Assembly (NCBI GenBank): GCA_009837085.1
Contig: VXUF01000158.1
Coordinates: forward strand, 666-64,665
Origin: Holophagales bacterium
Lineage (GTDB): Bacteria; Acidobacteriota; Thermoanaerobaculia; Multivoradales; Multivoraceae
Direction: 5' to 3'
DNA: 64,000 bases
Shown: one piece after another, positions 1-64,000 of the stretch
How positions within the stretch are numbered: the first letter of the stretch is position 1
How the letters are laid out: each line of letters starts with the position of its first letter
Translations under genes and position numbers: made by a program
The notes under the pieces: generated by a model
Seen by the model: only the letters and a program-made list of their open reading frames with translations
Database searches by the model: none
What the model was told of the DNA's origin: nothing

Positions 1-42
1 GCAGGCCTCGCAGCCGGTGCAGCGGTCGAGATCGATGGCCAT
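1..42 (-). CDS. 4Fe-4S ferredoxin-type iron-sulfur subunit, N-terminal fragment only (ActB2/QrcC-like); gene runs off the left edge
   Basis: Reverse strand from ATG at 42..40 reads MAIDLDRCTGCEAC, a first CxxCxxC ferredoxin motif. It starts 11 nt after the stop of the molybdopterin-family gene. Confidence 0.55.
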   Translation of the reverse strand, partial: MAIDLDRCTGCEAC

Positions 43-53
43 GCCCCAACGCG

Positions 54-2354
54 TCATGCCTTCCCTCCATCGTGCGGCGCCCAGCCGACCGGTATCTCCT
101 CGGCCTGCCGCAGGCCGCGGCCGTAGATCACGGGCCGCTCGCTGCGGCGCGGCCGGCGCAGCCGTTCCAGCCGCACGCGCAGATCGCCTCGGGCGAAAGC
201 GCCCACGCCCGTCACCCGGCGATCCGGGGTCAGCAGAGCATTCACGTTGACACCGCGCCCGCGCGCGTAGCGTCCGTAGTCCGCGTGGCCGCCGCCGACC
301 GGCACGCCGACGGAGCCCGGCCGCACCGTGGGCAGCACCATCGCCGGCAGTTCGATCTCGGCCACGGTTCCGGTCAGCCGCACGATGTCGCCCGTGTGGA
401 TTCCGAGACGGTCCGCGTCCTCTGTAGCGACTTCGGCCCACGTTCCCCACATGACGGTCGACAGAGGGTCCGGCAGCTCCTGCAGCCATGGGCGGTTGGC
501 GCCACGCCCGTCGCCCAGCTTCAGCGACTCGAAGGGAACCAGCGTGAAGGATTCAACGCCCGCCGGACCAACCGGTGCCGCCCGGCCGGCCGGGTCGGGA
601 AGCACCGAAGGCATGTCGTTTCCACCGTCCCGAGGAAGCCGCGTCGGCGCGCGGCGCAGCTCTTCGGTTCCCAGCAGCCCACCGGCATCCGTCGTCCGGC
701 GCACGAACTGCCGGGCGTTGAGCGCGCCGGCGATCAGAGACGCCGGCAAGGCCGCCGGGTCGCTTGCGTCGTCGCCGGCCGCCCTCGTCGCCGTGAAGGC
801 GTCGCTCAGCGCCGACTCGACGGCCTCCTGGAATCCGGGCCAGGGCAGAGCGCGACCGGCGGCCGCGGCCAGCGCCAGCGCCACATCGCCCGGATGGCGC
901 GCCTCGCCGCGCGGCGCCACCGTCGGCGAGGCGATGAGCAGGGCCGGAACGCCACGCACCGGGTCCGGCTCCACCGCCTGGAAGCGCTCAAGGTCCGTCT
1001 GGACCGGCAGCACGACATCGGCCCGCAACGTGGTGTCGTCGAAGAAGGCGGAGCAAGCGATCACCGTGCCGGCGCGCTCGAAGCCGGCCTCGAGCCCCGG
1101 CACTCCGTGCAGCGGATCGGCCTCCGACACAACGAGAACCCCCGAATCGCCGTCCCCGGCCAGCCGGTCCGCCAGCGCCGCAGGCGGCAACGCCGCGGTG
1201 GCGTCGCCGGCAAGCCGCTCTTCGAAACCGAAGTCGACGCCGGCGAAGACGCCGCCCACGCGGCCCACCGCGCCCAGTAGCAGGTTGAGAGCGAGTGCCG
1301 CAGCGCCCGCTGCCACGCCGTTCTCGCCTTCGAGCGCCGATCCGCCGACCATCACCAACGGGCGGCGGGCGCTGGCAAGCTCGGCGGCGAGCCGCTCGAT
1401 GCGCTCGGCATCGATACCGCAGCGCTCGGCAGTCGCCGCAAGGTCGGGCGGCGCTTCGGGATAGAGCGCCTCGTAGGCCGACCGCCCCTCTTGCCCGACC
1501 GTTCCCGACCCCAGCAGGAGTCCGGCCAGACCGCGCGCGAAGAACCCTTCGCTGCCCGGCCGGACCGGCAGCCAAGCGTCGGCGTTCGCCGCGGTCAGTG
1601 AGTGCCGCCCCTCGACCTGCACCAGCTTGCCCCGCCGATCGGCGGTCAGTTCGGCCCAAGCGGCACCGAAGTGGACGGGACTTCGCCAGCGGTCCAGGAG
1701 GGGAGCCCCGACAGAGACAACGTAGTCGGACCGGGCCAGGTCGTAGGCCGGGCGGGTCGACTCCCCGAAGACCAGACGAGCAGCTTCGCGCTCGACGACC
1801 GCGTCGGCCGGCTGCCAGTGAACCGGCGGTGGTGCACCGACCGAGACGGCGAACCGGCGCCACAAGCCAAGGAGTGGTCCCGACGGCCCGCCCGAGACGA
1901 ATGTCGTCACTCCCGGCGAGGCCGCAATCGCCCCTGCCGCGGCCTTCAGCGCCTCCTCCCAGGACACCGGCTCCAACTCACCCGAAGCGCCGCGCCGCAT
2001 CGGCTCCGTCACCCGGTCCGGGTGATACAGCTCCTGCAGCGCCGAGTGCCCCAGCGCGCAGACGCCGCCCCGGTTGACGAAGCCGGACGGCAACCCCTCG
2101 ATCTTCTTCGCCAGCCGGTCGACCGTCCGCACTTCGATCTCGCAACCGGCGCCGCACTGCTCGCAGATCGAGCGGCGCCACACCGAGGCGCCGGGCAGAG
2201 CCGTACTCCGCCGCACCGGTGACTCGATCAGCTCCTGATCACGCCGCCGGCAGCCCTGAAGCACCGCCACGCCCGCCGCGGCGTAGACCTTGAAGAAGTC
2301 CCGCCGCCCGATCGTCACCCGGGGTTCGCCGCGCTTGCCGTCGCCGCCGCTCAT
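54..2354 (-). CDS. actB: Molybdopterin-oxidoreductase-family subunit with twin-arginine signal (alternative complex III ActB1-like)
   Basis: ORF 54..2366. It has a RRDFFK twin-arginine motif and the cysteine cluster CEQCGAGCEIEV...GGVCALG, and is about 765 aa. ATG at 2354 overlaps the upstream stop (TGATG). It sits between a pentaheme cytochrome c gene and a 4Fe-4S gene. Confidence 0.75.
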   Translation of the reverse strand: MSGGDGKRGEPRVTIGRRDFFKVYAAAGVAVLQGCRRRDQELIESPVRRSTALPGASVWRRSICEQCGAGCEIEVRTVDRLAKKIEGLPSGFVNRGGVCALGHSALQELYHPDRVTEPMRRGASGELEPVSWEEALKAAAGAIAASPGVTTFVSGGPSGPLLGLWRRFAVSVGAPPPVHWQPADAVVEREAARLVFGESTRPAYDLARSDYVVSVGAPLLDRWRSPVHFGAAWAELTADRRGKLVQVEGRHSLTAANADAWLPVRPGSEGFFARGLAGLLLGSGTVGQEGRSAYEALYPEAPPDLAATAERCGIDAERIERLAAELASARRPLVMVGGSALEGENGVAAGAAALALNLLLGAVGRVGGVFAGVDFGFEERLAGDATAALPPAALADRLAGDGDSGVLVVSEADPLHGVPGLEAGFERAGTVIACSAFFDDTTLRADVVLPVQTDLERFQAVEPDPVRGVPALLIASPTVAPRGEARHPGDVALALAAAAGRALPWPGFQEAVESALSDAFTATRAAGDDASDPAALPASLIAGALNARQFVRRTTDAGGLLGTEELRRAPTRLPRDGGNDMPSVLPDPAGRAAPVGPAGVESFTLVPFESLKLGDGRGANRPWLQELPDPLSTVMWGTWAEVATEDADRLGIHTGDIVRLTGTVAEIELPAMVLPTVRPGSVGVPVGGGHADYGRYARGRGVNVNALLTPDRRVTGVGAFARGDLRVRLERLRRPRRSERPVIYGRGLRQAEEIPVGWAPHDGGKA

Positions 2355-3097
2355 CACCGGTGGCACTCCAGACAGTCATCACTGGCCTCGTTCTCGCGGT
2401 GACACTCAACGCACCAGCCCATGTCGGCCACATTCCGCACCGGCTCGGCCACCGTCATCGAAGCCACGTCACCGTGGCACGTCAAACACTCGACCCCCGC
2501 CCGGGCATGCGCCCTGTGGTTGAAGTGCACCATCGCCGAGTCGGGAATCACATTGACCTTCGCCCACAGGATCGGCTCCCGGTTCTCACTCGCGAGCATC
2601 ACCTTCTGAACCTCGGGATGATCGGGAATCTCCCGCCGATGGCAGCCCGCACAGGCCTGCACCGACGGCATCCCCGCATGAACCCCCTCCTCCGCACCCC
2701 GATGGCAACGAACGCACTCCAACCCGGCCTCGATATGAACCTGGTGGTCATAAGCAATCGGTTGCTCCGGGGTGGGCAGATTCTGCCTGGGCCCACAGCC
2801 CACCAACGAGACGGTCACCCCGAGCAAGAGGAACCCCCGCCAAGACGAATCCGATCTGGAACTCAGGCGCTGCCGAAGCGCCGACGCCGTCCAACCGGGA
2901 GCGTGGCCGGAGGGCCTTCCCAGCGGGCTGGAGGCAAGCGACTGCCCATCCGTTCCCGTTGCCGGCTCCGAACCGGAGCGCAGCCGACCGAAGCGAGCGC
3001 GGCCTTCCCCGTCACCCAGAGAGCGTGAGCGGCCGCTGGGAAGGCCCTCCGGCCACGTACCGGGCGGGTGCAACCGACGACGCCACGCCAAAGCCAC
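2354..3097 (-). CDS. actA: Pentaheme c-type cytochrome (ActA-like); start codon uncertain
   Basis: Five CxxCH motifs (CVRCH, CAGCH, CLTCH, CVECH, CLECH) follow a hydrophobic segment ending LVGCG (lipobox-like). The first ~90 codons of the ORF run through a 25-bp inverted repeat and look non-coding. The only nearer in-frame starts are TTG 2827 and GTG 2818. Confidence 0.7.
   Translation of the reverse strand: MALAWRRRLHPPGTWPEGLPSGRSRSLGDGEGRARFGRLRSGSEPATGTDGQSLASSPLGRPSGHAPGWTASALRQRLSSRSDSSWRGFLLLGVTVSLVGCGPRQNLPTPEQPIAYDHQVHIEAGLECVRCHRGAEEGVHAGMPSVQACAGCHRREIPDHPEVQKVMLASENREPILWAKVNVIPDSAMVHFNHRAHARAGVECLTCHGDVASMTVAEPVRNVADMGWCVECHRENEASDDCLECHR
2902..3057. repeat. Perfect 25-bp inverted repeat (arms 2902..2926 and 3033..3057) around a 106-nt spacer
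   Basis: cgtggccggagggccttcccagcgg at 2902..2926 is the exact reverse complement of ccgctgggaaggccctccggccacg at 3033..3057. The spacer holds a further small hairpin (gctccg aac cggagc). Confidence 0.85.
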
Positions 3098-3109
3098 CGC
3101 GGCCGCGCC

Positions 3110-3721
3110 TCAGACCTCGCGGATCCGCTGGTACGAGGGGACTTCCTGCAGGCCCGTCCAGTAGCGGCGGACGTTGTCGCCGAAGTCGTCGATGCCTAGC
3201 GAGGCCGCGAGCTTCAGGCCGTAGCCGACGCAGATGTCGGCGATCGTGAACCGGCCGCAGCAGAGAAAGTCACGGCCGTCCGAGGTCGCCGACTCGACCA
3301 GCCGCAACCGGCCCAGGAACCACTTCCTGTAGTCCTCGGCGACCTGGGGGACGCGGCGTTCCTCGGGCTCCAGCCGCGTGTAGCGCAGGAACAGCGTCTG
3401 CGGAAAGGTCAGCGTCGCGTCGCTGTAGAACAGCCAGTTCAGGTACGCGCCGTACTCCGGGTCGTCCACGTCGACGGCGAGCGGCGTCGGACCGTAGCGG
3501 TCGACCAGGTACTTGGCAATGCCCGAAGACTCCGTCATGTGAACGTCGCCGTCGATCATGTAGGGAACCGTGCCGAGGAGGTTGGTGCCGAGGTAGTCCT
3601 TCTTGAACACCCGCGGCGGGAAGGGCAAGACGTGCAGGTCGTAGTCGATGCCCATCTCCTCCAGCGTCCACACTGCACGCAGCGACCGGGCGCCCTGGCA
3701 GTGGTAGAGCTGAATCGTCAC
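3110..3721 (-). CDS. Glutathione S-transferase family protein
   Basis: GST-like sequence begins at VTIQLYHCQGARSLRAVWTLEEMGIDYDL. GTG at 3721 overlaps the upstream stop as GTGA. About 203 aa, with a thioredoxin-like N-domain and a helical C-domain. Confidence 0.8.
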   Translation of the reverse strand: MTIQLYHCQGARSLRAVWTLEEMGIDYDLHVLPFPPRVFKKDYLGTNLLGTVPYMIDGDVHMTESSGIAKYLVDRYGPTPLAVDVDDPEYGAYLNWLFYSDATLTFPQTLFLRYTRLEPEERRVPQVAEDYRKWFLGRLRLVESATSDGRDFLCCGRFTIADICVGYGLKLAASLGIDDFGDNVRRYWTGLQEVPSYQRIREV

Positions 3722-4521
3722 GAGGACTCTCCGCCGGACCCGACAGCTGCCGCCCAGCTCGGCTTGCGCTTCTCGCGGAAGGCCGCCATGCCCTCGGCCG
3801 CCTCCTCGCTCTGGAACATGCGCCGGCTCCAGCCCTGGGTCAGCTCGAAGCCCTCGGCGAGCGAGATGTCGGGGACCGCCCGGACCAGCTTCTTGCACTC
3901 GACGACCGCGTTCGGGCCGCCCAGGTTGATCGCGTCGATCTCCTCCTGGACCGTCGCCATCAGCTCGTCGCGAGGCACCGACTTGTGGGCGAGGCCGTAC
4001 TCCACCGCCTGACGGCCGCTGAACCGGTCTCCGGTCAGGAACAGCCGCATGCCGTGGTGCGGCCCCAGCTTGCGCAGGCAGACGACCGCGATGATCGCCG
4101 GGATGACGCCGATCCGCACCTCGCTGAAGCTGAACATCGCCTCCTCGGCGGTGATCACGAGGTCCGAGGCCGCGACCATGCCCAGGCCGCCAGCGAAGGC
4201 GTGGCCGTTCACGGCGGCGATCACCGGCTTCTCGCCCTCCCAGATCGCGGTCAGCACGTCCGGATACGGCACGATCCGGTCCGGCTCGCTTTCGCCCGGT
4301 TGCCGTTTGAGATCAGCGCCCGAGCAGAAGCCCTTGCCGGCCCCGGTGATGACGATCGAGCGCACGCTGTCGTCGGTCTGCGCCGCGGCCAGGTGGTCAT
4401 GGACCTCCGTGACCAGCGTCGGCGACAGCGCGTTCCGCCGTTCCGGACGGTTCAGCGTGATCCAGGCAGCGCCGCTCTTGACCTCGTAGAGCGTGCACTC
4501 CGTACCAGGCTGGTTCGACAT
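3718..4521 (-). CDS. Enoyl-CoA hydratase/isomerase (crotonase) family, methylglutaconyl-CoA-hydratase-like by context
   Basis: Crotonase signature ITGAGKGFCSGADLK, 267 aa, directly downstream of the two acyl-CoA carboxylase subunits. Confidence 0.85.
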   Translation of the reverse strand: MSNQPGTECTLYEVKSGAAWITLNRPERRNALSPTLVTEVHDHLAAAQTDDSVRSIVITGAGKGFCSGADLKRQPGESEPDRIVPYPDVLTAIWEGEKPVIAAVNGHAFAGGLGMVAASDLVITAEEAMFSFSEVRIGVIPAIIAVVCLRKLGPHHGMRLFLTGDRFSGRQAVEYGLAHKSVPRDELMATVQEEIDAINLGGPNAVVECKKLVRAVPDISLAEGFELTQGWSRRMFQSEEAAEGMAAFREKRKPSWAAAVGSGGESS

Positions 4522-4552
4522 GCAGATCCTCCTCGCGTCAACGTGCCGCGAC

Positions 4553-6556
<2,004 letters not shown>

Positions 6557-6577
6557 GCCGCCCTCATCGCGCCGTCG

Positions 6578-8209
6578 CTACATCCTGAAGACGGCATAGC
6601 CCTTCGCCCCCTCGACGGCCCGGCTGTGGCAGGCCGACAGCGACAGACCGAGCACGGTGCGGGTGTCGCGCGGGTCGATCATCCCGTCGTCGGAAACCCG
6701 TGAGGTCGCGTAGAGACCCAGGGAGCGCTTCTCCGCCCAGTGGATGACCCCGGCGGCTCTCTTCCGGTCCGCCTCCTCGTCGAAGGGGATGCCGCGCCGC
6801 TTCGCCGCCGCGCGGGTGACGATCGTCATCACGCCGGCCATCTGTTCCGGCCCCATGACCGCGATCTTGGCGGTCGGCCAGATGTAGGTGAAGCGAGTGC
6901 CGTACGCGCGACCGCTCATGCCGTAGTTGCCGGCCCCGTACGAGGCGCCGACGATGACCGAGAGGTGCGGTACGGTCGAGTTCGCCACCGCGTTGATCAT
7001 CTTCGAGCCGTTCTTCGTGATGCCGCCCTGCTCGTAGTCGGTGCCGACGATGTAGCCGGTGATGTTGTGCAGGAACAGGAGCGGCACGTCGATCTGGTTG
7101 CAGAGCTGGATGAACTGGGTCGCCTTCTCCGCCGATTCGGAGAACAGGGCGCCGTTGTTGCCCAGGATGCCGACCGGATAGCCGTGAATCGAGGACCAGC
7201 CGCAGACGATCGTCGGTCCGTAGAGCGGCTTGAACTCCTCGAACCGCGATCCGTCGACGATACGGCCGATGACCTCACGGATGTCGAGCGGCGAGCGCAG
7301 GTCACGCGAGACGAGGCCAAGCAGCTCATCGGGATCGAGCACCGGGTCATCGGGCGGCAGGCTCGGGCCGGGGCCTTCCTTGCGCCAGTTCAGATGGGCG
7401 ATGACATCGCGGCAAAGCCGGATGCCGTCCATCTCGTCCTGCGCCAGGTAGTCGCCGAGGCCCGAGATGCGACAGTGCATGTCCGCACCGCCGACGCTTT
7501 CCGGCTCCGCGTCTTCGCCGGTCGCCATCTTGACCAGGGGCGGACCGCCGAGCGAGACCATCGCCTGGTTCTTCACGAAGATGTTGTAGTCGCTCATTCC
7601 CGGTTGGTAGGCGCCGCCGGCGGTCGAGGCGCCGAAAACGATCGAAACCGTCGGTATCCGCATCTTGGACAGTTCGGAGATCTCGTAGAACAGCCGGCCG
7701 GACTCGGCGAAGTGCCCGAGCGTGCGCTTCGTCTGCGCATCCGGATCGTCGCCCGTGTTGCCGCGCAGGTCGGCGCCCGCGGACTCCACGAACTGGACGT
7801 AGGGCAGCCGGTTGATCCGCGCGATCTCCAGGCCGCGCATCAGCTTCTTCGAGTTGAACTCGTTGAAGGCACCCGCCCGCACCGACGGGTCGTGGCCGAG
7901 GATCACGCACTCCGTGCCCGAGATCACGCCGACGCCGAGCACGAACCCGGAGCCGACCGTGTAGTACGAGTTCCAGGCCGCGAGCGGCGAGATCTCGAGG
8001 AACGGACTGTCCCGGTCGAGGGCGTTCGCCACCCGTTCGCGCACCGGCAGCCTGCCGCGGCTCCGCAGGCGGTTCATCGCCTCGGGGCCGCCGCCGCCGG
8101 CCACCTGCTCGAGCAGGTCGTTGACCTGGTCTATCTGTTCCAGGACGTCGGCGCGGTTCTTCTTGAACTGCTCCGACCGGACGTCGACGTTGGATCTGAG
8201 AGCCTGCAT
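6578..8209 (-). CDS. Acyl-CoA carboxylase beta subunit (carboxyltransferase), methylcrotonyl-/geranyl-CoA carboxylase type
   Basis: 543-aa two-domain carboxyltransferase. The N-terminal RLRSRGRLPVRERV segment is typical of MCCase beta. It lies next to the alpha subunit. Confidence 0.9.
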   Translation of the reverse strand: MQALRSNVDVRSEQFKKNRADVLEQIDQVNDLLEQVAGGGGPEAMNRLRSRGRLPVRERVANALDRDSPFLEISPLAAWNSYYTVGSGFVLGVGVISGTECVILGHDPSVRAGAFNEFNSKKLMRGLEIARINRLPYVQFVESAGADLRGNTGDDPDAQTKRTLGHFAESGRLFYEISELSKMRIPTVSIVFGASTAGGAYQPGMSDYNIFVKNQAMVSLGGPPLVKMATGEDAEPESVGGADMHCRISGLGDYLAQDEMDGIRLCRDVIAHLNWRKEGPGPSLPPDDPVLDPDELLGLVSRDLRSPLDIREVIGRIVDGSRFEEFKPLYGPTIVCGWSSIHGYPVGILGNNGALFSESAEKATQFIQLCNQIDVPLLFLHNITGYIVGTDYEQGGITKNGSKMINAVANSTVPHLSVIVGASYGAGNYGMSGRAYGTRFTYIWPTAKIAVMGPEQMAGVMTIVTRAAAKRRGIPFDEEADRKRAAGVIHWAEKRSLGLYATSRVSDDGMIDPRDTRTVLGLSLSACHSRAVEGAKGYAVFRM

Positions 8210-8314
8210 TCGGAAACCGCCGCTAGCGGCTAAGCGGCGACGGGAAGTCTGCGTGAAGAGCGGCGATCATGTCAGATCGGATCCGCTTCGTGTAGCCGCC
8301 ACACCAACGCCGAC

Positions 8315-9916
8315 TCAGGCCGCGCTGTAGGCCCCCTTCCGCCACTCCTCCACCAGCACGAACTTCTGGATCTTGCCGGACGGCGTCAGCGGGAACTCGT
8401 CGACCCGGTACCAGACCTTGGGCGTCTTTTGCGGAGACAGGTTCTCGCGGCAGTAGGTGTGGAGTTCGCCGTCGCTCGCCGGGTTCGACGGGTCGGCGTC
8501 GCGGACGAAGGCGCCGACGATCTCGCCCCAACGCTCGTCCGGCAGGCCGACCACCGCGACGTCCGCAACCTGCGGGTGCTCGAACAGCAGCTCCTCGATC
8601 TCGCGCGGATAGATGTTCTCGCCGCCGCGGATGATCATGTCCTTCAACCGGCCGGTGATCGTCGTGTAACCGCGGTCGTCCATCGTCACCAGGTCGCCGG
8701 TGTGGAGCCAGCCGCCTTCGTCGATCGTCTCGGCGGTCTTGTCGGGCATCTCGAAGAACCCGAGCATGACCAGGTAGCCGCGGCAGCAGAGTTCGCCCTG
8801 TTCGCCGATCGGCAACGTGGCGCCGGTCGAGGGGTCGATCACCTTCATCTCGGTCTGCGGCAGCACCGGACCGAGCGTGTTCGCCTTGTCCTCCTCGCTG
8901 TCGTCCGGCTTCATCAGCGTGACGCCGGGCGACGCCTCGGTCTGCCCGTAGATGATCGAGAACTGCACTCCGAGCGTCCGCTCGATCCGACGCACCAGGT
9001 CGGCCGGCACCGTCGCCCCGCCCGAGCAGACGGTGTGGACGGACGACAGGTCGCGGCTGGCGAAGTCGGGATGCTCCATCACCGCGATCAGCATCGTCGG
9101 CACGCCGAGCAGGTGGGTGGCCTTCAGCTCTTCGACCAGCGCCAGCATGAGCCCGGGTTCGAACATGACCAGGTTGACCAGGGTCGCCTGGTGCTGGCAC
9201 GGGCCGAGGACGCCCAGCACGCAGCCGCCCGTGTGGAACAGGGGCATCGGGTTGACGTAGGCGTCGCCGGGCGTGACACCCAGACGCTCAGCGACGAAAC
9301 GGGCGTTGTTCGTGATCCCGCGGTGGTGGAGGTAGGCGCCCTTGGGGAAACCCGTGGTTCCCGACGTGTACTGGATCTGGACCGGATCGTCCGGACTCAC
9401 CTCGGGAAGCTCGACGTCGTCGGGCGCCGAGGCCAGGAACTCCTCGAACTCGTCGAACGGGATGATCTCCCGGAGTTCAGGCAGGCCGGCCGCCACCTGC
9501 TTCAGAGACTCCTCCATCGGATTGCCGCGGAACGAGCGCAGGTAGAAGATGCCGGACGACCGGGACTGCCGCAGCACGTACTCGAGTTCCTTCGGCTGGT
9601 AGGCCGGGTTGACCGTCACCAGGACCACGCCCGCGAGTCCCGCGCCGTACTCGAGCAGCACCCACTCCGGGATGTTCGGCGCCCACACGGCGACGCGGTC
9701 GCCCTTCTCGAAGCGGGCAGCCAGCGCCCGCGCCACGCGCTCCGCGTCGGTCAGGAGTTCGGCGTAGGTCCAGGTTCGCCGCTCCCCCGGCACGCCCTCG
9801 ATCAGCGCAACCGTGTCCGGGGCCTTTGCCGCGGCTTCGCGGAGAATGCCGCCGACCGTCGTCTCGAGGACGGGTGAACTGGTGTCGGCGGGAACGTAGC
9901 TCTCGGTCAGCGACAT
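8315..9916 (-). CDS. AMP-dependent acyl-CoA synthetase/ligase
   Basis: Adenylate-forming motifs YTSGTTGFPKGA and GDLVTMDDRGYTTITGRLKD, 533 aa. Confidence 0.9.
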   Translation of the reverse strand: MSLTESYVPADTSSPVLETTVGGILREAAAKAPDTVALIEGVPGERRTWTYAELLTDAERVARALAARFEKGDRVAVWAPNIPEWVLLEYGAGLAGVVLVTVNPAYQPKELEYVLRQSRSSGIFYLRSFRGNPMEESLKQVAAGLPELREIIPFDEFEEFLASAPDDVELPEVSPDDPVQIQYTSGTTGFPKGAYLHHRGITNNARFVAERLGVTPGDAYVNPMPLFHTGGCVLGVLGPCQHQATLVNLVMFEPGLMLALVEELKATHLLGVPTMLIAVMEHPDFASRDLSSVHTVCSGGATVPADLVRRIERTLGVQFSIIYGQTEASPGVTLMKPDDSEEDKANTLGPVLPQTEMKVIDPSTGATLPIGEQGELCCRGYLVMLGFFEMPDKTAETIDEGGWLHTGDLVTMDDRGYTTITGRLKDMIIRGGENIYPREIEELLFEHPQVADVAVVGLPDERWGEIVGAFVRDADPSNPASDGELHTYCRENLSPQKTPKVWYRVDEFPLTPSGKIQKFVLVEEWRKGAYSAA

Positions 9917-9975
9917 CGTGCTCTCCTCTCGGTGCTTGAGTCGTGAATCGTAGCCCCTTGCTACCCTTCGCGCCC

Positions 9976-10965
9976 ATGACCGAACCAGTCGCCGAGAAGA
10001 TCCTCGAGTCCCTCTACCGGGTCGTCGTGCCGCTGCCGCGGAACCCGCTCAAGGAAGTGAACTGCTACGTCTTCGTCGAGGACGACCGCTTCCTCGTCAT
10101 CGACACGGGCATGAACCGTCCCGAGTGCCGCGAGGTTCTGACGGCGGGGCTCGACGAGATCGGCGTCGACCTCGAGAAGACCGATTTCCTGGCGACCCAC
10201 CTCCACGCCGACCACCACGGCCTGATCCCGGAACTTCTGCGACCAGACCGCACTGCATCGATGGGCGCCATCGACGCCGCGGCGATGGGCCGGACCCACG
10301 GCGGCTGGTCCGAGAACAGCCCGATGGGCGTCTACCTCAGGCGCAGCGGTTTCCCGCCCGAGGAGCTGGCCGAGTCGTTCCGGCGCCACCCGGGCGCCCG
10401 CTTCAGCGGCCAGATGATCCAGTACGCGCCGCTGTACGAGGGTGACGTGATCGAGATCGCCGGCTATCGGCTCGAGGTCATCGACACGCCGGGCCACACG
10501 TTCGGGCACATCTCGCTCTACGACCGCGCGAAGCGCCTCTTCATCGCCGGCGATCACATCCTGGGCGACATCACGCCGAACATCCAGGCCTGGGCCGACG
10601 ACCATGATCCGTTGGGCCTCTACCTGGAGAGCGTCGCCAAGGTCGAGGCGCTCGACGTGGACCTCTGCCTGCCCGGCCACCGCAGCCTGATTCACGACTT
10701 CAAGGGCCGCTGCCGGGAACTTCGCGAACACCACCAGGTCCGCGGCCAGGAGGTCCTCGACATCCTGCGCGCGAACGGCAGCCGCAACGCCTACCAGACC
10801 GCCAGCGAAATGACCTGGGACATCCGCGCCAAATCCTGGGACGACTTCCCGATCATGCAGCGCTGGTTCGCGACCGGCGAGGCGATCGCGCACCTGCGCT
10901 GGCTTGAGGACCTGGGAGAGCTACGGCGGGAAGAGGCTGGCGAGCGGATTCTCTACAGCGCCTGA
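9976..10965 (+). CDS. MBL-fold metallo-hydrolase
   Basis: HxHxDH motif HLHADHHG plus later His/Asp ligands (DTPGHTFGH, LPGH). ATG 9976 is preferred over GTG 9943. Confidence 0.8.
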   Translation: MTEPVAEKILESLYRVVVPLPRNPLKEVNCYVFVEDDRFLVIDTGMNRPECREVLTAGLDEIGVDLEKTDFLATHLHADHHGLIPELLRPDRTASMGAIDAAAMGRTHGGWSENSPMGVYLRRSGFPPEELAESFRRHPGARFSGQMIQYAPLYEGDVIEIAGYRLEVIDTPGHTFGHISLYDRAKRLFIAGDHILGDITPNIQAWADDHDPLGLYLESVAKVEALDVDLCLPGHRSLIHDFKGRCRELREHHQVRGQEVLDILRANGSRNAYQTASEMTWDIRAKSWDDFPIMQRWFATGEAIAHLRWLEDLGELRREEAGERILYSA

Positions 10966-10986
10966 AGGCGCTATCGAGTCCAGCAT

Positions 10987-11247
10987 TCACTCCAGCGGCG
11001 CGATCTTCCCCAGGTCTTCCGAGCGCTGTCCGCGCTTCCAGGCTTGCCGCAACTCATCCCGGTGCAGGTCGGCCCACTCCATCACGAGGCCGAGGGCTCG
11101 CGGCGGGAGGCGGCCCTTCAGCACGGTCAGCCTCTCGATGCCGATCAACACAACGGCGCCGCCGTATCGGACGTGGAAGTGGGCCGGAGGCGTGTCTCCA
11201 CACTCCATCTCGACGACGATTCCATAGAAGCGACTGACTTCATGCAT
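10987..11247 (-). CDS. DUF4160-family small protein
   Basis: 86 aa. The pattern FYGIVVEM...PPAHFHVRYG is typical for DUF4160. No DUF2442-type partner gene is adjacent. Confidence 0.7.
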   Translation of the reverse strand: MHEVSRFYGIVVEMECGDTPPAHFHVRYGGAVVLIGIERLTVLKGRLPPRALGLVMEWADLHRDELRQAWKRGQRSEDLGKIAPLE

Positions 11248-11271
11248 CAGAGCGGCGGCTCCTCACTGTTC

Positions 11272-11832
11272 TCAAGGGCGATTCCCAAGCGTACCAATGC
11301 TCTCCGCGCCACCGGCGGCTTCAAGCGCCAGGCCCGCGGTCGTCGTGACCTTCGTGCTTGTCGGGATGTCCTCCGTCACGACGCAGTTCACGCCGATGAA
11401 GACGTCGTCGCCGATCTCGATCTGACCGATCAGGCGACTGCCGGCGCCGACGAAGACGTTGTCGCCGAGGGTCGGCATCTGGTCCAGCCGCCTGCCCGTC
11501 GGGGCGCCGATCGTCACCTGATGCAGCAACGTTCCGTTTCGTCCGATGCGAACGCCGTTGCCGATCACCAGGCCGATGCCGTGGCTGATGAACAGACCAG
11601 GTCCGATGCGCGCCCCCGGCGCGATGTCGACGCTGTTGAGGAACAGCGACAGCCGGGCGACGAAGGGCCCCACAAACGGGATGCGACGGCTCTTGAACCA
11701 GTGGGCGATCCGGTAGAGCACGACGGCCTGGTAGCCGTTCTCGAACAGCAGCGACTCGAGCACGTAGAAGGGGAACGGCTTCGTCTTGATCGCGCGCAGG
11801 CGGCGCGTGTCCTCGCGCAGGTTCTTCAGCAT
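11272..11832 (-). CDS. Serine-acetyltransferase-like hexapeptide-repeat O-acetyltransferase
   Basis: Left-handed beta-helix repeats (IGNGVRIGRNGTLLHQVTIG, VFVGAGSRLIGQIEIGDDVFIGVNCVV) follow a CysE-like N-terminus. ATG 11832 overlaps the GT2 stop (ATGCTGA). Confidence 0.8.
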   Translation of the reverse strand: MLKNLREDTRRLRAIKTKPFPFYVLESLLFENGYQAVVLYRIAHWFKSRRIPFVGPFVARLSLFLNSVDIAPGARIGPGLFISHGIGLVIGNGVRIGRNGTLLHQVTIGAPTGRRLDQMPTLGDNVFVGAGSRLIGQIEIGDDVFIGVNCVVTEDIPTSTKVTTTAGLALEAAGGAESIGTLGNRP

Positions 11833-12761
11833 GCCCGAGCACCCTCGTCGATCCCCGGCGGCGGTTCCATCGGCGCCCGGAGGCCCTCGATCACGCCGCG
11901 GAACTTGGCGATCACGGCGCCCTGGTTGCCGCGGACGAGTTCGCGAAAGAAGGCCAGGAAGAGGCCTGCCGAGAGAAACAGGAGAAACGAGCACCACTGC
12001 GCCGGCCCGCCGTAGCGGCGCACGAACAGCGCGGCGCTGCGGCCGTTGAAGAACGTACGCGAGGCTCGGTAGCCGCCGACGGTCCGCGCCACCATGTGGT
12101 AGAGCACCGCCCGGTGCGCGTAGTAGCAGCGATAGCCGCGCGCCTTCATCCGCATGCACCAGTCGGCGTCGTCCAGCGCGAGGTGGAACAGCGGATCCCA
12201 GAGACCGATCTCCTCGACGACCTGGCGGCGCACCAGCATGGCGCAGCCGTTCACGTAGGGCACTTCCTCGTCGCGGTCGTACTGGCCGCGATCGACCTGG
12301 CCTTCGCCCCGCTCCCGGGTCATCGACTCGCGGAAGCGGATGCGGCCTCCAGCCGACCACAGCCGGTCGCGCTCGCCGTGGTAGAGGATCTTCGGGCCCA
12401 CGCAGCCGATACTCGGGTCGGTCGCGGCCGCCGCGACCAGTTCTTCGACGAAGTCCGGCTCCACCTCGATGTCGTTGTTGAGCAACAGGAGGTAGTCCAC
12501 GCCGCGGTCGACGGCAAGCTCGATCCCCTTGTTCATGCCGTGAACGACGCCCTGGTTCTCCTCGACCCGGATCTGGGTCACGTTCGGGTGAGCGGCCGCG
12601 ACTGCCTCGAACGAGCCGTCGCCGGAACCGTTGTCGATGTGGATCAACTCGCAGGCCGGGTAGGTCATCGCTTCGAGGCTCGCTAACGCCTGCAGCGTGA
12701 TGTCGCGCCCGTTGTAGTTCAGGACGAGGGCTGCAACCGTCGGTACTCGCTCCCCAGGCAC
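11826..12761 (-). CDS. Glycosyltransferase family 2
   Basis: GT-A motifs LVLNYNG, IDNGSGDGS, LLLNNDIEV. GTG 12761 is chosen as start because the upstream part of ORF 11826..13064 has no protein-like character. Confidence 0.85.
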   Translation of the reverse strand: MPGERVPTVAALVLNYNGRDITLQALASLEAMTYPACELIHIDNGSGDGSFEAVAAAHPNVTQIRVEENQGVVHGMNKGIELAVDRGVDYLLLLNNDIEVEPDFVEELVAAAATDPSIGCVGPKILYHGERDRLWSAGGRIRFRESMTRERGEGQVDRGQYDRDEEVPYVNGCAMLVRRQVVEEIGLWDPLFHLALDDADWCMRMKARGYRCYYAHRAVLYHMVARTVGGYRASRTFFNGRSAALFVRRYGGPAQWCSFLLFLSAGLFLAFFRELVRGNQGAVIAKFRGVIEGLRAPMEPPPGIDEGARAC

Positions 12762-12803
12762 GCGGGTCAGCGTAACGCAGAGCCGACGGGTAACATCCGC
12801 GCC

Positions 12804-14354
12804 ATGCGCCGAAGTCGACGCCGGCCTTCCGGCCGGCGCGTTTTCCCAGCCGCCTGCGGCGGCAGCCGGCGGGGACGCCGGCGCACCCAGTATGCGGCCG
12901 GTGACACGCACCGCCTCATTCTCGCCGGCACGCTCGCCCTGCTGGCTGGCGCTGTGCCCGCGGCCGGACAAAGCGACGCCGAACCGCCGTCCGCTGCCAC
13001 ATGGCCGGGCTTCCGCGGACCAGACGGCATTCCCGTTTCGGACAACGACCGGCTGCCGCTCCACTGGTCCACGACCGAGAACGTCGAATGGAGCGTCGAC
13101 GTGCCCGGTTCCGGCTGGTCGTCACCGATCGTCGTCGGCGACACCGTCTTCCTGACCACCGCGGCCAGATCGACCGCAGCGACCAAGCGGCCGGAGTTCG
13201 GCACCGAGTACAGCAACGAGTTCATGCGCGAGCTGCGGGAACAGGGGCTTCCCTGGGAGGAGGTCCTCAAGCGCCACGACGAACGCTTCATCGAGTTTCC
13301 CGACGAAGTCGATCTCGACTACCAGTTGATCGCGTACTCGCTTGAGGACGGCGCCGAACTCTGGCGGCGCACCTTCTTCGCCGGACCGCCACCCGGGGGC
13401 CGCCACTCGAAGAACACCTTCGCCTCCGAGACGCCGGTCACCGACGGCGAGACCATCTTCGTCTAGGTCACCGGGCTCGGCCTGTGGGCCTTCTCGCTCG
13501 AGGGCGAACTGCGCTGGGAGCGACTGCTCGATCCGTTCCAGATCTACATGGACTTCGGGACCGGTGGTTCGCCCGCCCTCACGGACGACCTCGTCGTCAT
13601 CCTGAACGACAACCAGGAGCACCCCTTCCTCGCCGCCTTCTCCAAGCAGGACGGCCGCGAGTTCTGGCGCGCTGCCCGGGGGCGGCTCGCCGCCCCGCAC
13701 GCCCCCAACCACCGAACCTCCTGGAGCACACACTTCGTCTGGCGTCACGACGAGCGCACCGAGATCGTCGCTCTCGGCCCCTACACCGCGATCAGCTACG
13801 ACACGATGGGCCGGGAGCTGTGGCGACTCACCAGGCACTCGCTGCTGCCGGTGCCGACGCCCTTCGCGTACGACGGCCTGCTCTACGTGACGTCGGGCGT
13901 TCACGGAGACCAGAACCGCCCGATCACGGCGATCCGCCCCGGCGCCGCCGGCGATCTCACCCTGGCTGAGGACCAGACGAGCAACGAGTACGTGGTCTGG
14001 AACGACAACCGCGCCGGCACCTACATCCCGACGCCGATTCCCTACAAAGGCTCCCTGTGGGTGGTCTACGACCGCGGCATCTTCGCCCGCTACGACGCGG
14101 CCACCGGGGAACGGCTGTATCGGGCGCGGATCGAGGACTCGAACGGCCACTTCACGACCTCGCCCTGGGCCTACCGGGACCGCATCTTCGCCACCGACGA
14201 GGCCGGCACGACGTTCGTGTTCGGAACCGGCGACGAGTTCGAGCAGCTCCACGCGAATCCGCTGGACGAGATGACCCTCGCTTCTCCGGCGCTTGCCGGC
14301 GACCGGCTGGTGATGCGGACCCGGTCGAAGCTGTACAGCTTCCGGGAGAGGTGA
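12804..14354 (+). pseudogene. PQQ-like (BamB-like) beta-propeller repeat protein interrupted by an in-frame TAG at 13464..13466
   Basis: ORFs 12804..13466 and 13548..14354 share one frame. Translation continues sensibly through the stop (...TDGETIFV*VTGLGLWAFSLEGELRWERLL...). The N-terminal motif WPGFRGPDG...WSSPIVVGDTVFLTTA is typical of this propeller family. The start codon is also doubtful (see findings). Confidence 0.6.
12848..12894. repeat. REP-like double-hairpin element, dispersed copy of the core repeated at 50829..50875 and 50912..50958
   Basis: agccgcctgcggcggCAgccggcggggacgccggcgcacccagtAtg matches the recD-downstream core at 44 of 47 positions. It contains the hairpins gccgcc-tgc-ggcggc and gccggcg-ggga-cgccggc. 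Confidence 0.65.
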
Positions 14355-14380
14355 CGCGCGAAGGGCGCATCCCACCGGCG

Positions 14381-15739
14381 CTACTGGAGCGCCCAGATGT
14401 AGGCCGGCTTCGCCACCACGTCATTCGGCAACTCCGGCGGAATGCCGTCTCGATGGAGGGTGAGCAGGAGCTTGCGCGCGTCAGGAAACGCCTCCCCCGC
14501 CGCCTCGAGAGCCCGCACCTCCCGTTCAGCGGTCACCGGGTCCGATGCGTCGGCGCAAACCTGAATGAGCTCGCGACGCCCGTCGGCGGAGCGAACGAGG
14601 AAGTCAACTTCGTATCCCTTTCGAGTGCGCACGTAGGTCACGTCGAGCCGCCTGCGTTCGAGTTCGACCAGAACGGCTGTTTCGAGGGCATGGCCCACGT
14701 TCGCACGCCCCGTGCGATCGAAGAGCGGAATCAGACCCGTATCGACGGGGTACACCTTGCGCGGATTGACCATGCGCTGCCGTTCCGAGCCCGACTCCAT
14801 CCACACCACACGGACGAGAAAGCAGTCCTCCAGGTAACCGAGAAACCGATGTACCGTGTCCCGCGCGATCGCAAGTCCCTGAGACTTGACCACGGCGTGG
14901 AACTTCTCGACACTGAAGAGGCCGCCGGCATTCCCGAGTAACTGCCGAACGAGCCACCGCAACCCGGTGACGTTGCTGACGCTGTGGCGTTCCACGACGT
15001 CCCGGAGGATGGCGACGTCCACATAGTCCCTCAACAACTGCTGCCGTGAGAGTGCGTCGAGGCTCTGCGCCTCAGGGAAGCCGCCAGTGCCGAGCCAGGC
15101 CGAAAAGGCTCGCTCCAACTGCAACCGCTCTTGGCGCGCCAAGCTCTCCGTTTCGCCCGGCACTGGCAAGCCCTGGTGGCGAAGAGCCTCCTCGAAGCCG
15201 AACGGATGGATCAGCACTTGCCACGCGCGACCGCGAAGCGCCGTGGCAATCTCCCGGGACAGCAGCGCGGCCGACGATCCCGAAACGAACACTTCCACGT
15301 TCCGGGTGTCGAGCAACCGTCTCACGAAGCGCTCCCAGCCCGGCACGAGGTGGACTTCGTCAAAGCACCACATGGTCGCGGTGTCCAGTCCCGGCGGCGC
15401 TAGCCGGTCGTACTCGTTGAGAAGAAGGTCAAGGTGTCTCGTCTCCAGACCCGTCAGCCGGTCATCCTCGAACGACAGATAGGGCGCATGGAGCGGCACC
15501 TCCCCTTCGGGCGTCCTCTCCCTCCTGAGCTGGTGAAGGAACGTGGTCTTGCCGGACCTCCGCATCCCCACCACCGCCGTTACCTTGCCGGCAAACCGAA
15601 TGCGCCCCGGCACTTGCCGGGGGGTGTGAGCAGGGAGCGCGTTCCGCAGCGACTCGGAGAGTAGTTCCGAGAGGACCTGTCGGAGCTGAGTTGGCACGGA
15701 CTCCACAGTTTTCTCCCTACAGAAGGGAGAATATGCCAC
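14381..15739 (-). CDS. AAA-family ATPase with DUF4143-type C-terminal domain
   Basis: Walker A GMRRSGKTTFL, Walker B-like WCFDEVH, 452 aa. GTG 15739 is preceded by AAGGAG at ideal spacing. Confidence 0.8.
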   Translation of the reverse strand: MAYSPFCREKTVESVPTQLRQVLSELLSESLRNALPAHTPRQVPGRIRFAGKVTAVVGMRRSGKTTFLHQLRRERTPEGEVPLHAPYLSFEDDRLTGLETRHLDLLLNEYDRLAPPGLDTATMWCFDEVHLVPGWERFVRRLLDTRNVEVFVSGSSAALLSREIATALRGRAWQVLIHPFGFEEALRHQGLPVPGETESLARQERLQLERAFSAWLGTGGFPEAQSLDALSRQQLLRDYVDVAILRDVVERHSVSNVTGLRWLVRQLLGNAGGLFSVEKFHAVVKSQGLAIARDTVHRFLGYLEDCFLVRVVWMESGSERQRMVNPRKVYPVDTGLIPLFDRTGRANVGHALETAVLVELERRRLDVTYVRTRKGYEVDFLVRSADGRRELIQVCADASDPVTAEREVRALEAAGEAFPDARKLLLTLHRDGIPPELPNDVVAKPAYIWALQ

Positions 15740-15764
15740 ATATTTCTCCTTCTCACAAGGAGAA
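15704..15764 (-). promoter_or_regulatory. Two near-identical 8-bp hairpins, each holding a Shine-Dalgarno sequence 4 nt upstream of an in-frame GTG (15739 and 15706)
   Basis: Plus strand ttctccct-acaga-agggagaa (15711..15731) and ttctcctt-ctcac-aaggagaa (15744..15764). The palindrome aatatg-cca-catatt between them covers GTG 15739. Confidence 0.5.
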
Positions 15765-15792
15765 CTGGGTTGTCGCCGAGTCGGACGCGACG

Positions 15793-16536
15793 CTAGCGGA
15801 CGGGATGCAGATCGAGTTCCAGGCGGTCGAAGAACTCAATGCGATTCGGCATCGTCGCCTGGATCGTCCCGGCCATGTCGCGGGAGATCCGCTCCCGGCG
15901 GTGCCGGAGGGCGAAGAACGGTCCGAAGCTCTCGGCGACGTCCTCCCGGCCGGGATGGTCACGAGCGTAGTCGGAGATGAAGCCGCCGTCCGCTTCCTGC
16001 GCGGCGAGCCACCCGTCGGCCGCCGCATGGACCGGATCCAGGGAGGTGTGCGCGGCCTCGTGCATCAGGATCTCTTCGAGGACACCGTCGCGCAGGTACT
16101 CCGCTGCCTTGCCCGTGTGGATCAGGATGTTGTCGTTGCCGCCGCCGAAGGGCTGGTCGCCCCGGTGGATCCACACGGTTTCGACCCTGGTTCGCAGGCC
16201 CGCCGGTAGCTGTCCGATCGCCCGGGCGTAGAAGGCCGCGTGGCGCTCGGCGGTGGCGGCATCGCCGAACTCCGCGTTGACCTGGACCTCTACGACCATC
16301 GCGCCCTCGAAGGTGGCGTCGAACAGGTAGGCATCGGTCGACACGAAGGCGTCCACGCGCCGGTCGAACATCCTGCGGGTGTCCAGCCCCTTGTAGTCGA
16401 GACTCCGCAGGGTCGACGGATCGGACGCGACGATGAGATCGGGATCGATGAAGGCGGTGCCCCGAAAGGGCGGCTTCTGCAGCACGGGTTCCGGCGTGGC
16501 GCACGCGAGGCCGAACAACAGAACGGTGGCAGGCAT
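15793..16536 (-). CDS. Putative lipoprotein with a single HExxH motif (possible zinc metallopeptidase), family not recognised
   Basis: ATG 16536 gives MPATVLLFGLAC (lipobox). One HEAAH motif. 247 aa. Confidence 0.45.
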   Translation of the reverse strand: MPATVLLFGLACATPEPVLQKPPFRGTAFIDPDLIVASDPSTLRSLDYKGLDTRRMFDRRVDAFVSTDAYLFDATFEGAMVVEVQVNAEFGDAATAERHAAFYARAIGQLPAGLRTRVETVWIHRGDQPFGGGNDNILIHTGKAAEYLRDGVLEEILMHEAAHTSLDPVHAAADGWLAAQEADGGFISDYARDHPGREDVAESFGPFFALRHRRERISRDMAGTIQATMPNRIEFFDRLELDLHPVR

Positions 16537-16577
16537 GGAGCCTTGTCGCAACCGGAACACGGCGGCTGACCCGACGG

Positions 16578-17807
16578 CTACACGATCCGGACTTCCGGCA
16601 CCGGCAGGATGAACCTGCCGCCCCGGCGGCGGAACTCTGCCTGCTGGGCCAGGATCTCCTCTTCGAAGTTCCAAGCCAGGAGCAGCACGTGGTCGGGCGA
16701 CGGGTCCTCCAGGAGCCGCGCCGGCGCGACGATCGGGATGTGGGAGCCCGGGGTGTAGCGACCCTGCTTGAGCGGGCTCCGGTCGGCGATGAAGTCGAGC
16801 GTTCCCGGGCCGACACCGAAGTACTCGAGCAGCGTGCTGCCCTTGGCGGGAGCGCCATAGCCAGCGAGACGACGGCCGTCCGCCTTGAGGCCGCTGAGGC
16901 AGTCCATGACCTCCGCCTTCAACCCGCCCACCCGCTCGGCGAACGTGCGCCAGGTGTCGACGCGGTCGATGCCGAACTGCTTCTCGACGGCCAGGACATC
17001 GTCCACGCTTCGGTCCACTTCGCCCTCGCCGCGCCGCATCACGGTCGCCCGGAGTTGGCCATGATGAATCGGCAGCCGTTCCGCCCGCACGACCTCCATG
17101 CCGTGGTCTTCGAAGAGCCGCATCATCGGGTCCAGCGCCCAGTAGGAGACGTGCTCGTGGTAGACGGTGTCGAACGCTACCTGGTCGAGCAGATCGACCA
17201 GGTAGTGCGCTTCGAGCACGAAGGCGCCGCCGGGAGCCAAGACCGCGTCGAGGCCGGCGACGAAGCCCGAGAGGTCGGGGATGTGCGGGAACGTGTTCGT
17301 GGCGGTCACCAGGGCCGCCCGACCCCAGCGGTCGGTGATCTCGCCGGCGGTGTCCGCGCCGAAGAAGCCCCGGTAGCGCTCGATCCCGGTGTCGCGGCTG
17401 AACTCGGCCAGGTTCTCGGCCGGGTCGACGCCCAGGGTCCTGGCGCCGCGGTCGCGGAAGCAGCAGAGGAGCGAAGCGTCGTTGCAGCCGATGTCGATGA
17501 CGAGGCCGCCGTCGGCGAGGCCATGCCTGGCAGTGAGCGTGGCCGCCAGGTCGTCGAAGTGGGCTCTCAGCGTGTCCGAGGCGGACGACACGTAGAGGTA
17601 GTCCGTGAACATCGCGGCCGGCGGCACGCGCTCGACGAGCTGGACGTGGCCACAGCCGTGGCAGAAACCTACGCGCAGCGGGAAGCGCGGTTCGGGGCGG
17701 CTCAGGTCTTCAGCGCTGGGGAACTTGTTGGCGAGCGCGGTGCTGCCGAGGTCGAGGAATGTCTCCACCGACCGCCCGGCGCAGACCAGGCAGGCCGACT
17801 CAGCCAT
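16578..17807 (-). CDS. NDP-sugar C-methyltransferase (TylCIII-like class I SAM methyltransferase with N-terminal zinc ribbon)
   Basis: Cys4 pattern CLVCAG...CHGCGHVQL, then SAM fold DIGCNDASLL and the C-terminal domain typical of sugar C-methyltransferases. ATG 17807 overlaps the kinase gene by 8 nt. Confidence 0.8.
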   Translation of the reverse strand: MAESACLVCAGRSVETFLDLGSTALANKFPSAEDLSRPEPRFPLRVGFCHGCGHVQLVERVPPAAMFTDYLYVSSASDTLRAHFDDLAATLTARHGLADGGLVIDIGCNDASLLCCFRDRGARTLGVDPAENLAEFSRDTGIERYRGFFGADTAGEITDRWGRAALVTATNTFPHIPDLSGFVAGLDAVLAPGGAFVLEAHYLVDLLDQVAFDTVYHEHVSYWALDPMMRLFEDHGMEVVRAERLPIHHGQLRATVMRRGEGEVDRSVDDVLAVEKQFGIDRVDTWRTFAERVGGLKAEVMDCLSGLKADGRRLAGYGAPAKGSTLLEYFGVGPGTLDFIADRSPLKQGRYTPGSHIPIVAPARLLEDPSPDHVLLLAWNFEEEILAQQAEFRRRGGRFILPVPEVRIV

Positions 17808-18807
17808 GGTGGAACGGGGCGACGAGCTGCGAGCCGTGAGACTCGTGGCCGACGGGCAACTCGTACAGGTCGCCAAGCGCCGCGCGGACCGCCGCCTGCC
17901 GATCGGGCGGCACGACGAACAGCAGGAACCCGCCGCCGCCGGCGCCGCAGAGCTTGCCTCCCAGGGCGCCGGCCGCGATGGCCGCGTCGTACCAACCGTC
18001 GATCAGCGGCGTCGTGATCGATCCCGCGAGCTCCCGCTTCATCCGCCAGCCCTCGTCGAGGAGCCGGCCGATGCCCTCGACGTCGACATCGCCGGCGCCG
18101 AGATCCCGGTGCAGGTCGCTCGCCTGGTCCCGCATCCTGCGCAGCGATTCCAGGTTCAGGTCCGTTCGGTCGTCCTGTTCCGTGAGCACCGCGCTCGCGT
18201 CGCGCTGGTGTCCGGTCCAGAACATGAGCACCGAACGGAACAGCTCGCGCAGCCGGTCGCCGGGGATCCGCAAGTGCTCGACGGTCACGCCGCCGTCCCG
18301 CTTGAACGACAGCAGGTTGAGTCCGCCATAGGCCGCCGCGTACTGATCCTGCTTGCCGATCCGCGCACCCAGCACGTCGATCTCGATGTGACAGGCCTCT
18401 TCCGCCAACTGCCCCGCCGAGGCGCGTTCGCCCTTGTAAGAGTGGAGAGCGTTCAGCAGGCCGACGGCGAAGGCGCTCGAGCCGCCGAGGCCAGTGGACG
18501 CCGGCACGTCGCCGACCGTCGAGATGTAGACCGGCGGGTCGACACCCACGAACCGCAGGCACTCGCGCGCGATGTTGTTGTCCAGTTCGTCGATCCGCTC
18601 GACCTGCTCGCTCCGCGAGTAGTTCACGCGGACCGGCTCGAAGAACAGCTCGCTGTGCCGCTTCACCGTGACGTAGACGTAGCGGTCGATCGTCGTCGAG
18701 AGCACGGCGCCACCCTCGCGCCGGTAGAACGCCGGCAGGTCGGTGCCACCGCCCACCAGGGACACCCGCAACGGCGTACGGGTCACGATCAGGCGCGATG
18801 CGTCCAC
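17800..18807 (-). CDS. hddA: GHMP kinase, D-glycero-D-manno-heptose 7-phosphate kinase (HddA)-like
   Basis: N-terminus LIVTRTPLRVSLVGGGTDLPAFY and GHMP motif PASTGLGGSSAFAVGL. GTG 18807 is chosen because the longer ORF would overlap the cupin gene. Confidence 0.8.
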   Translation of the reverse strand: MDASRLIVTRTPLRVSLVGGGTDLPAFYRREGGAVLSTTIDRYVYVTVKRHSELFFEPVRVNYSRSEQVERIDELDNNIARECLRFVGVDPPVYISTVGDVPASTGLGGSSAFAVGLLNALHSYKGERASAGQLAEEACHIEIDVLGARIGKQDQYAAAYGGLNLLSFKRDGGVTVEHLRIPGDRLRELFRSVLMFWTGHQRDASAVLTEQDDRTDLNLESLRRMRDQASDLHRDLGAGDVDVEGIGRLLDEGWRMKRELAGSITTPLIDGWYDAAIAAGALGGKLCGAGGGGFLLFVVPPDRQAAVRAALGDLYELPVGHESHGSQLVAPFHHG

Positions 18808-18829
18808 GTCAGCGAGGGTTCCAGCCGAC

Positions 18830-19279
18830 TCAGCCGTGCTGGAGGTCCCAGTCGTAGGGGATCCGGTCGCTGAACGGATCGAGCCGCTCCATCTCGTCGG
18901 GGTCGTGCGGCTCGGTGGCGGCATTCGCCATGATGACCTGCCTGTCGCCATACGCCTTGTAGCCGTTCGCGATCCCCGGCGGGATCTGGACCAGGACGTA
19001 GTTGTCCTCGCCGAAGAAGACTTCCTGGAGTTCGCCGTGGGTGGGCGAGTCCTCGCGCAGGTCGTACATCACGAGCTTGGCCCGGCCGCTGACCACCGCG
19101 TTGTTGACGGTCATCGACCGGTGGATGTGCCAGGCCTTGATCGTCCCCGGCCAGGCGGTCGAGAAGTAGATCTCGCCGAAGCCGAGGAAATGCTCGTCCG
19201 TGGCCTTCAGCATGTGCATGATCTTGCCCCGCTCGTCGACGATCTGACGAAGCGGAACCACCTTGACGCCGTGGATCAT
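18830..19279 (-). CDS. Small RmlC-like cupin (dTDP-4-dehydrorhamnose 3,5-epimerase-related sugar epimerase/isomerase)
   Basis: 149 aa with [25 protein letters not shown]. Strong SD GGAGGAGAAGGG. ATG 19279 overlaps the SDR stop (ATGA). Confidence 0.7.
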
Positions 19280-20367
19280 CCCTTCTCCTCCGGGTTTGCT
19301 GCCTCCGGGTGTGCCTCGCCGGCGCCGGCCTTCCAGCGCAACGACCGGTCCAGCCGTCCCGAATCGAGCAGCCGGTTGAGCCAGCGCAACCGCACGAAGC
19401 GCGCGTCGCCGTAGAGCGCCGCATCGAGGCCGACGCGGCGATAGCCCTCGATCAGCTGCTTCGCACCGCCGGCAGCGTCGCGGAACTCGAAGTCCGGGAA
19501 GGCGCTGGCGAACTTCTCGAACGAAGCGCGGTAGGTGCGCTGGTCGGCGCCGCGCTCGCCTCGCACCTCGATCTCGCAGCCGGGCACGAGATCGGCCGCG
19601 ATCTCCGCGAGTTCGATGACGCGGTGGTTCAGGTGGTCGGCGCCGGTGTTGAAGGCCTCGTTGTGAATCAGCGCGAGCGGCGCTTCGAGGACACGGTGGA
19701 AAGCCGCCGCCACGTCCTCCACGTGGACGACCGGCCGCCACGGCTTGCCGTCGCCGTAGACGACGACTCGCCGGTTTGCGAAGGCCGCTCCGGTCAGGTC
19801 GTTGAGCACCGTGTCGAAACGCATTCGCGGCGACAGACCGTACACGGTGCCGTTGCGCAGGAAGGTAGGCGAGAAACCGTCAGTAGCGAGATCGCGGATC
19901 GCTCCTTCGCTCCGGACCTTCGAGCGGGCGTAGAGGGTCCGCGGGTCGAGCGGCGAGGTTTCGTCCACTGTTTCCGTGGTCGATTGGCCGTACATGATGC
20001 ACGAAGACGAGAACAGGAAGCGGCGCACATCGGCTTCGCGCGCCAGCTCGGCCAGACGCACGGAAGAACGGTGGTTGATCTCCTCGGTCCAGGTCTCGTC
20101 CAGGTTGCCGATCGGGTCGTTCGAGAGCGCGGCGAGATGGATCACCGCGTAGAACGCGCGCAGGTCGCCCGGCTCCAGGTCCCGGATGTCCTTGCGGATC
20201 GACGGAATCGGCACCGGGTCCGCCGTGATCGTGCAGTCGTCGAAGTAGCCCGTATCGAGCCCAACGACGTCGTAGCCGCGCTCCACCAGATACGGCGCCA
20301 TGACCGAGCCGAGATAGCCGCGATGCCCCGTGATCAGGACCGGGCGGCGCACGAAGGCGGTGCTCAT
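19276..20367 (-). CDS. NAD-dependent sugar epimerase/dehydratase (extended SDR)
   Basis: Rossmann motif [10 protein letters not shown] and catalytic YARSK, 363 aa. ATG 20367 overlaps the upstream stop (ATGA). Confidence 0.85.
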
Positions 20368-21575
20368 CCCACCGCCGCCGTTCGGAGAGCCAGCAGCCGC
20401 TCGGCGTGCGCGACCAGCGGTTCGCTCTCGGTGACCAGGCCGAAGGGACAGCCCGCCGCGTCCGCCGCCTGCCCGTCGCGCTCGTCGTCCCCAAGGAACG
20501 TCGTGCGCGTCAGGTCGAGATGATGATCGCGCTGCGCCTGGAAGAGCATTCCCGGCGCCGGCTTGCGGCAGTCGCAGCCCTCGTCCCAGCCGTGGGGACA
20601 GAAGTAGATGCGATCGATCCTCCCGCCCGCGTCCTCGGCCTCGCCGCACAGGCGTCGATGCACCGCCGCCAGGTCGTCCAGCGTCATCCGCCCGCGGGCG
20701 ACTCCGGGCTGGTTCGACACGACGAGCACCCGCCAACCGGCCCGGTTGAAGGCGGCGAGCGCCTCGCGGGCTCCCGGCAGCCAGCGCAGCTCCTCGGGCG
20801 TGCAGACGTACTCCGCACGCGGCGGGCGCACGTTCAGGACGCCGTCGCGATCCAGGATGATCGTCGGCGAACGGGCGAAGAACGCCTCGGTCAACGGCAA
20901 CCGCTCGTGGCCGCCGACGCTGTAGTAGCGGTGCTCACTCCAGTAGGCGTGGAGTTCGCCCCGGGCGGTCAGTGCCGGATACACCGCCTCCTCGAACAGC
21001 TCCTGGTGATCCGGCAGGAGGGGCAGCACCGCCGATTTCTGAAGGATCGCGTAGCTGATCTCGACGCCGCTGAGCCCCGGAGTCGTCCGGCCGCGGTCGA
21101 AGACGGTGACGAAGCCGTCGTCGCCCACGATCACGCTGTCGCGGGTGTAGCCATCGCGGTTCGCGTAGACGGTGATCTGCGCCGCCGCCCCGGAGTCGAC
21201 GTAGGCGCGCCACATCCGGTCGAACTGCATCGGCCAGTAGTTGTCGCAGTAGAGGAGCAGGAACCGGTCGTCCAGTTCGCCGGCCGCGTCCTTGACCCGG
21301 TGCGCCGTCAGGTCATCCGGGGCCGTCACCCGGTGGCTGATCTCGACGCCGTAGGCCGAGCCGTCGCCGAAGTGGTCGATCATCGCCTCCGCCCGATAGC
21401 CGAGCAGCAGCAGGACACGCTCGAAGCCCTGCTCGCGCAGCATGTCGATCACATGGCCCAGGAACGGCTTGCCGTGGAACGGAATCAGCGCCTTGGGCAG
21501 AGTGTCCGTCAGGGGCGCCAGGCGGGTGCCCCGGCCGCCGGCCAGGATCACGGCCTGGGTAGGTCGGGAGTGCAT
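20364..21575 (-). CDS. Bifunctional sugar-1-phosphate nucleotidyltransferase / GmhB-type HAD heptose bisphosphate phosphatase
   Basis: N-terminal [13 protein letters not shown]...KALIPF nucleotidyltransferase. The C-terminal HAD-IIIA domain has [17 protein letters not shown], the zinc loop [14 protein letters not shown], and [10 protein letters not shown]. Confidence 0.85.
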
Positions 21576-21627
21576 CGTTGGCTCGATCGTCGGCGCTTGG
21601 CTCGCCGTGAGGCCAGCCTACTCCGTT

Positions 21628-24114
21628 TCAGTTGCGAACGCGCTTGCCGCCAGGGTCGTACATGGGTCGGATGGAGGCCTCGGCAGGGACGCGGAGGCCA
21701 GCCACCTCGATCTCGAAGGGAAAGGGCAGTTCGGGGAAGTCCGGCAACAACGACATGGGGACGTAGCCGAGGCCGACGGCCGCTCCGAGGCTGTGGCCAT
21801 AGCTCCCGGAGGTGACGTAGCCGGCGATTTCGTCCCCCAGCCAGATCGGTTCGTAGTGGTAGAGCAGCGGCTGCGGATCCCGGAGCCTGAACTGGATCAG
21901 GCGCTTCGCGATGCCGCTCTCCTTCTGCCTGAGCAGTGCCTCGCGCCCGATGAAGCCGCCCGCCTTGTCGAACTTGACGGCGAACCCGAGGCCCGCTTCG
22001 AGCGGCGAGTCCTGATCCGTGATGTCGTGGCCCCAGTGACGGTAGGCCTTCTCGATGCGCAGCGAGTCCAGGGCGTGGTAGCCGGCATGGACGACGTCGA
22101 ACGCCTCGCCGGCAGCCAGGATCTCGTCGTAGACGCCGGCCACGAACTCCGTCGGAACGTAGAGCTCCCAACCGAGTTCGCCGACGTAGGTGATGCGCGA
22201 TGCCCGCACCAGGCCGTAGCCAAGCTCGATCTCGCGGCTCGTCGCGAACGGGAACGCGTCGTTGGCCAGGTTCGCCGGCGTCACGGACTGGAGAAGCGCG
22301 CGGGAAGCCGGGCCCATCAGGGAGATCACGCCCATCGCCGAGGTCACGTTCACAAGGACACAGTGCGCGTCGCCCGGAATGTGGCCCTTGAGCCAGTGAA
22401 AGTCCCGCACCTCGGAGGTGACGGCGCTGACGATCAGGAAGCTGTCTTCCGCCAGCCGCGTCACCGTTAGATCCGCCTCGATGCCGCCGCACTCGTTGAG
22501 CCACTGGGTGTAGACGATGCGGCCGGGCGGCACGTCGACGTCGTTGGCGCAGACCCGGTTGAGCACCCTGGCCGCATCCCGGCCCTCCAGGCGGAACTTC
22601 GCGAACGACGACTGGTCGAACAGTCCCACGTTCTCCCGCACGGCCCGATGCTCGGCGGCCGAGTACTCGAACCAGTTCTGGCGTCCGTAGCTGTACTCGT
22701 AGCGGGCCGGCACGCCCTTCGGCGCGTACCAGTTCGGCCGCTCCCATCCTGCGAGTTCCCCGTGGCAGGCGCCGGCGGTCTCCAGGCGGTCGTACAGCGG
22801 TGACCGGCGCACGCCCCTTGCCGTCTCGAACTGGCGATACGGGTAGTGCATGGCGTAGAGGAGGCCCAGACTCTCGGAGACCCGCTCGCGCAGGTACCTC
22901 CGGTTGCCCTGGAAGGGCATGTTGCGGCGCACGTCGACTTCCCACAGATCGGCCGGCGGATGCCCGTCGAGAATCCACTCGGCAACCACCTTGCCGATCC
23001 CGCCGGCGGACTGGATTCCGATCGAGTTCAGGCCGGCCGCGACGAAGCAGTTCTCGCACTCTGGCGCCGGGCCGACGTGGTAGCGGACGTCCGGCGTGAA
23101 GCTCTCCGGGCCGCAGAAGAGCTGCACGACCTCGGCCGACTGAAGGGCCGGCATGCGCTCCCTGGCGCCCCGTAGCAACGGCTCGAAGTGCTCGCGGTTG
23201 GCGGGGATCTCGTCGAAGCAGAAGTCCTCGGGGATGCCGTCCGTGCCCCAGGGCCGCGCGCTCGGCTCGAAGACGCCGACGATCAGCTTGCCCGCGTCGT
23301 ACCTGAAGTACGAGATGGCGTCGTAGTCCCGCACGACGGGCAGGTTCGCATCGAGTCCCTCAACGTCGTCGAACCGGACGTAGTAGTGCTCGCAGGCATG
23401 CAGCGGAACGTTGACGCCGATAGAGGCGGCCAGCTCCCGGGTCCACATGCCGGCGCAGAGGACGACGCAGTCGGCATCGATGTCACCCTGCTCCGTCGCG
23501 ACGCCCATGACGCGTCCCCCGGCGGTGCGAACGGAGGTCACCGGCACCTGCTCGACGATCCGGGCGCCGGCGGAGCGGGCGGCCGCGGCCAGCGCCAGGG
23601 TGACGTCCGTCGGACTCGCGTAGCCGTCGCCGGGGATGTGCAGTCCGCCGAGCAGGTCGGACGTCTCGAGCAGCGGCACCCGCTCCCCGATCGTCTTCGC
23701 CGTCACCACATTGACCGGCAGCCCGAGCACCTTCGCCAGTGAAGCCGCGCGCCTGAGTTCCTCGAACCGCTCGGGGTCGGCGGTGACCGAGAAGGAGCCG
23801 CAGCGGCGGTAGCCAGTCGACTGTCCCGTCTCTTGCTCAAGGCGAGCGTAGAGCTCGCTCGTGTAGCGAGCGAGGTTCGTCATCGTGACCGACTGCCGCA
23901 ACTGGCCGAGCAGGCCGGCGGCATGCCAGGTCGTGCCGGAAGTGATCTGCCGGCGCTCGAGCAGCAGCACATCGGAGCACCCCGAGCGTGCGAGGTGGTA
24001 GGCGACCGAGCAACCGATCACGCCACCGCCGATCACGATCACGCTCGCGCGGCGCGGCAACTCCGCCGCGCCCTGACGCCCTGGTTCTCGCTCTCGTCCG
24101 GTATCCGGGCGCAT
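21628..24114 (-). CDS. FAD-dependent oxidoreductase fused to GcvT-like folate-binding domain (dimethylglycine/sarcosine dehydrogenase family)
   Basis: VIVIGGGVIGCSVAYHLA DAO-type Rossmann fold plus an aminomethyltransferase-like C-terminal half, 828 aa. Confidence 0.85.
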   Translation of the reverse strand: MRPDTGREREPGRQGAAELPRRASVIVIGGGVIGCSVAYHLARSGCSDVLLLERRQITSGTTWHAAGLLGQLRQSVTMTNLARYTSELYARLEQETGQSTGYRRCGSFSVTADPERFEELRRAASLAKVLGLPVNVVTAKTIGERVPLLETSDLLGGLHIPGDGYASPTDVTLALAAAARSAGARIVEQVPVTSVRTAGGRVMGVATEQGDIDADCVVLCAGMWTRELAASIGVNVPLHACEHYYVRFDDVEGLDANLPVVRDYDAISYFRYDAGKLIVGVFEPSARPWGTDGIPEDFCFDEIPANREHFEPLLRGARERMPALQSAEVVQLFCGPESFTPDVRYHVGPAPECENCFVAAGLNSIGIQSAGGIGKVVAEWILDGHPPADLWEVDVRRNMPFQGNRRYLRERVSESLGLLYAMHYPYRQFETARGVRRSPLYDRLETAGACHGELAGWERPNWYAPKGVPARYEYSYGRQNWFEYSAAEHRAVRENVGLFDQSSFAKFRLEGRDAARVLNRVCANDVDVPPGRIVYTQWLNECGGIEADLTVTRLAEDSFLIVSAVTSEVRDFHWLKGHIPGDAHCVLVNVTSAMGVISLMGPASRALLQSVTPANLANDAFPFATSREIELGYGLVRASRITYVGELGWELYVPTEFVAGVYDEILAAGEAFDVVHAGYHALDSLRIEKAYRHWGHDITDQDSPLEAGLGFAVKFDKAGGFIGREALLRQKESGIAKRLIQFRLRDPQPLLYHYEPIWLGDEIAGYVTSGSYGHSLGAAVGLGYVPMSLLPDFPELPFPFEIEVAGLRVPAEASIRPMYDPGGKRVRN

Positions 24115-24151
24115 CTTCGTTCGAGGTTCGTTTGAGACTCGTTCCGGATGC

Positions 24152-25591
24152 TCAGCCGAGCAGGCTCTTCGCCCGCTGCGCCGCCCTGATCCCGCCGCCG
24201 ATCGCGCCGTCGATGAAGCCGCGCCAGCCTTCCCCGTGGTCGCCCGAGCCGAACAGGATGCGGCCCCGGTCCCGCTGGAACTCGTCGTAGTGGCGGCTCA
24301 CCCAGCCCGGCCGGTACACGGCCCAGGTGCCCCGCGAGTACGGGTCGCCGTTCCAGTCGTGGCTCATGCTGCCGATCAGCTCTGCGCGCGGGACGTGAGC
24401 CCGCAGCGCCCGCTGCACCGCGTCGCCGTCGTTCACGTCGAGGTCGGCGGGGTCCTTGCCGAACGCCACCAGCAGCGTGTAGTTCGCGGCCTGCTTGTAG
24501 GTCATCACGAAGTCGATCGGCTCGTCGATCGCGTAGGTGGCGACATTGCCGACATCGCCTTCGGCCTTGAGCAGGAGCTTGAAGCCGGCGCCGGCGTGGC
24601 GCTGCCGGCCCGCCTCGACCACGCCGGCGGCGAGCGGGGGGTCGAAGGCGACGTCCGCGATCGTGTTCATCGGCAGGCAGCAGATGACGGCCCGGCACTG
24701 GATCTCCTCGCCCGCGCCGGTGCACACCACGGCCCCGTCACCGCGGTCGCGGATGGACTCGACGGGCGTCTCGAGTCTCGCCTCGAGTCCCGCGTCGTCA
24801 ACCATCGCCTGGAGCAGGCCCCGCGTGCCGCGCTTCAGCTTGAAGCGCGCGACGGAGTCTTCTACCGTCGGCAGGAAACCGCCGCCGGCGAGGTGCCAGC
24901 GCATCAGCTCCAGGTACGACATCGTCTCCGGCTGGCCGTTCGCCATGATCGCGATGACGGCTCGCAGATAGTTCCGCTGGAGGGACGAGAGTTCGAGCCG
25001 CTCGATGTGGTCCGTCGCGCTGATACGGTCCGCGGCGAGCGCGGCGTCGCGGTTGTGGAGGATGTCCCACGCCCGCGGAACGATCCATCGCGCCTCCGCG
25101 TGGTAGAGCCGCCAGGCCTCGTAGGTTTCGGCGTACCGGGCCTCCGTCAGCCGGATGCGCTCGCCGTCCGCGATCAGGTAGCCGGTATCCGCCACCGCAC
25201 CGGGGGTCTGCTCGATCTCCAGGCCGTAGCGTTCCTTCTCGGCCCAGACGAAGGGCTGGGTGTGGTGGATCCAGGTGCCCCCGAGTTCGACCTGGTCGCC
25301 GTCGAAGTCAGCGGTCCAGGTGCGGCCGCCGAGCCGGTCGCGCGCCTCGAGCAGCAGCGTCGAGTAGCCGTTCTTCATCGAATCGCGCGCGGCGGCGACA
25401 CCGGCGAAGCCACCGCCAACCACCACGACATCGACATCGTGCCCGCGAACGGCGGACCGGCGGCGCGTGGAAGCGGCGGCGGCGGCGCTTGCCAGGACTG
25501 CCTTCCCCGCGAACAGCGATGACACCCCGACGACGAACTGCCGGCGACTGGCGGTTGCGCTTGCCAAGTTCGGCGCCACGGTTGGAGTCAT
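24152..25591 (-). CDS. Flavin-containing amine oxidase family protein with Tat-type signal
   Basis: ATG 25591 gives MTPTVAPNLASATASRRQFVVGVSSLFAG. Dinucleotide fold VDVVVVGGGFAGVAAA. Confidence 0.8.
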   Translation of the reverse strand: MTPTVAPNLASATASRRQFVVGVSSLFAGKAVLASAAAAASTRRRSAVRGHDVDVVVVGGGFAGVAAARDSMKNGYSTLLLEARDRLGGRTWTADFDGDQVELGGTWIHHTQPFVWAEKERYGLEIEQTPGAVADTGYLIADGERIRLTEARYAETYEAWRLYHAEARWIVPRAWDILHNRDAALAADRISATDHIERLELSSLQRNYLRAVIAIMANGQPETMSYLELMRWHLAGGGFLPTVEDSVARFKLKRGTRGLLQAMVDDAGLEARLETPVESIRDRGDGAVVCTGAGEEIQCRAVICCLPMNTIADVAFDPPLAAGVVEAGRQRHAGAGFKLLLKAEGDVGNVATYAIDEPIDFVMTYKQAANYTLLVAFGKDPADLDVNDGDAVQRALRAHVPRAELIGSMSHDWNGDPYSRGTWAVYRPGWVSRHYDEFQRDRGRILFGSGDHGEGWRGFIDGAIGGGIRAAQRAKSLLG

Positions 25592-25620
25592 GGTCGCGCG
25601 GAAGACTCTAGCGGAACCGA

Positions 25621-27579
25621 ATGTACACTCGACTCCAGGCAATGACACCAACCCGGAAGCCGCGACGGTTCGGAGACGACATCAGCCGTCGCGACTTTCT
25701 CTCGGGGATTCCCGTCGCGCTGACCGGCGCCGCCCTGGCCTGCCGGGACGTACCCGCGTTCCAGCGGGAAATCGAACGCGAGGGCGCGGCGGCCTATCCG
25801 CCGCTGCGCACGGGAATGCGCGGCTCCCACCCCGGCTCGTTCGAAGTCGCGCACGAACTGGTCCAGGAGGGCCGGGAGTGGACGGCCACCGAAACCGGCG
25901 AAGCGTATGACCTGGTGGTCGTGGGCGCCGGCATCTCGGGACTGGCGGCCGCGCACTACTTCTCGAAGCAGGCGGGCCCGGACGCCCGCGTGCTGCTGCT
26001 CGACAACCACGACGACTTCGGCGGCCACGCGAAGCGCAACGAGTTCCGGCTCGACGGGCGGACCTACCTGATGAGCGGCGGCACCCTGTACGTCGAGGCG
26101 CCCTCCCAGTACGGGGACATCGCGGGGGGCCTCCTCGAGGAGATCGGGATCGACCGCGGGCGCTACTACGAGTCCGTCGCCTCGGTAGCGGACACGTACG
26201 AGAACCTGGGGCTTGAGCAGGGCATGTTCTTCGACCGCGAGACATTCGGCACGGACATGCTGGTTGCCGGTGTCGGGAGTCGCCCCTTCGCGGAGTTTCT
26301 CGCCGACACGCCACTGTCGGAGACGGTCCGGGCCGATCTGATCCGGCTCCACAGCGAGGAGCAGCCGGACTACCTGCCGGACCTCTCGCCGGCCGGGAAG
26401 AAGGCGTACCTTGCCACCATCAGCTACAGGGACTTTCTCCTCGAACACGCGAAATGCGATCCGGGCGTGGTCCGGTTCTTCGACTACCGGCCCAAGAGCA
26501 TCTACTGCACCGGAATCGACGCGTATCCGGCGCGCTACGCCTGGGAGGAGGGCCTGCCCGGCTTCTCGGGCATGGAGATTCCGGAGACGCCCCCGGATCT
26601 GCTGGCGGACGAGCCGGGCGGCCAGCACGGCCGGGAGAACCAGGCCCGGGCGTACGAGGGAGATCCCGACGTCTACTTCCCGGACGGAAACGCCACAATC
26701 GCCCGGCTCCTCGTGCGGGGGCTTGTTCCGGGCAGCGTCCCGGGATCGACCATGGAGGACGTGGTCATGGCGCCCCTCGACTACGGGATGCTGGATCGGG
26801 CGGGAAACCGCACCCGGATCCGGCTGTCCTCGACCGTGATCCGGGTCGAGCCCGGGCAGGGTGGCCCGGCCCGGGTCACCTACGTCCGGGACGACCAGGG
26901 GCACACCGTCACGGCCGGACGGGTCATTCTCGCCTGCTGGCACAACATCGTTCCCCATCTGGTTCCCGAACTGCCGGAATCCCAGCGGGACGCGCTCTCC
27001 TGGCCGGTCAAGTCGCCGCTCCAGTACACGAGCGTGCTGCTGCGGAACTGGCGCGCCTTCACCGAGGCCGGCGTCTCCTACATCGAGGCCCCAGGTGGCT
27101 ACCACACCTCGGTGGGGCTCGCCGAACAGCTCTCGCTCGGGGACTACCGGACGTCGACCTCGCCAGACGAGCCGCTGGTGATCTCGATGTACCGCTATCC
27201 GTGCGAGCCGGGCCTGTCCCGGCGCGACCAGCATCGAGCCGGCCGGATGGACCTTCTCCGCACCACGTTCGAGACGGTGGAAGCCAACATCCGGGACCAG
27301 CTCAACCGGATGCTCGGTCCAAGCGGTTTCGACGACCAGCGCGACATCGCGGCGATCACGGTCAACCGCTGGCCGCACGGCTACACCTACACTTACAACC
27401 CGCTCTTCGATCCGCCGGAGTGGGCCTTCGAGGCGGGCGACGACAGGCCCGTGGTGACGGCGAGGCAACCCTTCGGCCGGGTCGCCATCGCGGGCGCCGA
27501 CGCCGCCGCGAGCCCCCACACGGACGCGGCGATCCAAGAGGCTCACCGGGCGGTGAAGGAGGTACTCGCGGCGGACTGA
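25621..27579 (+). CDS. Tat-exported NAD(P)/FAD-dependent oxidoreductase, spermidine-dehydrogenase (SpdH)-like
   Basis: ISRRDFLSG twin-arginine motif, YDLVVVGAGISGLAAAHYF, 652 aa. The SpdH similarity is from memory of that family only. Confidence 0.65.
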   Translation: MYTRLQAMTPTRKPRRFGDDISRRDFLSGIPVALTGAALACRDVPAFQREIEREGAAAYPPLRTGMRGSHPGSFEVAHELVQEGREWTATETGEAYDLVVVGAGISGLAAAHYFSKQAGPDARVLLLDNHDDFGGHAKRNEFRLDGRTYLMSGGTLYVEAPSQYGDIAGGLLEEIGIDRGRYYESVASVADTYENLGLEQGMFFDRETFGTDMLVAGVGSRPFAEFLADTPLSETVRADLIRLHSEEQPDYLPDLSPAGKKAYLATISYRDFLLEHAKCDPGVVRFFDYRPKSIYCTGIDAYPARYAWEEGLPGFSGMEIPETPPDLLADEPGGQHGRENQARAYEGDPDVYFPDGNATIARLLVRGLVPGSVPGSTMEDVVMAPLDYGMLDRAGNRTRIRLSSTVIRVEPGQGGPARVTYVRDDQGHTVTAGRVILACWHNIVPHLVPELPESQRDALSWPVKSPLQYTSVLLRNWRAFTEAGVSYIEAPGGYHTSVGLAEQLSLGDYRTSTSPDEPLVISMYRYPCEPGLSRRDQHRAGRMDLLRTTFETVEANIRDQLNRMLGPSGFDDQRDIAAITVNRWPHGYTYTYNPLFDPPEWAFEAGDDRPVVTARQPFGRVAIAGADAAASPHTDAAIQEAHRAVKEVLAAD

Positions 27580-27627
27580 CGGACGGCCCGGGATATGGTG
27601 CAGATGGAATCCGTTCACGGGGTTGCC

Positions 27628-29076
27628 ATGCGATATCGCCACCTGCAAGCGCTGGCCCTCCTTCCACTTGCAGCGCTCGCCCTGGCCTGCAGCGCCGATC
27701 CTGAGTCGGCGCTCGAGCCGGCGGCCGAGGCACCGCGGCGCGTCTTCCTGATCACGGTCGACACGCTGCGCGCCGATCACCTGGGCTGGCATGGCTATCC
27801 CCGGGACACGAGTCCGCGGCTCGACGAATGGGTCGAGCGCGGTGTCGTCTTCGAGAGGGCGATCGTCCAGTGGCCGAAGACCGGACCGTCCTTCGCCTCG
27901 ATGTTCACGAGCCTCTACCCGCACACGACCGGACTGATCAACACGGCCGCGCAGACGATCCCCGACGACTACCTCGCGCTGCCGGCATGGTTCCAGGAAC
28001 GCGGCTTCACGACGGCGGCGGTGATCTCCAACCCGGTGCTGAGCCGGGAACTTGGCTGGGGCCGCGGCTTCGACCGCTACGAGCAGACCTGGGTCGACCA
28101 GGCGACGCTCGACGCCGTCGACGAACTCCCGATCGAGCAGCGGCCGATGGCGTTCCGGCGTCACGTGTGGGCCGACCGCGTGAACGAACTCGCCCTGCCC
28201 CTGCTGGCCTCCCTGGTATCCGAGGAGCGGCTCTTCGTCTGGCTGCACTACACCGACCCGCACGTCCCCTACCTGCTCCAGCCCGGCACCGGGAATCCGT
28301 TTCTGGACGATGAGCACTATGTCGGCGACGAAATCGTCGACCTGACGGGTGCCGAGGGACGCGCGCTCGGCGACCACCGGGAACTCCGCTACTACGTGGC
28401 CCAGTACGACGCGAATGTGTGGGTCACGGATCGCGCGATCGGCGCCATCCTGGACGAGATTGCCGCCCTCGGCATGGAGGACGGGAGCCTGTTCGTGGTG
28501 ACCGCCGACCACGGCGAGGAACTGAACGAGCACGGAGTGCCTTTCGAGCACGGTCCGGTGCCCTACAACAGCAGCGTCCACGTGCCGCTGGTCGTCGTCG
28601 GCGAACCCTGGGTCGACAGAGGCGCACGCGTCGAGCAGCCGGTCGAGTTGATCGGCCTCTTCCCCACCCTGGTCGAGCTACTGGGCGAACCGATGCCCGA
28701 GGGCTTCGAGGGCCGGAGCTGGACGCCTCTGCTGCGGGAACAGCCCGAGACCGACGAAGCCGGTACCGGCGCCGTCGCGGATCCAATCGCTTTCGCCGAT
28801 GCCGGGGCCTACCAGCGTCACCTGCGGAGCATCCAGGACGGCGAGTGGCAACTCGTCCTGCGTCCGCCGAACCGGGACCATGAGAAGCCGACGATCGAGC
28901 TCTACCACCTGCCGTCCGACCCGCTGCAACTCAAGGACGTGGCCTCCGAGTTTCCGGATGTCATGGACCGGCTCGGTCGACGCCTGAGCAGATGGATCCG
29001 CGATTCGCCGCAGAACGTGGCCCCACACACCGAGGCCGCGCGCAAGGCGCTCGAGGCGATGGGCTACCTGGAGTGA
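27628..29076 (+). CDS. Sulfatase-fold (alkaline phosphatase superfamily) lipoprotein lacking the formylglycine motif
   Basis: MRYRHLQALALLPLAALALACS lipoprotein signal. Metal site ITVDTLRADHLG and TADHGEEL. The nucleophile segment reads KTGPSFASMFTSLYP where sulfatases have C/SxPxRxxxLTG. Confidence 0.8.
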   Translation: MRYRHLQALALLPLAALALACSADPESALEPAAEAPRRVFLITVDTLRADHLGWHGYPRDTSPRLDEWVERGVVFERAIVQWPKTGPSFASMFTSLYPHTTGLINTAAQTIPDDYLALPAWFQERGFTTAAVISNPVLSRELGWGRGFDRYEQTWVDQATLDAVDELPIEQRPMAFRRHVWADRVNELALPLLASLVSEERLFVWLHYTDPHVPYLLQPGTGNPFLDDEHYVGDEIVDLTGAEGRALGDHRELRYYVAQYDANVWVTDRAIGAILDEIAALGMEDGSLFVVTADHGEELNEHGVPFEHGPVPYNSSVHVPLVVVGEPWVDRGARVEQPVELIGLFPTLVELLGEPMPEGFEGRSWTPLLREQPETDEAGTGAVADPIAFADAGAYQRHLRSIQDGEWQLVLRPPNRDHEKPTIELYHLPSDPLQLKDVASEFPDVMDRLGRRLSRWIRDSPQNVAPHTEAARKALEAMGYLE

Positions 29077-29978
29077 CAGAGGACGAGGCAGGGACGCCGC
29101 CGTTCACGATCGAGCGCGTCAGCGTCATCATCCCCTGCCTGAACGCCGCCGAGACCCTGGACGCGCAGCTCGAAGCGCTCCGCCGGCAGACCTGGCAGGG
29201 CGAGATCGAAGTGCTGGTCGCGGACAACGGGTCGACCGACGGTTCGGTCGAAGTCGCCGCGTCCTGGCGCGACCGGCTGCCCGGCCTGCGCGTCATACCC
29301 GCCGCCGACCGAAAGGGGCCGGCGCACGCCAGGAACGTCGCCGCGGCAGCAGCCACGGGTGACGTGCTCCTGTTCTGCGACGCGGACGACGTAGTCGCCG
29401 ACGGCTGGATCGACGGCCTCGTGCCTGAGCTGGAGCGCCATGAGGCGGCGGCGAGCCGTCACGAGATCGAGCGTCTGAACGGCGAGCAGGCGCGACGGCT
29501 GCACGGCGACCCCGCACAGCAGCACGGCCTGTGCAGCTACACGAACCCTTCCTTCCTCGACCACGCCGGCGGCTGCGGGCTGGGTGTACGGCGCCACGTC
29601 TTCGAAGAGCTCGGCGGTTTCGACGAGGAGTACGTTGCGCTGGAGGACACCGATCTCTGCTGGCGCCTGCAGCTCGGCGGCTACAGCCTCGTCTTCGCGC
29701 CCGAGGCGATCGTCCACGTGCGGTTCCCGGCAACCTTGGCGGACGCCTTCCGCCAGGCGGCGCGCTACGGGCGCTACAACGTCTACATCTACACGCGGTA
29801 CCGGACACGCGGCATGCCGCGGCTGCGGGCACTGCCGGGCCTGTTGCGACTCGGGTCGCTGCTGCTTCGGAGTCCACAACTCCTATCGAGATCGGCCCGG
29901 GGCCGGTGGATCTGGCTCGCCGGCTGGAGGTTGGGGCGGCTCCGGGGCTGCCTGCGCTACCGTACGTTGGCGTTCTAG
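29073..29978 (+). CDS. Glycosyltransferase family 2
   Basis: VSVIIPCLNAAETL, ADNGSTDGS and FCDADD (DxD). GTG 29073 overlaps the upstream stop (GTGA). Confidence 0.85.
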   Translation: MTEDEAGTPPFTIERVSVIIPCLNAAETLDAQLEALRRQTWQGEIEVLVADNGSTDGSVEVAASWRDRLPGLRVIPAADRKGPAHARNVAAAAATGDVLLFCDADDVVADGWIDGLVPELERHEAAASRHEIERLNGEQARRLHGDPAQQHGLCSYTNPSFLDHAGGCGLGVRRHVFEELGGFDEEYVALEDTDLCWRLQLGGYSLVFAPEAIVHVRFPATLADAFRQAARYGRYNVYIYTRYRTRGMPRLRALPGLLRLGSLLLRSPQLLSRSARGRWIWLAGWRLGRLRGCLRYRTLAF

Positions 29979-29999
29979 TTCCCTGACAGGAGGAAACAG

Positions 30000-30401
30000 A
30001 TGCGCTACGTGTCCTTCATCCACCGGGACGGCGCCGGTTACGGCGTGAGCTTTCCCGACTTTCCCGGCTGCGTCTCCGTCGGCGACACAGTCGACGAGGC
30101 CGTGCGGCACGGTTGCGAAGCCCTCGCCTTTCACGTCGAGGGTCTCGTAGCGGACGGCGCCCGGATTCCGCCCCCAAGGTCGATCGACGCGATCAAGGCC
30201 GACGCGGAACTCGCCGACTGGCGTCAGGGGGCGGACTTCGTTCTGATTCCACTCTTGCTGGACCGCGGATCTTCGCGGCGGGTCAACATTTCGCTTGACC
30301 GCGGTCTGCTCGAGGCGATCGACGACGAAGCCAGGGAGCGCCGGATGACCCGGTCGGCGTTCTTGGCCAGCGCGGCACGCCACGAGATCGAGGGGACGTG
30401 A
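30000..30401 (+). CDS. hicB: HicB-family antitoxin with C-terminal ribbon-helix-helix domain (no HicA partner seen)
   Basis: MRYVSFIHRDGAGYGVSFPDFPGCVSVGDTVDEA is the HicB N-domain pattern. The C-terminus VNISLDRGLLEAIDDEARERRMTRSAFL is CopG/RHH-like. SD AGGAGG lies upstream. Confidence 0.8.
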   Translation: MRYVSFIHRDGAGYGVSFPDFPGCVSVGDTVDEAVRHGCEALAFHVEGLVADGARIPPPRSIDAIKADAELADWRQGADFVLIPLLLDRGSSRRVNISLDRGLLEAIDDEARERRMTRSAFLASAARHEIEGT

Positions 30402-30432
30402 CCGAAGCGCCGCCGCACGTCGGCGCCGGGTC

Positions 30433-31881
30433 GTGACGGGCGCCGCCGAGCCCGAGGCGAAGCAGCGGCTGCTGCACTCGTCGGTCAGCGCCTACGGCTC
30501 GATGCTGCTGCGCCTGCTGCTCGCGTTCGCCGCACGCGCCATCCTGGCCCGGCTGATTCTCCCGGACGTTCACGGACTCTTCGACCTCGCGCTGCAATTC
30601 GTGGTGATGGCCTCCGCCATCCGCGACCTCGGCCTGACCCACCACCTCATGCGCGATCCGCGCGAGTCCTACGGCACAGTGCTCGCCTGGAGCCTGAGTG
30701 TAGGCGCCGCCATGTCCCTGGCCCTGGTCGCATTCGCCGGCGTCTTCTCCTACCTCAATCCGGACCTGCCGAATGTCCTGCGCGGTCTGGCCGTGTGGAT
30801 CGTCATCGATGCCGCGATCATGGTCTACCGGACCTTCTTCGAACGGCGGCTCCGAATCCGCGAAATCGCCGGCTTCGAAATCCTGCGCAGCCTCGTGTAC
30901 GGCCTGATCGCGGTCGGCCTGGCCCACCTCGGCGCCGGAGTCTGGTCTTTCGTGGGCGGCGAGTTGCTGGCATCGGCACTCTTCGCCGTTCTGCTGCTGT
31001 GGCGAGCGCGAGGCCGGGTCAAGCTAGACGTCGACTGGCAGCGACTCCGAGGCCTGCTCCGCGCCAGCCGCTACCTGTTCGTCGTCTGGGCCGCGGCCCA
31101 GGTCTTCAACCGCATCGACATCTACATCATCGAGATCTTCTCGACCACCACCTTCGTCGGCTACTACGGTCAGGCCTACTACTTCGCCTTCCTGGTCGCC
31201 CTGACCGTGACCCCAAGGCCGCTGTTGCCAGCCCTGGTCGAGTTCCGCGAGAAGGCTGCAGAGTTCGCGGAGACCCTGCGGCTCGGCACGCTGGTCTTCC
31301 TCGCCGGAATCGTCGTCTCGGCCTACTTCCTGTTCTTCAACGCCGAGAAGGCAGTCCAGGTGGTTCTCGGGCCCGGGTGGGACGACACGGTGCCGCTACT
31401 TCGCGTTCTCTGTCTGGTACCCCTGGTCGATGTCTTCACGACAACGGGCGGCGAAGCGCTGAAGGTGCAGAACCGGGACCGCCTGTGGGTGACCACGGTA
31501 GTGCTGAACATGCTGGCTCTCATCGGCTTCGGCTTCCTCTTCACCTACCTCTGGGGCCCCATTGGCATGGCCTGGGCGAACTTCCTGCGCATCGGCAGTT
31601 TGTTGATGTTCCTCAAGGTGCTCGGCATCTTCGCGGGCCGACGACGCCGGCTGGTCGCCAGTCTTGCCCAGGTCTACCTGCTGCCTCTGCCGTTCTTCAT
31701 TGCCGTCGCGGTCTTGCTGCCGACAGGCAGTTGGGCCCGGCTGATCGCCAGCATCGCGGCGGCGGCACTCGCCGGCGGCCTCCTGACGCTTCGCTTCCTC
31801 CCCGATTACCGGCGGTTCTTCCGCACCGCCACGACCGGCGCCGAGACAGCGGGCGACGCGGACATCGGGACGACCTCGTGA
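30433..31881 (+). CDS. Polysaccharide biosynthesis protein / oligosaccharide flippase (Wzx, MOP superfamily)
   Basis: 482 aa, hydrophobic helices throughout, Wzx-like N-terminal pattern ([26 protein letters not shown]), located in a glycan gene block. Confidence 0.75.
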
Positions 31882-33431
31882 CGGATCGCCGAACGCTCAG
31901 ACTCCTCGGCGCCTCGGCGGCAGCCCTGCCGCTGCTAACCCTCCTGTTCCTCCCGATCCGCACGATCGACGACGCCTTCATCACCTTCCGCTACGCCCGC
32001 CACCTTGCCGACGGCAACGGCCTGGTCTTCAACCTCGGCGAGCGCGTGGAAGGGGTGACCAGCCTGTCGTGGACCCTGCTGCTGGCGTTCGTCGAAACGC
32101 TGCGTCTGCCGGTCGAGCCCGCGGCGTTCGTTCTCGGCGTGTCGTTCGCCCTGTTGGCATTGCGCGAGGCCTACCTGCTGGGTCGCGGCCTCGGCGCCTC
32201 ACCGGCGGCCTGTCTGGCCGCGGTCGCGCTGGTGGCGGTCCATGGCCGCTTCTGGCTGGTTGCCGGCAACGGCCTGGAGGGCGGCCTGTTCGCCTTTCTG
32301 GTCGTCCTCGTCGCGCGTAAGACCATCGAGGAAGCGGACACGCGGCTGATCGGCGTCCTTCTGGGGCTGCTCTTCATGACCCGGCCGGAGAGCCTGGTCG
32401 TCCTGCCGATCGTCGCCGGCTATCAGTTGCTGGGAACGTCCGAATCCGCCGAGAGGACGGAAGCGCGTACCCGAGCCGTCACCCTTTCGGTTGCGGCTCT
32501 CGCGGTCGTCGGGGCCGTCACGATCTGGCGGCTCGGCTACTACGGCGCCCTCCTGCCCAACTCGGTGGCCGCCAAGTCCGCCGTCTCGGCCGGAACCGAG
32601 ACGCTGCTGGCGAATCTGGTGTCGGGCCTGTCCTATACCGTCCGCTTCGAGATCGCTCACGCGCCCCTGATCCTCGGCGCCGCAATCGCACTGGTCCGAA
32701 GGCCCGCGAACCGGGCCCTGTGGTTCTGCCTGCTCGTGGTGGTGTCCGAGTTGCCGGCCGTCCTCGTCAACGGCGGCGACTGGATGCCTCACTACCGGCT
32801 GTTGACCGTGTTCGCACCGGTGCTGGCGGCTCCGCTGGCCCTCTGCCTCTCAAGTGCGTTCGGGGACTGGGACATGCCGGGCCCCGCCAGACGGCGCTCA
32901 GCCTGGGTGCTCGCCGTGCTGTCCGTGAGCGCCGTCTTCATGCTCAGCCGCAGTCCCTGGCAGACCACACCCGGCCCGCGCTTCACCTTCCATCCGATCA
33001 CGAGCTGCTACCAGTTCATGGCGACCCGCCTGAAGCCCCACCTTGCGCCCGGCGACGTCGCCGCCGCCGAAGCGATCGGGCTCTTCGGCTGGATCCTCGA
33101 CGAAACGACGATCCACGATCCTCTCGGCCTGACCTCCACTCATCACGCTCGCCACGGCGAGTACCACCTGAACTGGGGTAAAACCGACTACAACCATCTC
33201 CACCAGGTCCGCCCCGCGGTCCTCGTGCTCCACGAGGGCTCGGTGGTGACCCCCGGGAAGATCGACCGCGGCACCGACGGCCGCTTCGCCCGCGACTACT
33301 CCGCCTGGTTCGTCAGCCAGCAGCCGCCCTGCGCGCCGTACCGGCTCATCGTGTACATCGACAACGAGCGACTGGAGCGCCTTCGCCCGGCACTCGCCGG
33401 CCTCGCCATCGAGCCCCTGCCGACCAGCTAG
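31878..33431 (+). CDS. Large polytopic membrane protein, possibly a GT-C-type glycosyltransferase/polymerase
   Basis: GTG 31878 overlaps the flippase stop (GTGA). Early loop motif [26 protein letters not shown] is followed by many hydrophobic segments. 517 aa. Family not firmly recognised. Confidence 0.45.
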
Positions 33432-33491
33432 GAGTCAACGCTGCGTCTTCGCAACGCTGACTCGCATGGGACTCGCCGCCCACTGGGCGGC
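33432..33491. terminator. Two hairpins between convergent genes (possible bidirectional terminators)
   Basis: 33432..33463 forms a 14-position stem with 12 pairs and loop tctt. 33475..33491 is gccgccc-act-gggcggc. Neither has a clear T-tract. Confidence 0.4.
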
Positions 33492-33500
33492 ACTACCAAC

Positions 33501-34442
33501 TCAGCCGGCAGGCAACCGCCGGCGCAACCAGATCGAGCCGAAGTGGGTGTCGTAGTCGTCCACTTCGACCGGGCGGTAGCCGGGAATCGTTCGCTCCAGG
33601 TAGGGCTCGTCGAAGTGACGAATCATCGGCGCGGAGAGCACCACCTCGAACTCCCGGTTGAAGCTCAGGAAGGCCTGCAGGACCATCGCCTCCGTGCGGT
33701 AGAGCGGCCACTTGGCGCGAAAGATGTACTGCTCGGCCGGGTAGGGAGTGTTGTAGGGGAAGTGGATGTCATGGATGTGGACCACGACGCCGGGCCGCAG
33801 CCGCGGCAGCACCTCGAGGAAGAGAAACGCCACGTCTCCGCCGAGCTTCAGCACGTGGGTCGAGTCGATGAACAGCACGTCGCCGGCATCCAGGGCCTCG
33901 AAGAGCCCGAGGTCCGTGGCCTCGACCTTTGACACGACGGCGTTCACCGCCGGACCCTCCAGCTCGCGCAGCCGGCCGGTCGGGAACGGATCGATACAGG
34001 TCATGTCGCAGGCACGGCCGTCACGCCCGTTCGCCGCCCCGGCCAGCCACGCGTAGTAGGTCGACAGCCCGGACCCGATCTCGACATAGCGCGCCGGCCG
34101 CAGGTCCCGCACCATGAGGTACGTCGTCAGCGCATCGATGACCGGGAATCCCGGGCCATATCCCAATGCCCTGATCTCACTGTGCGGCGGCAGTTCCTCG
34201 AACTCTCCGCCATGGGTCTCGACCAGGGCTGCGAGCAGAGACTTCATCGCGTCCAGGTCGTAGTCGACTCCCACCAACTCGCTCGGCCGGTCCCACGACT
34301 CCCGGGACTCCGCCACCTCTGACAGCACCGGCAACGGCGAGTAGAAGTCGGCCGTCCACGCCACGTTCCACCCCAACCGCCGCAGGGCGGCGAACAGGGC
34401 CGCGTGCAACCGGCGGTAGATCGTCCTCAGCACGTTGACCAT
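33501..34442 (-). CDS. Class I SAM-dependent methyltransferase-like protein
   Basis: ATG 34442. YVEIGSGLSTYYAWLA glycine-rich SAM loop and DVLFIDSTHV acidic strand. 313 aa. Next to glycan genes. Confidence 0.55.
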   Translation of the reverse strand: MVNVLRTIYRRLHAALFAALRRLGWNVAWTADFYSPLPVLSEVAESRESWDRPSELVGVDYDLDAMKSLLAALVETHGGEFEELPPHSEIRALGYGPGFPVIDALTTYLMVRDLRPARYVEIGSGLSTYYAWLAGAANGRDGRACDMTCIDPFPTGRLRELEGPAVNAVVSKVEATDLGLFEALDAGDVLFIDSTHVLKLGGDVAFLFLEVLPRLRPGVVVHIHDIHFPYNTPYPAEQYIFRAKWPLYRTEAMVLQAFLSFNREFEVVLSAPMIRHFDEPYLERTIPGYRPVEVDDYDTHFGSIWLRRRLPAG

Positions 34443-34701
34443 CGGATGCCGACGATAGCCCGTTCGGAACTCAAGGAGCGAGGCATCGGCTCGCGCATTT
34501 CCGCCGCGCGATCCGGAGTCGGCCACCTGTGCCGATCCGCCGGGACAAGCCACGAAAAAATCGCTCGAAGAGACGACAGATTCGCCAAAATCTCACACAG
34601 GCTCCTATAGGCTCCCCGTTCGGTCGGACAGCTTCAACGGACAGAGTTCAATTGAGTCGCCCCGCTCATCGTAATGCCGCAACTCCTCGCCGAGGTGCCC
34701 G

Positions 34702-36687
34702 GTGATCGGCCCCGCAGGAGTTCTCAAGGAACGTTCGAAGACAGCACCGGCCCGGAACCTCAATCAGACGATCGAGGCCGCGGCGCGCAACCTCCTGAGC
34801 AGTCGCAAGGAGGATGGTCACTGGCGCTTTGAGCTCGAGGGCGACACGATCCTCGAATCGGAGTACGTTCTGCTGCTCTACTTCCTCGGCCGCGCAGGCG
34901 ATCCGAGAGTCACCGCCTGCTGCCGGCGCCTGCGGAGCCAGCAGATGCCGACAGGCGGCTGGGCGACCTATCCGGGCGGACGGGTCGATCCAAGCGTGTC
35001 CGTCAAGGCCTATCTGTGCCTGAAGCTCGCCGGCGACGACCCGCGTTCGCCGCACATGGCCGCGGCACGCCGCGCGATCCTCGGCGCCGGAGGGCTGCGT
35101 GCTTGCAACTCGTACACGAAGTTGTACCTGGCAATCTTCGGCCTGTGGCGCTGGCGACAGGCGCCGGCGGTGCCCCCGGAGATGATCCTCCTGCCGCGGT
35201 GGTTCTGCTTCAACATCTACGACATGTCTTCGTGGACGCGGGCGATGGTCGTTCCGCTGTCGGTGATCTGGGCCCACCGGCCGAGCGTGCCGCTCGGCGT
35301 CACGCTCGATGAACTCGAAACGGAGTTCGTCCCGACTCGTGCTCGTCGACCGCTGATCGAGCTTCTCTGGGCACAGGCGTTCAGCGCGCTCAGCGCACTG
35401 TTCAAGCTGGTCGACTGGATCGGTCCTCTTCCCTGGTGGCGGCGCCGTGCCCTGGTGAAGGCCGAAAGATGGCTGACAGAGCGCATCGAGTGCGCGGACG
35501 GCCTGGGCGCGATCTTCGGGGCAATGGTGAACGCCGTCATCGCTTTGCGGTGCCTGGGATACGACCTGAACCACCCCCTGGTTCAGGCTCAACTGCGCGA
35601 ACTCGAACGGTTCGAGATCGAGGAGGCCGGGGAGACCCGCCTCCAGCCTTGTCTGTCGCCGGTCTGGGATACGACCCTGACGGTGAACGCGTTGCTCGAT
35701 GCCGGCGTGGATGACGGGAAAGCCCCGATTCAGGAAGCTCTGGAGTGGCTGCTGGACCGGGAGATCTCGGTTGCGGGCGATTGGCGCCAAAGGAGTCTCC
35801 AGGAGGCGCCCGGCGGCTGGTGCTTCGAGTACCGGAACGACCACTACCCCGACTGCGACGACACGGCGGAGGCACTGCTGGCGCTGGCCCGGGTCCGGGG
35901 GCGTTTCGCGCTGGAAGGGCGACGGCAAGAGGCACTGGCCCGGGGACTGGCCTGGCTTCTGGGCATGCAGAACCCGGACGGCGGCTGGGCCGCCTTCGAC
36001 CGGGGATGTGACAAGGAAGTCCTCACCTTCATTCCCTTCGCCGATCACAACGCGATGATCGATCCGAGCACGCCGGACATCACCTCTCGAAGCATCCGTG
36101 CCCTGCTTGCCGCGGGACTCGGTCCGCGGGAGGCGCCGGTCAGGCGGGCCGCCGGGTACCTGCTGCGACAGCAGGAGGAGGACGGAAGCTGGCCCGGACG
36201 CTGGGGGGCCAATCACATCTACGGGACCGGGCTTTCGCTGCGGGCTCTAGGTGAGCTCGCCTCCCCGGCGGCACGCGACCGCTCCGACGCCCTGGCGCGG
36301 GCGTTGAAGCGTGGCCGGAGTTGGCTCGTCCGGGTCCAGAACGGAGACGGCGGGTGGGGCGAGTCGCTCCGTTCCTACGAGCATCCGACCGCCAGGGGGC
36401 GCGGGGACAGCACCGCATCCCAGACGGCCTGGGCGATGCTGGGGCTGAGCGCGGCCGTCCGAGCGCGGCCGGAACCACGCGAATCCGGTGTGGCTCGCGC
36501 GGCGCTCGACCGTGCCGCCGCCTTCCTTCAGGAGCGTCAGCGGGAGGACGGTTCCTGGTACGACCACTGGTGGACCGGGGTCGGTTTTCCGGGAGTCTTC
36601 TATCTCCGATACCACGGCTACGCCCAGTACTTTCCGCTCGCGGCGCTTGCTGCGTATCGCCGGCTTCGATCAGGGAGCCGGCGATGA
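34702..36687 (+). CDS. shc: Squalene-hopene cyclase
   Basis: Catalytic DxDD motif HYPDCDDTAEA. Repeated QW motifs (QNPDGGWAAF, QEEDGSWPGRWG, QNGDGGWGES, QREDGSWYDHWW). 661 aa. Confidence 0.92.
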   Translation: MIGPAGVLKERSKTAPARNLNQTIEAAARNLLSSRKEDGHWRFELEGDTILESEYVLLLYFLGRAGDPRVTACCRRLRSQQMPTGGWATYPGGRVDPSVSVKAYLCLKLAGDDPRSPHMAAARRAILGAGGLRACNSYTKLYLAIFGLWRWRQAPAVPPEMILLPRWFCFNIYDMSSWTRAMVVPLSVIWAHRPSVPLGVTLDELETEFVPTRARRPLIELLWAQAFSALSALFKLVDWIGPLPWWRRRALVKAERWLTERIECADGLGAIFGAMVNAVIALRCLGYDLNHPLVQAQLRELERFEIEEAGETRLQPCLSPVWDTTLTVNALLDAGVDDGKAPIQEALEWLLDREISVAGDWRQRSLQEAPGGWCFEYRNDHYPDCDDTAEALLALARVRGRFALEGRRQEALARGLAWLLGMQNPDGGWAAFDRGCDKEVLTFIPFADHNAMIDPSTPDITSRSIRALLAAGLGPREAPVRRAAGYLLRQQEEDGSWPGRWGANHIYGTGLSLRALGELASPAARDRSDALARALKRGRSWLVRVQNGDGGWGESLRSYEHPTARGRGDSTASQTAWAMLGLSAAVRARPEPRESGVARAALDRAAAFLQERQREDGSWYDHWWTGVGFPGVFYLRYHGYAQYFPLAALAAYRRLRSGSRR

Positions 36688-38693
36688 CCGTCAGGTTCGC
36701 CGAGGAGATTCTCCTGCTCATCCTCGACGAAGAGCACGGTGATCTGCCGGAGTCCTACTCGGAGCATCTTCTGGACATCGTCGTCGCCGGCGCCGTGTTG
36801 ATGGATCTGGCGCTGGAGGGACGGATCGACACGGACCTCGAGAAACTCGTCCTGGTGGACTCGACGCCTCTTGAGGACGAGCTTCTCGATCCGACCCTGG
36901 CGGATGTAGCGACCGGCCCGGGCGATCGCAACGCGGACTACTGGATCGCGCGCACCGCGGAGCGGGGCAAGGAGATCCGTGAACGTGCGCTTGCCCGCCT
37001 GGTCGAGAACGGAATCCTGGAAACCGATGCCGGCGGCATGTTCTTTTCGTCCGCCGTCTCCCGTTCCAGGCGCTATCCGACCCGTGACGGGCGCCAGATG
37101 GAGGAAGTGCGCCTGCGAATCATGCGGGTGCTGTTCAGCGACGAGATACCCGATCCGCGCGATGTCGTGCTCATCTGCCTGAGCGACGCCAGCGGCGTAC
37201 TGCGTCGCCTGCTCACGCCGCAGGAGAGGACCCGGCTGCGGGAACGGATCGAGCAGATCCGGAAGCTCGACCTGATCGGCCGGTTCCTGCTCCCGGCGAT
37301 TCGCCAGAACCAGCTCGCCGCCCCGGCGCCGACGGCAGCCCGGCAGCCGAGCGAGATTCCCGAAGTGAAGGGCCTCCCGTTCCTCGGCAGCGCCCTCAGC
37401 ATGACCGGAGATCTGAGCGTCTTCTTCGCCCGGCAGTATAGGGAACTGGGCCCCGTCTTTCGCGTGCGCGCCCTGAACCGGCGCCTCCTCGTTCTCGCCG
37501 GTCCGGAAGCCGTTCAGTTTCTCCAACGCCAGGGCAAGGCCCACTTGCGAACCGGCAACGAGTGGTTGCGCTTCAGTTGGGAGATGGGGGCCTCCAAGAC
37601 GATCATCGCCCAGGAGGGCCCTCCACATGTCCGCATGCGCAAGACGATGGCCCCGGGCCTTTCGCCCCAGTGCCTCCACGAGCGCATGCCCGACTTCATG
37701 CGCATCACCCGAACGGAGATCGCCGGCTGGCTCCACGGCGGTCCCGTTGCGGCCCGCTCCGCGCTTCAGCGCATGATCACTCGCCAAGCCGGCGCACTGC
37801 TGGCCAACCTCGACATGGTCGACGGCTCCGACGACCTGGACCGCCTTCTAGGGACGATCCTGGACGTGGAGGTGGCGCGACGACGTCCAAGGTGGTGGCT
37901 GAAGCTCCCGCGGGTGTCTCGCGCTCGAAAGTCCTATCGGGCGCTCTTCGAGGAGATCATGGCAGTGCACGAGCGACGCAAACCGTCTGGCGGCCCATCG
38001 AACGTCGTGGACGATCTGCTCGATCTTCATCGAAGAGACCCTCGGCTGCTCCCCGAAGAGGACCTGCCGGGCGTCGTCGGATCCATCCTCATCGCGGCGC
38101 TCCACACGGCAGCGTACACGGTGGTGTTCGCGCTCTACGAGGCGCTGAAACGCCCGCGGTTCCTGAACGCGATGAGGGCCGAAGCGGACGCCCTGTTCGA
38201 CAGCGGAGCCGCAGCCGCGCCTCCACTGTCACGACTTGACGTCACGAACCGCTTCGCGATGGAGACCATGCGGGTGTACTCGATCACGCCCGCGGTGCTG
38301 CGTCGCGTAACGAACTCGTTCGTGTTTGCCGGCCACACGATTCCGGCCGGCGCAGACATCGTGATCGCCTACGGAGCAGCGCACCATCTGCCGGAGCACT
38401 TCCCCGATCCGCAGCGTTTCGACATCGACCGGTACACGCCGGAGCGGGCGGAGCATCGGGCAGCCGGTGTGTACGTTCCGTTCAGCGCGGGAGCGCACAG
38501 TTGCCTGGGAAAGGGCCTCGCCCAGATTCAGATCGCACTGACCCTTGCGACGATCTTCCATGAGGCCGACCTGGAGATGAGGCCCCCGGGCTACAGGCTG
38601 AAGGTCTCCTACGGTCTGTCGCCCAGGCCGGCCGATTCCTTCAGGTTCGTCGCGCGGCGCAGAAGAGAAAGAGACGCCTCCCTCACCGCCTGA
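36684..38693 (+). CDS. Fusion protein: N-terminal GPP34/GOLPH3-family domain + C-terminal cytochrome P450
   Basis: ATG 36684 overlaps the shc stop (ATGA). The N-terminus EEILLLILDEEHGDL...VVAGAVLMDLALEGRIDTD is GPP34-like. P450 motifs are ExxR (ETMR) and heme loop FSAGAHSCLGKGLA. Confidence 0.8.
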   Translation: MTVRFAEEILLLILDEEHGDLPESYSEHLLDIVVAGAVLMDLALEGRIDTDLEKLVLVDSTPLEDELLDPTLADVATGPGDRNADYWIARTAERGKEIRERALARLVENGILETDAGGMFFSSAVSRSRRYPTRDGRQMEEVRLRIMRVLFSDEIPDPRDVVLICLSDASGVLRRLLTPQERTRLRERIEQIRKLDLIGRFLLPAIRQNQLAAPAPTAARQPSEIPEVKGLPFLGSALSMTGDLSVFFARQYRELGPVFRVRALNRRLLVLAGPEAVQFLQRQGKAHLRTGNEWLRFSWEMGASKTIIAQEGPPHVRMRKTMAPGLSPQCLHERMPDFMRITRTEIAGWLHGGPVAARSALQRMITRQAGALLANLDMVDGSDDLDRLLGTILDVEVARRRPRWWLKLPRVSRARKSYRALFEEIMAVHERRKPSGGPSNVVDDLLDLHRRDPRLLPEEDLPGVVGSILIAALHTAAYTVVFALYEALKRPRFLNAMRAEADALFDSGAAAAPPLSRLDVTNRFAMETMRVYSITPAVLRRVTNSFVFAGHTIPAGADIVIAYGAAHHLPEHFPDPQRFDIDRYTPERAEHRAAGVYVPFSAGAHSCLGKGLAQIQIALTLATIFHEADLEMRPPGYRLKVSYGLSPRPADSFRFVARRRRERDASLTA

Positions 38694-38706
38694 GGAGGAG
38701 ACTCCA

Positions 38707-39849
38707 GTGCCCGGCAAAGACAAGGTCCTCCCGCACTCGAGCACGATGGCCCCTCCGGGCACATGGCTGCGCCTCCTCTGGGAGAACGGCGGCGCCCCGC
38801 CGGCCTACTGGGGCAAGGTGGCGCGGATCCTCATTCCGACGACGCTGGCTGCTCCTCTACGGATCTTCGAACGACTGCGCTGGGGCGGGGCCGTCGCCCG
38901 CGTGGAGATCGACAAACCGCCCGTCTTCGTGCTCGGCGTTGCCCGCAGCGGCACGACCCATCTGCTCAATCTGATGTCGCAGGATCCCCAGTACGCCTGG
39001 ATCTCGACCTTCCACGCCGCCGTGCCGACCTTCTTCCTCACCGGCCGTGGCCGGTTGAAGCGCCTCATGGCCGGACTCGCGCCGGCGACCCGGCCGATGG
39101 ACAACATGAAGGTGTCCATGGACATGCCGGTGGAGGAGGATCTGGCAGTCGCCAATGCGAGTCCTTTCTCTTCCCTCCATGCGCTCTCGTTCCCCCAGCG
39201 GGGAGAGTGGTACTTCAACAGGTACTGCTTCATGCGAGGCCTTTCGGCCAGGGATATGAAGCAGTGGGAGCGCGTCTACATGGAGGTGCTGCGCAAGGCG
39301 ACGCTGGATGCCGGCGGCCGGCGGCTGGTGCTCAAGAGTCCGGCCAACACCGGCCGGATACCTCATCTGTTGCGGCTCTTCCCGGACGCGCGGTTCATCC
39401 ACATCGTTCGCAATCCGTACGTGGTCTACGAATCCCTGGTGCACATGTTCCGTTCGGTCATACCGATGCACCAGCTTCAGTCGATCACCGAGGATGCTCT
39501 GCACGATCTCGCTCTCTTCCTCCTGCGGGAGACTCTGCGGCAGTACCTTGAGGACCGATCGTCCATCCCGAAGGGACAGCTTGTGGAGCTGCGTTTCGAA
39601 GATCTGGAGCGGAATCCGCTGTCGGAGCTCGAGGCCGTCTACGCAACGCTGGACCTGCCGGGCTGGGAGGCGGCGCGGGTCGGGATCGAGAGCTACCTGG
39701 GTGGAATTGCCGGCTATCAAAAGAACCGGCACGCAATCGATCCGTGCACGGTCGAACGCGTTCAGCGAGAGTGCCGCTTCGCACTGGACACATGGGAGTA
39801 CCTGCCGCCCGACGGTCCGTCGGCCGCGGTGTCCTGGGCGTCACGGTGA
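38707..39849 (+). CDS. PAPS-dependent sulfotransferase family protein
   Basis: GTG 38707 lies 6 nt after GAGGAGGAG. 5'-PSB loop VLGVARSGTTHLLNL and 3'-PB-like FIHIVRNPYVVYES. 380 aa. Confidence 0.8.
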   Translation: MPGKDKVLPHSSTMAPPGTWLRLLWENGGAPPAYWGKVARILIPTTLAAPLRIFERLRWGGAVARVEIDKPPVFVLGVARSGTTHLLNLMSQDPQYAWISTFHAAVPTFFLTGRGRLKRLMAGLAPATRPMDNMKVSMDMPVEEDLAVANASPFSSLHALSFPQRGEWYFNRYCFMRGLSARDMKQWERVYMEVLRKATLDAGGRRLVLKSPANTGRIPHLLRLFPDARFIHIVRNPYVVYESLVHMFRSVIPMHQLQSITEDALHDLALFLLRETLRQYLEDRSSIPKGQLVELRFEDLERNPLSELEAVYATLDLPGWEAARVGIESYLGGIAGYQKNRHAIDPCTVERVQRECRFALDTWEYLPPDGPSAAVSWASR

Positions 39850-39904
39850 GTTGTCGCGGTGCTCGTGCCTGCGCTCTACGCGATCCTGGACGATCTTCGC
39901 CCCT

Positions 39905-41800
39905 CTACCGGCGCTGTAGTCGCAAGCCGACGACAATCGTGCGGCCCGGCGTGACGAAGCCGGGGACCTCGAAGTAGTCCTCATCCAGGAGGTTCTCGAT
40001 CCGTACGAACGGTCTGAGCCACGACAGGCTGTAGCTCAGGTGGAGGTCGACCTTGGTGTAGTCGTCCATGACCGCCCCGTCCGAATCGGTCCGGTCGGAG
40101 ACAAAGGCGACCATGGCGGCCGCCGTGAAGCGGTCCGTCGGCTGTAACTGCGCGACTGCCGTCGTGCGGTTCTTCGGCCGCCTGGCCAGCGGATTGCCCG
40201 TGGCCTTGTCTTCCGTCCGGTTCCAGGTGTGCGAAAGCTCGATGCTCGTCGAAACGTCCGGCCGGTAGCGCAGGGTGAACTCCGCGCCGCTCGAGCTGGC
40301 CTGAGCCACGTTGCCGAAGGTGAAGCTGGTCAGATCGAACTCGATCAGTTGATCGAAGTCGATGTCGAACCAGGTCAGATCGAGGGTCACGCCCGAATCG
40401 CCCAGCCGCTGCTGCAGGCCGACGTCGAAGCCTTCCGTGGTCTCCGGCAGCAAGTTCGGGTCGCCGGAGAAGGGAAAGTAGAGCTCGTTGAAGTTGGGCG
40501 CCCGGAACGCCGTGCCGTAGCTGCCGTGGACGCGGCCGCGGCCATCGCTCCAGCCGCCTGAGACGGTGACCCGATGACTTGTCTCGGACCCGAACGCCGA
40601 GTGCTCGTCGCCTCGCAGCGCGGCGGTCACGTGAACATCGTCCGTAATCGACCACTGGTCCTGCACGAACCACGAGTCCAGGTCGGCCTCCTCGTCAAAC
40701 GTGCCGACACTCGCCCCCCGCCGGTTCTCCGTCCCGAGACCCAGATTCAGCACGTTGCTCGTGCCCAGCGTGATGTCGGACTGCAGGTCGATCTGCCGGA
40801 TCTCGGAACGGATCTCGTAGTTGTTCCAGATCGTGTCCGGGTCGGTCCCGAGCAGGGCCGCATCGGTCCGGCCGATGCGCACGGTCTGTCGCCAGAACGA
40901 ACCCAGGCCCTTCTCCACCGTCAGAGAGATCGTGTCCTCGTCCTGGGCGGCCATCGCGTTCAGATCCTCGAGGCCGAATCCGTCCACCGCGGTGTCGCCG
41001 CGGTAGGAACGAGCACGCAGGTCGATCCGGCCGTCACCCGCGAAAGCGGCGCCGAGGCGGGTACTCAAGGTCTGGTTCTCGTACGGATCGTCTTCGACCG
41101 CACCGCCCTCGATCGCGCGGTGGGACACGCCGTCGGTGCTCAGGTCGACCGCTGAAACGCTGACGTCCCAACGGTCGGTCGCGCCCAGGAGGCCCAGCTC
41201 GAACCGACGATGATCGTGGGTCCCGGTCTCACCGGTCCCGCTCAGCCGCCATCCCTTCATGCCGCGGCCAGTCGTGATGCTGACGACCCCCGTCATCGCC
41301 TCCGAACCGTATGTCGCCTGCGGGCCGCGAAGCACCTCAATGCGCTCGATGTTGGCCGCCAGCAGGTGCGCGAAGTCGACCGTGCCGCCGGTGACCGAGT
41401 TGACCCGCACGCCGTCGACGAGGACCAGCGCCTGCGCTCCGGAGCCGCCGCGCACCCGGACCGTGGCGATCTTGCCGGGACCTCCGGCGTGAGTCACTTC
41501 CGTGCCGGGAACCGTGCGGAGCAGGTCGAGCACGGCCACCGGATTGCGCCGTTCGATCTCTTCGGCCTCGATCACCGTGACCGCGCTGCCGACCTCCGAC
41601 GCCGGTACCTCGTAGCGGTTGGCGCTGACGACGATCTCCTCCGCGACGGTGTCTGGCTCGGCGCCAGCTTCCTCGTCCTGGCTGCCGGCTACCGGCGCCA
41701 CCAGCAGGACGGTCGCCGCGGCGTGCAGCCACGGCAGGTGCGGGCGGCGTCGGGCGGCGCCCCGGGGACGTGGTACGTCGAGACTTCTCTTGTCGTTCAT
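39905..41800 (-). CDS. btuB: TonB-dependent receptor, vitamin B12 transporter BtuB-like
   Basis: Signal peptide. Plug region EEIVVSANRYEV...LLRTVPGTEV...VRVRGGSGAQALVLVDGVRVNS. 631 aa. A cobalamin riboswitch sits in its 5' leader. Confidence 0.85.
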   Translation of the reverse strand: MNDKRSLDVPRPRGAARRRPHLPWLHAAATVLLVAPVAGSQDEEAGAEPDTVAEEIVVSANRYEVPASEVGSAVTVIEAEEIERRNPVAVLDLLRTVPGTEVTHAGGPGKIATVRVRGGSGAQALVLVDGVRVNSVTGGTVDFAHLLAANIERIEVLRGPQATYGSEAMTGVVSITTGRGMKGWRLSGTGETGTHDHRRFELGLLGATDRWDVSVSAVDLSTDGVSHRAIEGGAVEDDPYENQTLSTRLGAAFAGDGRIDLRARSYRGDTAVDGFGLEDLNAMAAQDEDTISLTVEKGLGSFWRQTVRIGRTDAALLGTDPDTIWNNYEIRSEIRQIDLQSDITLGTSNVLNLGLGTENRRGASVGTFDEEADLDSWFVQDQWSITDDVHVTAALRGDEHSAFGSETSHRVTVSGGWSDGRGRVHGSYGTAFRAPNFNELYFPFSGDPNLLPETTEGFDVGLQQRLGDSGVTLDLTWFDIDFDQLIEFDLTSFTFGNVAQASSSGAEFTLRYRPDVSTSIELSHTWNRTEDKATGNPLARRPKNRTTAVAQLQPTDRFTAAAMVAFVSDRTDSDGAVMDDYTKVDLHLSYSLSWLRPFVRIENLLDEDYFEVPGFVTPGRTIVVGLRLQRR

Positions 41801-41871
41801 TCGGGCCTTCCTCCCCCTCGGGATTCTTCTCCGGGCGACCCTTCCGGGGCCGGTGGAGCGTTGTGTGCCTC

Positions 41872-42020
41872 GGCAGACAGCCAGGTCTCCTGGCTTACCT
41901 TCGTCCTACTGGCCGGCCCTTCCCATCCCGCTGGCGGGACAGTGGTTAACGCCGGCTTTCGTCCGGATCACAGTCGCGGGGCGGTGGGAGAGTCTCACTC
42001 CCTTCCCTTGAACTGCCTGC
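41872..42020 (-). promoter_or_regulatory. Cobalamin (B12) riboswitch aptamer in the btuB leader
   Basis: The minus strand reads GGCAG UUCAAGGGAAGGGAGUGAGACUCUCCCACCGCCCCGCGACUGUGA ... ACCACUGUCCCGCCAGCGGGAUGGGAAGG ... GUAAGCCAGGAGACCUGGCUGUCUGCC. This shows the conserved AAGGGAA / GCCACUG-like / GGGAAGG blocks and a B12-box-like AGCCAGGAGACCUGGC, closed by the helix GGCAG...CUGCC. Confidence 0.85.
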
Positions 42021-42126
42021 GTTCGATGTGTGCTCAGACTCTTGCTGCGGTGATCCTCGTCACGTTGAAGAACCGGGCTGCGAACCGCCACCCTAGCAGC
42101 CCCGCGATGCGGCCTACAATCACGCG

Positions 42127-45100
42127 ATGCAAAACGCGACGGGTGAGCAGCTCTCCCTGCTGATGGACGAGCCTGACGCCACGTTTCGCGTCCACGCCTC
42201 GCACCGCCTGGAGACGCTGGCGGAACGACTCGCCGATGAGATGCGGCGGGATCCCGCGAAACCGCTCGAGCCGGAACGGATCGTCGTGCCGGACGCCCTG
42301 CTCGGGCAATGGCTGCGGCTGGAACTCGCCACCCATCTCGGTGTCGCCGCGCACCTGCGGGTCGAGCAACCGGCCCGGTTCGCCTGGGCCGCGATGCGCG
42401 AAGAGGTCGCCGAACTGACCGGAGAGTCGGTCTACGGGCCGACCCACCTCCGCTGGCGGATCTTCGACCTGCTCGCGGACTGGACCGGCGACGACGAGAT
42501 CGCGCGCTACCTCGAGGACGGGGACGAACGCAAGCGCTTCGAACTCGCCGACCAGCTCGCCGTCGCCTACGACCGTTGCCGCGTCTACCGGCCGGACGCC
42601 ATCAGAGAGTGGCAACAGGGCGGCGGGCGCGGCTGGCATGCGCAGTTGTGGCGGGAACTGGCGCCGGCCGCGCCCGGCGCCGAACACTGGGTCGACGCCA
42701 TCGACCGCTACCGGGGCCGGCTGGAGGGGCGGCCGCGGCCGGCCGCGTCGAGAAAGCGCGTCAGCTTCTTCCACGCCGCCTCGCTGTCGCCCACCTACGT
42801 TGAAGTGCTGCGCCTCGCCGCCCGGGTGATGGACATCCACCTCTACCTGCTCAGTCCAAGCCGCGACTTCTGGGGAAGGCCGCCGGGCGCGGAGGACGGC
42901 GAACGATCCAGCGAACTGCTCGATGCCTGGGGCCGGTCGGCGCGCGAACTCCGCGACCTGCTCGGGGCCCAACCGGACGCGTTCGCCGTCGTCGATCACC
43001 CCCGCGCCAGCGACCTGCCGGACCGAGCGACCTGCCTGGCCGCGGTTCAGGAGAGCATTCTCGATGTCGATCCGGAGGCGGCGCCGGTGCGACGCGAGCC
43101 GACGGAACCGGACGACTCGATCCAGATCCACGTCTGCCACTCTCCGACCCGCGAAGTCGAGGTGCTGCACGACCGTCTGCTGGGCCTGTTCGCCGCCTAC
43201 TCCGACATTCAGCCTGCGGACGTGCTGGTGCTGACGCCTGACCTCGACACCTACGCGCCCCTGGTCGAGGCGGTGTTCGGCTCGGCCGGCCGCATCGGCT
43301 TCAGCATCGGACGGCGCCGCCTCAAGGAGGGCGCCGCCCTGGCCGCCTTTCTCGACCTCCTGAAGCTGCCCGGCTCCCGCTATACGGCGAACGACGTGCT
43401 GGCGCCGCTGCTCGCGGAACCGGTGCGCGCGCGCTTCGGCATCACGGACACCGATCTCGCCACGATCCGGGGCGCTATGGCAATGGCCAGGATCCGCTGG
43501 GGACGAAGCGGCGAGCACCTCACCGAAACCGGCGTGCCGGCCTCCCCGCACCACAACTGGCGCCGCGGTCTGGACCGGCTCCTGCTCGGCTACGCAATGC
43601 AGGAAGGCGACATGCTCGTCGGAGACATCGCGCCCAGCGCGCTCAACCGCTGGGGCCAGCACGCCGGCGCCGGCGACTACGAACTGCTCGGCCGCTTCCA
43701 CCGCTACTGCGAACTCGCCTTCGCGCTGAACGGCTGGACCGGGGTCGAGCACGACGCCAGCGCGTGGGCGAACCGCCTGCGGACCGACCTCCTGGACGGG
43801 TTCTTCGTTGGCGACTTTCGGGCCGGGCCCGAAGCCGCCCGCGAAGTGAACACCGTGGCCCGCTTGATCGACGAGTTCGCCGCCGAGTGCGAACGGGCCG
43901 GCAACACGGGACCCATCCCGTTCCCCGTGCTGCGCGACGTGCTGGACGACATGGCCGAACAGGCAGTCCGCTCGGCGCCGAGGCTGGCCGACGGCGTCGC
44001 GGTCGCGGATCTCAAGTCCGGTCAGGTCTTCCCCGCCAGGGTGATCTGCGCCATCGGCATGAACGACGGCGCCTTCCCGCGACGCCCGCGGCCCGCGCAG
44101 TTCGACTTCCAGGCCGAGCTCTTCGAGGGCGAGGAGCGGCGGCCCGGTGACCGCGACCGCCGCAACGAGGACCGGTTCGCCTTCCTCGAAGCCCTGCTCG
44201 CGGCCCGAGAGCACTTCGTGCTGACGTACACCGGACGCGACCTCCAGGAGGACAGGCCGATCCCGTCTTCCGCCGTCGTGAGCGAACTGGAGGAGCACCT
44301 GGAGCAGTCCTTCCCGCACCTCCGGCGAGAAGCTGATGGCTGGGCCGTGAAGCACCCGTTGCAGCCGTTCAGCCCCAAGTACTTCGAGCCCGACAGGACC
44401 GCCCTGTTCAGCTATTCGGAGTCGATGCTGAAGGCGGCCGAGGCGCTTCGCGCGAGCGGCGAAGGCCCCGACCGCTTCGCCGGCGAACTTCCCGTGGAGC
44501 TTCGCGACGAGCCGGTCGAACTCGAACTGGAGGATCTCGTCCGTTTCGCCGCCAGTCCATCGCAGGACTTTCTCCGGAAGCGCCTGGACATGCTCCGGGC
44601 CGTCCGCGAAGAGGACGTGGCGTCCGACGAGCCGCTCGACCTGAACAACCTGGAGGCCTGGCAACTGAAGAGCGATCTGGCGGGAATCGGGGAGCAGAGC
44701 GACGACCTGAGGATCAAGCTGGCCGCGGCCCGGGGCCTGCTGCCGCCCCGGAACCTCGGCCTCGTCCAGCACCGGCAGTCCGCCGCCCAGCTCGCGGAGC
44801 TGATGAAGGAGCTACAGCCCTTCGAGCGGCACGAAGAGGCGCCCCCTCACCGGGTCGAGGTCGCGTTCGGGAACGTCCGCCTGGTCGGGGCGGTCGAGAA
44901 GTTCGACGAGGGAACGAACGAACTGCTCTTCTGGCGCATCGGGAGCCTCCGCGCGAAGTACCGTGTCGGCGTCTGGCTGCGACTGCTGGCGCTCATCGCC
45001 AGCCGGCGGGAGCCGGCGACCGCTCACCTCGTCGGCGGCAACAGGGACCAGGTCGAACGCATCCGGCTCAACGGGCCCGAACCGGACGGCGCCAGGTTGC

Positions 45101-45351
45101 TGCTCGCCGATTGGGTCGACGTCTGGCGCGAGAGCCAGCGCTGGCCCCTGCCGTTCTTCGCCGAGACGTCATGGGCATGGACGGCGAAGCGGACCTGGAG
45201 CAGCAATGTCGAGTATGCGTGGTCCGACCGACCGTGGAGCGAAGGCAACGACGCCCGCCACCGCCTGATCTTCGGCGGCGACCCGGGGGACGACGACTTC
45301 GAGCGCCTCGCCGAACGGCTGCTCCGTCCCTTGCGGGAAGCAACCGCATGA
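42127..45351 (+). CDS. recC: Exodeoxyribonuclease V gamma subunit RecC
   Basis: 1074 aa, first gene of a recC-recB-recD array coupled by ATGA overlaps. The N-terminus FRVHASHRLETLAERLA is typical of RecC. Confidence 0.85.
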   Translation: MQNATGEQLSLLMDEPDATFRVHASHRLETLAERLADEMRRDPAKPLEPERIVVPDALLGQWLRLELATHLGVAAHLRVEQPARFAWAAMREEVAELTGESVYGPTHLRWRIFDLLADWTGDDEIARYLEDGDERKRFELADQLAVAYDRCRVYRPDAIREWQQGGGRGWHAQLWRELAPAAPGAEHWVDAIDRYRGRLEGRPRPAASRKRVSFFHAASLSPTYVEVLRLAARVMDIHLYLLSPSRDFWGRPPGAEDGERSSELLDAWGRSARELRDLLGAQPDAFAVVDHPRASDLPDRATCLAAVQESILDVDPEAAPVRREPTEPDDSIQIHVCHSPTREVEVLHDRLLGLFAAYSDIQPADVLVLTPDLDTYAPLVEAVFGSAGRIGFSIGRRRLKEGAALAAFLDLLKLPGSRYTANDVLAPLLAEPVRARFGITDTDLATIRGAMAMARIRWGRSGEHLTETGVPASPHHNWRRGLDRLLLGYAMQEGDMLVGDIAPSALNRWGQHAGAGDYELLGRFHRYCELAFALNGWTGVEHDASAWANRLRTDLLDGFFVGDFRAGPEAAREVNTVARLIDEFAAECERAGNTGPIPFPVLRDVLDDMAEQAVRSAPRLADGVAVADLKSGQVFPARVICAIGMNDGAFPRRPRPAQFDFQAELFEGEERRPGDRDRRNEDRFAFLEALLAAREHFVLTYTGRDLQEDRPIPSSAVVSELEEHLEQSFPHLRREADGWAVKHPLQPFSPKYFEPDRTALFSYSESMLKAAEALRASGEGPDRFAGELPVELRDEPVELELEDLVRFAASPSQDFLRKRLDMLRAVREEDVASDEPLDLNNLEAWQLKSDLAGIGEQSDDLRIKLAAARGLLPPRNLGLVQHRQSAAQLAELMKELQPFERHEEAPPHRVEVAFGNVRLVGAVEKFDEGTNELLFWRIGSLRAKYRVGVWLRLLALIASRREPATAHLVGGNRDQVERIRLNGPEPDGARLLLADWVDVWRESQRWPLPFFAETSWAWTAKRTWSSNVEYAWSDRPWSEGNDARHRLIFGGDPGDDDFERLAERLLRPLREATA

Positions 45352-48300
45352 CCGTGAACACCGAGCGCGGCGACGCCTTCAACCGGCCCCTCGACGCCGA
45401 CCTGCTGATCGAGGCGAGCGCCGGGACGGGAAAGACGTACGCCCTGACCACACTGGTGGCCCGCCTGATCGTCGAAGAGGATCTCCGCATCGACCGGCTC
45501 CTGATCGTGACCTTCACGATCTCTGCCGCCGGCGAACTGCGAACGCGCGTGCGCCAGCTCCTCCAGGGGGCTCGACGAGCAGCCTCCGGCGCCGGAGTGG
45601 ACGCCGACTCCCAGGCCGGCAAGCTGTGGCGGCGCTGGCTGCGGTGCGGGATCCGCGACGCCGAAGCGCTGGAGCGCCTCACCCGCGCCGTTCGCGATCT
45701 CGACCGGGCCAACATCACGACGATCCACGGCTTCTGCCAGCGCACCCTCGTCGAGTTCGCGCTCCATGCCGGCACTCCCTTCTCGTTCGAGGTCAGCGGA
45801 GACGACGCTCTGGCGGTCGGCGATGCCACGCGCGACTTCTGGCGCCGCGGGATGGTCGGAGAACCCATCGCGTTGCTCGAGTACGCGAAGTCGAAGAGGT
45901 TCGTCCAGAACGAAGACACGACCACCTGGGTCGCCGGCCATCACGCCAGGGCTCAGGACATCCGGGGCGTCTGCTCGCCGGAAGAGTTGCCCGGCGTCCT
46001 GGAGTCGAAGCGGGAGAAGTGGCTGGAAGCGGTCCGCGCCGCCCGGAACGCATGGTCCGACCCCGCGCAGAAGCGGGCGTTTCTGGAGGTCGCCGATCCG
46101 AACCGGTGGAAGAAGACGGGGAGGCCGAAGGACCTGGGCGTGCGCGCCAGGACGATCATCGAGGCGTTCGATGCCGGCGTCCCGGAGGAGCTCGCACCGG
46201 ACAGCGTCGGCACCTTCGGCACAACGGCCCTGAAGAAGGGTCTGCCCGTCAACAATCCGCCGCCATCCGTTCCTCTCTTCCACTGCTTCGACCGCGTCGC
46301 CGAGGCGGGGAAGGAGTACGGCGACCTCTGGCTCGCCAGTCGGCGCAGCAGCCTCCTCGAGGACGCGAGGCGGTCCCTGGGGCACGCCACCGAAGTCGAC
46401 CGCAGCCTGAGCTTCGACGCCCTGCTCGTCGAGTTGCACCGCGCGCTCGTCGGGGCCGGGGGAACCGAACTCGCCCGCCGGATCCGATCCCGGTACCCCG
46501 TCGCCCTGATCGACGAGTTCCAGGACACCGACCGCCTGCAGGCGCGGATCTTCGAGACGATCTATCCGGCCGGCGCCGGCGAGGCCGACGACCTCGGCGG
46601 ACGGCTCTTCGTCGTCGGCGACAAGAAGCAGTCCATCTACCGCTTCCGCGGCGCGGACGTCTTCGCCTACCTGGAAGCCCAGAAGCGTCCGGGCGCGTCG
46701 GGCGAGCCGCTGACCCTGGAACACAACTTCCGCTCCACGCCCGAACTCATCCGCGCCGTCAATGAGCTCTTCGCGCGGCCGCGGCCGTTCCTCCTCGCCG
46801 ACTTCCCGTTCCCTCGGGCGGCGCCGGCCGACCGGGAGCGCGCGGAACTCGTCGTCCAGGACGAAGAGGACGACAGGGCCCCGTTCCAGCTCGTGCTGAT
46901 CCCCGGGACGGGAGGCAGAGGCCGCAGCAAGCCGGCACTGACGACCCTCGCCGCGGAACTCGCCGCACGCGACATCGCGCGGCTGATCGCCCTGGGGAAG
47001 GAAGGCCGGGCGACACTGGCCGGCGGCGACCGGTCCGCGCCCCTGGCCGCCCGCGACATCGCCGTGCTCGTCCGCACGCGCGACCAGGGAAAGGAGGTGG
47101 CGGCCGCGCTGCGCCGGCTCGGGATCGGCAGCGTCGAGATGGGCACGGACAACATCTTTCAGTCCGAGGAGGCGGGCAGCCTCCATCGTCTCCTCCACGC
47201 CCTCTGCCTGGACGAATCGGAGGTCAACGCCACGCAACTGCTCCGCGGGGCCCTGGCCGCCGACCTGTTCGGCCTCGACATGCGGGCGCTTGCCGCGCTG
47301 CGCGACGATGACGACACCTGGAGCGAATGGCGGGGTCTTGCCCGCGAGTGGGCCGAGAACTGGCAGGAACACGGCATCGCCACGCTGATGCGCCGCATCC
47401 TCTTCGCCGGCGACCGGACCGACTGCTCGGCGAACCTGCTCGCCTACCCAAACGGTCCGCGGCGGTTGACGAACTACCTGCACCTCACCGACCTGCTCCA
47501 CGAGGCCGAGGTGCGCCGGCGGCCTTCGCGCCAGGGCCTCCTCGACTGGTTCAGGCAGGCCAGAACGGACGCGCAGGGTACCGACGAAACCGCCCAGCTT
47601 CGCCTCGAGAGCGACGAGAACCTCGTCAAGATCGTCACCGCGCACCGGGCCAAGGGGCTCGAGTTCCCGGTCGTCTTCTACCCGTTCGCCTGGGACGGCC
47701 GCAGACCGCCTTCAGGCGGGCAGCGGCAGCCGACGGCCGAGTACTACGACGCCAGGCGCAAGACGCCGGTGCTCGATCTCCGCCCGTCGGACGACGCCTA
47801 CGACCGCGAGCACATCGAAGAGCACGCCGACGAACTGCGACTGCTCTATGTGGCGCTGACGCGGGCCGAGCACCGCTGCGTGGTGACCTGGTCGCCCGAC
47901 GGCCAGGCCGAACACGCGCCGCTGTCCTGGCTCCTCCACGGCCGGGAAGGCAGCGACGACGACGCGACCGCCGCCCAGGACCTGAAGGACCACGCCGCCC
48001 GGGTGCACGGGCTCGGCGCGGGCGAGTGGTATGCGGAGGTCGAGGCCTTCGCGAACCGCGCGCCCGAAGCCGTCTCGTTGCGGTTGATCGACGACGAGGA
48101 GGCCGAAGCCGCCGAGCCCGCCGCCGGAGACGAACAGGCCGTACCCCTCGAGGTCCGCAAGCTCGAACGCCCGCTTGAACGGATCCGCCAGCGAACCAGC
48201 TACTCCGCCCTGTCGGCCGGCGCCGGCGGCTTCGTCCGCGACCGCGACGAGGTCGACCTCCCGGACAGCGAGGACGCGGCCGTCGAAGAGGAGGCGCCCG

Positions 48301-49049
48301 CCAGCGCGTCCGCACCGGAAGAAGAGGGTCCAACCGTCTTCACCTTCCCCGCCGGCGGCCGCTCCGGCCGGTGCCTTCACCACGTCTACGAACGGCATCT
48401 GGGCGATCCGGAAGCCGGGAGCCTCGAGCGGACGTGCGAAGCAGCGCTCATCCGCTACGGCTTCCAGGACAAGTGGCTGCAGGCCGTCCGGACGCTGGTC
48501 GAGAACGGCCTCGAAACGCCGCTTGCGCCCCCAGGCGAGGCCGGCAGCGTCTTCCGGCTCTCCGATCTCCAGCAGCCGATCGTCGAGATGGAGTTCCACC
48601 TGCCTCTCGGCAAGCTCCGGCGCGAGCAACTCGCGCGGTGCCTGGAAGAGCACGGCTACGAGCACCGGCTCGCCGCGGACGACGGTCAGATCGACGGCTT
48701 CCTGCACGGCTTCATCGATCTGGTGGCGCGGCACGACGGCCGCTGGTACGTCATCGACTACAAGTCGAACTGGCTCGGTCCGGACCTGGCCTCGTACTCG
48801 AAGGAGGCGATCGCGGAGTCGATGCGCCACCACGGCTACCACCTCCAGTACCTGCTGTACCTCGCCGCCCTGCACCGCCTGCTGGCGCTGCGGCTCCCCG
48901 ACTACGACTACGACCGCCACATCGGCGGCGCCTTCTACCTGTTCCTGCGCGGCATGAGACCAAACGCGCCAGGCAGCAGCGTCTTCCACGACCGTCCGTC
49001 CCGCGCCTGCATCGAAGCGATCAACGCCTGCTTCGGCGAAGCGCCATGA
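45348..49049 (+). CDS. recB: Exodeoxyribonuclease V beta subunit RecB (UvrD-like helicase + PD-(D/E)xK nuclease)
   Basis: ATG 45348 overlaps the recC stop. Walker A EASAGTGKTYAL, IDEFQDTD, and C-terminal nuclease motifs GFIDLV...IDYKSN. 1233 aa. Confidence 0.92.
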   Translation: MTVNTERGDAFNRPLDADLLIEASAGTGKTYALTTLVARLIVEEDLRIDRLLIVTFTISAAGELRTRVRQLLQGARRAASGAGVDADSQAGKLWRRWLRCGIRDAEALERLTRAVRDLDRANITTIHGFCQRTLVEFALHAGTPFSFEVSGDDALAVGDATRDFWRRGMVGEPIALLEYAKSKRFVQNEDTTTWVAGHHARAQDIRGVCSPEELPGVLESKREKWLEAVRAARNAWSDPAQKRAFLEVADPNRWKKTGRPKDLGVRARTIIEAFDAGVPEELAPDSVGTFGTTALKKGLPVNNPPPSVPLFHCFDRVAEAGKEYGDLWLASRRSSLLEDARRSLGHATEVDRSLSFDALLVELHRALVGAGGTELARRIRSRYPVALIDEFQDTDRLQARIFETIYPAGAGEADDLGGRLFVVGDKKQSIYRFRGADVFAYLEAQKRPGASGEPLTLEHNFRSTPELIRAVNELFARPRPFLLADFPFPRAAPADRERAELVVQDEEDDRAPFQLVLIPGTGGRGRSKPALTTLAAELAARDIARLIALGKEGRATLAGGDRSAPLAARDIAVLVRTRDQGKEVAAALRRLGIGSVEMGTDNIFQSEEAGSLHRLLHALCLDESEVNATQLLRGALAADLFGLDMRALAALRDDDDTWSEWRGLAREWAENWQEHGIATLMRRILFAGDRTDCSANLLAYPNGPRRLTNYLHLTDLLHEAEVRRRPSRQGLLDWFRQARTDAQGTDETAQLRLESDENLVKIVTAHRAKGLEFPVVFYPFAWDGRRPPSGGQRQPTAEYYDARRKTPVLDLRPSDDAYDREHIEEHADELRLLYVALTRAEHRCVVTWSPDGQAEHAPLSWLLHGREGSDDDATAAQDLKDHAARVHGLGAGEWYAEVEAFANRAPEAVSLRLIDDEEAEAAEPAAGDEQAVPLEVRKLERPLERIRQRTSYSALSAGAGGFVRDRDEVDLPDSEDAAVEEEAPASASAPEEEGPTVFTFPAGGRSGRCLHHVYERHLGDPEAGSLERTCEAALIRYGFQDKWLQAVRTLVENGLETPLAPPGEAGSVFRLSDLQQPIVEMEFHLPLGKLRREQLARCLEEHGYEHRLAADDGQIDGFLHGFIDLVARHDGRWYVIDYKSNWLGPDLASYSKEAIAESMRHHGYHLQYLLYLAALHRLLALRLPDYDYDRHIGGAFYLFLRGMRPNAPGSSVFHDRPSRACIEAINACFGEAP

Positions 49050-50806
49050 GCAACCACGCCCGGATCGACGCGCTGACCGAAGCCGGCGTTCTCGCCGACA
49101 TCGACCGTTACTTCGCCCGATTGACGATGGACCTCGGCGCCGCCGACGACGTGGCGCTGGCGGCCGCGACGACGAGCGCGCTTCACCGGAACGGCCACGC
49201 CTGCCTCGATCTCGGAAACGCAGGCAAGCCCATCGCCGCGCTCGTGGAGCGGCCGGACTCGGGCCGCCCCGAGGACACGCTGGCCTCCGAACTGCAGGCG
49301 GTCGCACTACCCGGAAAGGCCGCCCTGCTCGAAGCGCTGGCTCGAAGTCCCGTCGTCGCCGCGGACGGCGGCGCAGCAAACAACCGGCCCCTCGTGCTGG
49401 ACGGGGAGCGCCTCTACCTGCACCGCCTGTTCCACGCCGAACGCGAGCTGGCGGCGCGGCTGCGCGTCCTGGCAGCGGACCGGAATCGCCCCAACCAGGC
49501 CGAGTCCACGATCGCGCGGGTCTTCGATGAGGTGGAGGACCGAACGGCCGAGGCGATCGCGGCCCTGCGCATTACCCTGGAACGGCGGTTGTGCATCGTC
49601 ACCGGCGGTCCCGGCACCGGCAAGACGACGCTGGCCGCCAAGCTGATCGCCGCGCTGGTCGACGCCGGCCTGGCCCACCCGCGCCGGATCGGCCTCGCGG
49701 CGCCGACCGGCAAGGCGGCATCACGCATCCAGGAGTCCGTCCGCGGGAAGCTGCGCCCGAGCCTCCTCGACCGGATACCGGGGCTTCGCGAGTTCGCGGC
49801 CGAGGCGTGGACCGTTCACCGCCTGCTGGCAAGCCGGACCAGCCGGATGGACCGACTCGACGCCCTGGTCGTCGACGAGTGCTCGATGGCCGACCTGCAG
49901 TTGATGGTCCGCCTGGCGACCGCCCTGCCGGAGGGTTGCCGCCTCATCCTCCTCGGCGACGCGGACCAGTTGGCCTCGGTGGAACCGGGGTCCGTCTTCA
50001 GCGATCTCTGCAGAGCGGGCGATGCGGGCGCCCTGGCACACTGCGTGACGACCCTGACGAAGAACTACCGCTTCGAGACGCAGTCGGACATCGGCCGGCT
50101 CGCCCGCGCCGTGGTCGGCGGCAACGCCGACCGCGCGCTCGCCGTCCTCCGGGGCGGCGGCGACGCCAGGACCCGGCTCCATCCACTGGAGGGCGAGGCC
50201 GCCTTCGACGCGTTCGCCCGCGAGAGCGCGGGGAAGTGGACCGCCCACATGACGAAGCTCCAGAAGAACCCCATGGGCGCCGATCCGTTCCCCGCCGAGC
50301 GGGTCCTGTGCAGCCACCGGCGAGGCCCCTTCGGCACCGACCGCTTCAACCGCCTGGTCGAGCGCCGTCTGGCCGAAGCAGGGCACCGGACCGGTCACGA
50401 CGAGTTCTACGTCGGGCGCCCGATCATCGTCAGCCGCAACGACCGGCAGACGAACCTCTCGAACGGCGACACCGGCGTCGTCGTTCCCGGCGACTCGGGC
50501 CACCCCCGCGTCTGGTTCCCGGACCTTGACCGCGATGGCGAGCGCTACCTCGTCTCACCCGCGCGCCTGCCGCAGCACGAGAGCTTCTTCGCCCTCACCG
50601 TGCATCGGGCCCAGGGCTCGGAGTACGACGACCTCGTGTTCATTCCGGGCGACGCCGCGTCCCGCGTCAACACGAGGGAACTCTTCTACACGGCGGTGAC
50701 CCGGGCGCGGGAAACCGTAACAGTGATGGCCGGAAGGGACGCCGTCCGCGCCGCCGTCATGCGGACCACCTCCCGCGCCACCGGCCTCCTCGACCGGCTC
50801 CGCTAG
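49046..50806 (+). CDS. recD: Exodeoxyribonuclease V alpha subunit RecD
   Basis: ATG 49046 overlaps the recB stop. Walker A GGPGTGKTT, VVDECSM, LTVHRAQGSEYD. 586 aa. Confidence 0.9.
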   Translation: MSNHARIDALTEAGVLADIDRYFARLTMDLGAADDVALAAATTSALHRNGHACLDLGNAGKPIAALVERPDSGRPEDTLASELQAVALPGKAALLEALARSPVVAADGGAANNRPLVLDGERLYLHRLFHAERELAARLRVLAADRNRPNQAESTIARVFDEVEDRTAEAIAALRITLERRLCIVTGGPGTGKTTLAAKLIAALVDAGLAHPRRIGLAAPTGKAASRIQESVRGKLRPSLLDRIPGLREFAAEAWTVHRLLASRTSRMDRLDALVVDECSMADLQLMVRLATALPEGCRLILLGDADQLASVEPGSVFSDLCRAGDAGALAHCVTTLTKNYRFETQSDIGRLARAVVGGNADRALAVLRGGGDARTRLHPLEGEAAFDAFARESAGKWTAHMTKLQKNPMGADPFPAERVLCSHRRGPFGTDRFNRLVERRLAEAGHRTGHDEFYVGRPIIVSRNDRQTNLSNGDTGVVVPGDSGHPRVWFPDLDRDGERYLVSPARLPQHESFFALTVHRAQGSEYDDLVFIPGDAASRVNTRELFYTAVTRARETVTVMAGRDAVRAAVMRTTSRATGLLDRLR

Positions 50807-50971
50807 CCAGCGGTGCCGGTCCGGCAGAAGCCGCCTGCGGCGGATGCCGGCGGGGACGCCGGCGCACCCAGTGTGACCGGCTCCGCTAGCCAGCGGTGCC
50901 GGTCCGGCAGAAGCCGCCTGCGGCGGATGCCGGCGGGGACGCCGGCGCACCCAGTGTGACCGGCTCCGCTA
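50792..50971. repeat. Perfect tandem duplication of an 83-bp unit (50792..50874, 50875..50957) plus a 14-bp third start (50958..50971)
   Basis: The two units read identically by eye over all 83 positions. Each unit begins with the last 15 nt of recD including its TAG and contains the REP-like double-hairpin core. Confidence 0.9.
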
Positions 50972-50977
50972 ACGACG

Positions 50978-51020
50978 AAACCCCGCCGCGGCCGAAGCCG
51001 GGGCGGGGTTGTCGATTTCA
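50978..51020. terminator. GC-rich hairpin, probable bidirectional terminator between recD and the convergent gene
   Basis: ccccgccgcggc-cgaa-gccggggcgggg (50981..51008) pairs at 11 of 12 stem positions. It is flanked by gaaa on the left and ttgtcgattt on the right. Confidence 0.6.
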
Positions 51021-51040
51021 CGAAGCGACTGCGACGCGAG

Positions 51041-52453
51041 CTACTCGCCGCCGCTGACCGTGCCTTCGCCGGCGTCGCTATCCGCGCCCTGACGCTGCTG
51101 CTGGCGCATGCGGCGGAACAACCGACCCTGCTCCTCCTCGCTCAGCGAGTCCCAGTCGACCCCGAAGCGCTCCTTGATGCTCTTCTTGAAGTCTTCCCGA
51201 TTGAACCGCTGCTGGTTCAGGAAGCCGGTGTTGGAGGGGTTGTACCCGGGCTCGGCGTCGGCGTAGGAGACGAAGCCGAACATCATCTCGGCGGTCGTCG
51301 GGCCGCCGTAGACGACGGTCTTGGTGGGATCCGGGTTCGCCGGATTGTCCGCCGAGTTGTCCCAGGTCATCGTCAGCTCGATCTCGGTACCGGCCGGGAT
51401 CTTCTTGCCGCCCGCCGGATACTTGTAGTGCGTCTGCCAGTTGAAGTCGTACCGCGGCACGTCGAGCAGAACCTCTTCGGTGCCGTCCGGGTACTTCGCC
51501 AGGTAGTGGGCCGACTTGCCCCGCAGGTGCATGTGCGGGGTGTAGCCGAGCAGCAGCGCGTCGCGGTCGAACTTCGCCGTCGTCGTGGCGACGTAGTTCG
51601 AGTCGCCGGGCGGGATCTCGAAGTCGAACTTGCCCATCGACTTGCTCTGCATCACGTGGTCCGGCTCGTAGTCCTTGGGGTAGAAGCGAAGCGCCACCGA
51701 GGAACGGTCCCAGGTGCCGGTGCCCGGCCCAGGCTCCTTGTGGTAGTGCATGTTCCAGCGGATCGTGGTGCCCGGCTTGACCAGGGTGCCGAAGCCGTCG
51801 TGGTGAACCGTCGGGTCGTTGCCCGGGGCGATGCCGCCAAACGGACGCGCGATGATGTGATGTACCACCGGGCCGCCCGGACGGAACTCGACCGCCTTGA
51901 TCCAGCGCGGCTCGGGCAGCATCTCCTCCGTGATCACGGTCTCGAAGTTGACGTACTGGTCGCGGACGTCATCCTCGACGAAGAAGTCCTGGCCCATGTC
52001 CATGACCAGATCCGGCTCGCCGATCGTCCAGCCGTCGCTGCGTTCCCACACCTTGGCAGGCGGCGCATCGGCCGCGTTGCCCATCGGCGCCCCGCCCTTG
52101 GCCCAGGCGATCAGCGTGGCCTTGTGCTCGTCCGACAGCGAGCGCTCGTTCTCGAACACGCCGTGGTGTCGCGGCGCGGCATGCCACGGGGGCATCAGGC
52201 CGGCTTCCACCTGGCGGGCGATCGAGCGCGCCCAGGGCCGCGTCTCCTGGTAGCTGGTGAACGCCATCGGCGCCACCATGCCGCCCAGGTTCGCGCCGTT
52301 CGGGCGGTGACAGACCTGGCACTCCTGCTCCAGGATGTTCTGCACCTCGCCGTAGTAGGTCGGCGTGGCAGTCGGAGCGTCGTTGTTGTTGTTCGCCGCC
52401 GCGAGCGGAGCGGCGAGCGCGAGGATCGTCAGCACAGCGAGTGCCTGCTTCAT
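51041..52453 (-). CDS. Secreted protein with N-terminal heme-c site and copper type II ascorbate-dependent monooxygenase-like (PHM/DBH-like) domain
   Basis: ATG 52453 follows GAGGAG. Signal peptide MKQALAVLTILALAAPLAAA. Single CQVCH. Candidate copper ligands are VVHHII, NMHYH, HMHLRGKS (as the HTHLRG CuM site) and AEMMFG. Confidence 0.6.
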   Translation of the reverse strand: MKQALAVLTILALAAPLAAANNNNDAPTATPTYYGEVQNILEQECQVCHRPNGANLGGMVAPMAFTSYQETRPWARSIARQVEAGLMPPWHAAPRHHGVFENERSLSDEHKATLIAWAKGGAPMGNAADAPPAKVWERSDGWTIGEPDLVMDMGQDFFVEDDVRDQYVNFETVITEEMLPEPRWIKAVEFRPGGPVVHHIIARPFGGIAPGNDPTVHHDGFGTLVKPGTTIRWNMHYHKEPGPGTGTWDRSSVALRFYPKDYEPDHVMQSKSMGKFDFEIPPGDSNYVATTTAKFDRDALLLGYTPHMHLRGKSAHYLAKYPDGTEEVLLDVPRYDFNWQTHYKYPAGGKKIPAGTEIELTMTWDNSADNPANPDPTKTVVYGGPTTAEMMFGFVSYADAEPGYNPSNTGFLNQQRFNREDFKKSIKERFGVDWDSLSEEEQGRLFRRMRQQQRQGADSDAGEGTVSGGE

Positions 52454-52557
52454 GGATCGGATCTCCTCGGGTCGGGTTCGGTTGGGTGCTAGTTGCAACA
52501 CCGTACCACATGAGGCCGGTCGCAACTATGCCTGAGACCCGAGCGCTCCCGCGAGGA

Positions 52558-53796
52558 TCAGGGCACCCGCCTACGCCGCCGAAAGCGGTCTTCACGGTGC
52601 TCCTCGTTCACCAGGATGAGGCGAAGCGCTTCGACCGCGTTCCACACGTCCATGTAGCGCACGTACAGCGGCGCCAGGCCGAACCGCATCAGGTCCGGTC
52701 CACGGAAGTCGCCGACCACGCCTCTGGCGTTCAACGCCTGGACCAGGGCGTCGCCCTCCGGGTGGCGCAGTGAAACCTGGGCGCCTCGTTCGCCGGCGTC
52801 GGCAGGACTCGCCGGGATGACGCCGAACTCGGCGAGACGCTCGGCGGCAAGCCGGTGAAAGAGGTCGCCCAGCGCCTCGCTCTTGCCTCGCAACTCGGCC
52901 ATCTTCACACCCTCGAAGGTCCGCAAGCCGTCCTCGAAGGCCGCCAGCGACAGGATCGGAGGGGTTCCGGTCAGGAATCGGCGCATTCCCGGCGCGGGCC
53001 GGTACCGCGTGTCGAAGTCGAACGGACTGGCATGCCCCATCCAGCCGGTGAGGGGCGACTCCAGGGAGTCCTGAAACTCGCGCGCCACGTAGAGGAACCC
53101 TGGCGCGCCCGGACCGCCGTTCAGGTACTTGTAGCCGCAGCCGACCGCGTACTCGACGCCATCCGCGTTGAGCCGCATGGCGACGGCGCCCGCGCTGTGG
53201 CTGAGGTCCCAGACCAGCGGCACACCGCAAGCGCGCGCCGCGGCGGTCAGAGCCCGCAGGTCGCGCCTCCGTCCGGTGCGAAAGTCCACGTGGGAAACGG
53301 TCGCCACGGCCACCTCGGATCCCAGAGTCGACTCGAAGTCCTCGGGCGCCGTCAGCCGGAGCGTCGTCCCGGACCCTTCGAGAAGATGTGCGAGACCCTG
53401 CGCCATGTAGAGATCGGTCGGGAAGTTACCTTCGTCGGCCAGCACGACGCCGCGGCCCGGCGCCTTCACGACCAGCGCCCCGAGCAGCTTGAACAGGTTG
53501 AGCGAGACGGAGTCGGCCGCGATCACTTCGTCGGCGCCGGCGCCGACCAGTGGTGCGATGCGCGCCCCGATCCGTTCGGGCAACTCCAGCCAGTCGCTCC
53601 TGTTCCAGGCCGCGACCAGATCCGTCCCCCACTCCCGGTCGATCAGCCGCTCGGCGCGGGCCCGCATCGTCCGCGGAGGGGGTCCAAGGGAGTGTCCGCC
53701 GAGGTAGATCAGACCTTCCGGGAGATCGAACAGGTCGCGAAAGCGCGCCAGCGGATCACGGCGGTCCATCTCCGCCGGGTCGCGCTTCGGATCCAT
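52558..53796 (-). CDS. kynU: Kynureninase
   Basis: N-terminus DPLARFRDLFDLPEGLIYLGGHSLGPPP and PLP-lysine region GCGYKYLNGGPGAPGF. 412 aa. Confidence 0.85.
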   Translation of the reverse strand: MDPKRDPAEMDRRDPLARFRDLFDLPEGLIYLGGHSLGPPPRTMRARAERLIDREWGTDLVAAWNRSDWLELPERIGARIAPLVGAGADEVIAADSVSLNLFKLLGALVVKAPGRGVVLADEGNFPTDLYMAQGLAHLLEGSGTTLRLTAPEDFESTLGSEVAVATVSHVDFRTGRRRDLRALTAAARACGVPLVWDLSHSAGAVAMRLNADGVEYAVGCGYKYLNGGPGAPGFLYVAREFQDSLESPLTGWMGHASPFDFDTRYRPAPGMRRFLTGTPPILSLAAFEDGLRTFEGVKMAELRGKSEALGDLFHRLAAERLAEFGVIPASPADAGERGAQVSLRHPEGDALVQALNARGVVGDFRGPDLMRFGLAPLYVRYMDVWNAVEALRLILVNEEHREDRFRRRRRVP

Positions 53797-53873
53797 CGGT
53801 GGAAGTATAGGGAGGCAACAGAGACGGGGCCCTTTTGCTTGTTCACCGGGCAGACTATTCTCCCACCTGAGAG

Positions 53874-55076
53874 ATGCGCGAGCCTTTCGAGCAACTGGCC
53901 TTCGACATTCCCGCCTGCTACGTCGACGGCTACAAGGCAGCCCGGGCGCTGGATCCGGATCTGGCGGAGCGCTACATCCGCTACACGACCGTGGGCGATC
54001 CGCTGGCCGATCGGGCGGTCGAACAACTGGCGGCGATCGTGGAGCCCCAGCACGTTCACCGCACGATCGCCCAGACAGTCGACCACTACCACGATCCGCC
54101 GAAGGACACGCCCGAGGCTCTCCGGGAGCTCATCGAGTCCTCAGCCGTCGTCCCCGACTGGTTCGACCCCGAGATCGCCCTGAAGGCCACGAGAGCCTTC
54201 CTCCGCAACTCGGACATGGTCCTTGGAGGCCTCGTGGGCGGCGCCATCGTCGAGGGCTTTTCCACCCTGATCAGCAAATCGTTCCGCATCCGCAGCCGGA
54301 TCATCCTGAACGGCGTCCGCCGGCTCAAGCAGAACACCCTGCAGTTGACCGAGCAGTTCATGCCGGGCGGTCTGGAGCCTGGCGGCGACGCCTGGAAGCT
54401 GAGCCTGCGCATCCGCCTGGTGCATGCCCAGGCGAGGATGCTGCTCAAGCAGTCGGACGAATGGGACACGCCGGAGCACGGAATGCCGCTCAGCGCGGCC
54501 CACATGCTGCTGGGCGCGGCCGCCTTCTCAGGCCGACTGATGGACCACATCGCGCGCCTGGGCGGTGACTTCAGCCGGGAGGAGAAGGATGCCTACGTCC
54601 ACGTGTGGAGATACACGGGACTCGTCATGGGGATACCCGAAACCATCATGTTCCACGACCACGCCTCGGCGTGCCGCGTCTTCGAGATCGCGGCGACCTG
54701 CGAGCCGCCCCCGGACGACGACGCGATCATCATGGCGAACAGCATCGTCAACAGCGCACCCATCCTGCTCGGGTTCAGGGAGACGAAGGAACGCCGCGAG
54801 ATGGCGGCGTTCATCTACCAGGTTTCGCGGGAGCTGATCGGCAACGACCTGGCGAACTCCTTCAGATTCCCCAAGTCGAGGTTCGTCAAGCAGGTACCCC
54901 TGCTGTTCCTGAGGAACAGAGCGGAGAAGGCGGCCCTGAAACTGCTCCCCCGCCTGTTCGCGAACCGGTCGATGAAGCGGTTCGACGCGTTGCTGGATGC
55001 GTCGGATCTCGGCGAGATCGAGCACTCGTACGCGCTGCCGACGACTCTCCACGACGAGGATTCGCGGGACTGGTAG
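53874..55076 (+). CDS. MpaB/DUF2236-family oxygenase-like protein
   Basis: LSLRIRLVHAQARMLLKQSDEWDTPEHGMPLSAAHML resembles the conserved (R/L)xHAxVR...W...G.P core of DUF2236. 400 aa. The call is from memory of the family. Confidence 0.55.
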   Translation: MREPFEQLAFDIPACYVDGYKAARALDPDLAERYIRYTTVGDPLADRAVEQLAAIVEPQHVHRTIAQTVDHYHDPPKDTPEALRELIESSAVVPDWFDPEIALKATRAFLRNSDMVLGGLVGGAIVEGFSTLISKSFRIRSRIILNGVRRLKQNTLQLTEQFMPGGLEPGGDAWKLSLRIRLVHAQARMLLKQSDEWDTPEHGMPLSAAHMLLGAAAFSGRLMDHIARLGGDFSREEKDAYVHVWRYTGLVMGIPETIMFHDHASACRVFEIAATCEPPPDDDAIIMANSIVNSAPILLGFRETKERREMAAFIYQVSRELIGNDLANSFRFPKSRFVKQVPLLFLRNRAEKAALKLLPRLFANRSMKRFDALLDASDLGEIEHSYALPTTLHDEDSRDW

Positions 55077-55082
55077 CGCGAC

Positions 55083-55997
55083 CTACTCGGCGGCACCCGC
55101 GGCCGGTCGGCCAGCGTCCAGATCGGCGTGCAAGGCGCCGACCAGCGCGGCCACTTCGGGACGGGTCAATTTCGACCCCGGACCCTGCTCCTCGACCCGG
55201 GCCAGCGTGGCCCAGGCGAGGCGAACCGGAAGCGCGGTGAACCCCAGGTACCCGCGCGGTGCTTCCGCTTGCTGCAGGTGAGCCACGTACTCCCCCGCCA
55301 CTTCGAGATCCGCGCGGGCCAGTTCGAAAGCGAGCGTCCGGTCGCGGCCGTCCCGAATGAACGACCTGCCCTCATCCTCGTCGGTCGCCGCATCCTTGAG
55401 GATGTTCACGAGGTGAAGCGCCTCGCCGAACGCGGCCGCGCGCCGCCGGAGCGGCGCCGCCACTTCTTCCAGCGGCGCGCCAAGCAGGAACAGCTCGGTC
55501 AGCATCTCGCCAACGATGCCGGCGACGACGTAGCAGTAGTCCCGCAGCTCGGGGATGCCCTTGAGGCGGAGTTCGCCGTCCCGGTCGGCGCGCCTCACGA
55601 TGTGCGCCATGCCCACGCAGGTGCGGCGAACGTGACGACCCACCACCGACCGGGCCGGCGGATCGAGAGCGCGATACGCGAAAAGCACTTCGTCCGTCGC
55701 CTCGAGCAGCTCCAGGTAGCCTTCGTGAGGCGAAGGCGGCTCGGCGAGCCAGGACGCGACCAGATCTCCTGTCGCGGCGCCTGCCGTCCCGTCCGCGTCG
55801 TTCAGCAGGTCCGCGAATCGGAACAGCGCCTCGACCCGCTGCTCCCGGCTCCAGACCGCCGCGTCCTCGAGCGTGTCGGCGATCCGCAGTAACAGGTAGC
55901 CAAGAGTCACCTGATCCCGCGTCGCGCCCTCGAGTTGGGGAATCGAAAGCGCGAAGGTTCTGCTCGTCTTGACCAGTAGATCTTCGAGGTCTGCCAT
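55083..55997 (-). CDS. Squalene/phytoene synthase family, squalene synthase-like
   Basis: SRTFALSIPQLEG...LLRIADTLEDA (first Asp-rich motif) and LVNILKDAATDEDEG (second). ATG 55997 or 56009. Confidence 0.8.
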   Translation of the reverse strand: MADLEDLLVKTSRTFALSIPQLEGATRDQVTLGYLLLRIADTLEDAAVWSREQRVEALFRFADLLNDADGTAGAATGDLVASWLAEPPSPHEGYLELLEATDEVLFAYRALDPPARSVVGRHVRRTCVGMAHIVRRADRDGELRLKGIPELRDYCYVVAGIVGEMLTELFLLGAPLEEVAAPLRRRAAAFGEALHLVNILKDAATDEDEGRSFIRDGRDRTLAFELARADLEVAGEYVAHLQQAEAPRGYLGFTALPVRLAWATLARVEEQGPGSKLTRPEVAALVGALHADLDAGRPAAGAAE

Positions 55998-56101
55998 GCG
56001 CAGGCGCAAGAGTCTACCGGGGCTGAGACAAGGTGCCCGGCCGTTGCTGCGTGGTATCGTGCCGCCTGTTCCTGCCCAGCGGAGCCACGCCCGAGCGCCT
56101 C

Positions 56102-57595
56102 ATGAACTCCAATGCGATTGCCCCGCTCTCGCTAGTCACGGCTGCGTTTCTGTACCTCGGTTGCTCCCTCGCGCCGCCGCCGGAACCACCCGATCCGGCG
56201 CCGGAACTGCCGGAGGACTTTCAGGAGACCCCCGCCGTCGCCGGCACCCATGAGCCCTTGCAGTGGTGGAGGGCGTTTGCCGATCCGGCGCTCGACCGGA
56301 TCGTCGACTCGGTTCTCGACTCGAGCCTGGACATGGCCGCCGCGGTTGCCCGCGTGGAGCAGGCCAGGGAGAGAGCCCGGATCGCCAGGGCCGCCATCCG
56401 GCCGGTCGTCCAGGGCGGCGCGGGGATCAACGACCTGACCAACCCGACGAACACGGGCTTCGGCGCCCAGATTCAGGAACTCGGGCTGGAGCGGCTCGCT
56501 CCCGGCTTCACCCTGCCGGAGCGGCTCGCGATCACGACCTGGTCCCTGAGCGCGGACTTCTCTTACGAAATGGACTTCTGGGGACGCGCCCGCAGCTCCG
56601 CGCTCGCCGCCGGCGCCGAGTACCTCGCCTCGGAGTCCGACTACGAGACCGCGAAGATCGGAATCCTCGCCGAGACGATCGGCGCCTACTTCGAGATCGT
56701 CGACCTTCGCCGGCGAATCGCGATCAGCCGAAGGATGGTGGATGTCCTCATGGAGCGTGAAGACGTCGCCTCCACTCGTTACGACCGCGGTCTCGCCGAC
56801 TCTTCGATCCTCTATCGCATACGCCAGGACCTGCGGAACACCCAGGCCATCCAGCCGCAGCTCGAGAACGGGCTGGCGAACGCTGAGGGGCGTCTCGCGG
56901 TCCTCCTGGGCGGCTACCGGGACGATCTGGCCGAACTGCTGCCCGAAACGCCGGCGCACGAGACCGCGGCCGATCCCGTTCCGCCGGGGATTCCGGCCGA
57001 CCTGCTCATGCAAAGGCCCGACGTAAGGGCGGCGAGACACCGGCTCGAAGCGGCCGGTTTCCAGGTCGACGCCCGGCGCGCCGAGCTTCTCCCGACCCTC
57101 TCCTTCTCAGGTTCCATCGGGCTCCAGAGTTCCAAGGTAGACAGCCTGTTCAAGGTGGATCAGTGGTTCACCAACCTGGCGTCCAACCTGCTCGCGCCGG
57201 TCTTTCAGGGCGGCCGGCTGCGCAGCAACGTGGTGCTGGCGGAGGCCCGGTTCGGCGAGCTCGCAGCGACCTACGGCCGCACCGTCGTGACCGCCGTCAA
57301 CGAGGTCGAAACGGCTCTGGCCGTGCACGGGAACGAGGGCCGTCGCCACGCCCTGCTCGCCTCCCGCCTGGAAGAGGCCCGAGCGACGGAGAGGCTTCGC
57401 TCCCAGAGGTACGAGGCGGGCATCGGGGGCTACGCCGACTTCCTCGACGCGCTCCTCACCCGACTGAACGTGGAGTCCGCCCTGGCCGGCGCCGAGCGCG
57501 ATCTCGCGCTCTCCCGGCTGACCGTCCACCGCGCCCTGGGAGGCGCCTGGACGCCCGCGGATTCGGTGGGCGAACGAAGCGGGACCGGCACATGA
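56102..57595 (+). CDS. Efflux transporter outer-membrane factor lipoprotein, NodT family
   Basis: ATG 56102 gives MNSNAIAPLSLVTAAFLYLGCS (lipobox). About 500 aa with the two-repeat OMF pattern, ending WTPADS. Confidence 0.85.
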   Translation: MNSNAIAPLSLVTAAFLYLGCSLAPPPEPPDPAPELPEDFQETPAVAGTHEPLQWWRAFADPALDRIVDSVLDSSLDMAAAVARVEQARERARIARAAIRPVVQGGAGINDLTNPTNTGFGAQIQELGLERLAPGFTLPERLAITTWSLSADFSYEMDFWGRARSSALAAGAEYLASESDYETAKIGILAETIGAYFEIVDLRRRIAISRRMVDVLMEREDVASTRYDRGLADSSILYRIRQDLRNTQAIQPQLENGLANAEGRLAVLLGGYRDDLAELLPETPAHETAADPVPPGIPADLLMQRPDVRAARHRLEAAGFQVDARRAELLPTLSFSGSIGLQSSKVDSLFKVDQWFTNLASNLLAPVFQGGRLRSNVVLAEARFGELAATYGRTVVTAVNEVETALAVHGNEGRRHALLASRLEEARATERLRSQRYEAGIGGYADFLDALLTRLNVESALAGAERDLALSRLTVHRALGGAWTPADSVGERSGTGT

Positions 57596-58791
57596 GTCGA
57601 GTAACCGGCTTTCTCGTTGCCGCCGCGATCCTGGTCGGGGCCACGGGTCTTGCCGTGTTCATGGTCTCCCAGCGGCCCGAACCGGAACGCATACCACCGC
57701 CCTCCCAGGTTCCCTTCGCGATCACCGCCCCGGCGCGAGCCGGCGAGGGCGCGATCCCCGTGTTCGGGGCCGGCACGGTGCGGCCCCGGGCGGAGATCGA
57801 CATCGCCGCCGAGGTGAGCGGCAAGGTCGTTTGGGTCGACCCGGCCTTCCAGAGCGGCGGGCGGGTGCGCGAAGGGCAGGTGCTCTTCCGCCTCGACGAC
57901 GTCGACTACCGGCGCGCAGTGGAAAAGGCGCGAGCCAATGTCGCGCTCCAGAGAGTCGAGGTCCTCAAGGCAAAGGAAGAAGCGCAGGTCGCGCGCAAGC
58001 AGTACGAGCAGTTCAAGGAACGCCAGGCCGGCAGCGGAGGCGCTTCCGAGGCGAGTCCGCTCGCGCTTTGGGAGCCTCAGCTCGAGGCCGCCGAAGCCGC
58101 CCTGGTCCGGGATGGCGCCACACTTGCCGAGACCGCACTGAACCTCGCGCGAACCGAGGTCAAGGCGCCCTTCTCCGGCGTCGTGCGGACAGAGTCGGTC
58201 GACCTGGGGCAGTTCGTGGCGGCGGGCCGCGGAGTGGCGCGGCTCTATGCGTCCGATGCCGTCGAAGTCGTCGTGCCGCTCTCCGACCGGGAAGCGGCGC
58301 TCATTCCCGGCCTGTGGGATCTGCGGGCCGGCGACGGAAGTCGGGAGGTGGTGGCCCGGGTGGTCGCGGACTACGGCGGCCAGCGCTACGGCTGGGACGG
58401 ACACGTGGACCGCGTCGAAGGCGCGCTGGACGAGCAGACCCGCACGCTCGACGTGATCGTTCGGGTTCCGGAGCCCTACCGCAGCGGCGACGCGGACCCC
58501 GACGGCGCCGGTCCACCGCTGCTGGTCGGCAAGTTCGTCGACGTGGAACTCGAGGGAATCGCACCGGACGCCTGGTTCCGGATCAGGCGGCCGGCGCTCA
58601 GACCCGGCAACGAAGTCTGGGCCGTGCGGAACGACAGGCTGCGGATCGTGCCGGTCGAGATCCTCCAGAGACTCGACGACAACGTCTACGTGACCGGAGA
58701 TCTAGAGGCCGGCGAGCAGGTCGTGGTCGGCGGGATCCAGGTCGGGACGGACGGCATGGAGGTGCGAACGGCAAGCGCGCAGTCGGAGTGA
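57592..58791 (+). CDS. Efflux periplasmic adaptor subunit (membrane fusion protein), copy 1
   Basis: ATG 57592 overlaps the OMF stop (ATGA). N-terminal TM helix, lipoyl-like EVSGKVVWVDPAFQSGGRVREGQVLFRLD, and a coiled-coil hairpin. Confidence 0.85.
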   Translation: MSRVTGFLVAAAILVGATGLAVFMVSQRPEPERIPPPSQVPFAITAPARAGEGAIPVFGAGTVRPRAEIDIAAEVSGKVVWVDPAFQSGGRVREGQVLFRLDDVDYRRAVEKARANVALQRVEVLKAKEEAQVARKQYEQFKERQAGSGGASEASPLALWEPQLEAAEAALVRDGATLAETALNLARTEVKAPFSGVVRTESVDLGQFVAAGRGVARLYASDAVEVVVPLSDREAALIPGLWDLRAGDGSREVVARVVADYGGQRYGWDGHVDRVEGALDEQTRTLDVIVRVPEPYRSGDADPDGAGPPLLVGKFVDVELEGIAPDAWFRIRRPALRPGNEVWAVRNDRLRIVPVEILQRLDDNVYVTGDLEAGEQVVVGGIQVGTDGMEVRTASAQSE

Positions 58792-58804
58792 CGCAGAGCA
58801 GTCT

Positions 58805-60337
58805 GTGCGGTACCTGGCGATCGAGTGCGTGCTGCTGGCCACGCTGCCTCTTGTCGGCTGCGGCGACGCCCGGTCCGGCGAGGATCGCGAGGGCTGGGAA
58901 CTCGTCTGGTCAGACGAGTTCGACGGCGCGGCCCTGGATGTCGCCAAGTGGAACATCCAGACAGGCGACGGCACGGCCGAAGGCATACCCGGCTGGGGCA
59001 ACAACGAGCTGCAGAGCTACCAGGCCGCCAACATCTCCGTGTCCGGCGGTGTCCTGGTCATCACGGCCCGCGAGGAGGACGCCGGAGACGGGCATGCGTA
59101 CACCTCCGGGCGCATCAACACCGCAGGCAAGCTGGACACGACCTATGGCCGCATCGAGGCGAGCATCCGGGCCCCCGGCGGCCAGGGTCTCTGGTCCGCC
59201 TTCTGGATGCTGCCCACCGACTCCGCCTACGGCGGCTGGGCCGCCGGCGGCGAGATCGACATCCTGGAGGTCTTCTCCCGCGATCCGGGCCCCTTCGCCC
59301 AGGCCGCGCTGCACTACGGGATGGCCTGGCCGCTCAACACCGCCGACTACGCGAGGTACTCGGGCGTCGATCCCGCGGACGGCTTCCACGTCTACGCCGT
59401 CGAGTGGGACGAGGAGGAGATCCGCTGGTTCGTGGACGGCGCGCACTTCTACACCGTCCGGCGAGACAGATACTGGAACTACTACAGGGACACCGGGACG
59501 AACGCCCACGTCTCCGGCGGCGTTTCGGCTCCGTTCGACCGCCCGTTCCACCTGCTGCTGAACCTTGCGGTCGGCGGCAATCTGCCCGGCGAGCCCGTGG
59601 CCGGCGCGCTGCCGGGCGAACTCAGGGTCGACTACGTGCGGGTGTACCAATGCGGCATCAATGTCCCGACCGGCGTTGGATGCGCCGATCTCCTGGACCG
59701 AACGTCCGCCGCGGTCGCACCACCGCCGCCGGCCGACGTCTACCGGGCCGTCTACGACCTCTACGTGGACGCCGTGGGACCGCTCCGCCTCCCGGGCGAG
59801 GAGGACGCCGGGCCACTCGACCTCGCGGTCCATGACCCGAATGGAGTGCTCGCCGTCGCGGAAGTCGCGCGCGCCGGCCGCGGGACGGTGATCGACGTCG
59901 CTACAACCGGCGGCGGCCACTTCTCGATCCGCCCGGCCAACGGGGAGCGGCTGACGCTCTTCGGTATCGGCGACGCCTCCGAACCCGGGGATTTCGCAGG
60001 AGAGTTGCAGTTCGACCTGCACGTGTTCGGCGACGGGACGGATGCGACGAGCAGCCTGAGGGTCAAGCTCGACAGCGGCTCGCTCGATGCCGGCGCCGTC
60101 GACCTGCCGTTCTCAACGCTCGACCCGGGGGAGTGGACCACCGTCACCGTCCAGATCGCCGACATCGTCCGGCACCCAGCCGAGCCGGGTGGACGCCCCG
60201 TCGACCTCGGCCGGGTGCGAAGCCTGTTCACACTCGAGCCGACGAGCTTCGCGCGCCTCCAGGTGGATAACATCAGGCTCATCTGCGGCCACGTCGTGCA
60301 AGACGGCTGCGGAGTAAGGCAGAATCCCCGCAGATGA
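58805..60337 (+). CDS. Glycoside hydrolase family 16 (laminarinase/beta-glucanase-like) lipoprotein with C-terminal putative carbohydrate-binding domain
   Basis: Lipobox LPLVGCG. WSDEFDG and the catalytic GGEIDILEV motif. An extra ~220-aa C-terminal beta-rich domain. Confidence 0.9.
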   Translation: MRYLAIECVLLATLPLVGCGDARSGEDREGWELVWSDEFDGAALDVAKWNIQTGDGTAEGIPGWGNNELQSYQAANISVSGGVLVITAREEDAGDGHAYTSGRINTAGKLDTTYGRIEASIRAPGGQGLWSAFWMLPTDSAYGGWAAGGEIDILEVFSRDPGPFAQAALHYGMAWPLNTADYARYSGVDPADGFHVYAVEWDEEEIRWFVDGAHFYTVRRDRYWNYYRDTGTNAHVSGGVSAPFDRPFHLLLNLAVGGNLPGEPVAGALPGELRVDYVRVYQCGINVPTGVGCADLLDRTSAAVAPPPPADVYRAVYDLYVDAVGPLRLPGEEDAGPLDLAVHDPNGVLAVAEVARAGRGTVIDVATTGGGHFSIRPANGERLTLFGIGDASEPGDFAGELQFDLHVFGDGTDATSSLRVKLDSGSLDAGAVDLPFSTLDPGEWTTVTVQIADIVRHPAEPGGRPVDLGRVRSLFTLEPTSFARLQVDNIRLICGHVVQDGCGVRQNPRR

Positions 60338-61542
60338 GTCAACGAACCGGGTGGGCCATCGGCGGTGTGATCCTGATCGGATCCCTCGCCGTCGCCGCCG
60401 CGATGGTCCTGCTGAGACCCGAGCCGGCCTCCAGGCCTCCCCCTTCCGTGGTCCCCTTCGCGCTGACGGCGCCGGTGGAGGCAGGCGAGGGCGCCATCCC
60501 GGTCTACGCCGCCGGCACGGTGCAACCGCGCGCCGAGGTCGACGTCACCGCGGAGGTCAGCGGCAAGGTCGTGTGGGTCGACCCTGCCTTCCAGAGCAGC
60601 GGGCGCGTCCGGGAAGGACAACCGCTGTTTCGCATCGAAGACACGGACTACCGCAACAGGGTGCAGCAGGCGCGGGCCAACGTCGCAATGCAGCGTGTCG
60701 AGGTGTTGAAGGTGGAAGAGGAGGCGACCGTGGCGCGCTCCCAGTACGAGCGGTTCAGGGAGCGCCAGGGCAGCGAGGCGAACTCCGACGTGCCGAGTCC
60801 GCTGGCGCTGTGGGAACCTCAGCTTCAGGCTGCCCGCAGGGCCCTGGAGCGCGACGGCGCCGTCCTCAGGGAAGCGGCGCTGAACCTGGCGCGTACCGAG
60901 ATCCGGGCCCCGTTCGATGGCATCGTGCGCTCCGAATCCGTGGATGTCGGACAGTACGTCGCCGCCGGCCAGAGCGTCGGGCGGCTCTACGCGTCAGGCT
61001 CGGTCGAGGTTGTGGTCCCGCTCTCCGATGACGCCGCAGCCCTGTTACCTGGTCTCTGGGATCTCCGGGCCGGCCAGGCGGACACCCGGATCGCCGCGCG
61101 GGTCATCGCCGAGTACGGCGACGGGAACTACGCCTGGGATGGCTACCTCGATCGGGGCGCGGTCACGCTGGACGAACAGACACGGACCATAGACGTGATC
61201 GTCCGTGTTCCGGAGCCCTTTTCGAGCGGCTCGCCTGTAGACGCGGACGTCGATTCCGGGGCGGCTCCCCCTCTGCTGGTCGGCAAGTTCGTGGACGTCG
61301 AGCTCCAAGGGCTCGCCCCGGAGCGGTACTTCAAGGTGCCGGACTCGGCGCTCAGAACCGGTGACGAGGTCTGGGCGGTACGGGACGGCAAGGTAGCCAT
61401 CGTGCCGGTGCAGGTCCTGCAGCGCTCCGACAACGTGGTGTACGTCACCGGAGCGCTCGATGTGAATCAACCGGTCATCACCGGCGGCGTCCGGCTCGCC
61501 ACCGAGGGCATGGCGGTGCAGACGGCGGCGGGAGGCTCGTGA
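60334..61542 (+). CDS. Efflux periplasmic adaptor subunit (membrane fusion protein), copy 2, paralog of 57592..58791
   Basis: ATG 60334 overlaps the GH16 stop (ATGA). It aligns end to end with copy 1, for example EVSGKVVWVDPAFQSSGRVREGQPLFRIE and PPLLVGKFVDVELQG. Confidence 0.85.
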   Translation: MSQRTGWAIGGVILIGSLAVAAAMVLLRPEPASRPPPSVVPFALTAPVEAGEGAIPVYAAGTVQPRAEVDVTAEVSGKVVWVDPAFQSSGRVREGQPLFRIEDTDYRNRVQQARANVAMQRVEVLKVEEEATVARSQYERFRERQGSEANSDVPSPLALWEPQLQAARRALERDGAVLREAALNLARTEIRAPFDGIVRSESVDVGQYVAAGQSVGRLYASGSVEVVVPLSDDAAALLPGLWDLRAGQADTRIAARVIAEYGDGNYAWDGYLDRGAVTLDEQTRTIDVIVRVPEPFSSGSPVDADVDSGAAPPLLVGKFVDVELQGLAPERYFKVPDSALRTGDEVWAVRDGKVAIVPVQVLQRSDNVVYVTGALDVNQPVITGGVRLATEGMAVQTAAGGS

Positions 61543-61590
61543 GGCCGGGCGCGCGAGTCCCGCTTCCGGATTGGCGATAGTCTCTCGCCG

Positions 61591-61845
61591 ATGGACGCTG
61601 ACGGCGCCTCCGAAGTCCTCGCCCGGTTGCGGGACGTGCTGCGCGACAGCGCGGTCGAAGAGCATGACTGGGACGCGGTGGTCGCGGAGACGCCGATCGA
61701 GTCGCTCGGCTTCGATTCCCTGACCATCCTGGATGTGCTCTACGACGTGGAGGAGGAGTTCGGGATCGCGCTCGATCCGAAGCAGGTCGTGAAGACCCGC
61801 ACGGTCGGCGAGATCATCGCGCTGCTGCAGCAGAACGGAGCCTGA
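61591..61845 (+). CDS. Acyl carrier protein (phosphopantetheine-binding)
   Basis: 84 aa with IESLGFDSLTILDVLYDVEEEFG (DSL attachment motif). Confidence 0.8.
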   Translation: MDADGASEVLARLRDVLRDSAVEEHDWDAVVAETPIESLGFDSLTILDVLYDVEEEFGIALDPKQVVKTRTVGEIIALLQQNGA

Positions 61846-61864
61846 GCGCAGCCTCCTGGCCGGG

Positions 61865-62722
61865 GTGCTCCACCTTCTCGAGTACTGGGCGGCCCGGCTG
61901 GCGCTGTTCGGCGTCGATCTGCTGCCGGCGGCCGCCGCCTCCCGCTGGGCTGCGGCGCTCGGTTCGCTGTGGTGGACGGCCGACCGGCCGCGGCGCCGCG
62001 TAGCGATCTCGAACATCCTGCGCGCGGGCCTAGCCGACGACACGCGGCAGGCGCGCGCGATCGGCCGCGGCGCCGCCCGGCACATGGGCATGGTGCTGGT
62101 CGAGTCGATGAAGTCCTCGCTCGTGCTCGACGACCCGGAGCGGCTACGTGTCGACATTCCCGAAGATGTGGCAGCAGTCCTGGAAGACCCGGACCGCGGC
62201 CTGATCCTCGTCTCCGGTCACTTCGGCAACTGGGAGATCGCGGGCCAGTGGCTGTCGCGCTACAAGCCGGTCGCGGGCATCTCCCGGCCGATGACCAACC
62301 CGCGGGTGCAGAAGCTGGCGCTCGAGCGGCGTCCGCGGCGTGCGTTTCGGATGATCCCGAAGTACGACCCGGATCCGGGGCGCTTCCTCAAGCTGCTGGG
62401 CGACGGCGAGATCCTGGCTCTGCTGGTCGATCAGCACGCCCGCCAGGGGATCGACGTGCCGTTCTTCGGCCATCCCGCGAAGACGCACACGACCGCCGCG
62501 ATGCTGCACCTCGTTGCGAGAACGCCGCTTGTTTTCGCAGTCTGCCGCCGGACGGCGCCGATGACCTTCGAGTTGAGCCTGTCGCCGCTGATCGAGCAGC
62601 AAAGAAGCGGCGATCGGAACGCGGACGTCGAGGCGATCGTCCGGACCCTGAACTCACTTCTGGAGGAAGCGATCCGCCGCGACCCGGAACAGTACCTCTG
62701 GGGCCACCGTCGCTGGCGCTAG
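61865..62722 (+). CDS. Lysophospholipid/lipid A acyltransferase (LpxL/HtrB family)
   Basis: LVSGHFGNWEIAG (HxxxxE/D active-site block of the LpxL family), LLVDQHA, C-terminal PEQYLWGHRRW. 285 aa. Confidence 0.8.
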   Translation: MLHLLEYWAARLALFGVDLLPAAAASRWAAALGSLWWTADRPRRRVAISNILRAGLADDTRQARAIGRGAARHMGMVLVESMKSSLVLDDPERLRVDIPEDVAAVLEDPDRGLILVSGHFGNWEIAGQWLSRYKPVAGISRPMTNPRVQKLALERRPRRAFRMIPKYDPDPGRFLKLLGDGEILALLVDQHARQGIDVPFFGHPAKTHTTAAMLHLVARTPLVFAVCRRTAPMTFELSLSPLIEQQRSGDRNADVEAIVRTLNSLLEEAIRRDPEQYLWGHRRWR

Positions 62723-63183
62723 TTCCGGCGCTGGGCGATGCACTCGATCTCCACCGCGGCGCCCAACGCGAGGGTCGGCGACTCGATCGTCGCCCGGGCC
62801 GGAGGGCTGCCACCCAACACGGCGACCCAGGCCACGTTCATCCGCTCGAAGTTGGCCATGTCGGTCAGGTAGACGGTGCACTTCGCCAGGTGGGCCAGGT
62901 CTGAGCCGGCCGCTTCGAGGATCGTCTCGATGTTCCGGAGCGCCTGCGTCGTCTGCGGTCCGATGCCGCCGGGCGCCAGGTCGAAACTCTGGCCGACCGT
63001 ACCGAGCGTGCCGGCCACGAAGATCAGGTCGCCGACGCGGGTCGCGTGCGAGAACGCTTCGAGCCGGGGCAGTTCGTCGGTGTTGATGCGGGGCGGCTGG
63101 GCGTCGGCCGGTGACAGGGCCGCCAGACAGGCGCCCACCATGACGAGTGAGGGAATCGAAGCTCGGGCAGGGAGATGAAGCAT
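62719..63183 (-). CDS. RidA/YjgF-family protein with N-terminal signal peptide
   Basis: RVGDLIFVAGTLG...CTVYLTDMANFERMN...PARATIESPTLALGAAVEIECIA, preceded by MLHLPARASIPSLVMVGACLAALSPADAQ. Confidence 0.8.
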   Translation of the reverse strand: MLHLPARASIPSLVMVGACLAALSPADAQPPRINTDELPRLEAFSHATRVGDLIFVAGTLGTVGQSFDLAPGGIGPQTTQALRNIETILEAAGSDLAHLAKCTVYLTDMANFERMNVAWVAVLGGSPPARATIESPTLALGAAVEIECIAQRRN

Positions 63184-63249
63184 GGCGGGCAGTCTAGCGG
63201 CGGGCCAATTGGCTGCCGGGACCGATCGGTCGGCTAGCCTCGAGCGTCT

Positions 63250-64000
63250 ATGGCGCAGCGGTACCGAGGAAGCCGGCTCAGCCTGCTAGTCACTCTGTGG
63301 CTTGCGGCGACGCCTGTCCTTCCCGCGGAGCAAGACGCCGCCGAGGCCGACAGGGAGCCGCCCCACGGCTCGGCCCCACAAGGTAACTTCGGCGAAGAGA
63401 TCGACGTTATCGGTCTCGCTCCTCTCGACCACCTGGGCGAATCGCCGGACCACGTGCCGTGGACCGTCCATCGTGTCGCGCCGAAAGCGCTCGACCTGGC
63501 GGCTGTGTCCGGTGTCGGCGCTCTGCTCGAGGCGGAACTGCCCGGCGTGAGCCTGGCGCCGGCGCAGGGAAGCGCGCTGCAGTCCGACGTGCTGTACCGG
63601 GGCTTCGGGGCGTCGCCGCTCCTGGGTGCGAACCAGGGCCTCTCGGTCTACGAGGACGGAGTGCGGGTCAACGAGGTCTTCGGTGACGTCGTCGCCTGGG
63701 ACCTCGTGCCGACGTTCGCGGCGGAACAGGTGGAACTCCTGCCGGGAGCGAACCCGATGTTCGGCCTGAACACGCTCGGCGGGGCGCTCGCCCTGAACAC
63801 GCGCAGCGGCTTCGACTCGGAGCGGTTCGACCTGACGCTCGAAGCCGGTTCTTTCGGCCGTCGGGCGGGCGAGTTCGGCGCCGGCGGCGCACTCGGCTCC
63901 GATGACGAGTACGGCTGGTTCGTCGGCGGTCGCTCCTTCGAGGAAGACGGCTGGCGCGACTTCTCGCCCAGCTCGCTGCGGCAGGCGCTGGTGAAGCTCT
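63250..64000 (+). CDS. TonB-dependent receptor, N-terminal part (signal peptide + plug); runs off the right edge
   Basis: ATG 63250 opens a frame with no stop to the window end. MAQRYRGSRLSLLVTLWLAATPVLPA, then YRGFGASPLLGANQGLSVYEDGVRVNEVFGDVVAWDLVP...VELLPGANPMFGLNTLGGALALNTRSG. This frame is not in the supplied ORF track because it has no stop. Confidence 0.75.
   Translation, partial: MAQRYRGSRLSLLVTLWLAATPVLPAEQDAAEADREPPHGSAPQGNFGEEIDVIGLAPLDHLGESPDHVPWTVHRVAPKALDLAAVSGVGALLEAELPGVSLAPAQGSALQSDVLYRGFGASPLLGANQGLSVYEDGVRVNEVFGDVVAWDLVPTFAAEQVELLPGANPMFGLNTLGGALALNTRSGFDSERFDLTLEAGSFGRRAGEFGAGGALGSDDEYGWFVGGRSFEEDGWRDFSPSSLRQALVKL

Follow-up and report, generated by a model that had tools for sequence, protein, structure and literature searches.

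Three genes read in the same direction, encoding a squalene-hopene cyclase (shc), a fusion of a GPP34 domain to a cytochrome P450 and a PAPS-type sulfotransferase (here called the trio), lie near the middle of the window, that is, of the whole stretch of 64,000 nucleotides, from a sponge-symbiont bacterium, that was analysed. The trio, its internal features and the other genes that bear on it are as follows:

33501 to 34553, minus strand: Methyltransf_24 gene, the divergent neighbour of shc
34554 to 34701, no strand: divergent intergenic region of lower G+C between the Methyltransf_24 gene and shc, presumed promoter
34702 to 36687, plus strand: shc, squalene-hopene cyclase of 661 aa (Pfam, TIGR01507, alignment)
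36684 to 36687, plus strand: ATGA overlap of the shc stop and the fusion start
36684 to 38693, plus strand: GPP34::cytochrome P450 fusion of 669 aa, GPP34_L family (Pfam, PMC11706023)
36699 to 37298, plus strand: GPP34 (GOLPH3-like) domain, residues 6 to 205 of the fusion
37368 to 38585, plus strand: P450 domain, CYP51-like by its best PDB and Foldseek matches, residues 229 to 634
38103 to 38108, plus strand: I-helix His474-Thr475, a CYP51-type "HT" where an acid-Thr pair is usual
38481 to 38510, plus strand: heme-binding loop FSAGAHSCLG with the invariant ligand Cys607
38694 to 38700, plus strand: Shine-Dalgarno-like GGAGGAG, 6 nt 5' of the sulfotransferase start
38707 to 39849, plus strand: PAPS-type sulfotransferase of 380 aa, Sulfotransfer_3 family (Pfam)
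38935 to 38964, plus strand: 5'-phosphosulfate-binding loop GVARSGTTHL, residues 77 to 86, where the Pfam Sulfotransfer_3 match begins
39905 to 41800, minus strand: convergent gene for a BtuB-like TonB-dependent receptor
55083 to 56009, minus strand: divergent squalene/phytoene-synthase-family gene
56033 to 58791, plus strand: outer-membrane efflux protein (56033 to 57595) and RND periplasmic adaptor

The reading frames and junctions of the trio are as the first-pass annotation had described them. The TGA of shc (36685–36687) overlaps the ATG of the fusion at 36684; the fusion ends in TGA (38691–38693), and a 13-nt spacer (38694–38706) containing GGAGGAG leads to the GTG start codon of the sulfotransferase at 38707. 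The motifs listed in that annotation (DCDDTA and the QW repeats, ETMR and FSAGAHSCLG, VARSGTTHL and IVRNPYVVYES) are all present in the translations, and profile searches matched SQHop_cyclase_N and SQHop_cyclase_C, GPP34, p450 and Sulfotransfer_3. The lower-GC divergent region 5' of shc was likewise seen, with a G+C content of 0.60–0.61 over 34400–34850 against 0.66–0.70 on both sides. The intergenic part of it is presumed to be the promoter region of the trio; no sigma-70 consensus was found between 34554 and 34701, an absence that says little for the phylum Acidobacteriota. As judged from the layout, a single, tightly coupled operon would be the best explanation for the three genes. The operon holds no redox partner, no PAPS-synthesis gene and no convincing squalene synthase. 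Two neighbouring assignments stood in part. The gene named btuB is convergent and encodes a BtuB-like TonB-dependent receptor, but its 289 bits fall below the curated cutoff of 600. The gene called a squalene synthase belongs to the family (PF00494, E=4e-27) but is divergent, reaching 87 bits on TIGR01559 where the cutoff is 287; its product may provide the precursor for the trio. The statement that no hopanoid side-chain genes lie near shc held for hpnH/G/A-type domains, for which a Pfam scan of 42 window ORFs gave no match.

The cyclase looks like an ordinary squalene-hopene cyclase, as far as its sequence tells. It matches SQHop_cyclase_N (E=8e-107) and SQHop_cyclase_C (E=4e-112), passes the equivalog cutoff of TIGR01507 (hopene_cyclase; 610 bits against 431) and aligns over its full length with the enzyme of A. 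acidocaldarius. All the catalytic residues that we checked are retained (DxDDTA, W169, W312, F365, D447, W489, Y495, F601, F605, Y609 and Y612). Moreover, dN/dS values of 0.19–0.23 against the orthologs in L095 and L036 indicate that the gene is under purifying selection, and both observations speak for a functional gene. Cyclases encoded in shc-hpnH(-hpnA-hpnG) clusters share 52–71% identity with that of the window. The GAIFPAM loop, close to the terminal end of the active site, is not the same in trio cyclases as in canonical acidobacterial ones.

In the fusion, Pfam places GPP34 at residues 6–205 (E=1e-38) and p450 at residues 229–634 (E=2e-48), and the AF2 model (pLDDT 85.7) has two domains with a low-confidence linker at residues 210–214. 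This architecture, N-terminal GPP34 and C-terminal P450, is identical to that of GPP34_L, a family exclusive to sponge and coral symbionts (Ferreira et al., 2025, Microbiome 13:4, PMC11706023); several copies per genome and a spread over many phyla, which that study describes, were also seen here. The window protein is 98–99% identical to proteins from MAGs of Holophagales and Acidobacteria with isolate names (SB06xx, COS) that agree with published sponge MAG sets; the SB0661 set has been tied to Ircinia ramosa (PMC11706023). Neither the identity of the fusion with GPP34_L nor the CYP51-like nature of its P450 had been noticed in the first-pass annotation. The published study left the role of the P450 open and proposed a secreted effector that binds phosphatidylinositol-4-phosphate (PI4P); the CYP51 affinity, the links to sterol clusters, the shc trio and the sulfotransferase, acyltransferase and kinase partners are absent from it (PMC11706023).

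We consider it very unlikely that the window fusion is such an effector, binding host PI4P and blocking phagosome maturation next to unrelated operon partners. The GPP34 domain is real by Pfam, the family is symbiont-specific (PMC11706023) and two basic positions of the PI4P pocket are kept (R171 is K96 and R174 is R99). However, the other two of the four pocket residues are replaced (W81 by S26, R90 by A35), and the alanine in place of R90 is nearly invariant across the family, so that the pocket is half conserved. The fusion has no signal peptide, its N-terminus already belonging to the GPP34 fold, and its P450 requires heme, oxygen and a redox chain. Moreover, the gene is translationally coupled to that of a membrane cyclase and followed by that of a PAPS-dependent cytoplasmic enzyme, and metabolic enzymes are its neighbours across the family. 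The GPP34 family profile matches GOLPH3 (E=3e-11), and we propose that the domain may tether the protein to membranes or anionic lipids.

The P450 domain is CYP51-like by sequence and modelled fold. Its best PDB sequence match is the CYP51-ferredoxin fusion of M. capsulatus (6mcw, 7jj1, 7snm; E=1e-34), followed by other CYP51s, and the top Foldseek match is also a CYP51 (TM 0.84, 24% identity). The window and M. capsulatus proteins have in common a DRYTPERAE segment and the I-helix His-Thr pair, and both would be fusion proteins of triterpenoid pathways, a role that is proposed for the window fusion. They differ in that the partner domain is an N-terminal GPP34 here and a C-terminal ferredoxin there, and in that the neighbour in the window is a squalene-hopene rather than an oxidosqualene cyclase. 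Identity to CYP51s is only 22–24% and the B'-helix signature YxxxxPxFGxxVxFD is absent from the domain, so substrate can be read from this similarity only weakly. Within the shc-linked clade described below, H474 and T475 do not vary; "HT" is found in every shc-linked member shown, and the only instance outside the clade is L043, a Paracoccaceae fusion linked to a sulfotransferase, most other GPP34_L proteins having DT or ET at this position. As with bacterial CYP51, GPP34_L genes occur in sterol gene clusters: in other phyla they lie beside a squalene epoxidase::OSC fusion, sterol methyltransferases and KshA/SdmA-like Rieske oxygenases, which supports polycyclic triterpenoids as substrates of the family.

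The product of the third gene belongs to Sulfotransfer_3 (E=3e-36). Among solved structures its nearest relatives are not glycan enzymes but 2z6v (E=6e-11), deposited only as "putative uncharacterized protein" and which we take to be mycobacterial Stf9, and the CurM and OLS sulfotransferase domains. Fold and PAPS-binding motifs are common to this gene product and the Stf1, Stf9, CurM and OLS enzymes, with a similarity that is low (best E=6e-11). To our knowledge the acceptors of Stf1 and Stf9 are unclear, and we know of no characterised triterpenoid sulfotransferase of the Sulfotransfer_3 type. The first-pass annotation had raised the scenario in which the enzyme serves nearby polysaccharide genes; its place beside the P450 would then be due to chance. 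A sulfatase, a GT2 and a Wzx flippase are indeed encoded at 27.6–31.9 kb of the window, polysaccharide genes lie 3–7 kb upstream of the trio in L001, L002 and L036 as well, and the enzyme matches NoeE weakly (27 bits, cutoff 500). Yet the sulfotransferase gene adjoins that of the fusion where polysaccharide genes are lacking (L082–L086, L096–L098) and in 14 loci of other phyla, its identity tiers run parallel to those of the fusion, and the opposite-strand Methyltransf_24 gene separates the trio from the polysaccharide genes. The scenario is therefore exceedingly improbable.

The shc-linked fusions group with L005 in a single clade (fusions at least 53% identical to that of the window; 15 loci), with the support of 100 of 100 bootstraps. 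Its members come mainly from Holophagales and other Acidobacteriota. Within the clade shc adjoins the fusion gene in 14 of 15 loci (12 intact, two with deletion remnants), and in none of the 74 loci outside it; Fisher's exact test, calculated with 70 outside loci, gives p = 4e-15. The linkage is thus far above chance, and the cassette is confined to a single clade within the sponge-symbiont GPP34_L family. The sulfotransferase gene adjoins the fusion in 14 of the 15 clade loci and in 14 of the 74 others. Three gene orders occur (cyclase-fusion-sulfotransferase; fusion-cyclase-sulfotransferase, in L004 and L085; and fusion-sulfotransferase-cyclase), in at least six flanking contexts, among them the proteobacterial-looking L086 and the transposase-flanked L095. 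Coupling is kept in every arrangement: a 4-bp start/stop overlap joins shc and the upstream gene (in the window, shc and the fusion) in eight of the eight checked, namely the window, L082, L083, L085, L095, L096, L097 and L098. That the trio stays together through rearrangements and changes of context suggests that its most likely product is a sulfated lipid of the hopanoid type.

Conservation is not uniform. L082, L083, L085, L096, L004 and L005 occupy one syntenic chromosomal slot, which accounts for part of the apparent conservation; the trio also occurs outside this slot, in the window, L081, L086, L095 and L098. Only deletion remnants of shc are left in L001 and L002, the two closest relatives at species level, where the fusion and the sulfotransferase are intact and 95–99% identical; these two genes can thus persist without an adjacent cyclase. 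L005 lacks shc but has the other two genes, L095 lacks only the sulfotransferase, and in most of the wider family no cyclase is nearby (74 of 80 sampled loci lack shc). In L087, the same slot carries shc and hpnH where the others have the fusion and the sulfotransferase, which looks as though one tailoring set could stand in for the other. The genome of L083 carries a canonical shc-hpnH-hpnA-hpnG cluster besides the trio, and the trio cyclase there is thus an extra paralog. The first-pass annotation had overlooked the loss of shc in L001 and L002, the gaps in L005 and L095, the frequent RND partners and the extra paralog.

These exceptions suit a different scenario, in which the fusion and the sulfotransferase work as a pair in the manner of phase I and phase II, usually alongside an efflux pump, on substrates not made by the adjacent cyclase (host sponge sterols, terpenoids or other hydrophobics), shc being a neighbour by descent from the common slot. 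Besides the cyclase-free majority, L001, L002, L005 and the pair-free L087, it draws on the restriction of the family to sponge and coral symbionts (PMC11706023), on RND or MFS transporters as frequent neighbours family-wide and on partners that vary by fusion clade (sulfotransferase, Acyl_transf_3, EcKL kinase, AMP-ligase), which looks like generic conjugation. We nevertheless regard it as rather unlikely, because the trio is found in three gene orders and also outside the slot, shc is always coupled by 4-bp overlaps to the fusion or the sulfotransferase, and its adjacency is limited to one fully supported fusion clade; moreover, genomes that lose the adjacent shc may keep a second copy (cf. 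the L083/L088 genome).

With moderate confidence, then, we favour a trio that makes an oxidised, sulfated hopanoid-type triterpenoid, through a GPP34-tethered P450 and with export in many relatives. Against this reading stand the lack of any sulfated hopanoid in the literature searched, the shc remnants of L001 and L002, the gaps in L005 and L095, the cyclase-free wider family, the common slot, the low CYP51 identity, the missing B'-helix signature and the missing operon partners. The cyclase would convert squalene to a hopene/diplopterol-type skeleton at the inner membrane. The fusion would then hydroxylate this polycyclic product, the probable site being a methyl group or a ring carbon, with a P450 domain from the sterol-binding CYP51 lineage and with GPP34 in the N-terminal place of the membrane anchor of eukaryotic CYP51. 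Finally, the cytoplasmic, PAPS-dependent sulfotransferase would place a sulfate ester on the hydroxyl so formed; the product would be an anionic amphiphile, comparable to a sterol sulfate. The first-pass annotation had put forward the same series of cyclisation, oxidation and sulfation; since the neighbourhood is conserved and the sulfotransferase is not tied to polysaccharide genes, this is the best-supported reading.

The same end product could be reached in another order, which we consider decidedly unlikely: the P450 would first oxidise squalene (terminal epoxidation or hydroxylation), the cyclase would yield a hydroxy-hopanoid such as 3-hydroxyhopene, and the sulfotransferase would act at that hydroxyl. 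SHCs accept 2,3-oxidosqualene, the fusion-cyclase-sulfotransferase order of L004 and L085 is colinear with such a series, and the distinct GAIFPAM loop of the trio cyclases fits it. On the other hand, the P450 is closest to CYP51, a binder of cyclised sterols, the remaining gene orders are not colinear, and no epoxidase signature, flavin-type or other, was found.

Smith (2017, Mar Drugs 15:285, PMC5618424) predicted a symbiont SHC-type cyclase, a P450/FMO oxidase and a sulfotransferase for sponge sulfated merotriterpenoids such as the adociasulfates. The trio has this enzyme set, but the adociasulfate pathway sulfates a hydroquinone and further requires a polyprenyl synthase and an aromatic prenyltransferase, whose genes are absent beside the trio; the cyclase here is an ordinary-looking SHC. 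No sulfated hopanoid was found in the literature searched, and such a lipid, if made, would be absent from it. The trio also gives a first metabolic clue to GPP34_L, so far only a hallmark of sponge symbiosis.

Canonical hopanoid clusters (shc, hpnH, hpnG, hpnA and the RND transporter HpnN) begin with the same enzyme, and an RND transporter is often adjacent in both. Tailoring there is by the radical-SAM HpnH and the nucleosidase HpnG and here by a P450 and a sulfotransferase, so the predicted product is a ring- or methyl-oxidised sulfate ester rather than a C35 bacteriohopanepolyol. HpnN is not known to need adaptor or outer-membrane partners, whereas the pump associated with the trio is a tripartite AcrB-type system that has both. 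RND, OEP or MFP genes lie beside or near the trio in L081, L082, L083, L085, L095, L096, L097 and L098, and such a pump may export the product to the outer membrane or the host. The efflux genes at 56033–58791 of the window may be the counterparts of those directly after the trio in L083, L095, L097 and L098; the adaptor ORF is listed from 57163, and its true start probably lies after 57595.

The three linked genes at 34702-39849 probably, in our moderately confident reading, encode a pathway that cyclises, hydroxylates and then sulfates a lipid, with export as a further step in many relatives. From the enzyme classes and their linkage, which the sequences show, we infer the substrate and regiochemistry, what GPP34 does and the export step, as follows: the cyclase (SHC) would build a hopanoid skeleton in the membrane; the GPP34::P450 fusion, held at the membrane through GPP34, would hydroxylate that skeleton; the PAPS-dependent sulfotransferase would esterify the new hydroxyl; and a tripartite RND pump, present in many relatives, would export the anionic product. 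The trio consists of the following features:

34702-36687, forward strand: shc, from GTG to TGA (ORF list and translation)
36684-38693, forward strand: GPP34::P450 fusion gene, from ATG to TGA, its start sharing ATGA with the shc stop
Fusion residues 6-205: GPP34 domain (Pfam PF05719, E=1e-38)
Fusion residues 229-634: p450 domain (Pfam PF00067, E=2e-48)
Between fusion and sulfotransferase genes: 13-nt spacer, with GGAGGAG 6 nt ahead of the GTG at 38707
38707-39849, forward strand: sulfotransferase gene, starting with GTG (Sulfotransfer_3)

ORFs, translations and junction sequences bear out the first-pass annotation in its description of an ATGA coupling between shc and the fusion and of a 13-nt gap behind them; the translations contain every motif that it quoted, and the profile searches that it proposed matched SQHop_cyclase_N and SQHop_cyclase_C, GPP34, p450 and Sulfotransfer_3 (Pfam, NCBIfam). 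The lower-GC region placed upstream of shc has a G+C of ~0.60, and the convergent receptor gene 3' of the trio is present and encodes a TonB-dependent receptor. A scan for promoter and terminator consensus sequences gave nothing useful; the lack of a sigma-70 consensus says little for this phylum. A Methyltransf_24 gene diverges upstream of the trio, with sulfatase, GT2 and Wzx-type flippase genes beyond, and RecBCD genes lie downstream. Between flippase and Methyltransf_24 (31881-33500), an ORF at 30795..33431(+) and an antisense ORF have no Pfam match. Among the 42 window ORFs scanned with Pfam, there were no matches to Radical_SAM/DUF3463 (hpnH-type), PNP_UDP_1 (hpnG-type) or 3Beta_HSD/Epimerase (hpnA-type), in line with the absence of hpnH and hpnG noticed earlier; by its domain content, with an shc that has no linked hpnH, hpnG or hpnA, the locus does not appear to be a canonical hpn cluster. 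The squalene synthase reported elsewhere in the window is indeed a gene, at 55083..56009 on the minus strand, but its product is a divergent member of the squalene/phytoene synthase family. This gene lies back to back with one for an MpaB/Lcp-like oxygenase (53874..55076), and an MpaB-like gene is also found two genes upstream of the trio of L081, a homologous locus.

The first gene of the trio is predicted to encode a squalene-hopene cyclase on the strength of its domains (PF13249, E=8e-107; PF13243, E=4e-112), its score on the equivalog TIGR01507 (610 bits, cutoff 431) and its active-site residues. The protein can be aligned end to end with the enzyme of A. acidocaldarius and keeps, in the numbering of the latter, DCDDTA, W169, W312, F365, D447, W489, Y495, F601, F605, Y609 and Y612. 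Y420F, H451R and Q262F do not make it unusual, as all three are also found in canonical, hpnH-linked acidobacterial SHCs. Relaxed selection was likewise considered and rejected, the dN/dS of the window gene being 0.19-0.23 against the orthologs of L095 and L036 (i.e., ~0.2). The trio cyclases differ in the GAIFPAM loop, so that a product other than hopene or diplopterol is possible. In a neighbour-joining tree they cluster with cyclases like that of L087, and the canonical shc-hpnH-hpnA-hpnG clusters form a clade apart. hpn genes adjoin the paralogous or related SHCs of L087, L088 and L089. L087 (8001-17642) occupies the same chromosomal slot as the trios of L083, L085 and L096 (flanked by PCMT, CCP_MauG, HAD, MreB and amidase genes on one side and by OEP-MFP-RND genes on the other), and there shc is followed by hpnH, with no fusion or sulfotransferase gene; fusion plus sulfotransferase and hpnH thus look like alternative tailoring sets. 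L088 (8001-13250), a canonical shc-hpnH-hpnA-hpnG cluster, shares a 4.97-Mb contig with the trio of L083, whose cyclase is therefore an extra paralog in that genome. The window locus is itself a mosaic: its SHC is nearest to that of L095 (94.6% at the amino acid level, dS 0.12), whereas its fusion is nearest to that of L001 (99%, dS 0.06) and only 86% identical to that of L095. Because the nearest relatives of the two proteins differ, the sequences suggest recombination close to the shc/fusion junction.

The C-terminal domain of the fusion carries the P450 hallmarks FSAGAHSCLG (the heme-thiolate loop) and ETMR, and both sequence and model indicate that it is a cytochrome P450. A PDB sequence search with this domain returned CYP51s as best matches, that of Methylococcus capsulatus first (E=1e-34, the alignment beginning at its residue 4). 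M. capsulatus CYP51 was also the top Foldseek match of the AF2 model of the fusion (pLDDT 85.7; TM 0.84, 24% identity); other P450 families followed closely, CYP184, CYP97, CYP120 and BM3 not being separable from CYP51, so that only the sequence search discriminates. Identity to CYP51 is only 22-24%, below the family level (about 40% in P450 nomenclature). The I-helix of the window P450 reads AALHTAA, with the His-Thr of CYP51s in place of acid-Thr; H474 and T475 are invariant across the shc-linked clade, and among the other GPP34_L proteins shown His-Thr occurs only in L043, most having Asp/Glu-Thr. The B'-helix/BC-loop signature of CYP51, YxxxxPxFGxxVxFD, is absent from every GPP34_L protein, the window fusion having EWLRFSWEMGASKTIIAQ there. 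Since the best matches are CYP51s and His-Thr is present but the B'-helix signature is missing, the domain reads as CYP51-like and not as a CYP51. An identity as an albaflavenone or pentalenene oxygenase was not used (118 bits on NCBIfam, against a cutoff of 700).

The architecture of the fusion, GPP34 and P450 in a single protein, is that of GPP34_L, a published family of 656 proteins exclusive to sponge symbionts and encoded by 85.5% of the Acidobacteriota MAGs from sponges (Ferreira et al., 2025; PMC11706023). A protein search returned hundreds of full-length GPP34+P450 homologs. With one genome scanned for each species, at least 542 relatives were obtained, and the best 80 come from many phyla and nearly all from MAGs with isolate names matching sponge or coral MAG sets; a scan of metagenome contigs with a clade-specific alignment gave two distant relatives only. 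Relatives 95-99% identical to the window fusion carry isolate names typical of sponge MAG sets (SB06xx, and COS, presumably Coscinoderma). The SB0661 set is tied to Ircinia ramosa, and the authors of the GPP34_L paper, which leaves the role of the P450 open and mentions neither sulfotransferases, sterols, hopanoids nor CYP51, propose a secreted, PI4P-binding effector (PMC11706023). The family profile of the GPP34 domain does align to GOLPH3 (E=3e-11). We take W81, R90, R171 and R174 (human GOLPH3 numbering) to be the residues of the PI4P pocket; in the window fusion W81 is replaced by S26 and R90 by A35, an Ala nearly invariant in the family, R171 corresponds to K96 at a variable position and R174 to R99. 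A GOLPH3/Vps74-type pocket is thus only half conserved in the fusion, which also has no signal peptide, and we consider a secreted PI4P effector very improbable. GPP34 precedes the proline-rich N-terminus of the P450, at the position where eukaryotic CYP51s have their membrane anchor, and may serve as a membrane or anionic-lipid tether.

The third gene is predicted to encode a PAPS-dependent sulfotransferase of the Sulfotransfer_3 family (PF13469, E=3e-36), with a 5'-PSB loop, GVARSGTTHL (xRSGTT), and a 3'-PB motif, IVRNPYVVYES (RxxxxxxxS). Its closest solved structures are 2z6v, deposited as "putative uncharacterized protein" and which we take to be mycobacterial Stf9, followed by the CurM and OLS sulfotransferase domains. 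The sulfatase, GT2 and flippase genes upstream could be read as pointing to a polysaccharide sulfotransferase. Yet the sulfotransferase adjoins the fusion in 14 of the 15 loci of the shc-linked clade as against 14 of 74 others, and because of this genomic association its acceptor would be a triterpenoid hydroxyl rather than a glycan or peptide; we give the polysaccharide alternative almost no weight.

Conservation of the trio was examined by tblastn of the window proteins against 80 loci, clustering of neighbouring ORFs and ten context look-ups. Fusions at least 53% identical to that of the window form one clade (100/100 bootstraps), counted over 15 loci with usable flanks.

Gene order at the 15 loci of the clade (SHC, cyclase; FUS, GPP34::P450 fusion; ST, sulfotransferase)
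Window, L036: SHC-FUS-ST
L001, L002: remnant SHC-FUS-ST
L095: SHC-FUS-RND, without ST, transposase flanks
L004, L085: FUS-SHC-ST
L082, L083, L086, L096, L097, L098: FUS-ST-SHC, often then OEP-MFP-RND or RND
L081: FUS/ST-SHC-FUS-ST-RND
L005: ST-FUS, without SHC

The co-occurrence and conservation on which the first-pass annotation had made its reading depend are both found: shc adjoins the fusion in 14 of the 15 clade loci (twice as a remnant) and in 0 of 74 outside the clade (Fisher p ~4e-15, run with 70 non-clade loci), and the trio occurs in several gene orders and at least six flanking contexts. L086 is flanked by genes for Hda, DUF2066, PilD and BamD, a content that looks proteobacterial, and the flanks of L098 are of Holophagales. 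In every arrangement checked, the start of shc and the stop of the gene before it, or the stop of shc and the start of the fusion in the window, overlap by 4 bp (ATGA, GTGA or TTGA), so that shc is coupled to its neighbour. That the genes were rearranged without dispersal and moved between contexts, with coupling kept, argues for selection on their linkage. The fusion precedes shc in several of these orders; a P450 that acts ahead of cyclisation is nonetheless improbable in our view, given the CYP51-like character of the domain. L081 also has two fusion genes and, besides an RND pump, encodes a type I-E CRISPR-Cas system and an integrase of phage type. A 1058-aa GPP34-P450-sulfotransferase "triple fusion" from this locus (P0035, L081:10001-13177) was rejected as rosetta-stone evidence, being a frameshift artefact: the long-read contig has 1x coverage and carries a split shc, and the C-terminal end of the P450 is not in frame.

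Other observations point in the opposite direction. The species representatives closest to the window, L001 and L002, retain only remnants of shc, which has lost different internal segments in each (341+256 bp from L001, 8489-10001; 292+1035 bp from L002, 9215-9994), while fusion, sulfotransferase and receptor are intact and 95-99% identical to those of the window. Truncated, near-identical SHCs occur in other assemblies (P0149, 480 aa; P0169, 387 aa), L005 has no shc, L095 has no sulfotransferase gene, and in most of the wider fusion family no cyclase is nearby. The remnants, L005 and the wider family imply that fusion and sulfotransferase can persist without an adjacent cyclase; where the adjacent shc was lost, the substrate would either come from a second shc, a possibility that the L083/L088 genome offers, or be a different one. 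An alternative is that fusion and sulfotransferase act on host or other lipids and that shc is a neighbour by descent; set against the recurrent, coupled linkage, we think this unlikely, if deserving of attention.

The GPP34-P450 family, found in most sponge-symbiont genomes and in more than 16 phyla, offers a wider view of the hydroxylation and conjugation that we propose. The partner enzyme beside the fusion follows the fusion phylogeny (L006-L074): Acyl_transf_3, a membrane O-acyltransferase, at 13 loci (Gemmatimonadota, Dehalococcoidia); an EcKL (ecdysteroid-kinase-like) kinase with an MFS transporter at five loci in several phyla; an AMP-binding ligase at seven Vicinamibacterales loci; and, outside the shc clade, a sulfotransferase at 14 loci, with Latescibacterota, Binatia and Caldilineaceae among the hosts and three tandem copies in L023. 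In gammaproteobacterial sponge MAGs (L062, L070, L072, L076-L080), KshA_C/Rieske (KshA/SdmA-like) oxygenases adjoin the fusion within ~6 kb, together with Sterol_MT_C (sterol C-24) methyltransferases and AcrB-type RND pumps with adaptor and outer-membrane proteins, and the I-helix of the fusions reads AGHYT. In an Arenicellales MAG (OZ220493.1; L029:5986-16975), two tandem fusions surround an Acyl_transf_3 gene and are followed by a gene that fuses squalene epoxidase to oxidosqualene cyclase (1128 aa) and by one for a sterol C-24 methyltransferase; L029 is a compact sterol gene cluster of a sponge symbiont. Such clusters have been described before, in a text that mentions no P450 (Brown et al., 2023; PMC10070321). 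The pattern of partner genes supports polycyclic triterpenoids as substrates and a logic of oxidation, conjugation and export. A bolder reading, which we hold only tentatively and think rather doubtful as a whole, makes the entire family a common set of tools with which polycyclic triterpenoids are oxidised (in Holophagales the hopanoids, in Gammaproteobacteria the sterols): GPP34 would keep the enzyme at the membrane, the clade-specific sulfotransferase, EcKL-type kinase, O-acyltransferase or AMP-ligase would attach a charged or acyl head group, and RND or MFS pumps would carry the product to the host. If so, symbiont triterpenoid sulfates and phosphates would be a general currency between sponge and microbes, and some sulfated terpenoids and sterols isolated from sponges could be of bacterial origin.

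A cyclase, a P450 and a transferase make up standard terpenoid logic, so that the interest of the trio lies in its location and in what it explains. The first-pass annotation knew of no described pathway of this composition, and our literature searches (sulfated hopanoids; hopanoid and sulfotransferase; GPP34 follow-ups) found the trio described nowhere, nor the CYP51 affinity and partner pattern of the fusion. Within that literature these three elements appear new, the fusion itself being already published as GPP34_L. For the merotriterpenoid sulfates of sponges, a review of 2017 had predicted an SHC-type cyclase, a P450 or FMO and a sulfotransferase, all from symbionts (PMC5618424); the enzyme set is the same, but the prenyltransferases that the predicted pathway requires are absent here. 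The trio gives GPP34_L, previously the subject only of a speculative effector hypothesis, a concrete and testable biochemical role. The predicted products, hydroxylated and sulfated hopanoids akin to eukaryotic sterol sulfates, belong to a class of lipids of which the searched literature has no record, and would come from bacteria inside animals. Among molecular fossils, hopanoids and steranes hold a key place, and ring or methyl oxidation and sulfation in sponge symbionts would matter for questions of their preservation and biological origin. Sponges are rich in sulfated terpenoids and sterols of unknown origin, to which a mobile cyclase/P450/sulfotransferase cassette in symbionts offers a direct lead.

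The remainder of the window holds two sugar or polysaccharide groups, at 16578-21575 (a Methyltransf_13/14 sugar C-methyltransferase, a dTDP-sugar epimerase-like gene and a nucleotidyltransferase-HAD fusion) and at 27595-31881 (the sulfatase, GT2 and Wzx-type flippase genes); L001, L002 and L036 share both groups in synteny, and neither is related to the trio. The stretch 21628-27579 encodes an 828-aa dimethylglycine/sarcosine-dehydrogenase-like protein (DAO and GCV_T), a 652-aa flavoprotein to which no function was assigned and, at 24152..25651(-), a flavoprotein of the amine-oxidase/phytoene-desaturase family that HpnE and CrtI models match only N-terminally. The region 53874-61542 also has genes for an outer-membrane efflux protein, for two adaptors, one of RND and one of HlyD type, and for a GH16-like protein.

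Follow-up and report, generated by a model that had tools for sequence, protein, structure and literature searches.

Organization of the locus

The window, which is the whole 64,000-nucleotide stretch of DNA analyzed here, contains a squalene-hopene cyclase gene, a gene in which a GPP34/GOLPH3 domain is joined to a cytochrome P450, and a PAPS-type sulfotransferase gene (Table 1). These three genes form an operon, since the stop codon of the cyclase shares bases with the start codon of the fusion (ATGA at 36684-36687), the sulfotransferase begins 13 bp past the fusion stop with its own GGAGGAG ribosome-binding site, and the three share a GC3 of 0.80-0.82, below that of the flanking genes (0.85-0.90); cyclase and fusion are translationally coupled. 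An earlier reading of the DNA letters without database searches (the sequence-only reading) had placed the fusion behind a triterpene cyclase, and this is borne out by the overlap and by the identity of the cyclase, which matches SQHop_cyclase_N (E 1e-107) and SQHop_cyclase_C (E 1e-112), scores 610 bits against the NCBIfam hopene_cyclase equivalog TIGR01507 (cutoff 431), and has the DxDD motif as DCDDTAE in its translation.

Table 1. Features of the cyclase, fusion, and sulfotransferase operon (window coordinates)
Feature	Coordinates	Strand	Basis
Squalene-hopene cyclase, 661 aa, first gene of operon	34702..36687	+	Pfam, NCBIfam, DxDD motif
GPP34-P450 fusion gene	36684..38693	+	Intact ORF, both Pfam domains, AlphaFold2 model, 120/120 top homologues alike
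GPP34/GOLPH3-fold domain, residues 6-205, acidic, PI4P pocket not conserved	36699..37298	+	PF05719, Foldseek, residue mapping, charge
Interdomain linker, residues 206-228, short, partly helical (H203-212)	37299..37367	+	DSSP of model; conservation
Cytochrome P450 domain, residues 229-634, basic (net +17)	37368..38585	+	PF00067, PDB search, Foldseek, charge
I-helix His474-Thr475, replacing the usual acid-Thr pair	38103..38108	+	CYP51 alignment, family columns, model kink
K-helix ExxR (E527-T-M-R530)	38262..38273	+	E527 and R530 invariant, n=121
Heme-binding loop F600-S-A-G-A-H-S-C607-L-G609, proximal cysteine	38481..38510	+	121-sequence conservation
PAPS-type sulfotransferase, 380 aa, third gene of operon	38707..39849	+	Pfam Sulfotransfer_3, E 2.8e-36

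The fusion ORF encodes 669 aa with no internal stop, and GPP34 and P450 are joined in one protein as the sequence-only reading had claimed. The HMM scan that it proposed matches the N-terminal region to PF05719 (E 1.3e-38; score 133.5 bits, cutoff 29.1) and the remainder to PF00067 (E 2.1e-48); both domains are thus where they were expected, except that the P450 starts at residue 229, some 30 residues before the approximate limit of 260 given earlier. In an AlphaFold2 model (pLDDT 89.1, pTM only 0.73) the domains are connected by a short linker that ends in a conserved 'EIP' and the proline-rich P450 N-terminal motif; in the family the linker region is conserved at D196-L-I-G199 and I225/P226.

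The possibility that separate GPP34 and P450 genes were joined by a frameshift or misassembly is effectively refuted, and we give it virtually no chance. Stand-alone GPP34 genes and stand-alone related P450 genes do occur elsewhere (PMC11706023), and otherwise we found no support for it. Against it, the frame is continuous, all 120 best database homologues contain both domains at a length of ~655-685 aa, relatives occur in at least 563 stretches of GTDB species-representative genomes (a lower bound), contigs from four independent sponge-metagenome runs span the gene with 0 gaps, and the linker is conserved.

The fusion is not new. The protein belongs to the catalogued GPP34_L group, whose architecture and habitat are identical to its own and which comprises 656 proteins of sponge symbionts (Ferreira et al., Microbiome 2025, PMC11706023); the assumption that bacterial GPP34 proteins are only stand-alone is therefore incorrect. 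All reports of GPP34_L come from sponge (and coral) symbionts, which belong to many phyla, and a split form in which GPP34_S lies beside a P450 also exists (PMC11706023). The fusion gene is 98-99% identical to those of Ircinia-type 'SB06xx' Holophagales MAGs, and the window sequence is present in sponge metagenomes. The published study covers distribution and phylogeny only and proposes a secreted PI4P-binding effector (PMC11706023); to this we add that the fusion is linked to genes for a cyclase, a sulfotransferase, an acyltransferase or a kinase, that PI4P residues are lost, that the two domains differ in charge, and that there is a His-Thr subclade.

The GPP34 domain

A Foldseek search with the isolated GPP34-domain model returned GOLPH3 (9qpq_B, TM 0.74; 3kn1, 0.69) and Vps74 (0.62-0.67), and zero other folds at E≤0.001. 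The domain shares its Pfam family, its fold and the succession of helix then beta-hairpin with GOLPH3/Vps74 (3KN1, 9QPQ, 2ZIH), but the identity is only about 19-22%, it is covalently attached to an enzyme, and its host organism has no Golgi. The PI4P-contact residues W81, R90, R171, and R174 of GOLPH3 align to S26, A35, K96, and R99 of the fusion protein, so that one of four is kept; across the family the W81 position is P/A/S, R90 is Ala in 117/121, R171 is Asp/Glu in 90/121, and only R174 is largely retained (Arg in 116/121). The domain is also strongly acidic (net -11, pI 4.8; family mean -14), opposite in charge to the strongly basic P450 domain.

Because the PI4P residues are mostly replaced and the domain is acidic, a GOLPH3-style phosphoinositide or membrane tether, as the sequence-only reading had suggested, is unlikely. 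An adaptor role is still plausible, since the GPP34 domain occupies the N-terminal membrane-anchor position of eukaryotic P450s, and the domain is probably a built-in adaptor and not a PI4P anchor. The existence of split and fused forms, the opposite domain charges, and the short conserved linker all point to GPP34 being a partner of the P450.

The P450 domain

The P450 domain begins at the proline-rich 'EIPEVKGLPFLG', and judging from the alignment its catalytic motifs are intact: in the heme loop (FSAGAHSCLG) C607 and G603 are invariant among 121 sequences, as is P599, and H605 is present in 120. The nearest solved structures are CYP184A1, the Methylococcus CYP51-ferredoxin fusion, and CYP120A1, with target-normalised Foldseek TM scores of 0.78-0.86 at 21-25% identity, and the closest relatives with a known function use sterols, retinoids, terpenes, or fatty acids as substrates.

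The by-eye placement of the I-helix His-Thr pair proved correct; 'liaalHTaayt' of the fusion aligns with 'ifaghHTssgt' of Methylococcus CYP51, and in the model a long helix spans 458-489 and kinks at 474/475. Column 474 of the family (n=121) contains Asp (79 sequences), Glu (19), or His (22), and column 475 is T120/S1, such that His-Thr accounts for only ~18% of the family and is not a family-wide trait. The I-helix His-Thr pair is a hallmark of CYP51 enzymes, and we therefore interpret it as a known variant and not, as had been suspected, a hint of atypical oxygen activation.

Enzymes of the CYP51 type, including the Methylococcus capsulatus CYP51-ferredoxin fusion (6MCW, 7JJ1, 7SNM), are the best PDB sequence matches to the domain (E about 4e-34), with target-normalised TM up to 0.85, His-Thr at the equal I-helix position, and a gene adjoining a triterpene cyclase. 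Assignment of the fusion P450 as a CYP51 was nonetheless rejected on its ~21-25% identity and on the helix-F acid, with which the I-helix His pairs in CYP51 (PMC7908997) and which the His clade has not kept (position 394 is T10/D4/A4). The CYP51 substrate-recognition signature is not conserved either, the adjacent cyclase is of the squalene-hopene type (DxDD) and not an oxidosqualene cyclase, and the Methylococcus protein carries a C-terminal ferredoxin where ours has an N-terminal GPP34. A six-frame motif scan of the 64-kb window found no ferredoxin or reductase, in agreement with the earlier remark that the operon encodes none.

Gene neighborhoods of related fusions

The sequence-only reading had also called for a search for the same architecture and a record of its neighbors, and we surveyed 81 related loci from more than 10 phyla. 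In 61 of the 81 the fusion has an O-conjugating enzyme gene no more than 2.5 kb away, mostly within 150 bp: a sulfotransferase in 30 (homologues of the window enzyme, 44-72% identical), Acyl_transf_3 in 22, and an EcKL/APH kinase in 10. All three activities modify hydroxyls, which fits a hydroxyl made by the P450. The sulfotransferase, which is conserved beside the fusion more widely than any other partner, had gone unmentioned in the sequence-only reading. Efflux pumps are frequent near the fusion genes, and an MFS pump usually follows the kinase (9/10 kinase loci, within 5 kb). No redox partner is encoded nearby and no uptake system is consistently linked to the fusion loci. A cyclase is absent nearby in about 70 of the 81 loci, and the family overall is thus not hopanoid-specific.

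Within the His-Thr Acidobacteriota clade, a true squalene-hopene cyclase (SHC) travels with the fusion (FUS) and sulfotransferase (ST) in several gene orders: SHC-FUS-ST in the window and L013, FUS-ST-SHC-OEP-MFP-RND in L005 and L007, FUS-SHC-ST in L012, and (FUS fused to ST)-SHC-FUS-ST-RND in L004. Among His-Thr variants ST is adjacent in 12/15 and SHC lies within 10 kb in 7/15, compared with SHC within 10 kb in 2/50 Asp and 0/18 Glu variants; the His-Thr variants are tied to cyclase and sulfotransferase chemistry. In the two reference MAGs that are closest, the cyclase has lost internal segments (342 and 257 bp in L008, 293 and 1036 bp in L009), despite which P450 and ST are 96-99% identical, and truncated cyclases are also seen on megabase long-read contigs (P0297, P0317). 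Retention of the P450-ST pair in genomes with a broken cyclase indicates that the pair does not strictly need an adjacent one.

A proposed pathway and its alternatives

It is quite possible, and we propose it tentatively, that the fusion oxidises a hopanoid that the sulfotransferase then sulfates, with GPP34 as adaptor; the substrate, the order of hydroxylation and sulfation, and the GPP34 role are what we infer. The cyclase would convert squalene to a C30 hopanoid (hopene or diplopterol), the fusion, acting as a cytoplasmic, membrane-peripheral two-domain monooxygenase, would hydroxylate it with electrons from an unlinked ferredoxin system, and the PAPS-dependent sulfotransferase would esterify the hydroxyl to give an anionic sulfated triterpenoid, probably exported in sister loci by adjacent RND-type pumps. 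As an acidic adaptor, GPP34 would most likely bind either the basic P450 or a partner located at the membrane surface, and such docking could control access to the lipid substrate. Cyclase decay in L008 and L009, the cyclase-free majority of loci, the lack of a nearby redox partner, and the absence of any efflux pump homologue from the window all count against this pathway, as does the His that replaces the I-helix acid, which may point to a reaction other than simple hydroxylation.

A genuine squalene-hopene cyclase is shared with the canonical hopanoid pathway (Shc, Hpn, HpnN RND transporter), but neither hpnH nor hpnG nor any further side-chain gene adjoins the fusion. RND pumps adjoining the cluster in sister loci resemble HpnN-type lipid export. 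To our knowledge neither P450 oxidation nor O-sulfation is an established hopanoid modification, and a full-text literature search for 'sulfated hopanoid' or 'hopanoid sulfate' returned zero papers. The best solved-structure match of the sulfotransferase is 2Z6V (E 6e-11), with a weaker match to 2ZQ5, both of them mycobacterial Stf-type enzymes. In the M. tuberculosis cyp128-stf3 operon (sulfomenaquinone S881) a P450 gene likewise adjoins a sulfotransferase gene, and an isoprenoid lipid is thought to be hydroxylated, in a putative CYP128 step, and then sulfated (PMC6469627); it differs in having another P450 family without GPP34, menaquinone in place of a triterpenoid, and no cyclase.

The neighboring genes suggest that a membrane triterpenoid is oxidised before being sulfated. 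The published idea is a different one, host manipulation, according to which sponge-symbiont GPP34 proteins are secreted as effectors, bind PI4P of the host and keep phagosomes from maturing, with the P450 contributing in some way (PMC11706023). Strong enrichment in symbionts over free-living relatives, a eukaryote-like fold ancestry (PMC11706023), and the GOLPH3 fold of the N-domain speak for such an effector, but we consider it highly unlikely: three of four PI4P-contact residues are replaced (R90 by a near-invariant Ala), the charge of the domain is strongly acidic, and the N-terminus belongs to the conserved domain and shows nothing resembling a signal peptide, the sole strongly hydrophobic stretch being the buried I-helix. 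A heme- and ferredoxin-dependent P450 is also hard to square with secretion, the operons are shared with cytoplasmic lipid-modifying enzymes and pumps, and binding residues and secretion signals were not tested in that study (PMC11706023). Similarly improbable is a CYP51-like multi-step oxidase in the His-Thr subclade, demethylating a hopanoid by C-C cleavage to nor-hopanoids with no hydroxyl left. The exactly aligned His-Thr, the CYP51 matches in the PDB, and the enrichment of His-Thr beside cyclases are in keeping with it; the low CYP51 identity, the unconserved helix-F acid, and the lack of a visible B'/C-loop signature in the alignment are not, stand-alone bacterial P450s outscore CYP51 (230-355 versus 121 bits), and the sulfotransferase beside most His-Thr genes needs a lasting hydroxyl.

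A more serious, if still rather unlikely, alternative retains the logic of oxidation, conjugation and export, as a bacterial counterpart of phase I, II, and III detoxification or modification, but takes as substrates lipophiles of the host or community, for example sterols of the sponge, terpenoids, or natural products that are toxic. In most loci the fusion is accompanied by a conjugating enzyme, and often by a pump, but not by a cyclase, L008 and L009 keep P450 and ST as their cyclase decays, sponge (and coral) symbionts of many phyla fit a shared host chemistry (PMC11706023), the window sequence occurs in sponge metagenomes, and sterol-binding CYP51 is among the structural neighbors. The hopanoid pathway is favored over external substrates by a cyclase linkage that survives gene-order rearrangements in the His-Thr Acidobacteriota clade, by the translational coupling in the window, and by the lack of a consistently linked uptake system; moreover, some genomes contain a second cyclase (for example P0307 and P0309, on one contig) that could provide the substrate.

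A widespread family of GPP34–P450 fusion proteins

The sequence-only reading had proposed that a GPP34/GOLPH3-family domain and a cytochrome P450 share one polypeptide, and profile searches bear this out: residues 6–205 match Pfam PF05719 (GPP34; E 1.3e-38, 133.5 bits against a cutoff of 29.1) and residues 229–634 match PF00067 (cytochrome P450; E 2.1e-48). It had also named two grounds for doubt, an N-terminal region alien to GPP34 and a frameshift or assembly error merging two genes. The profile match disposes of the former. As to the latter, the fusion is not an assembly artefact: the gene is one unbroken open reading frame of 669 codons, contigs of four independent sponge-metagenome runs span it without indels, and both domains are present in all of the 120 best homologues, nearly all of which are 655–685 aa long. 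The AlphaFold2 model of the full protein has a pLDDT of 89.1 and a pTM of 0.73.

Relatives are encoded in at least 563 stretches of GTDB species-representative genomes. The fusion gene is 98–99% identical to genes in Holophagales/Acidobacteriota metagenome-assembled genomes (MAGs) of the 'SB06xx' and 'COS' series, including the Holophagales MAG SB0670_bin_39 (99%), and runs labelled 'sponge metagenome' contain the region almost completely, with a word share of up to 0.99. Contig depth in sponge metagenomes is several-fold higher over the most conserved GPP34 and P450 segments, where there are also many short partial matches; this indicates that paralogues or orthologues of the fusion gene are present in many of the co-resident symbionts.

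With GPP34 and P450 in one polypeptide of a sponge-associated bacterium, the protein is a GPP34_L, as Ferreira et al. (Microbiome 2025; PMC11706023) named this architecture; they described 656 GPP34+P450 proteins in many sponge-symbiont phyla, found only in symbionts, as well as split pairs in which GPP34_S lies beside a P450. By their count and ours the fusion is among the most widespread symbiosis-associated gene families of sponge microbiomes. Our literature search found nothing else on GPP34 with P450. The fusion protein thus belongs to a family that had been catalogued before, which limits its novelty; the earlier view of bacterial GPP34 proteins as uncharacterised, stand-alone proteins is outdated by this publication as to architecture, and stands as to function. 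In the hypothesis of Ferreira et al., GPP34 proteins are effectors that are secreted, bind PI4P and keep phagosomes from maturing; the PI4P residues, secretion signals and flanks of the fused forms lay outside their analysis (PMC11706023). What is new here is the context of conjugating enzymes and pumps, the linkage to a cyclase and the loss of PI4P residues, which together form a specific, testable alternative to the sole published hypothesis.

Features of the window, with positions in window coordinates
Feature	Position	Strand	Remarks
Sulfatase and HicB-like antitoxin	among 27595–29076, 30000–30401 and about 31900–33431		upstream of the operon
Long ORF, no Pfam match	within 30795–33431		between Wzx-like flippase and Methyltransf_24 genes
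Squalene-hopene cyclase	34702–36687		stop overlaps fusion start
Possible recombined or transferred block	34702–39849		hinted at by GC3 and identity
Metagenome assembly break	35601–35628 (about 28 bp)		inside the cyclase
GPP34–P450 fusion	36684–38693	+	669 aa; middle of a tight three-gene unit
Segments of raised depth	36936–37377, 38262–38482		most conserved GPP34/P450 segments
Sulfotransfer_3 enzyme	38707–39849		starts 13 bp 3' of the fusion; own ribosome-binding site

The P450 domain and its His-Thr variant

The domain has the marks of the P450 superfamily, with the Cys-ligand loop FxxGxxxCxG, ExxR and PxRF motifs alongside the profile match. Its catalytic core is intact: Cys607 of the heme loop, G603, and E527 and R530 of ExxR are invariant in a 121-member alignment, as is F579 of the PxRF motif (translated as 'PQRFDIDR'), in which R578 is nearly so. 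The I-helix had been placed by eye at 'IAALHTAAYT', giving His-Thr where an acid-Thr pair is usual, and the placement was correct: this segment aligns residue for residue with 'FAGHHTSSGT' of Methylococcus CYP51, and the AlphaFold2 model has a long helix at 458–489 with a kink at 474/475. The pair is His474-Thr475, a variant that does not disqualify the protein as a P450.

Of the 121 sequences, 79 have Asp, 19 Glu and 22 His at position 474, and 120 have Thr at position 475. We rejected His-Thr as a family-wide trait: it is confined to these 22 sequences, which a neighbour-joining tree places in two or more distinct clades. In CYP51 the I-helix His forms a salt bridge to a helix-F acid in a proton relay (PMC7908997). 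The corresponding position, in a weak part of the alignment, is D394 here and T, D or A in 10, 4 and 4 of the 22 His-clade members, and a CYP51-like His-Asp relay thus does not seem to be conserved in this clade. His-Thr is a genuine clade-specific variant.

The best sequence matches among solved structures are CYP51 enzymes (E about 4e-34), and the best structural matches are CYP184A1, Methylococcus CYP51-ferredoxin and CYP120A1 (target-normalised TM 0.78–0.86, 21–25% identity). Much closer are many unnamed stand-alone bacterial P450s of 440–470 aa (32–42% identity, 230–355 bits); no NCBIfam equivalog was reached for the domain. P450 nomenclature asks for more than 40% identity for membership of CYP51. 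The fusion P450 shares the I-helix His-Thr with CYP51 but has only 21–25% identity to it in structural alignments and a bit score of 121 against it, and the PxFG..V.FD pattern of the B'/C loop is absent ('gnewlrfswemgasktiiaqeg' against 'gpayrimtpifgrgvvfdar'). The sterol context is lacking too, the neighbouring cyclase being of the squalene-hopene and not the oxidosqualene type. The P450 is therefore no CYP51, and a bacterial sterol pathway of true CYP51 and oxidosqualene cyclase was rejected.

The GPP34 domain as a possible partner of the P450

A profile of the N-terminal domain matches GOLPH3 (3KN1, E 1.7e-8). The AlphaFold2 model of the isolated domain (pLDDT 86, pTM 0.86), searched against the PDB with Foldseek, matches only GOLPH3 and Vps74 chains at E≤0.001 (TM 0.60–0.74), and membership of the family and fold is therefore secure. 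The PI4P pocket defined by human GOLPH3 W81, R90, R171 and R174 is not retained. The same register came out of the pairwise and the profile alignments; in it, these residues correspond to S26 (P, A or S in the 121-sequence family), A35 (Ala in 117/121), K96 (Asp or Glu in 90/121) and R99 (Arg in 116/121), and this functional hallmark of GOLPH3 is not conserved. The GPP34 domain is strongly acidic (net charge −11, pI 4.8; family mean −14) and the P450 domain strongly basic (net +17, pI 10.3; family mean +7.6). The acidity of the GPP34 domain speaks against a basic surface facing the membrane and against phosphoinositide binding. No transmembrane or signal-like segment was detected in the fusion protein, its sole strongly hydrophobic window being the buried I-helix.

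As to the suggestion that the GPP34 module tethers the P450 to the membrane or to the lipid substrate: with most of the PI4P residues replaced, an acidic domain and no signal-like segment, both a GOLPH3-type phosphoinositide tether and a secreted PI4P effector are unlikely, at least for the fused form. Several observations suggest a physical partnership between GPP34 and the P450. The GPP34 domain immediately precedes the proline-rich entry motif of the P450, the position of the membrane anchor in eukaryotic P450s; the interdomain linker is short and conserved; split GPP34_S/P450 pairs, fused proteins and GPP34-GPP34-P450 forms all occur; and the two domains have opposite charges. Its exact role we infer: it could be substrate gating, positioning at the membrane surface or recruitment of a partner. 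If the lipid-modifying pathway proposed below is right, bacterial GPP34 domains would gain a first biochemical role, as P450 partners.

A cyclase–P450–sulfotransferase operon

The first gene of the three-gene unit encodes a squalene-hopene cyclase (SHC), which scores 610 bits with TIGR01507 (cutoff 431) against 218 with the oxidosqualene-cyclase model (cutoff 851) and has the DxDD protonation motif ('DCDDTAE'). The best solved-structure match of the sulfotransferase is 2Z6V (E 6e-11), with 2ZQ5 weaker; both are mycobacterial Stf-type enzymes. The GC3 of the three genes is 0.80–0.82, against 0.85–0.90 in flanking genes, and identity to the related locus L008 is mosaic (85% in the cyclase's 5' portion, 96.6% across fusion and sulfotransferase, 80% downstream), which hints that the block may have been recombined or transferred.

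A scan of the operon for promoters and terminators gave no promoter-like sites and terminator-like sites at chance level, and no clearly RNA-labelled run contains the region as evidence of co-transcription. The earlier remark that the operon encodes no redox partner holds more widely, since neither the window nor 85 related loci have a consistently adjacent ferredoxin or reductase candidate; the search returned spurious frames and one Rieske-type oxygenase, which immediately follows the fusion gene at the Vicinamibacterales locus L055 (about 12336–12404).

Conjugating enzymes and pumps beside the fusion genes

We compared 81 non-redundant loci from Acidobacteriota, Gemmatimonadota, Latescibacterota, Binatia, Spirochaetia, Alpha- and Gammaproteobacteria, Bacteroidota, Chloroflexota and Actinomycetota. 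In 61 of them the fusion gene has a gene for an O-conjugating enzyme no more than 2.5 kb away, and usually no more than 150 bp: a PAPS-type sulfotransferase in 30, an Acyl_transf_3 enzyme in 22 and an ecdysteroid-kinase-like (EcKL)/APH kinase in 10. An MFS pump follows within 5 kb in nine of the ten kinase loci, and RND or ABC pumps are frequent near the fusion genes.

Sulfotransferase adjacency (a homologue within 2.5 kb) is found for 12 of the 15 His474 genes, 11 of the 50 with Asp474 and 7 of the 18 with Glu474; an SHC lies within 10 kb in 7, 2 and none of these, respectively. Other Acidobacteriota combine the same three functions, in the order fusion, sulfotransferase, SHC and then OEP, MFP and RND genes in L005 and L007, and as fusion, SHC, sulfotransferase in L012. 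L004 holds a duplicated set in which one P450 is fused in frame to a sulfotransferase. This apparent GPP34-P450-sulfotransferase (P0035; 10001–13177, 1058 aa, one frame) lies by a split cyclase and a second fusion–sulfotransferase pair; it is weak evidence, because the contig name indicates 1x long-read coverage and frameshift artefacts are possible. A search of longer relatives yielded no further P450-sulfotransferase fusions; P0238, a related stand-alone P450, has cyclic-nucleotide-binding domains instead.

The EcKL/APH kinase is an alternative to the sulfotransferase in several phyla, placed 3' of the fusion gene and usually followed by a TRI12-like MFS pump (L018, L020, L029, L041, L050, L053, L058, L059, L063 and L067). 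The Acyl_transf_3 membrane O-acyltransferase likewise lies 3' of fusion genes, with the I-helix VGLDTT, mainly in Gemmatimonadota (L001, L024, L027 and L033–L049 among the 22 loci). Some of these loci have an upstream ABC transporter of about 784 aa, and L001 has a 275-aa unannotated ORF, without Pfam match, between the fusion and acyltransferase genes.

Apparent decay of the cluster cyclase

The window and L013 carry an intact cyclase. Internal deletions affect it in the two reference MAGs that are closest (342 and 257 bp in L008, 8621–9974; 293 and 1036 bp in L009, 9354–9995), while P450 and sulfotransferase are 95–99% identical there, and truncated cyclases (P0297, 480 aa; P0317, 387 aa) occur on contigs of 0.25–3 Mb. 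Some strains therefore seem to be losing the cluster cyclase by decay and keeping P450 and sulfotransferase. All four metagenome-run assemblies break inside the cyclase, which suggests that the assembly graphs branch at strain level, in line with the deletion variants. On ENA contig ctg21647c (4,969,223 bp, a closed-genome size; the source of L005), one cyclase homologue, P0309, belongs to the fusion cluster and another, P0307 (763 aa), lies outside it, and at least some of these genomes therefore have a second SHC. In an Arenicellales locus (L043), two tandem fusion genes are accompanied by a distant cyclase-like gene (26% identity).

A possible oxidise-conjugate-export pathway and its alternatives

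All three types of partner enzyme derivatise hydroxyl groups, and hydroxylation is therefore the simplest explanation for the P450: it would create a hydroxyl on a lipophilic substrate, which the partner would then sulfate, acylate or phosphorylate, and the conjugate would often be exported by the nearby pump. In the operon of the window, the neighbouring cyclase would supply hopene or diplopterol as substrate, and a sulfated hopanoid would result. The nearest parallel to such a P450–sulfotransferase pair is the cyp128-stf3 operon of M. tuberculosis, believed to act on menaquinone by hydroxylation followed by sulfation (PMC6469627). From chemical considerations, a review of 2017 predicted that sulfated merotriterpenoids of sponges arise from a bacterial SHC-like cyclase, an oxygenase and a sulfotransferase (PMC5618424), which we take as a lead and not as evidence. 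Nothing was found in the literature on sulfated hopanoids.

We tentatively propose, at well short of even odds, that GPP34 is a dedicated partner of a large, symbiont-wide family of lipid-oxidising P450s in modular cassettes for oxidation, conjugation with sulfate, acyl or phosphate groups, and export, of which the version in sponge-associated Acidobacteriota is wired to an SHC and would make sulfated hopanoids. The observation of the fusion in the sequence-only reading is confirmed and its interpretation partly supported. The absence of a nearby cyclase from most of the family makes a strong rival of the view that the cassette acts on lipids or toxins of the host or community, the cyclase link being clade-specific, and the two closest MAGs, which have lost cyclase segments and retained P450 and sulfotransferase, speak for it; we hold this, too, to be a possibility of about that modest weight. 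The published secreted effector fits the sequence of this member poorly and seems improbable for it; a cytoplasmic hydroxylate-conjugate-export pathway, with a hopanoid as the lipid here, would be a concrete alternative. Similarly poor prospects attach to a CYP51-like demethylase in the His clade: the I-helix resembles that of CYP51, but the helix-F acid does not seem to be conserved and identity is low.

If the cassette proposal is right, sulfated hopanoids would be a lipid class not yet described, new among the membrane or secreted lipids of bacteria, could serve the holobiont as secreted signals or in defence, and might be related to the sulfated terpenoids long isolated from dictyoceratid sponges; the genes would be candidates for the origin of sulfated terpenoids in sponges. 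If it is wrong, the protein is an ordinary member of a family already catalogued.

Flanking genes and other architectures

Two neighbours of the operon, Methyltransf_24 on the upstream side and the TonB receptor on the downstream side, were rejected as cluster members, being syntenic in the closest relatives only. The sulfatase upstream of the operon is typical of sponge symbionts, and a HicB-like antitoxin, with no obvious HicA called, also lies upstream. The family further includes tandem GPP34-GPP34-P450 proteins of 872–945 aa (P0031, P0121 and P0085, the last of 945 aa) and a double-GPP34 protein (P0161).
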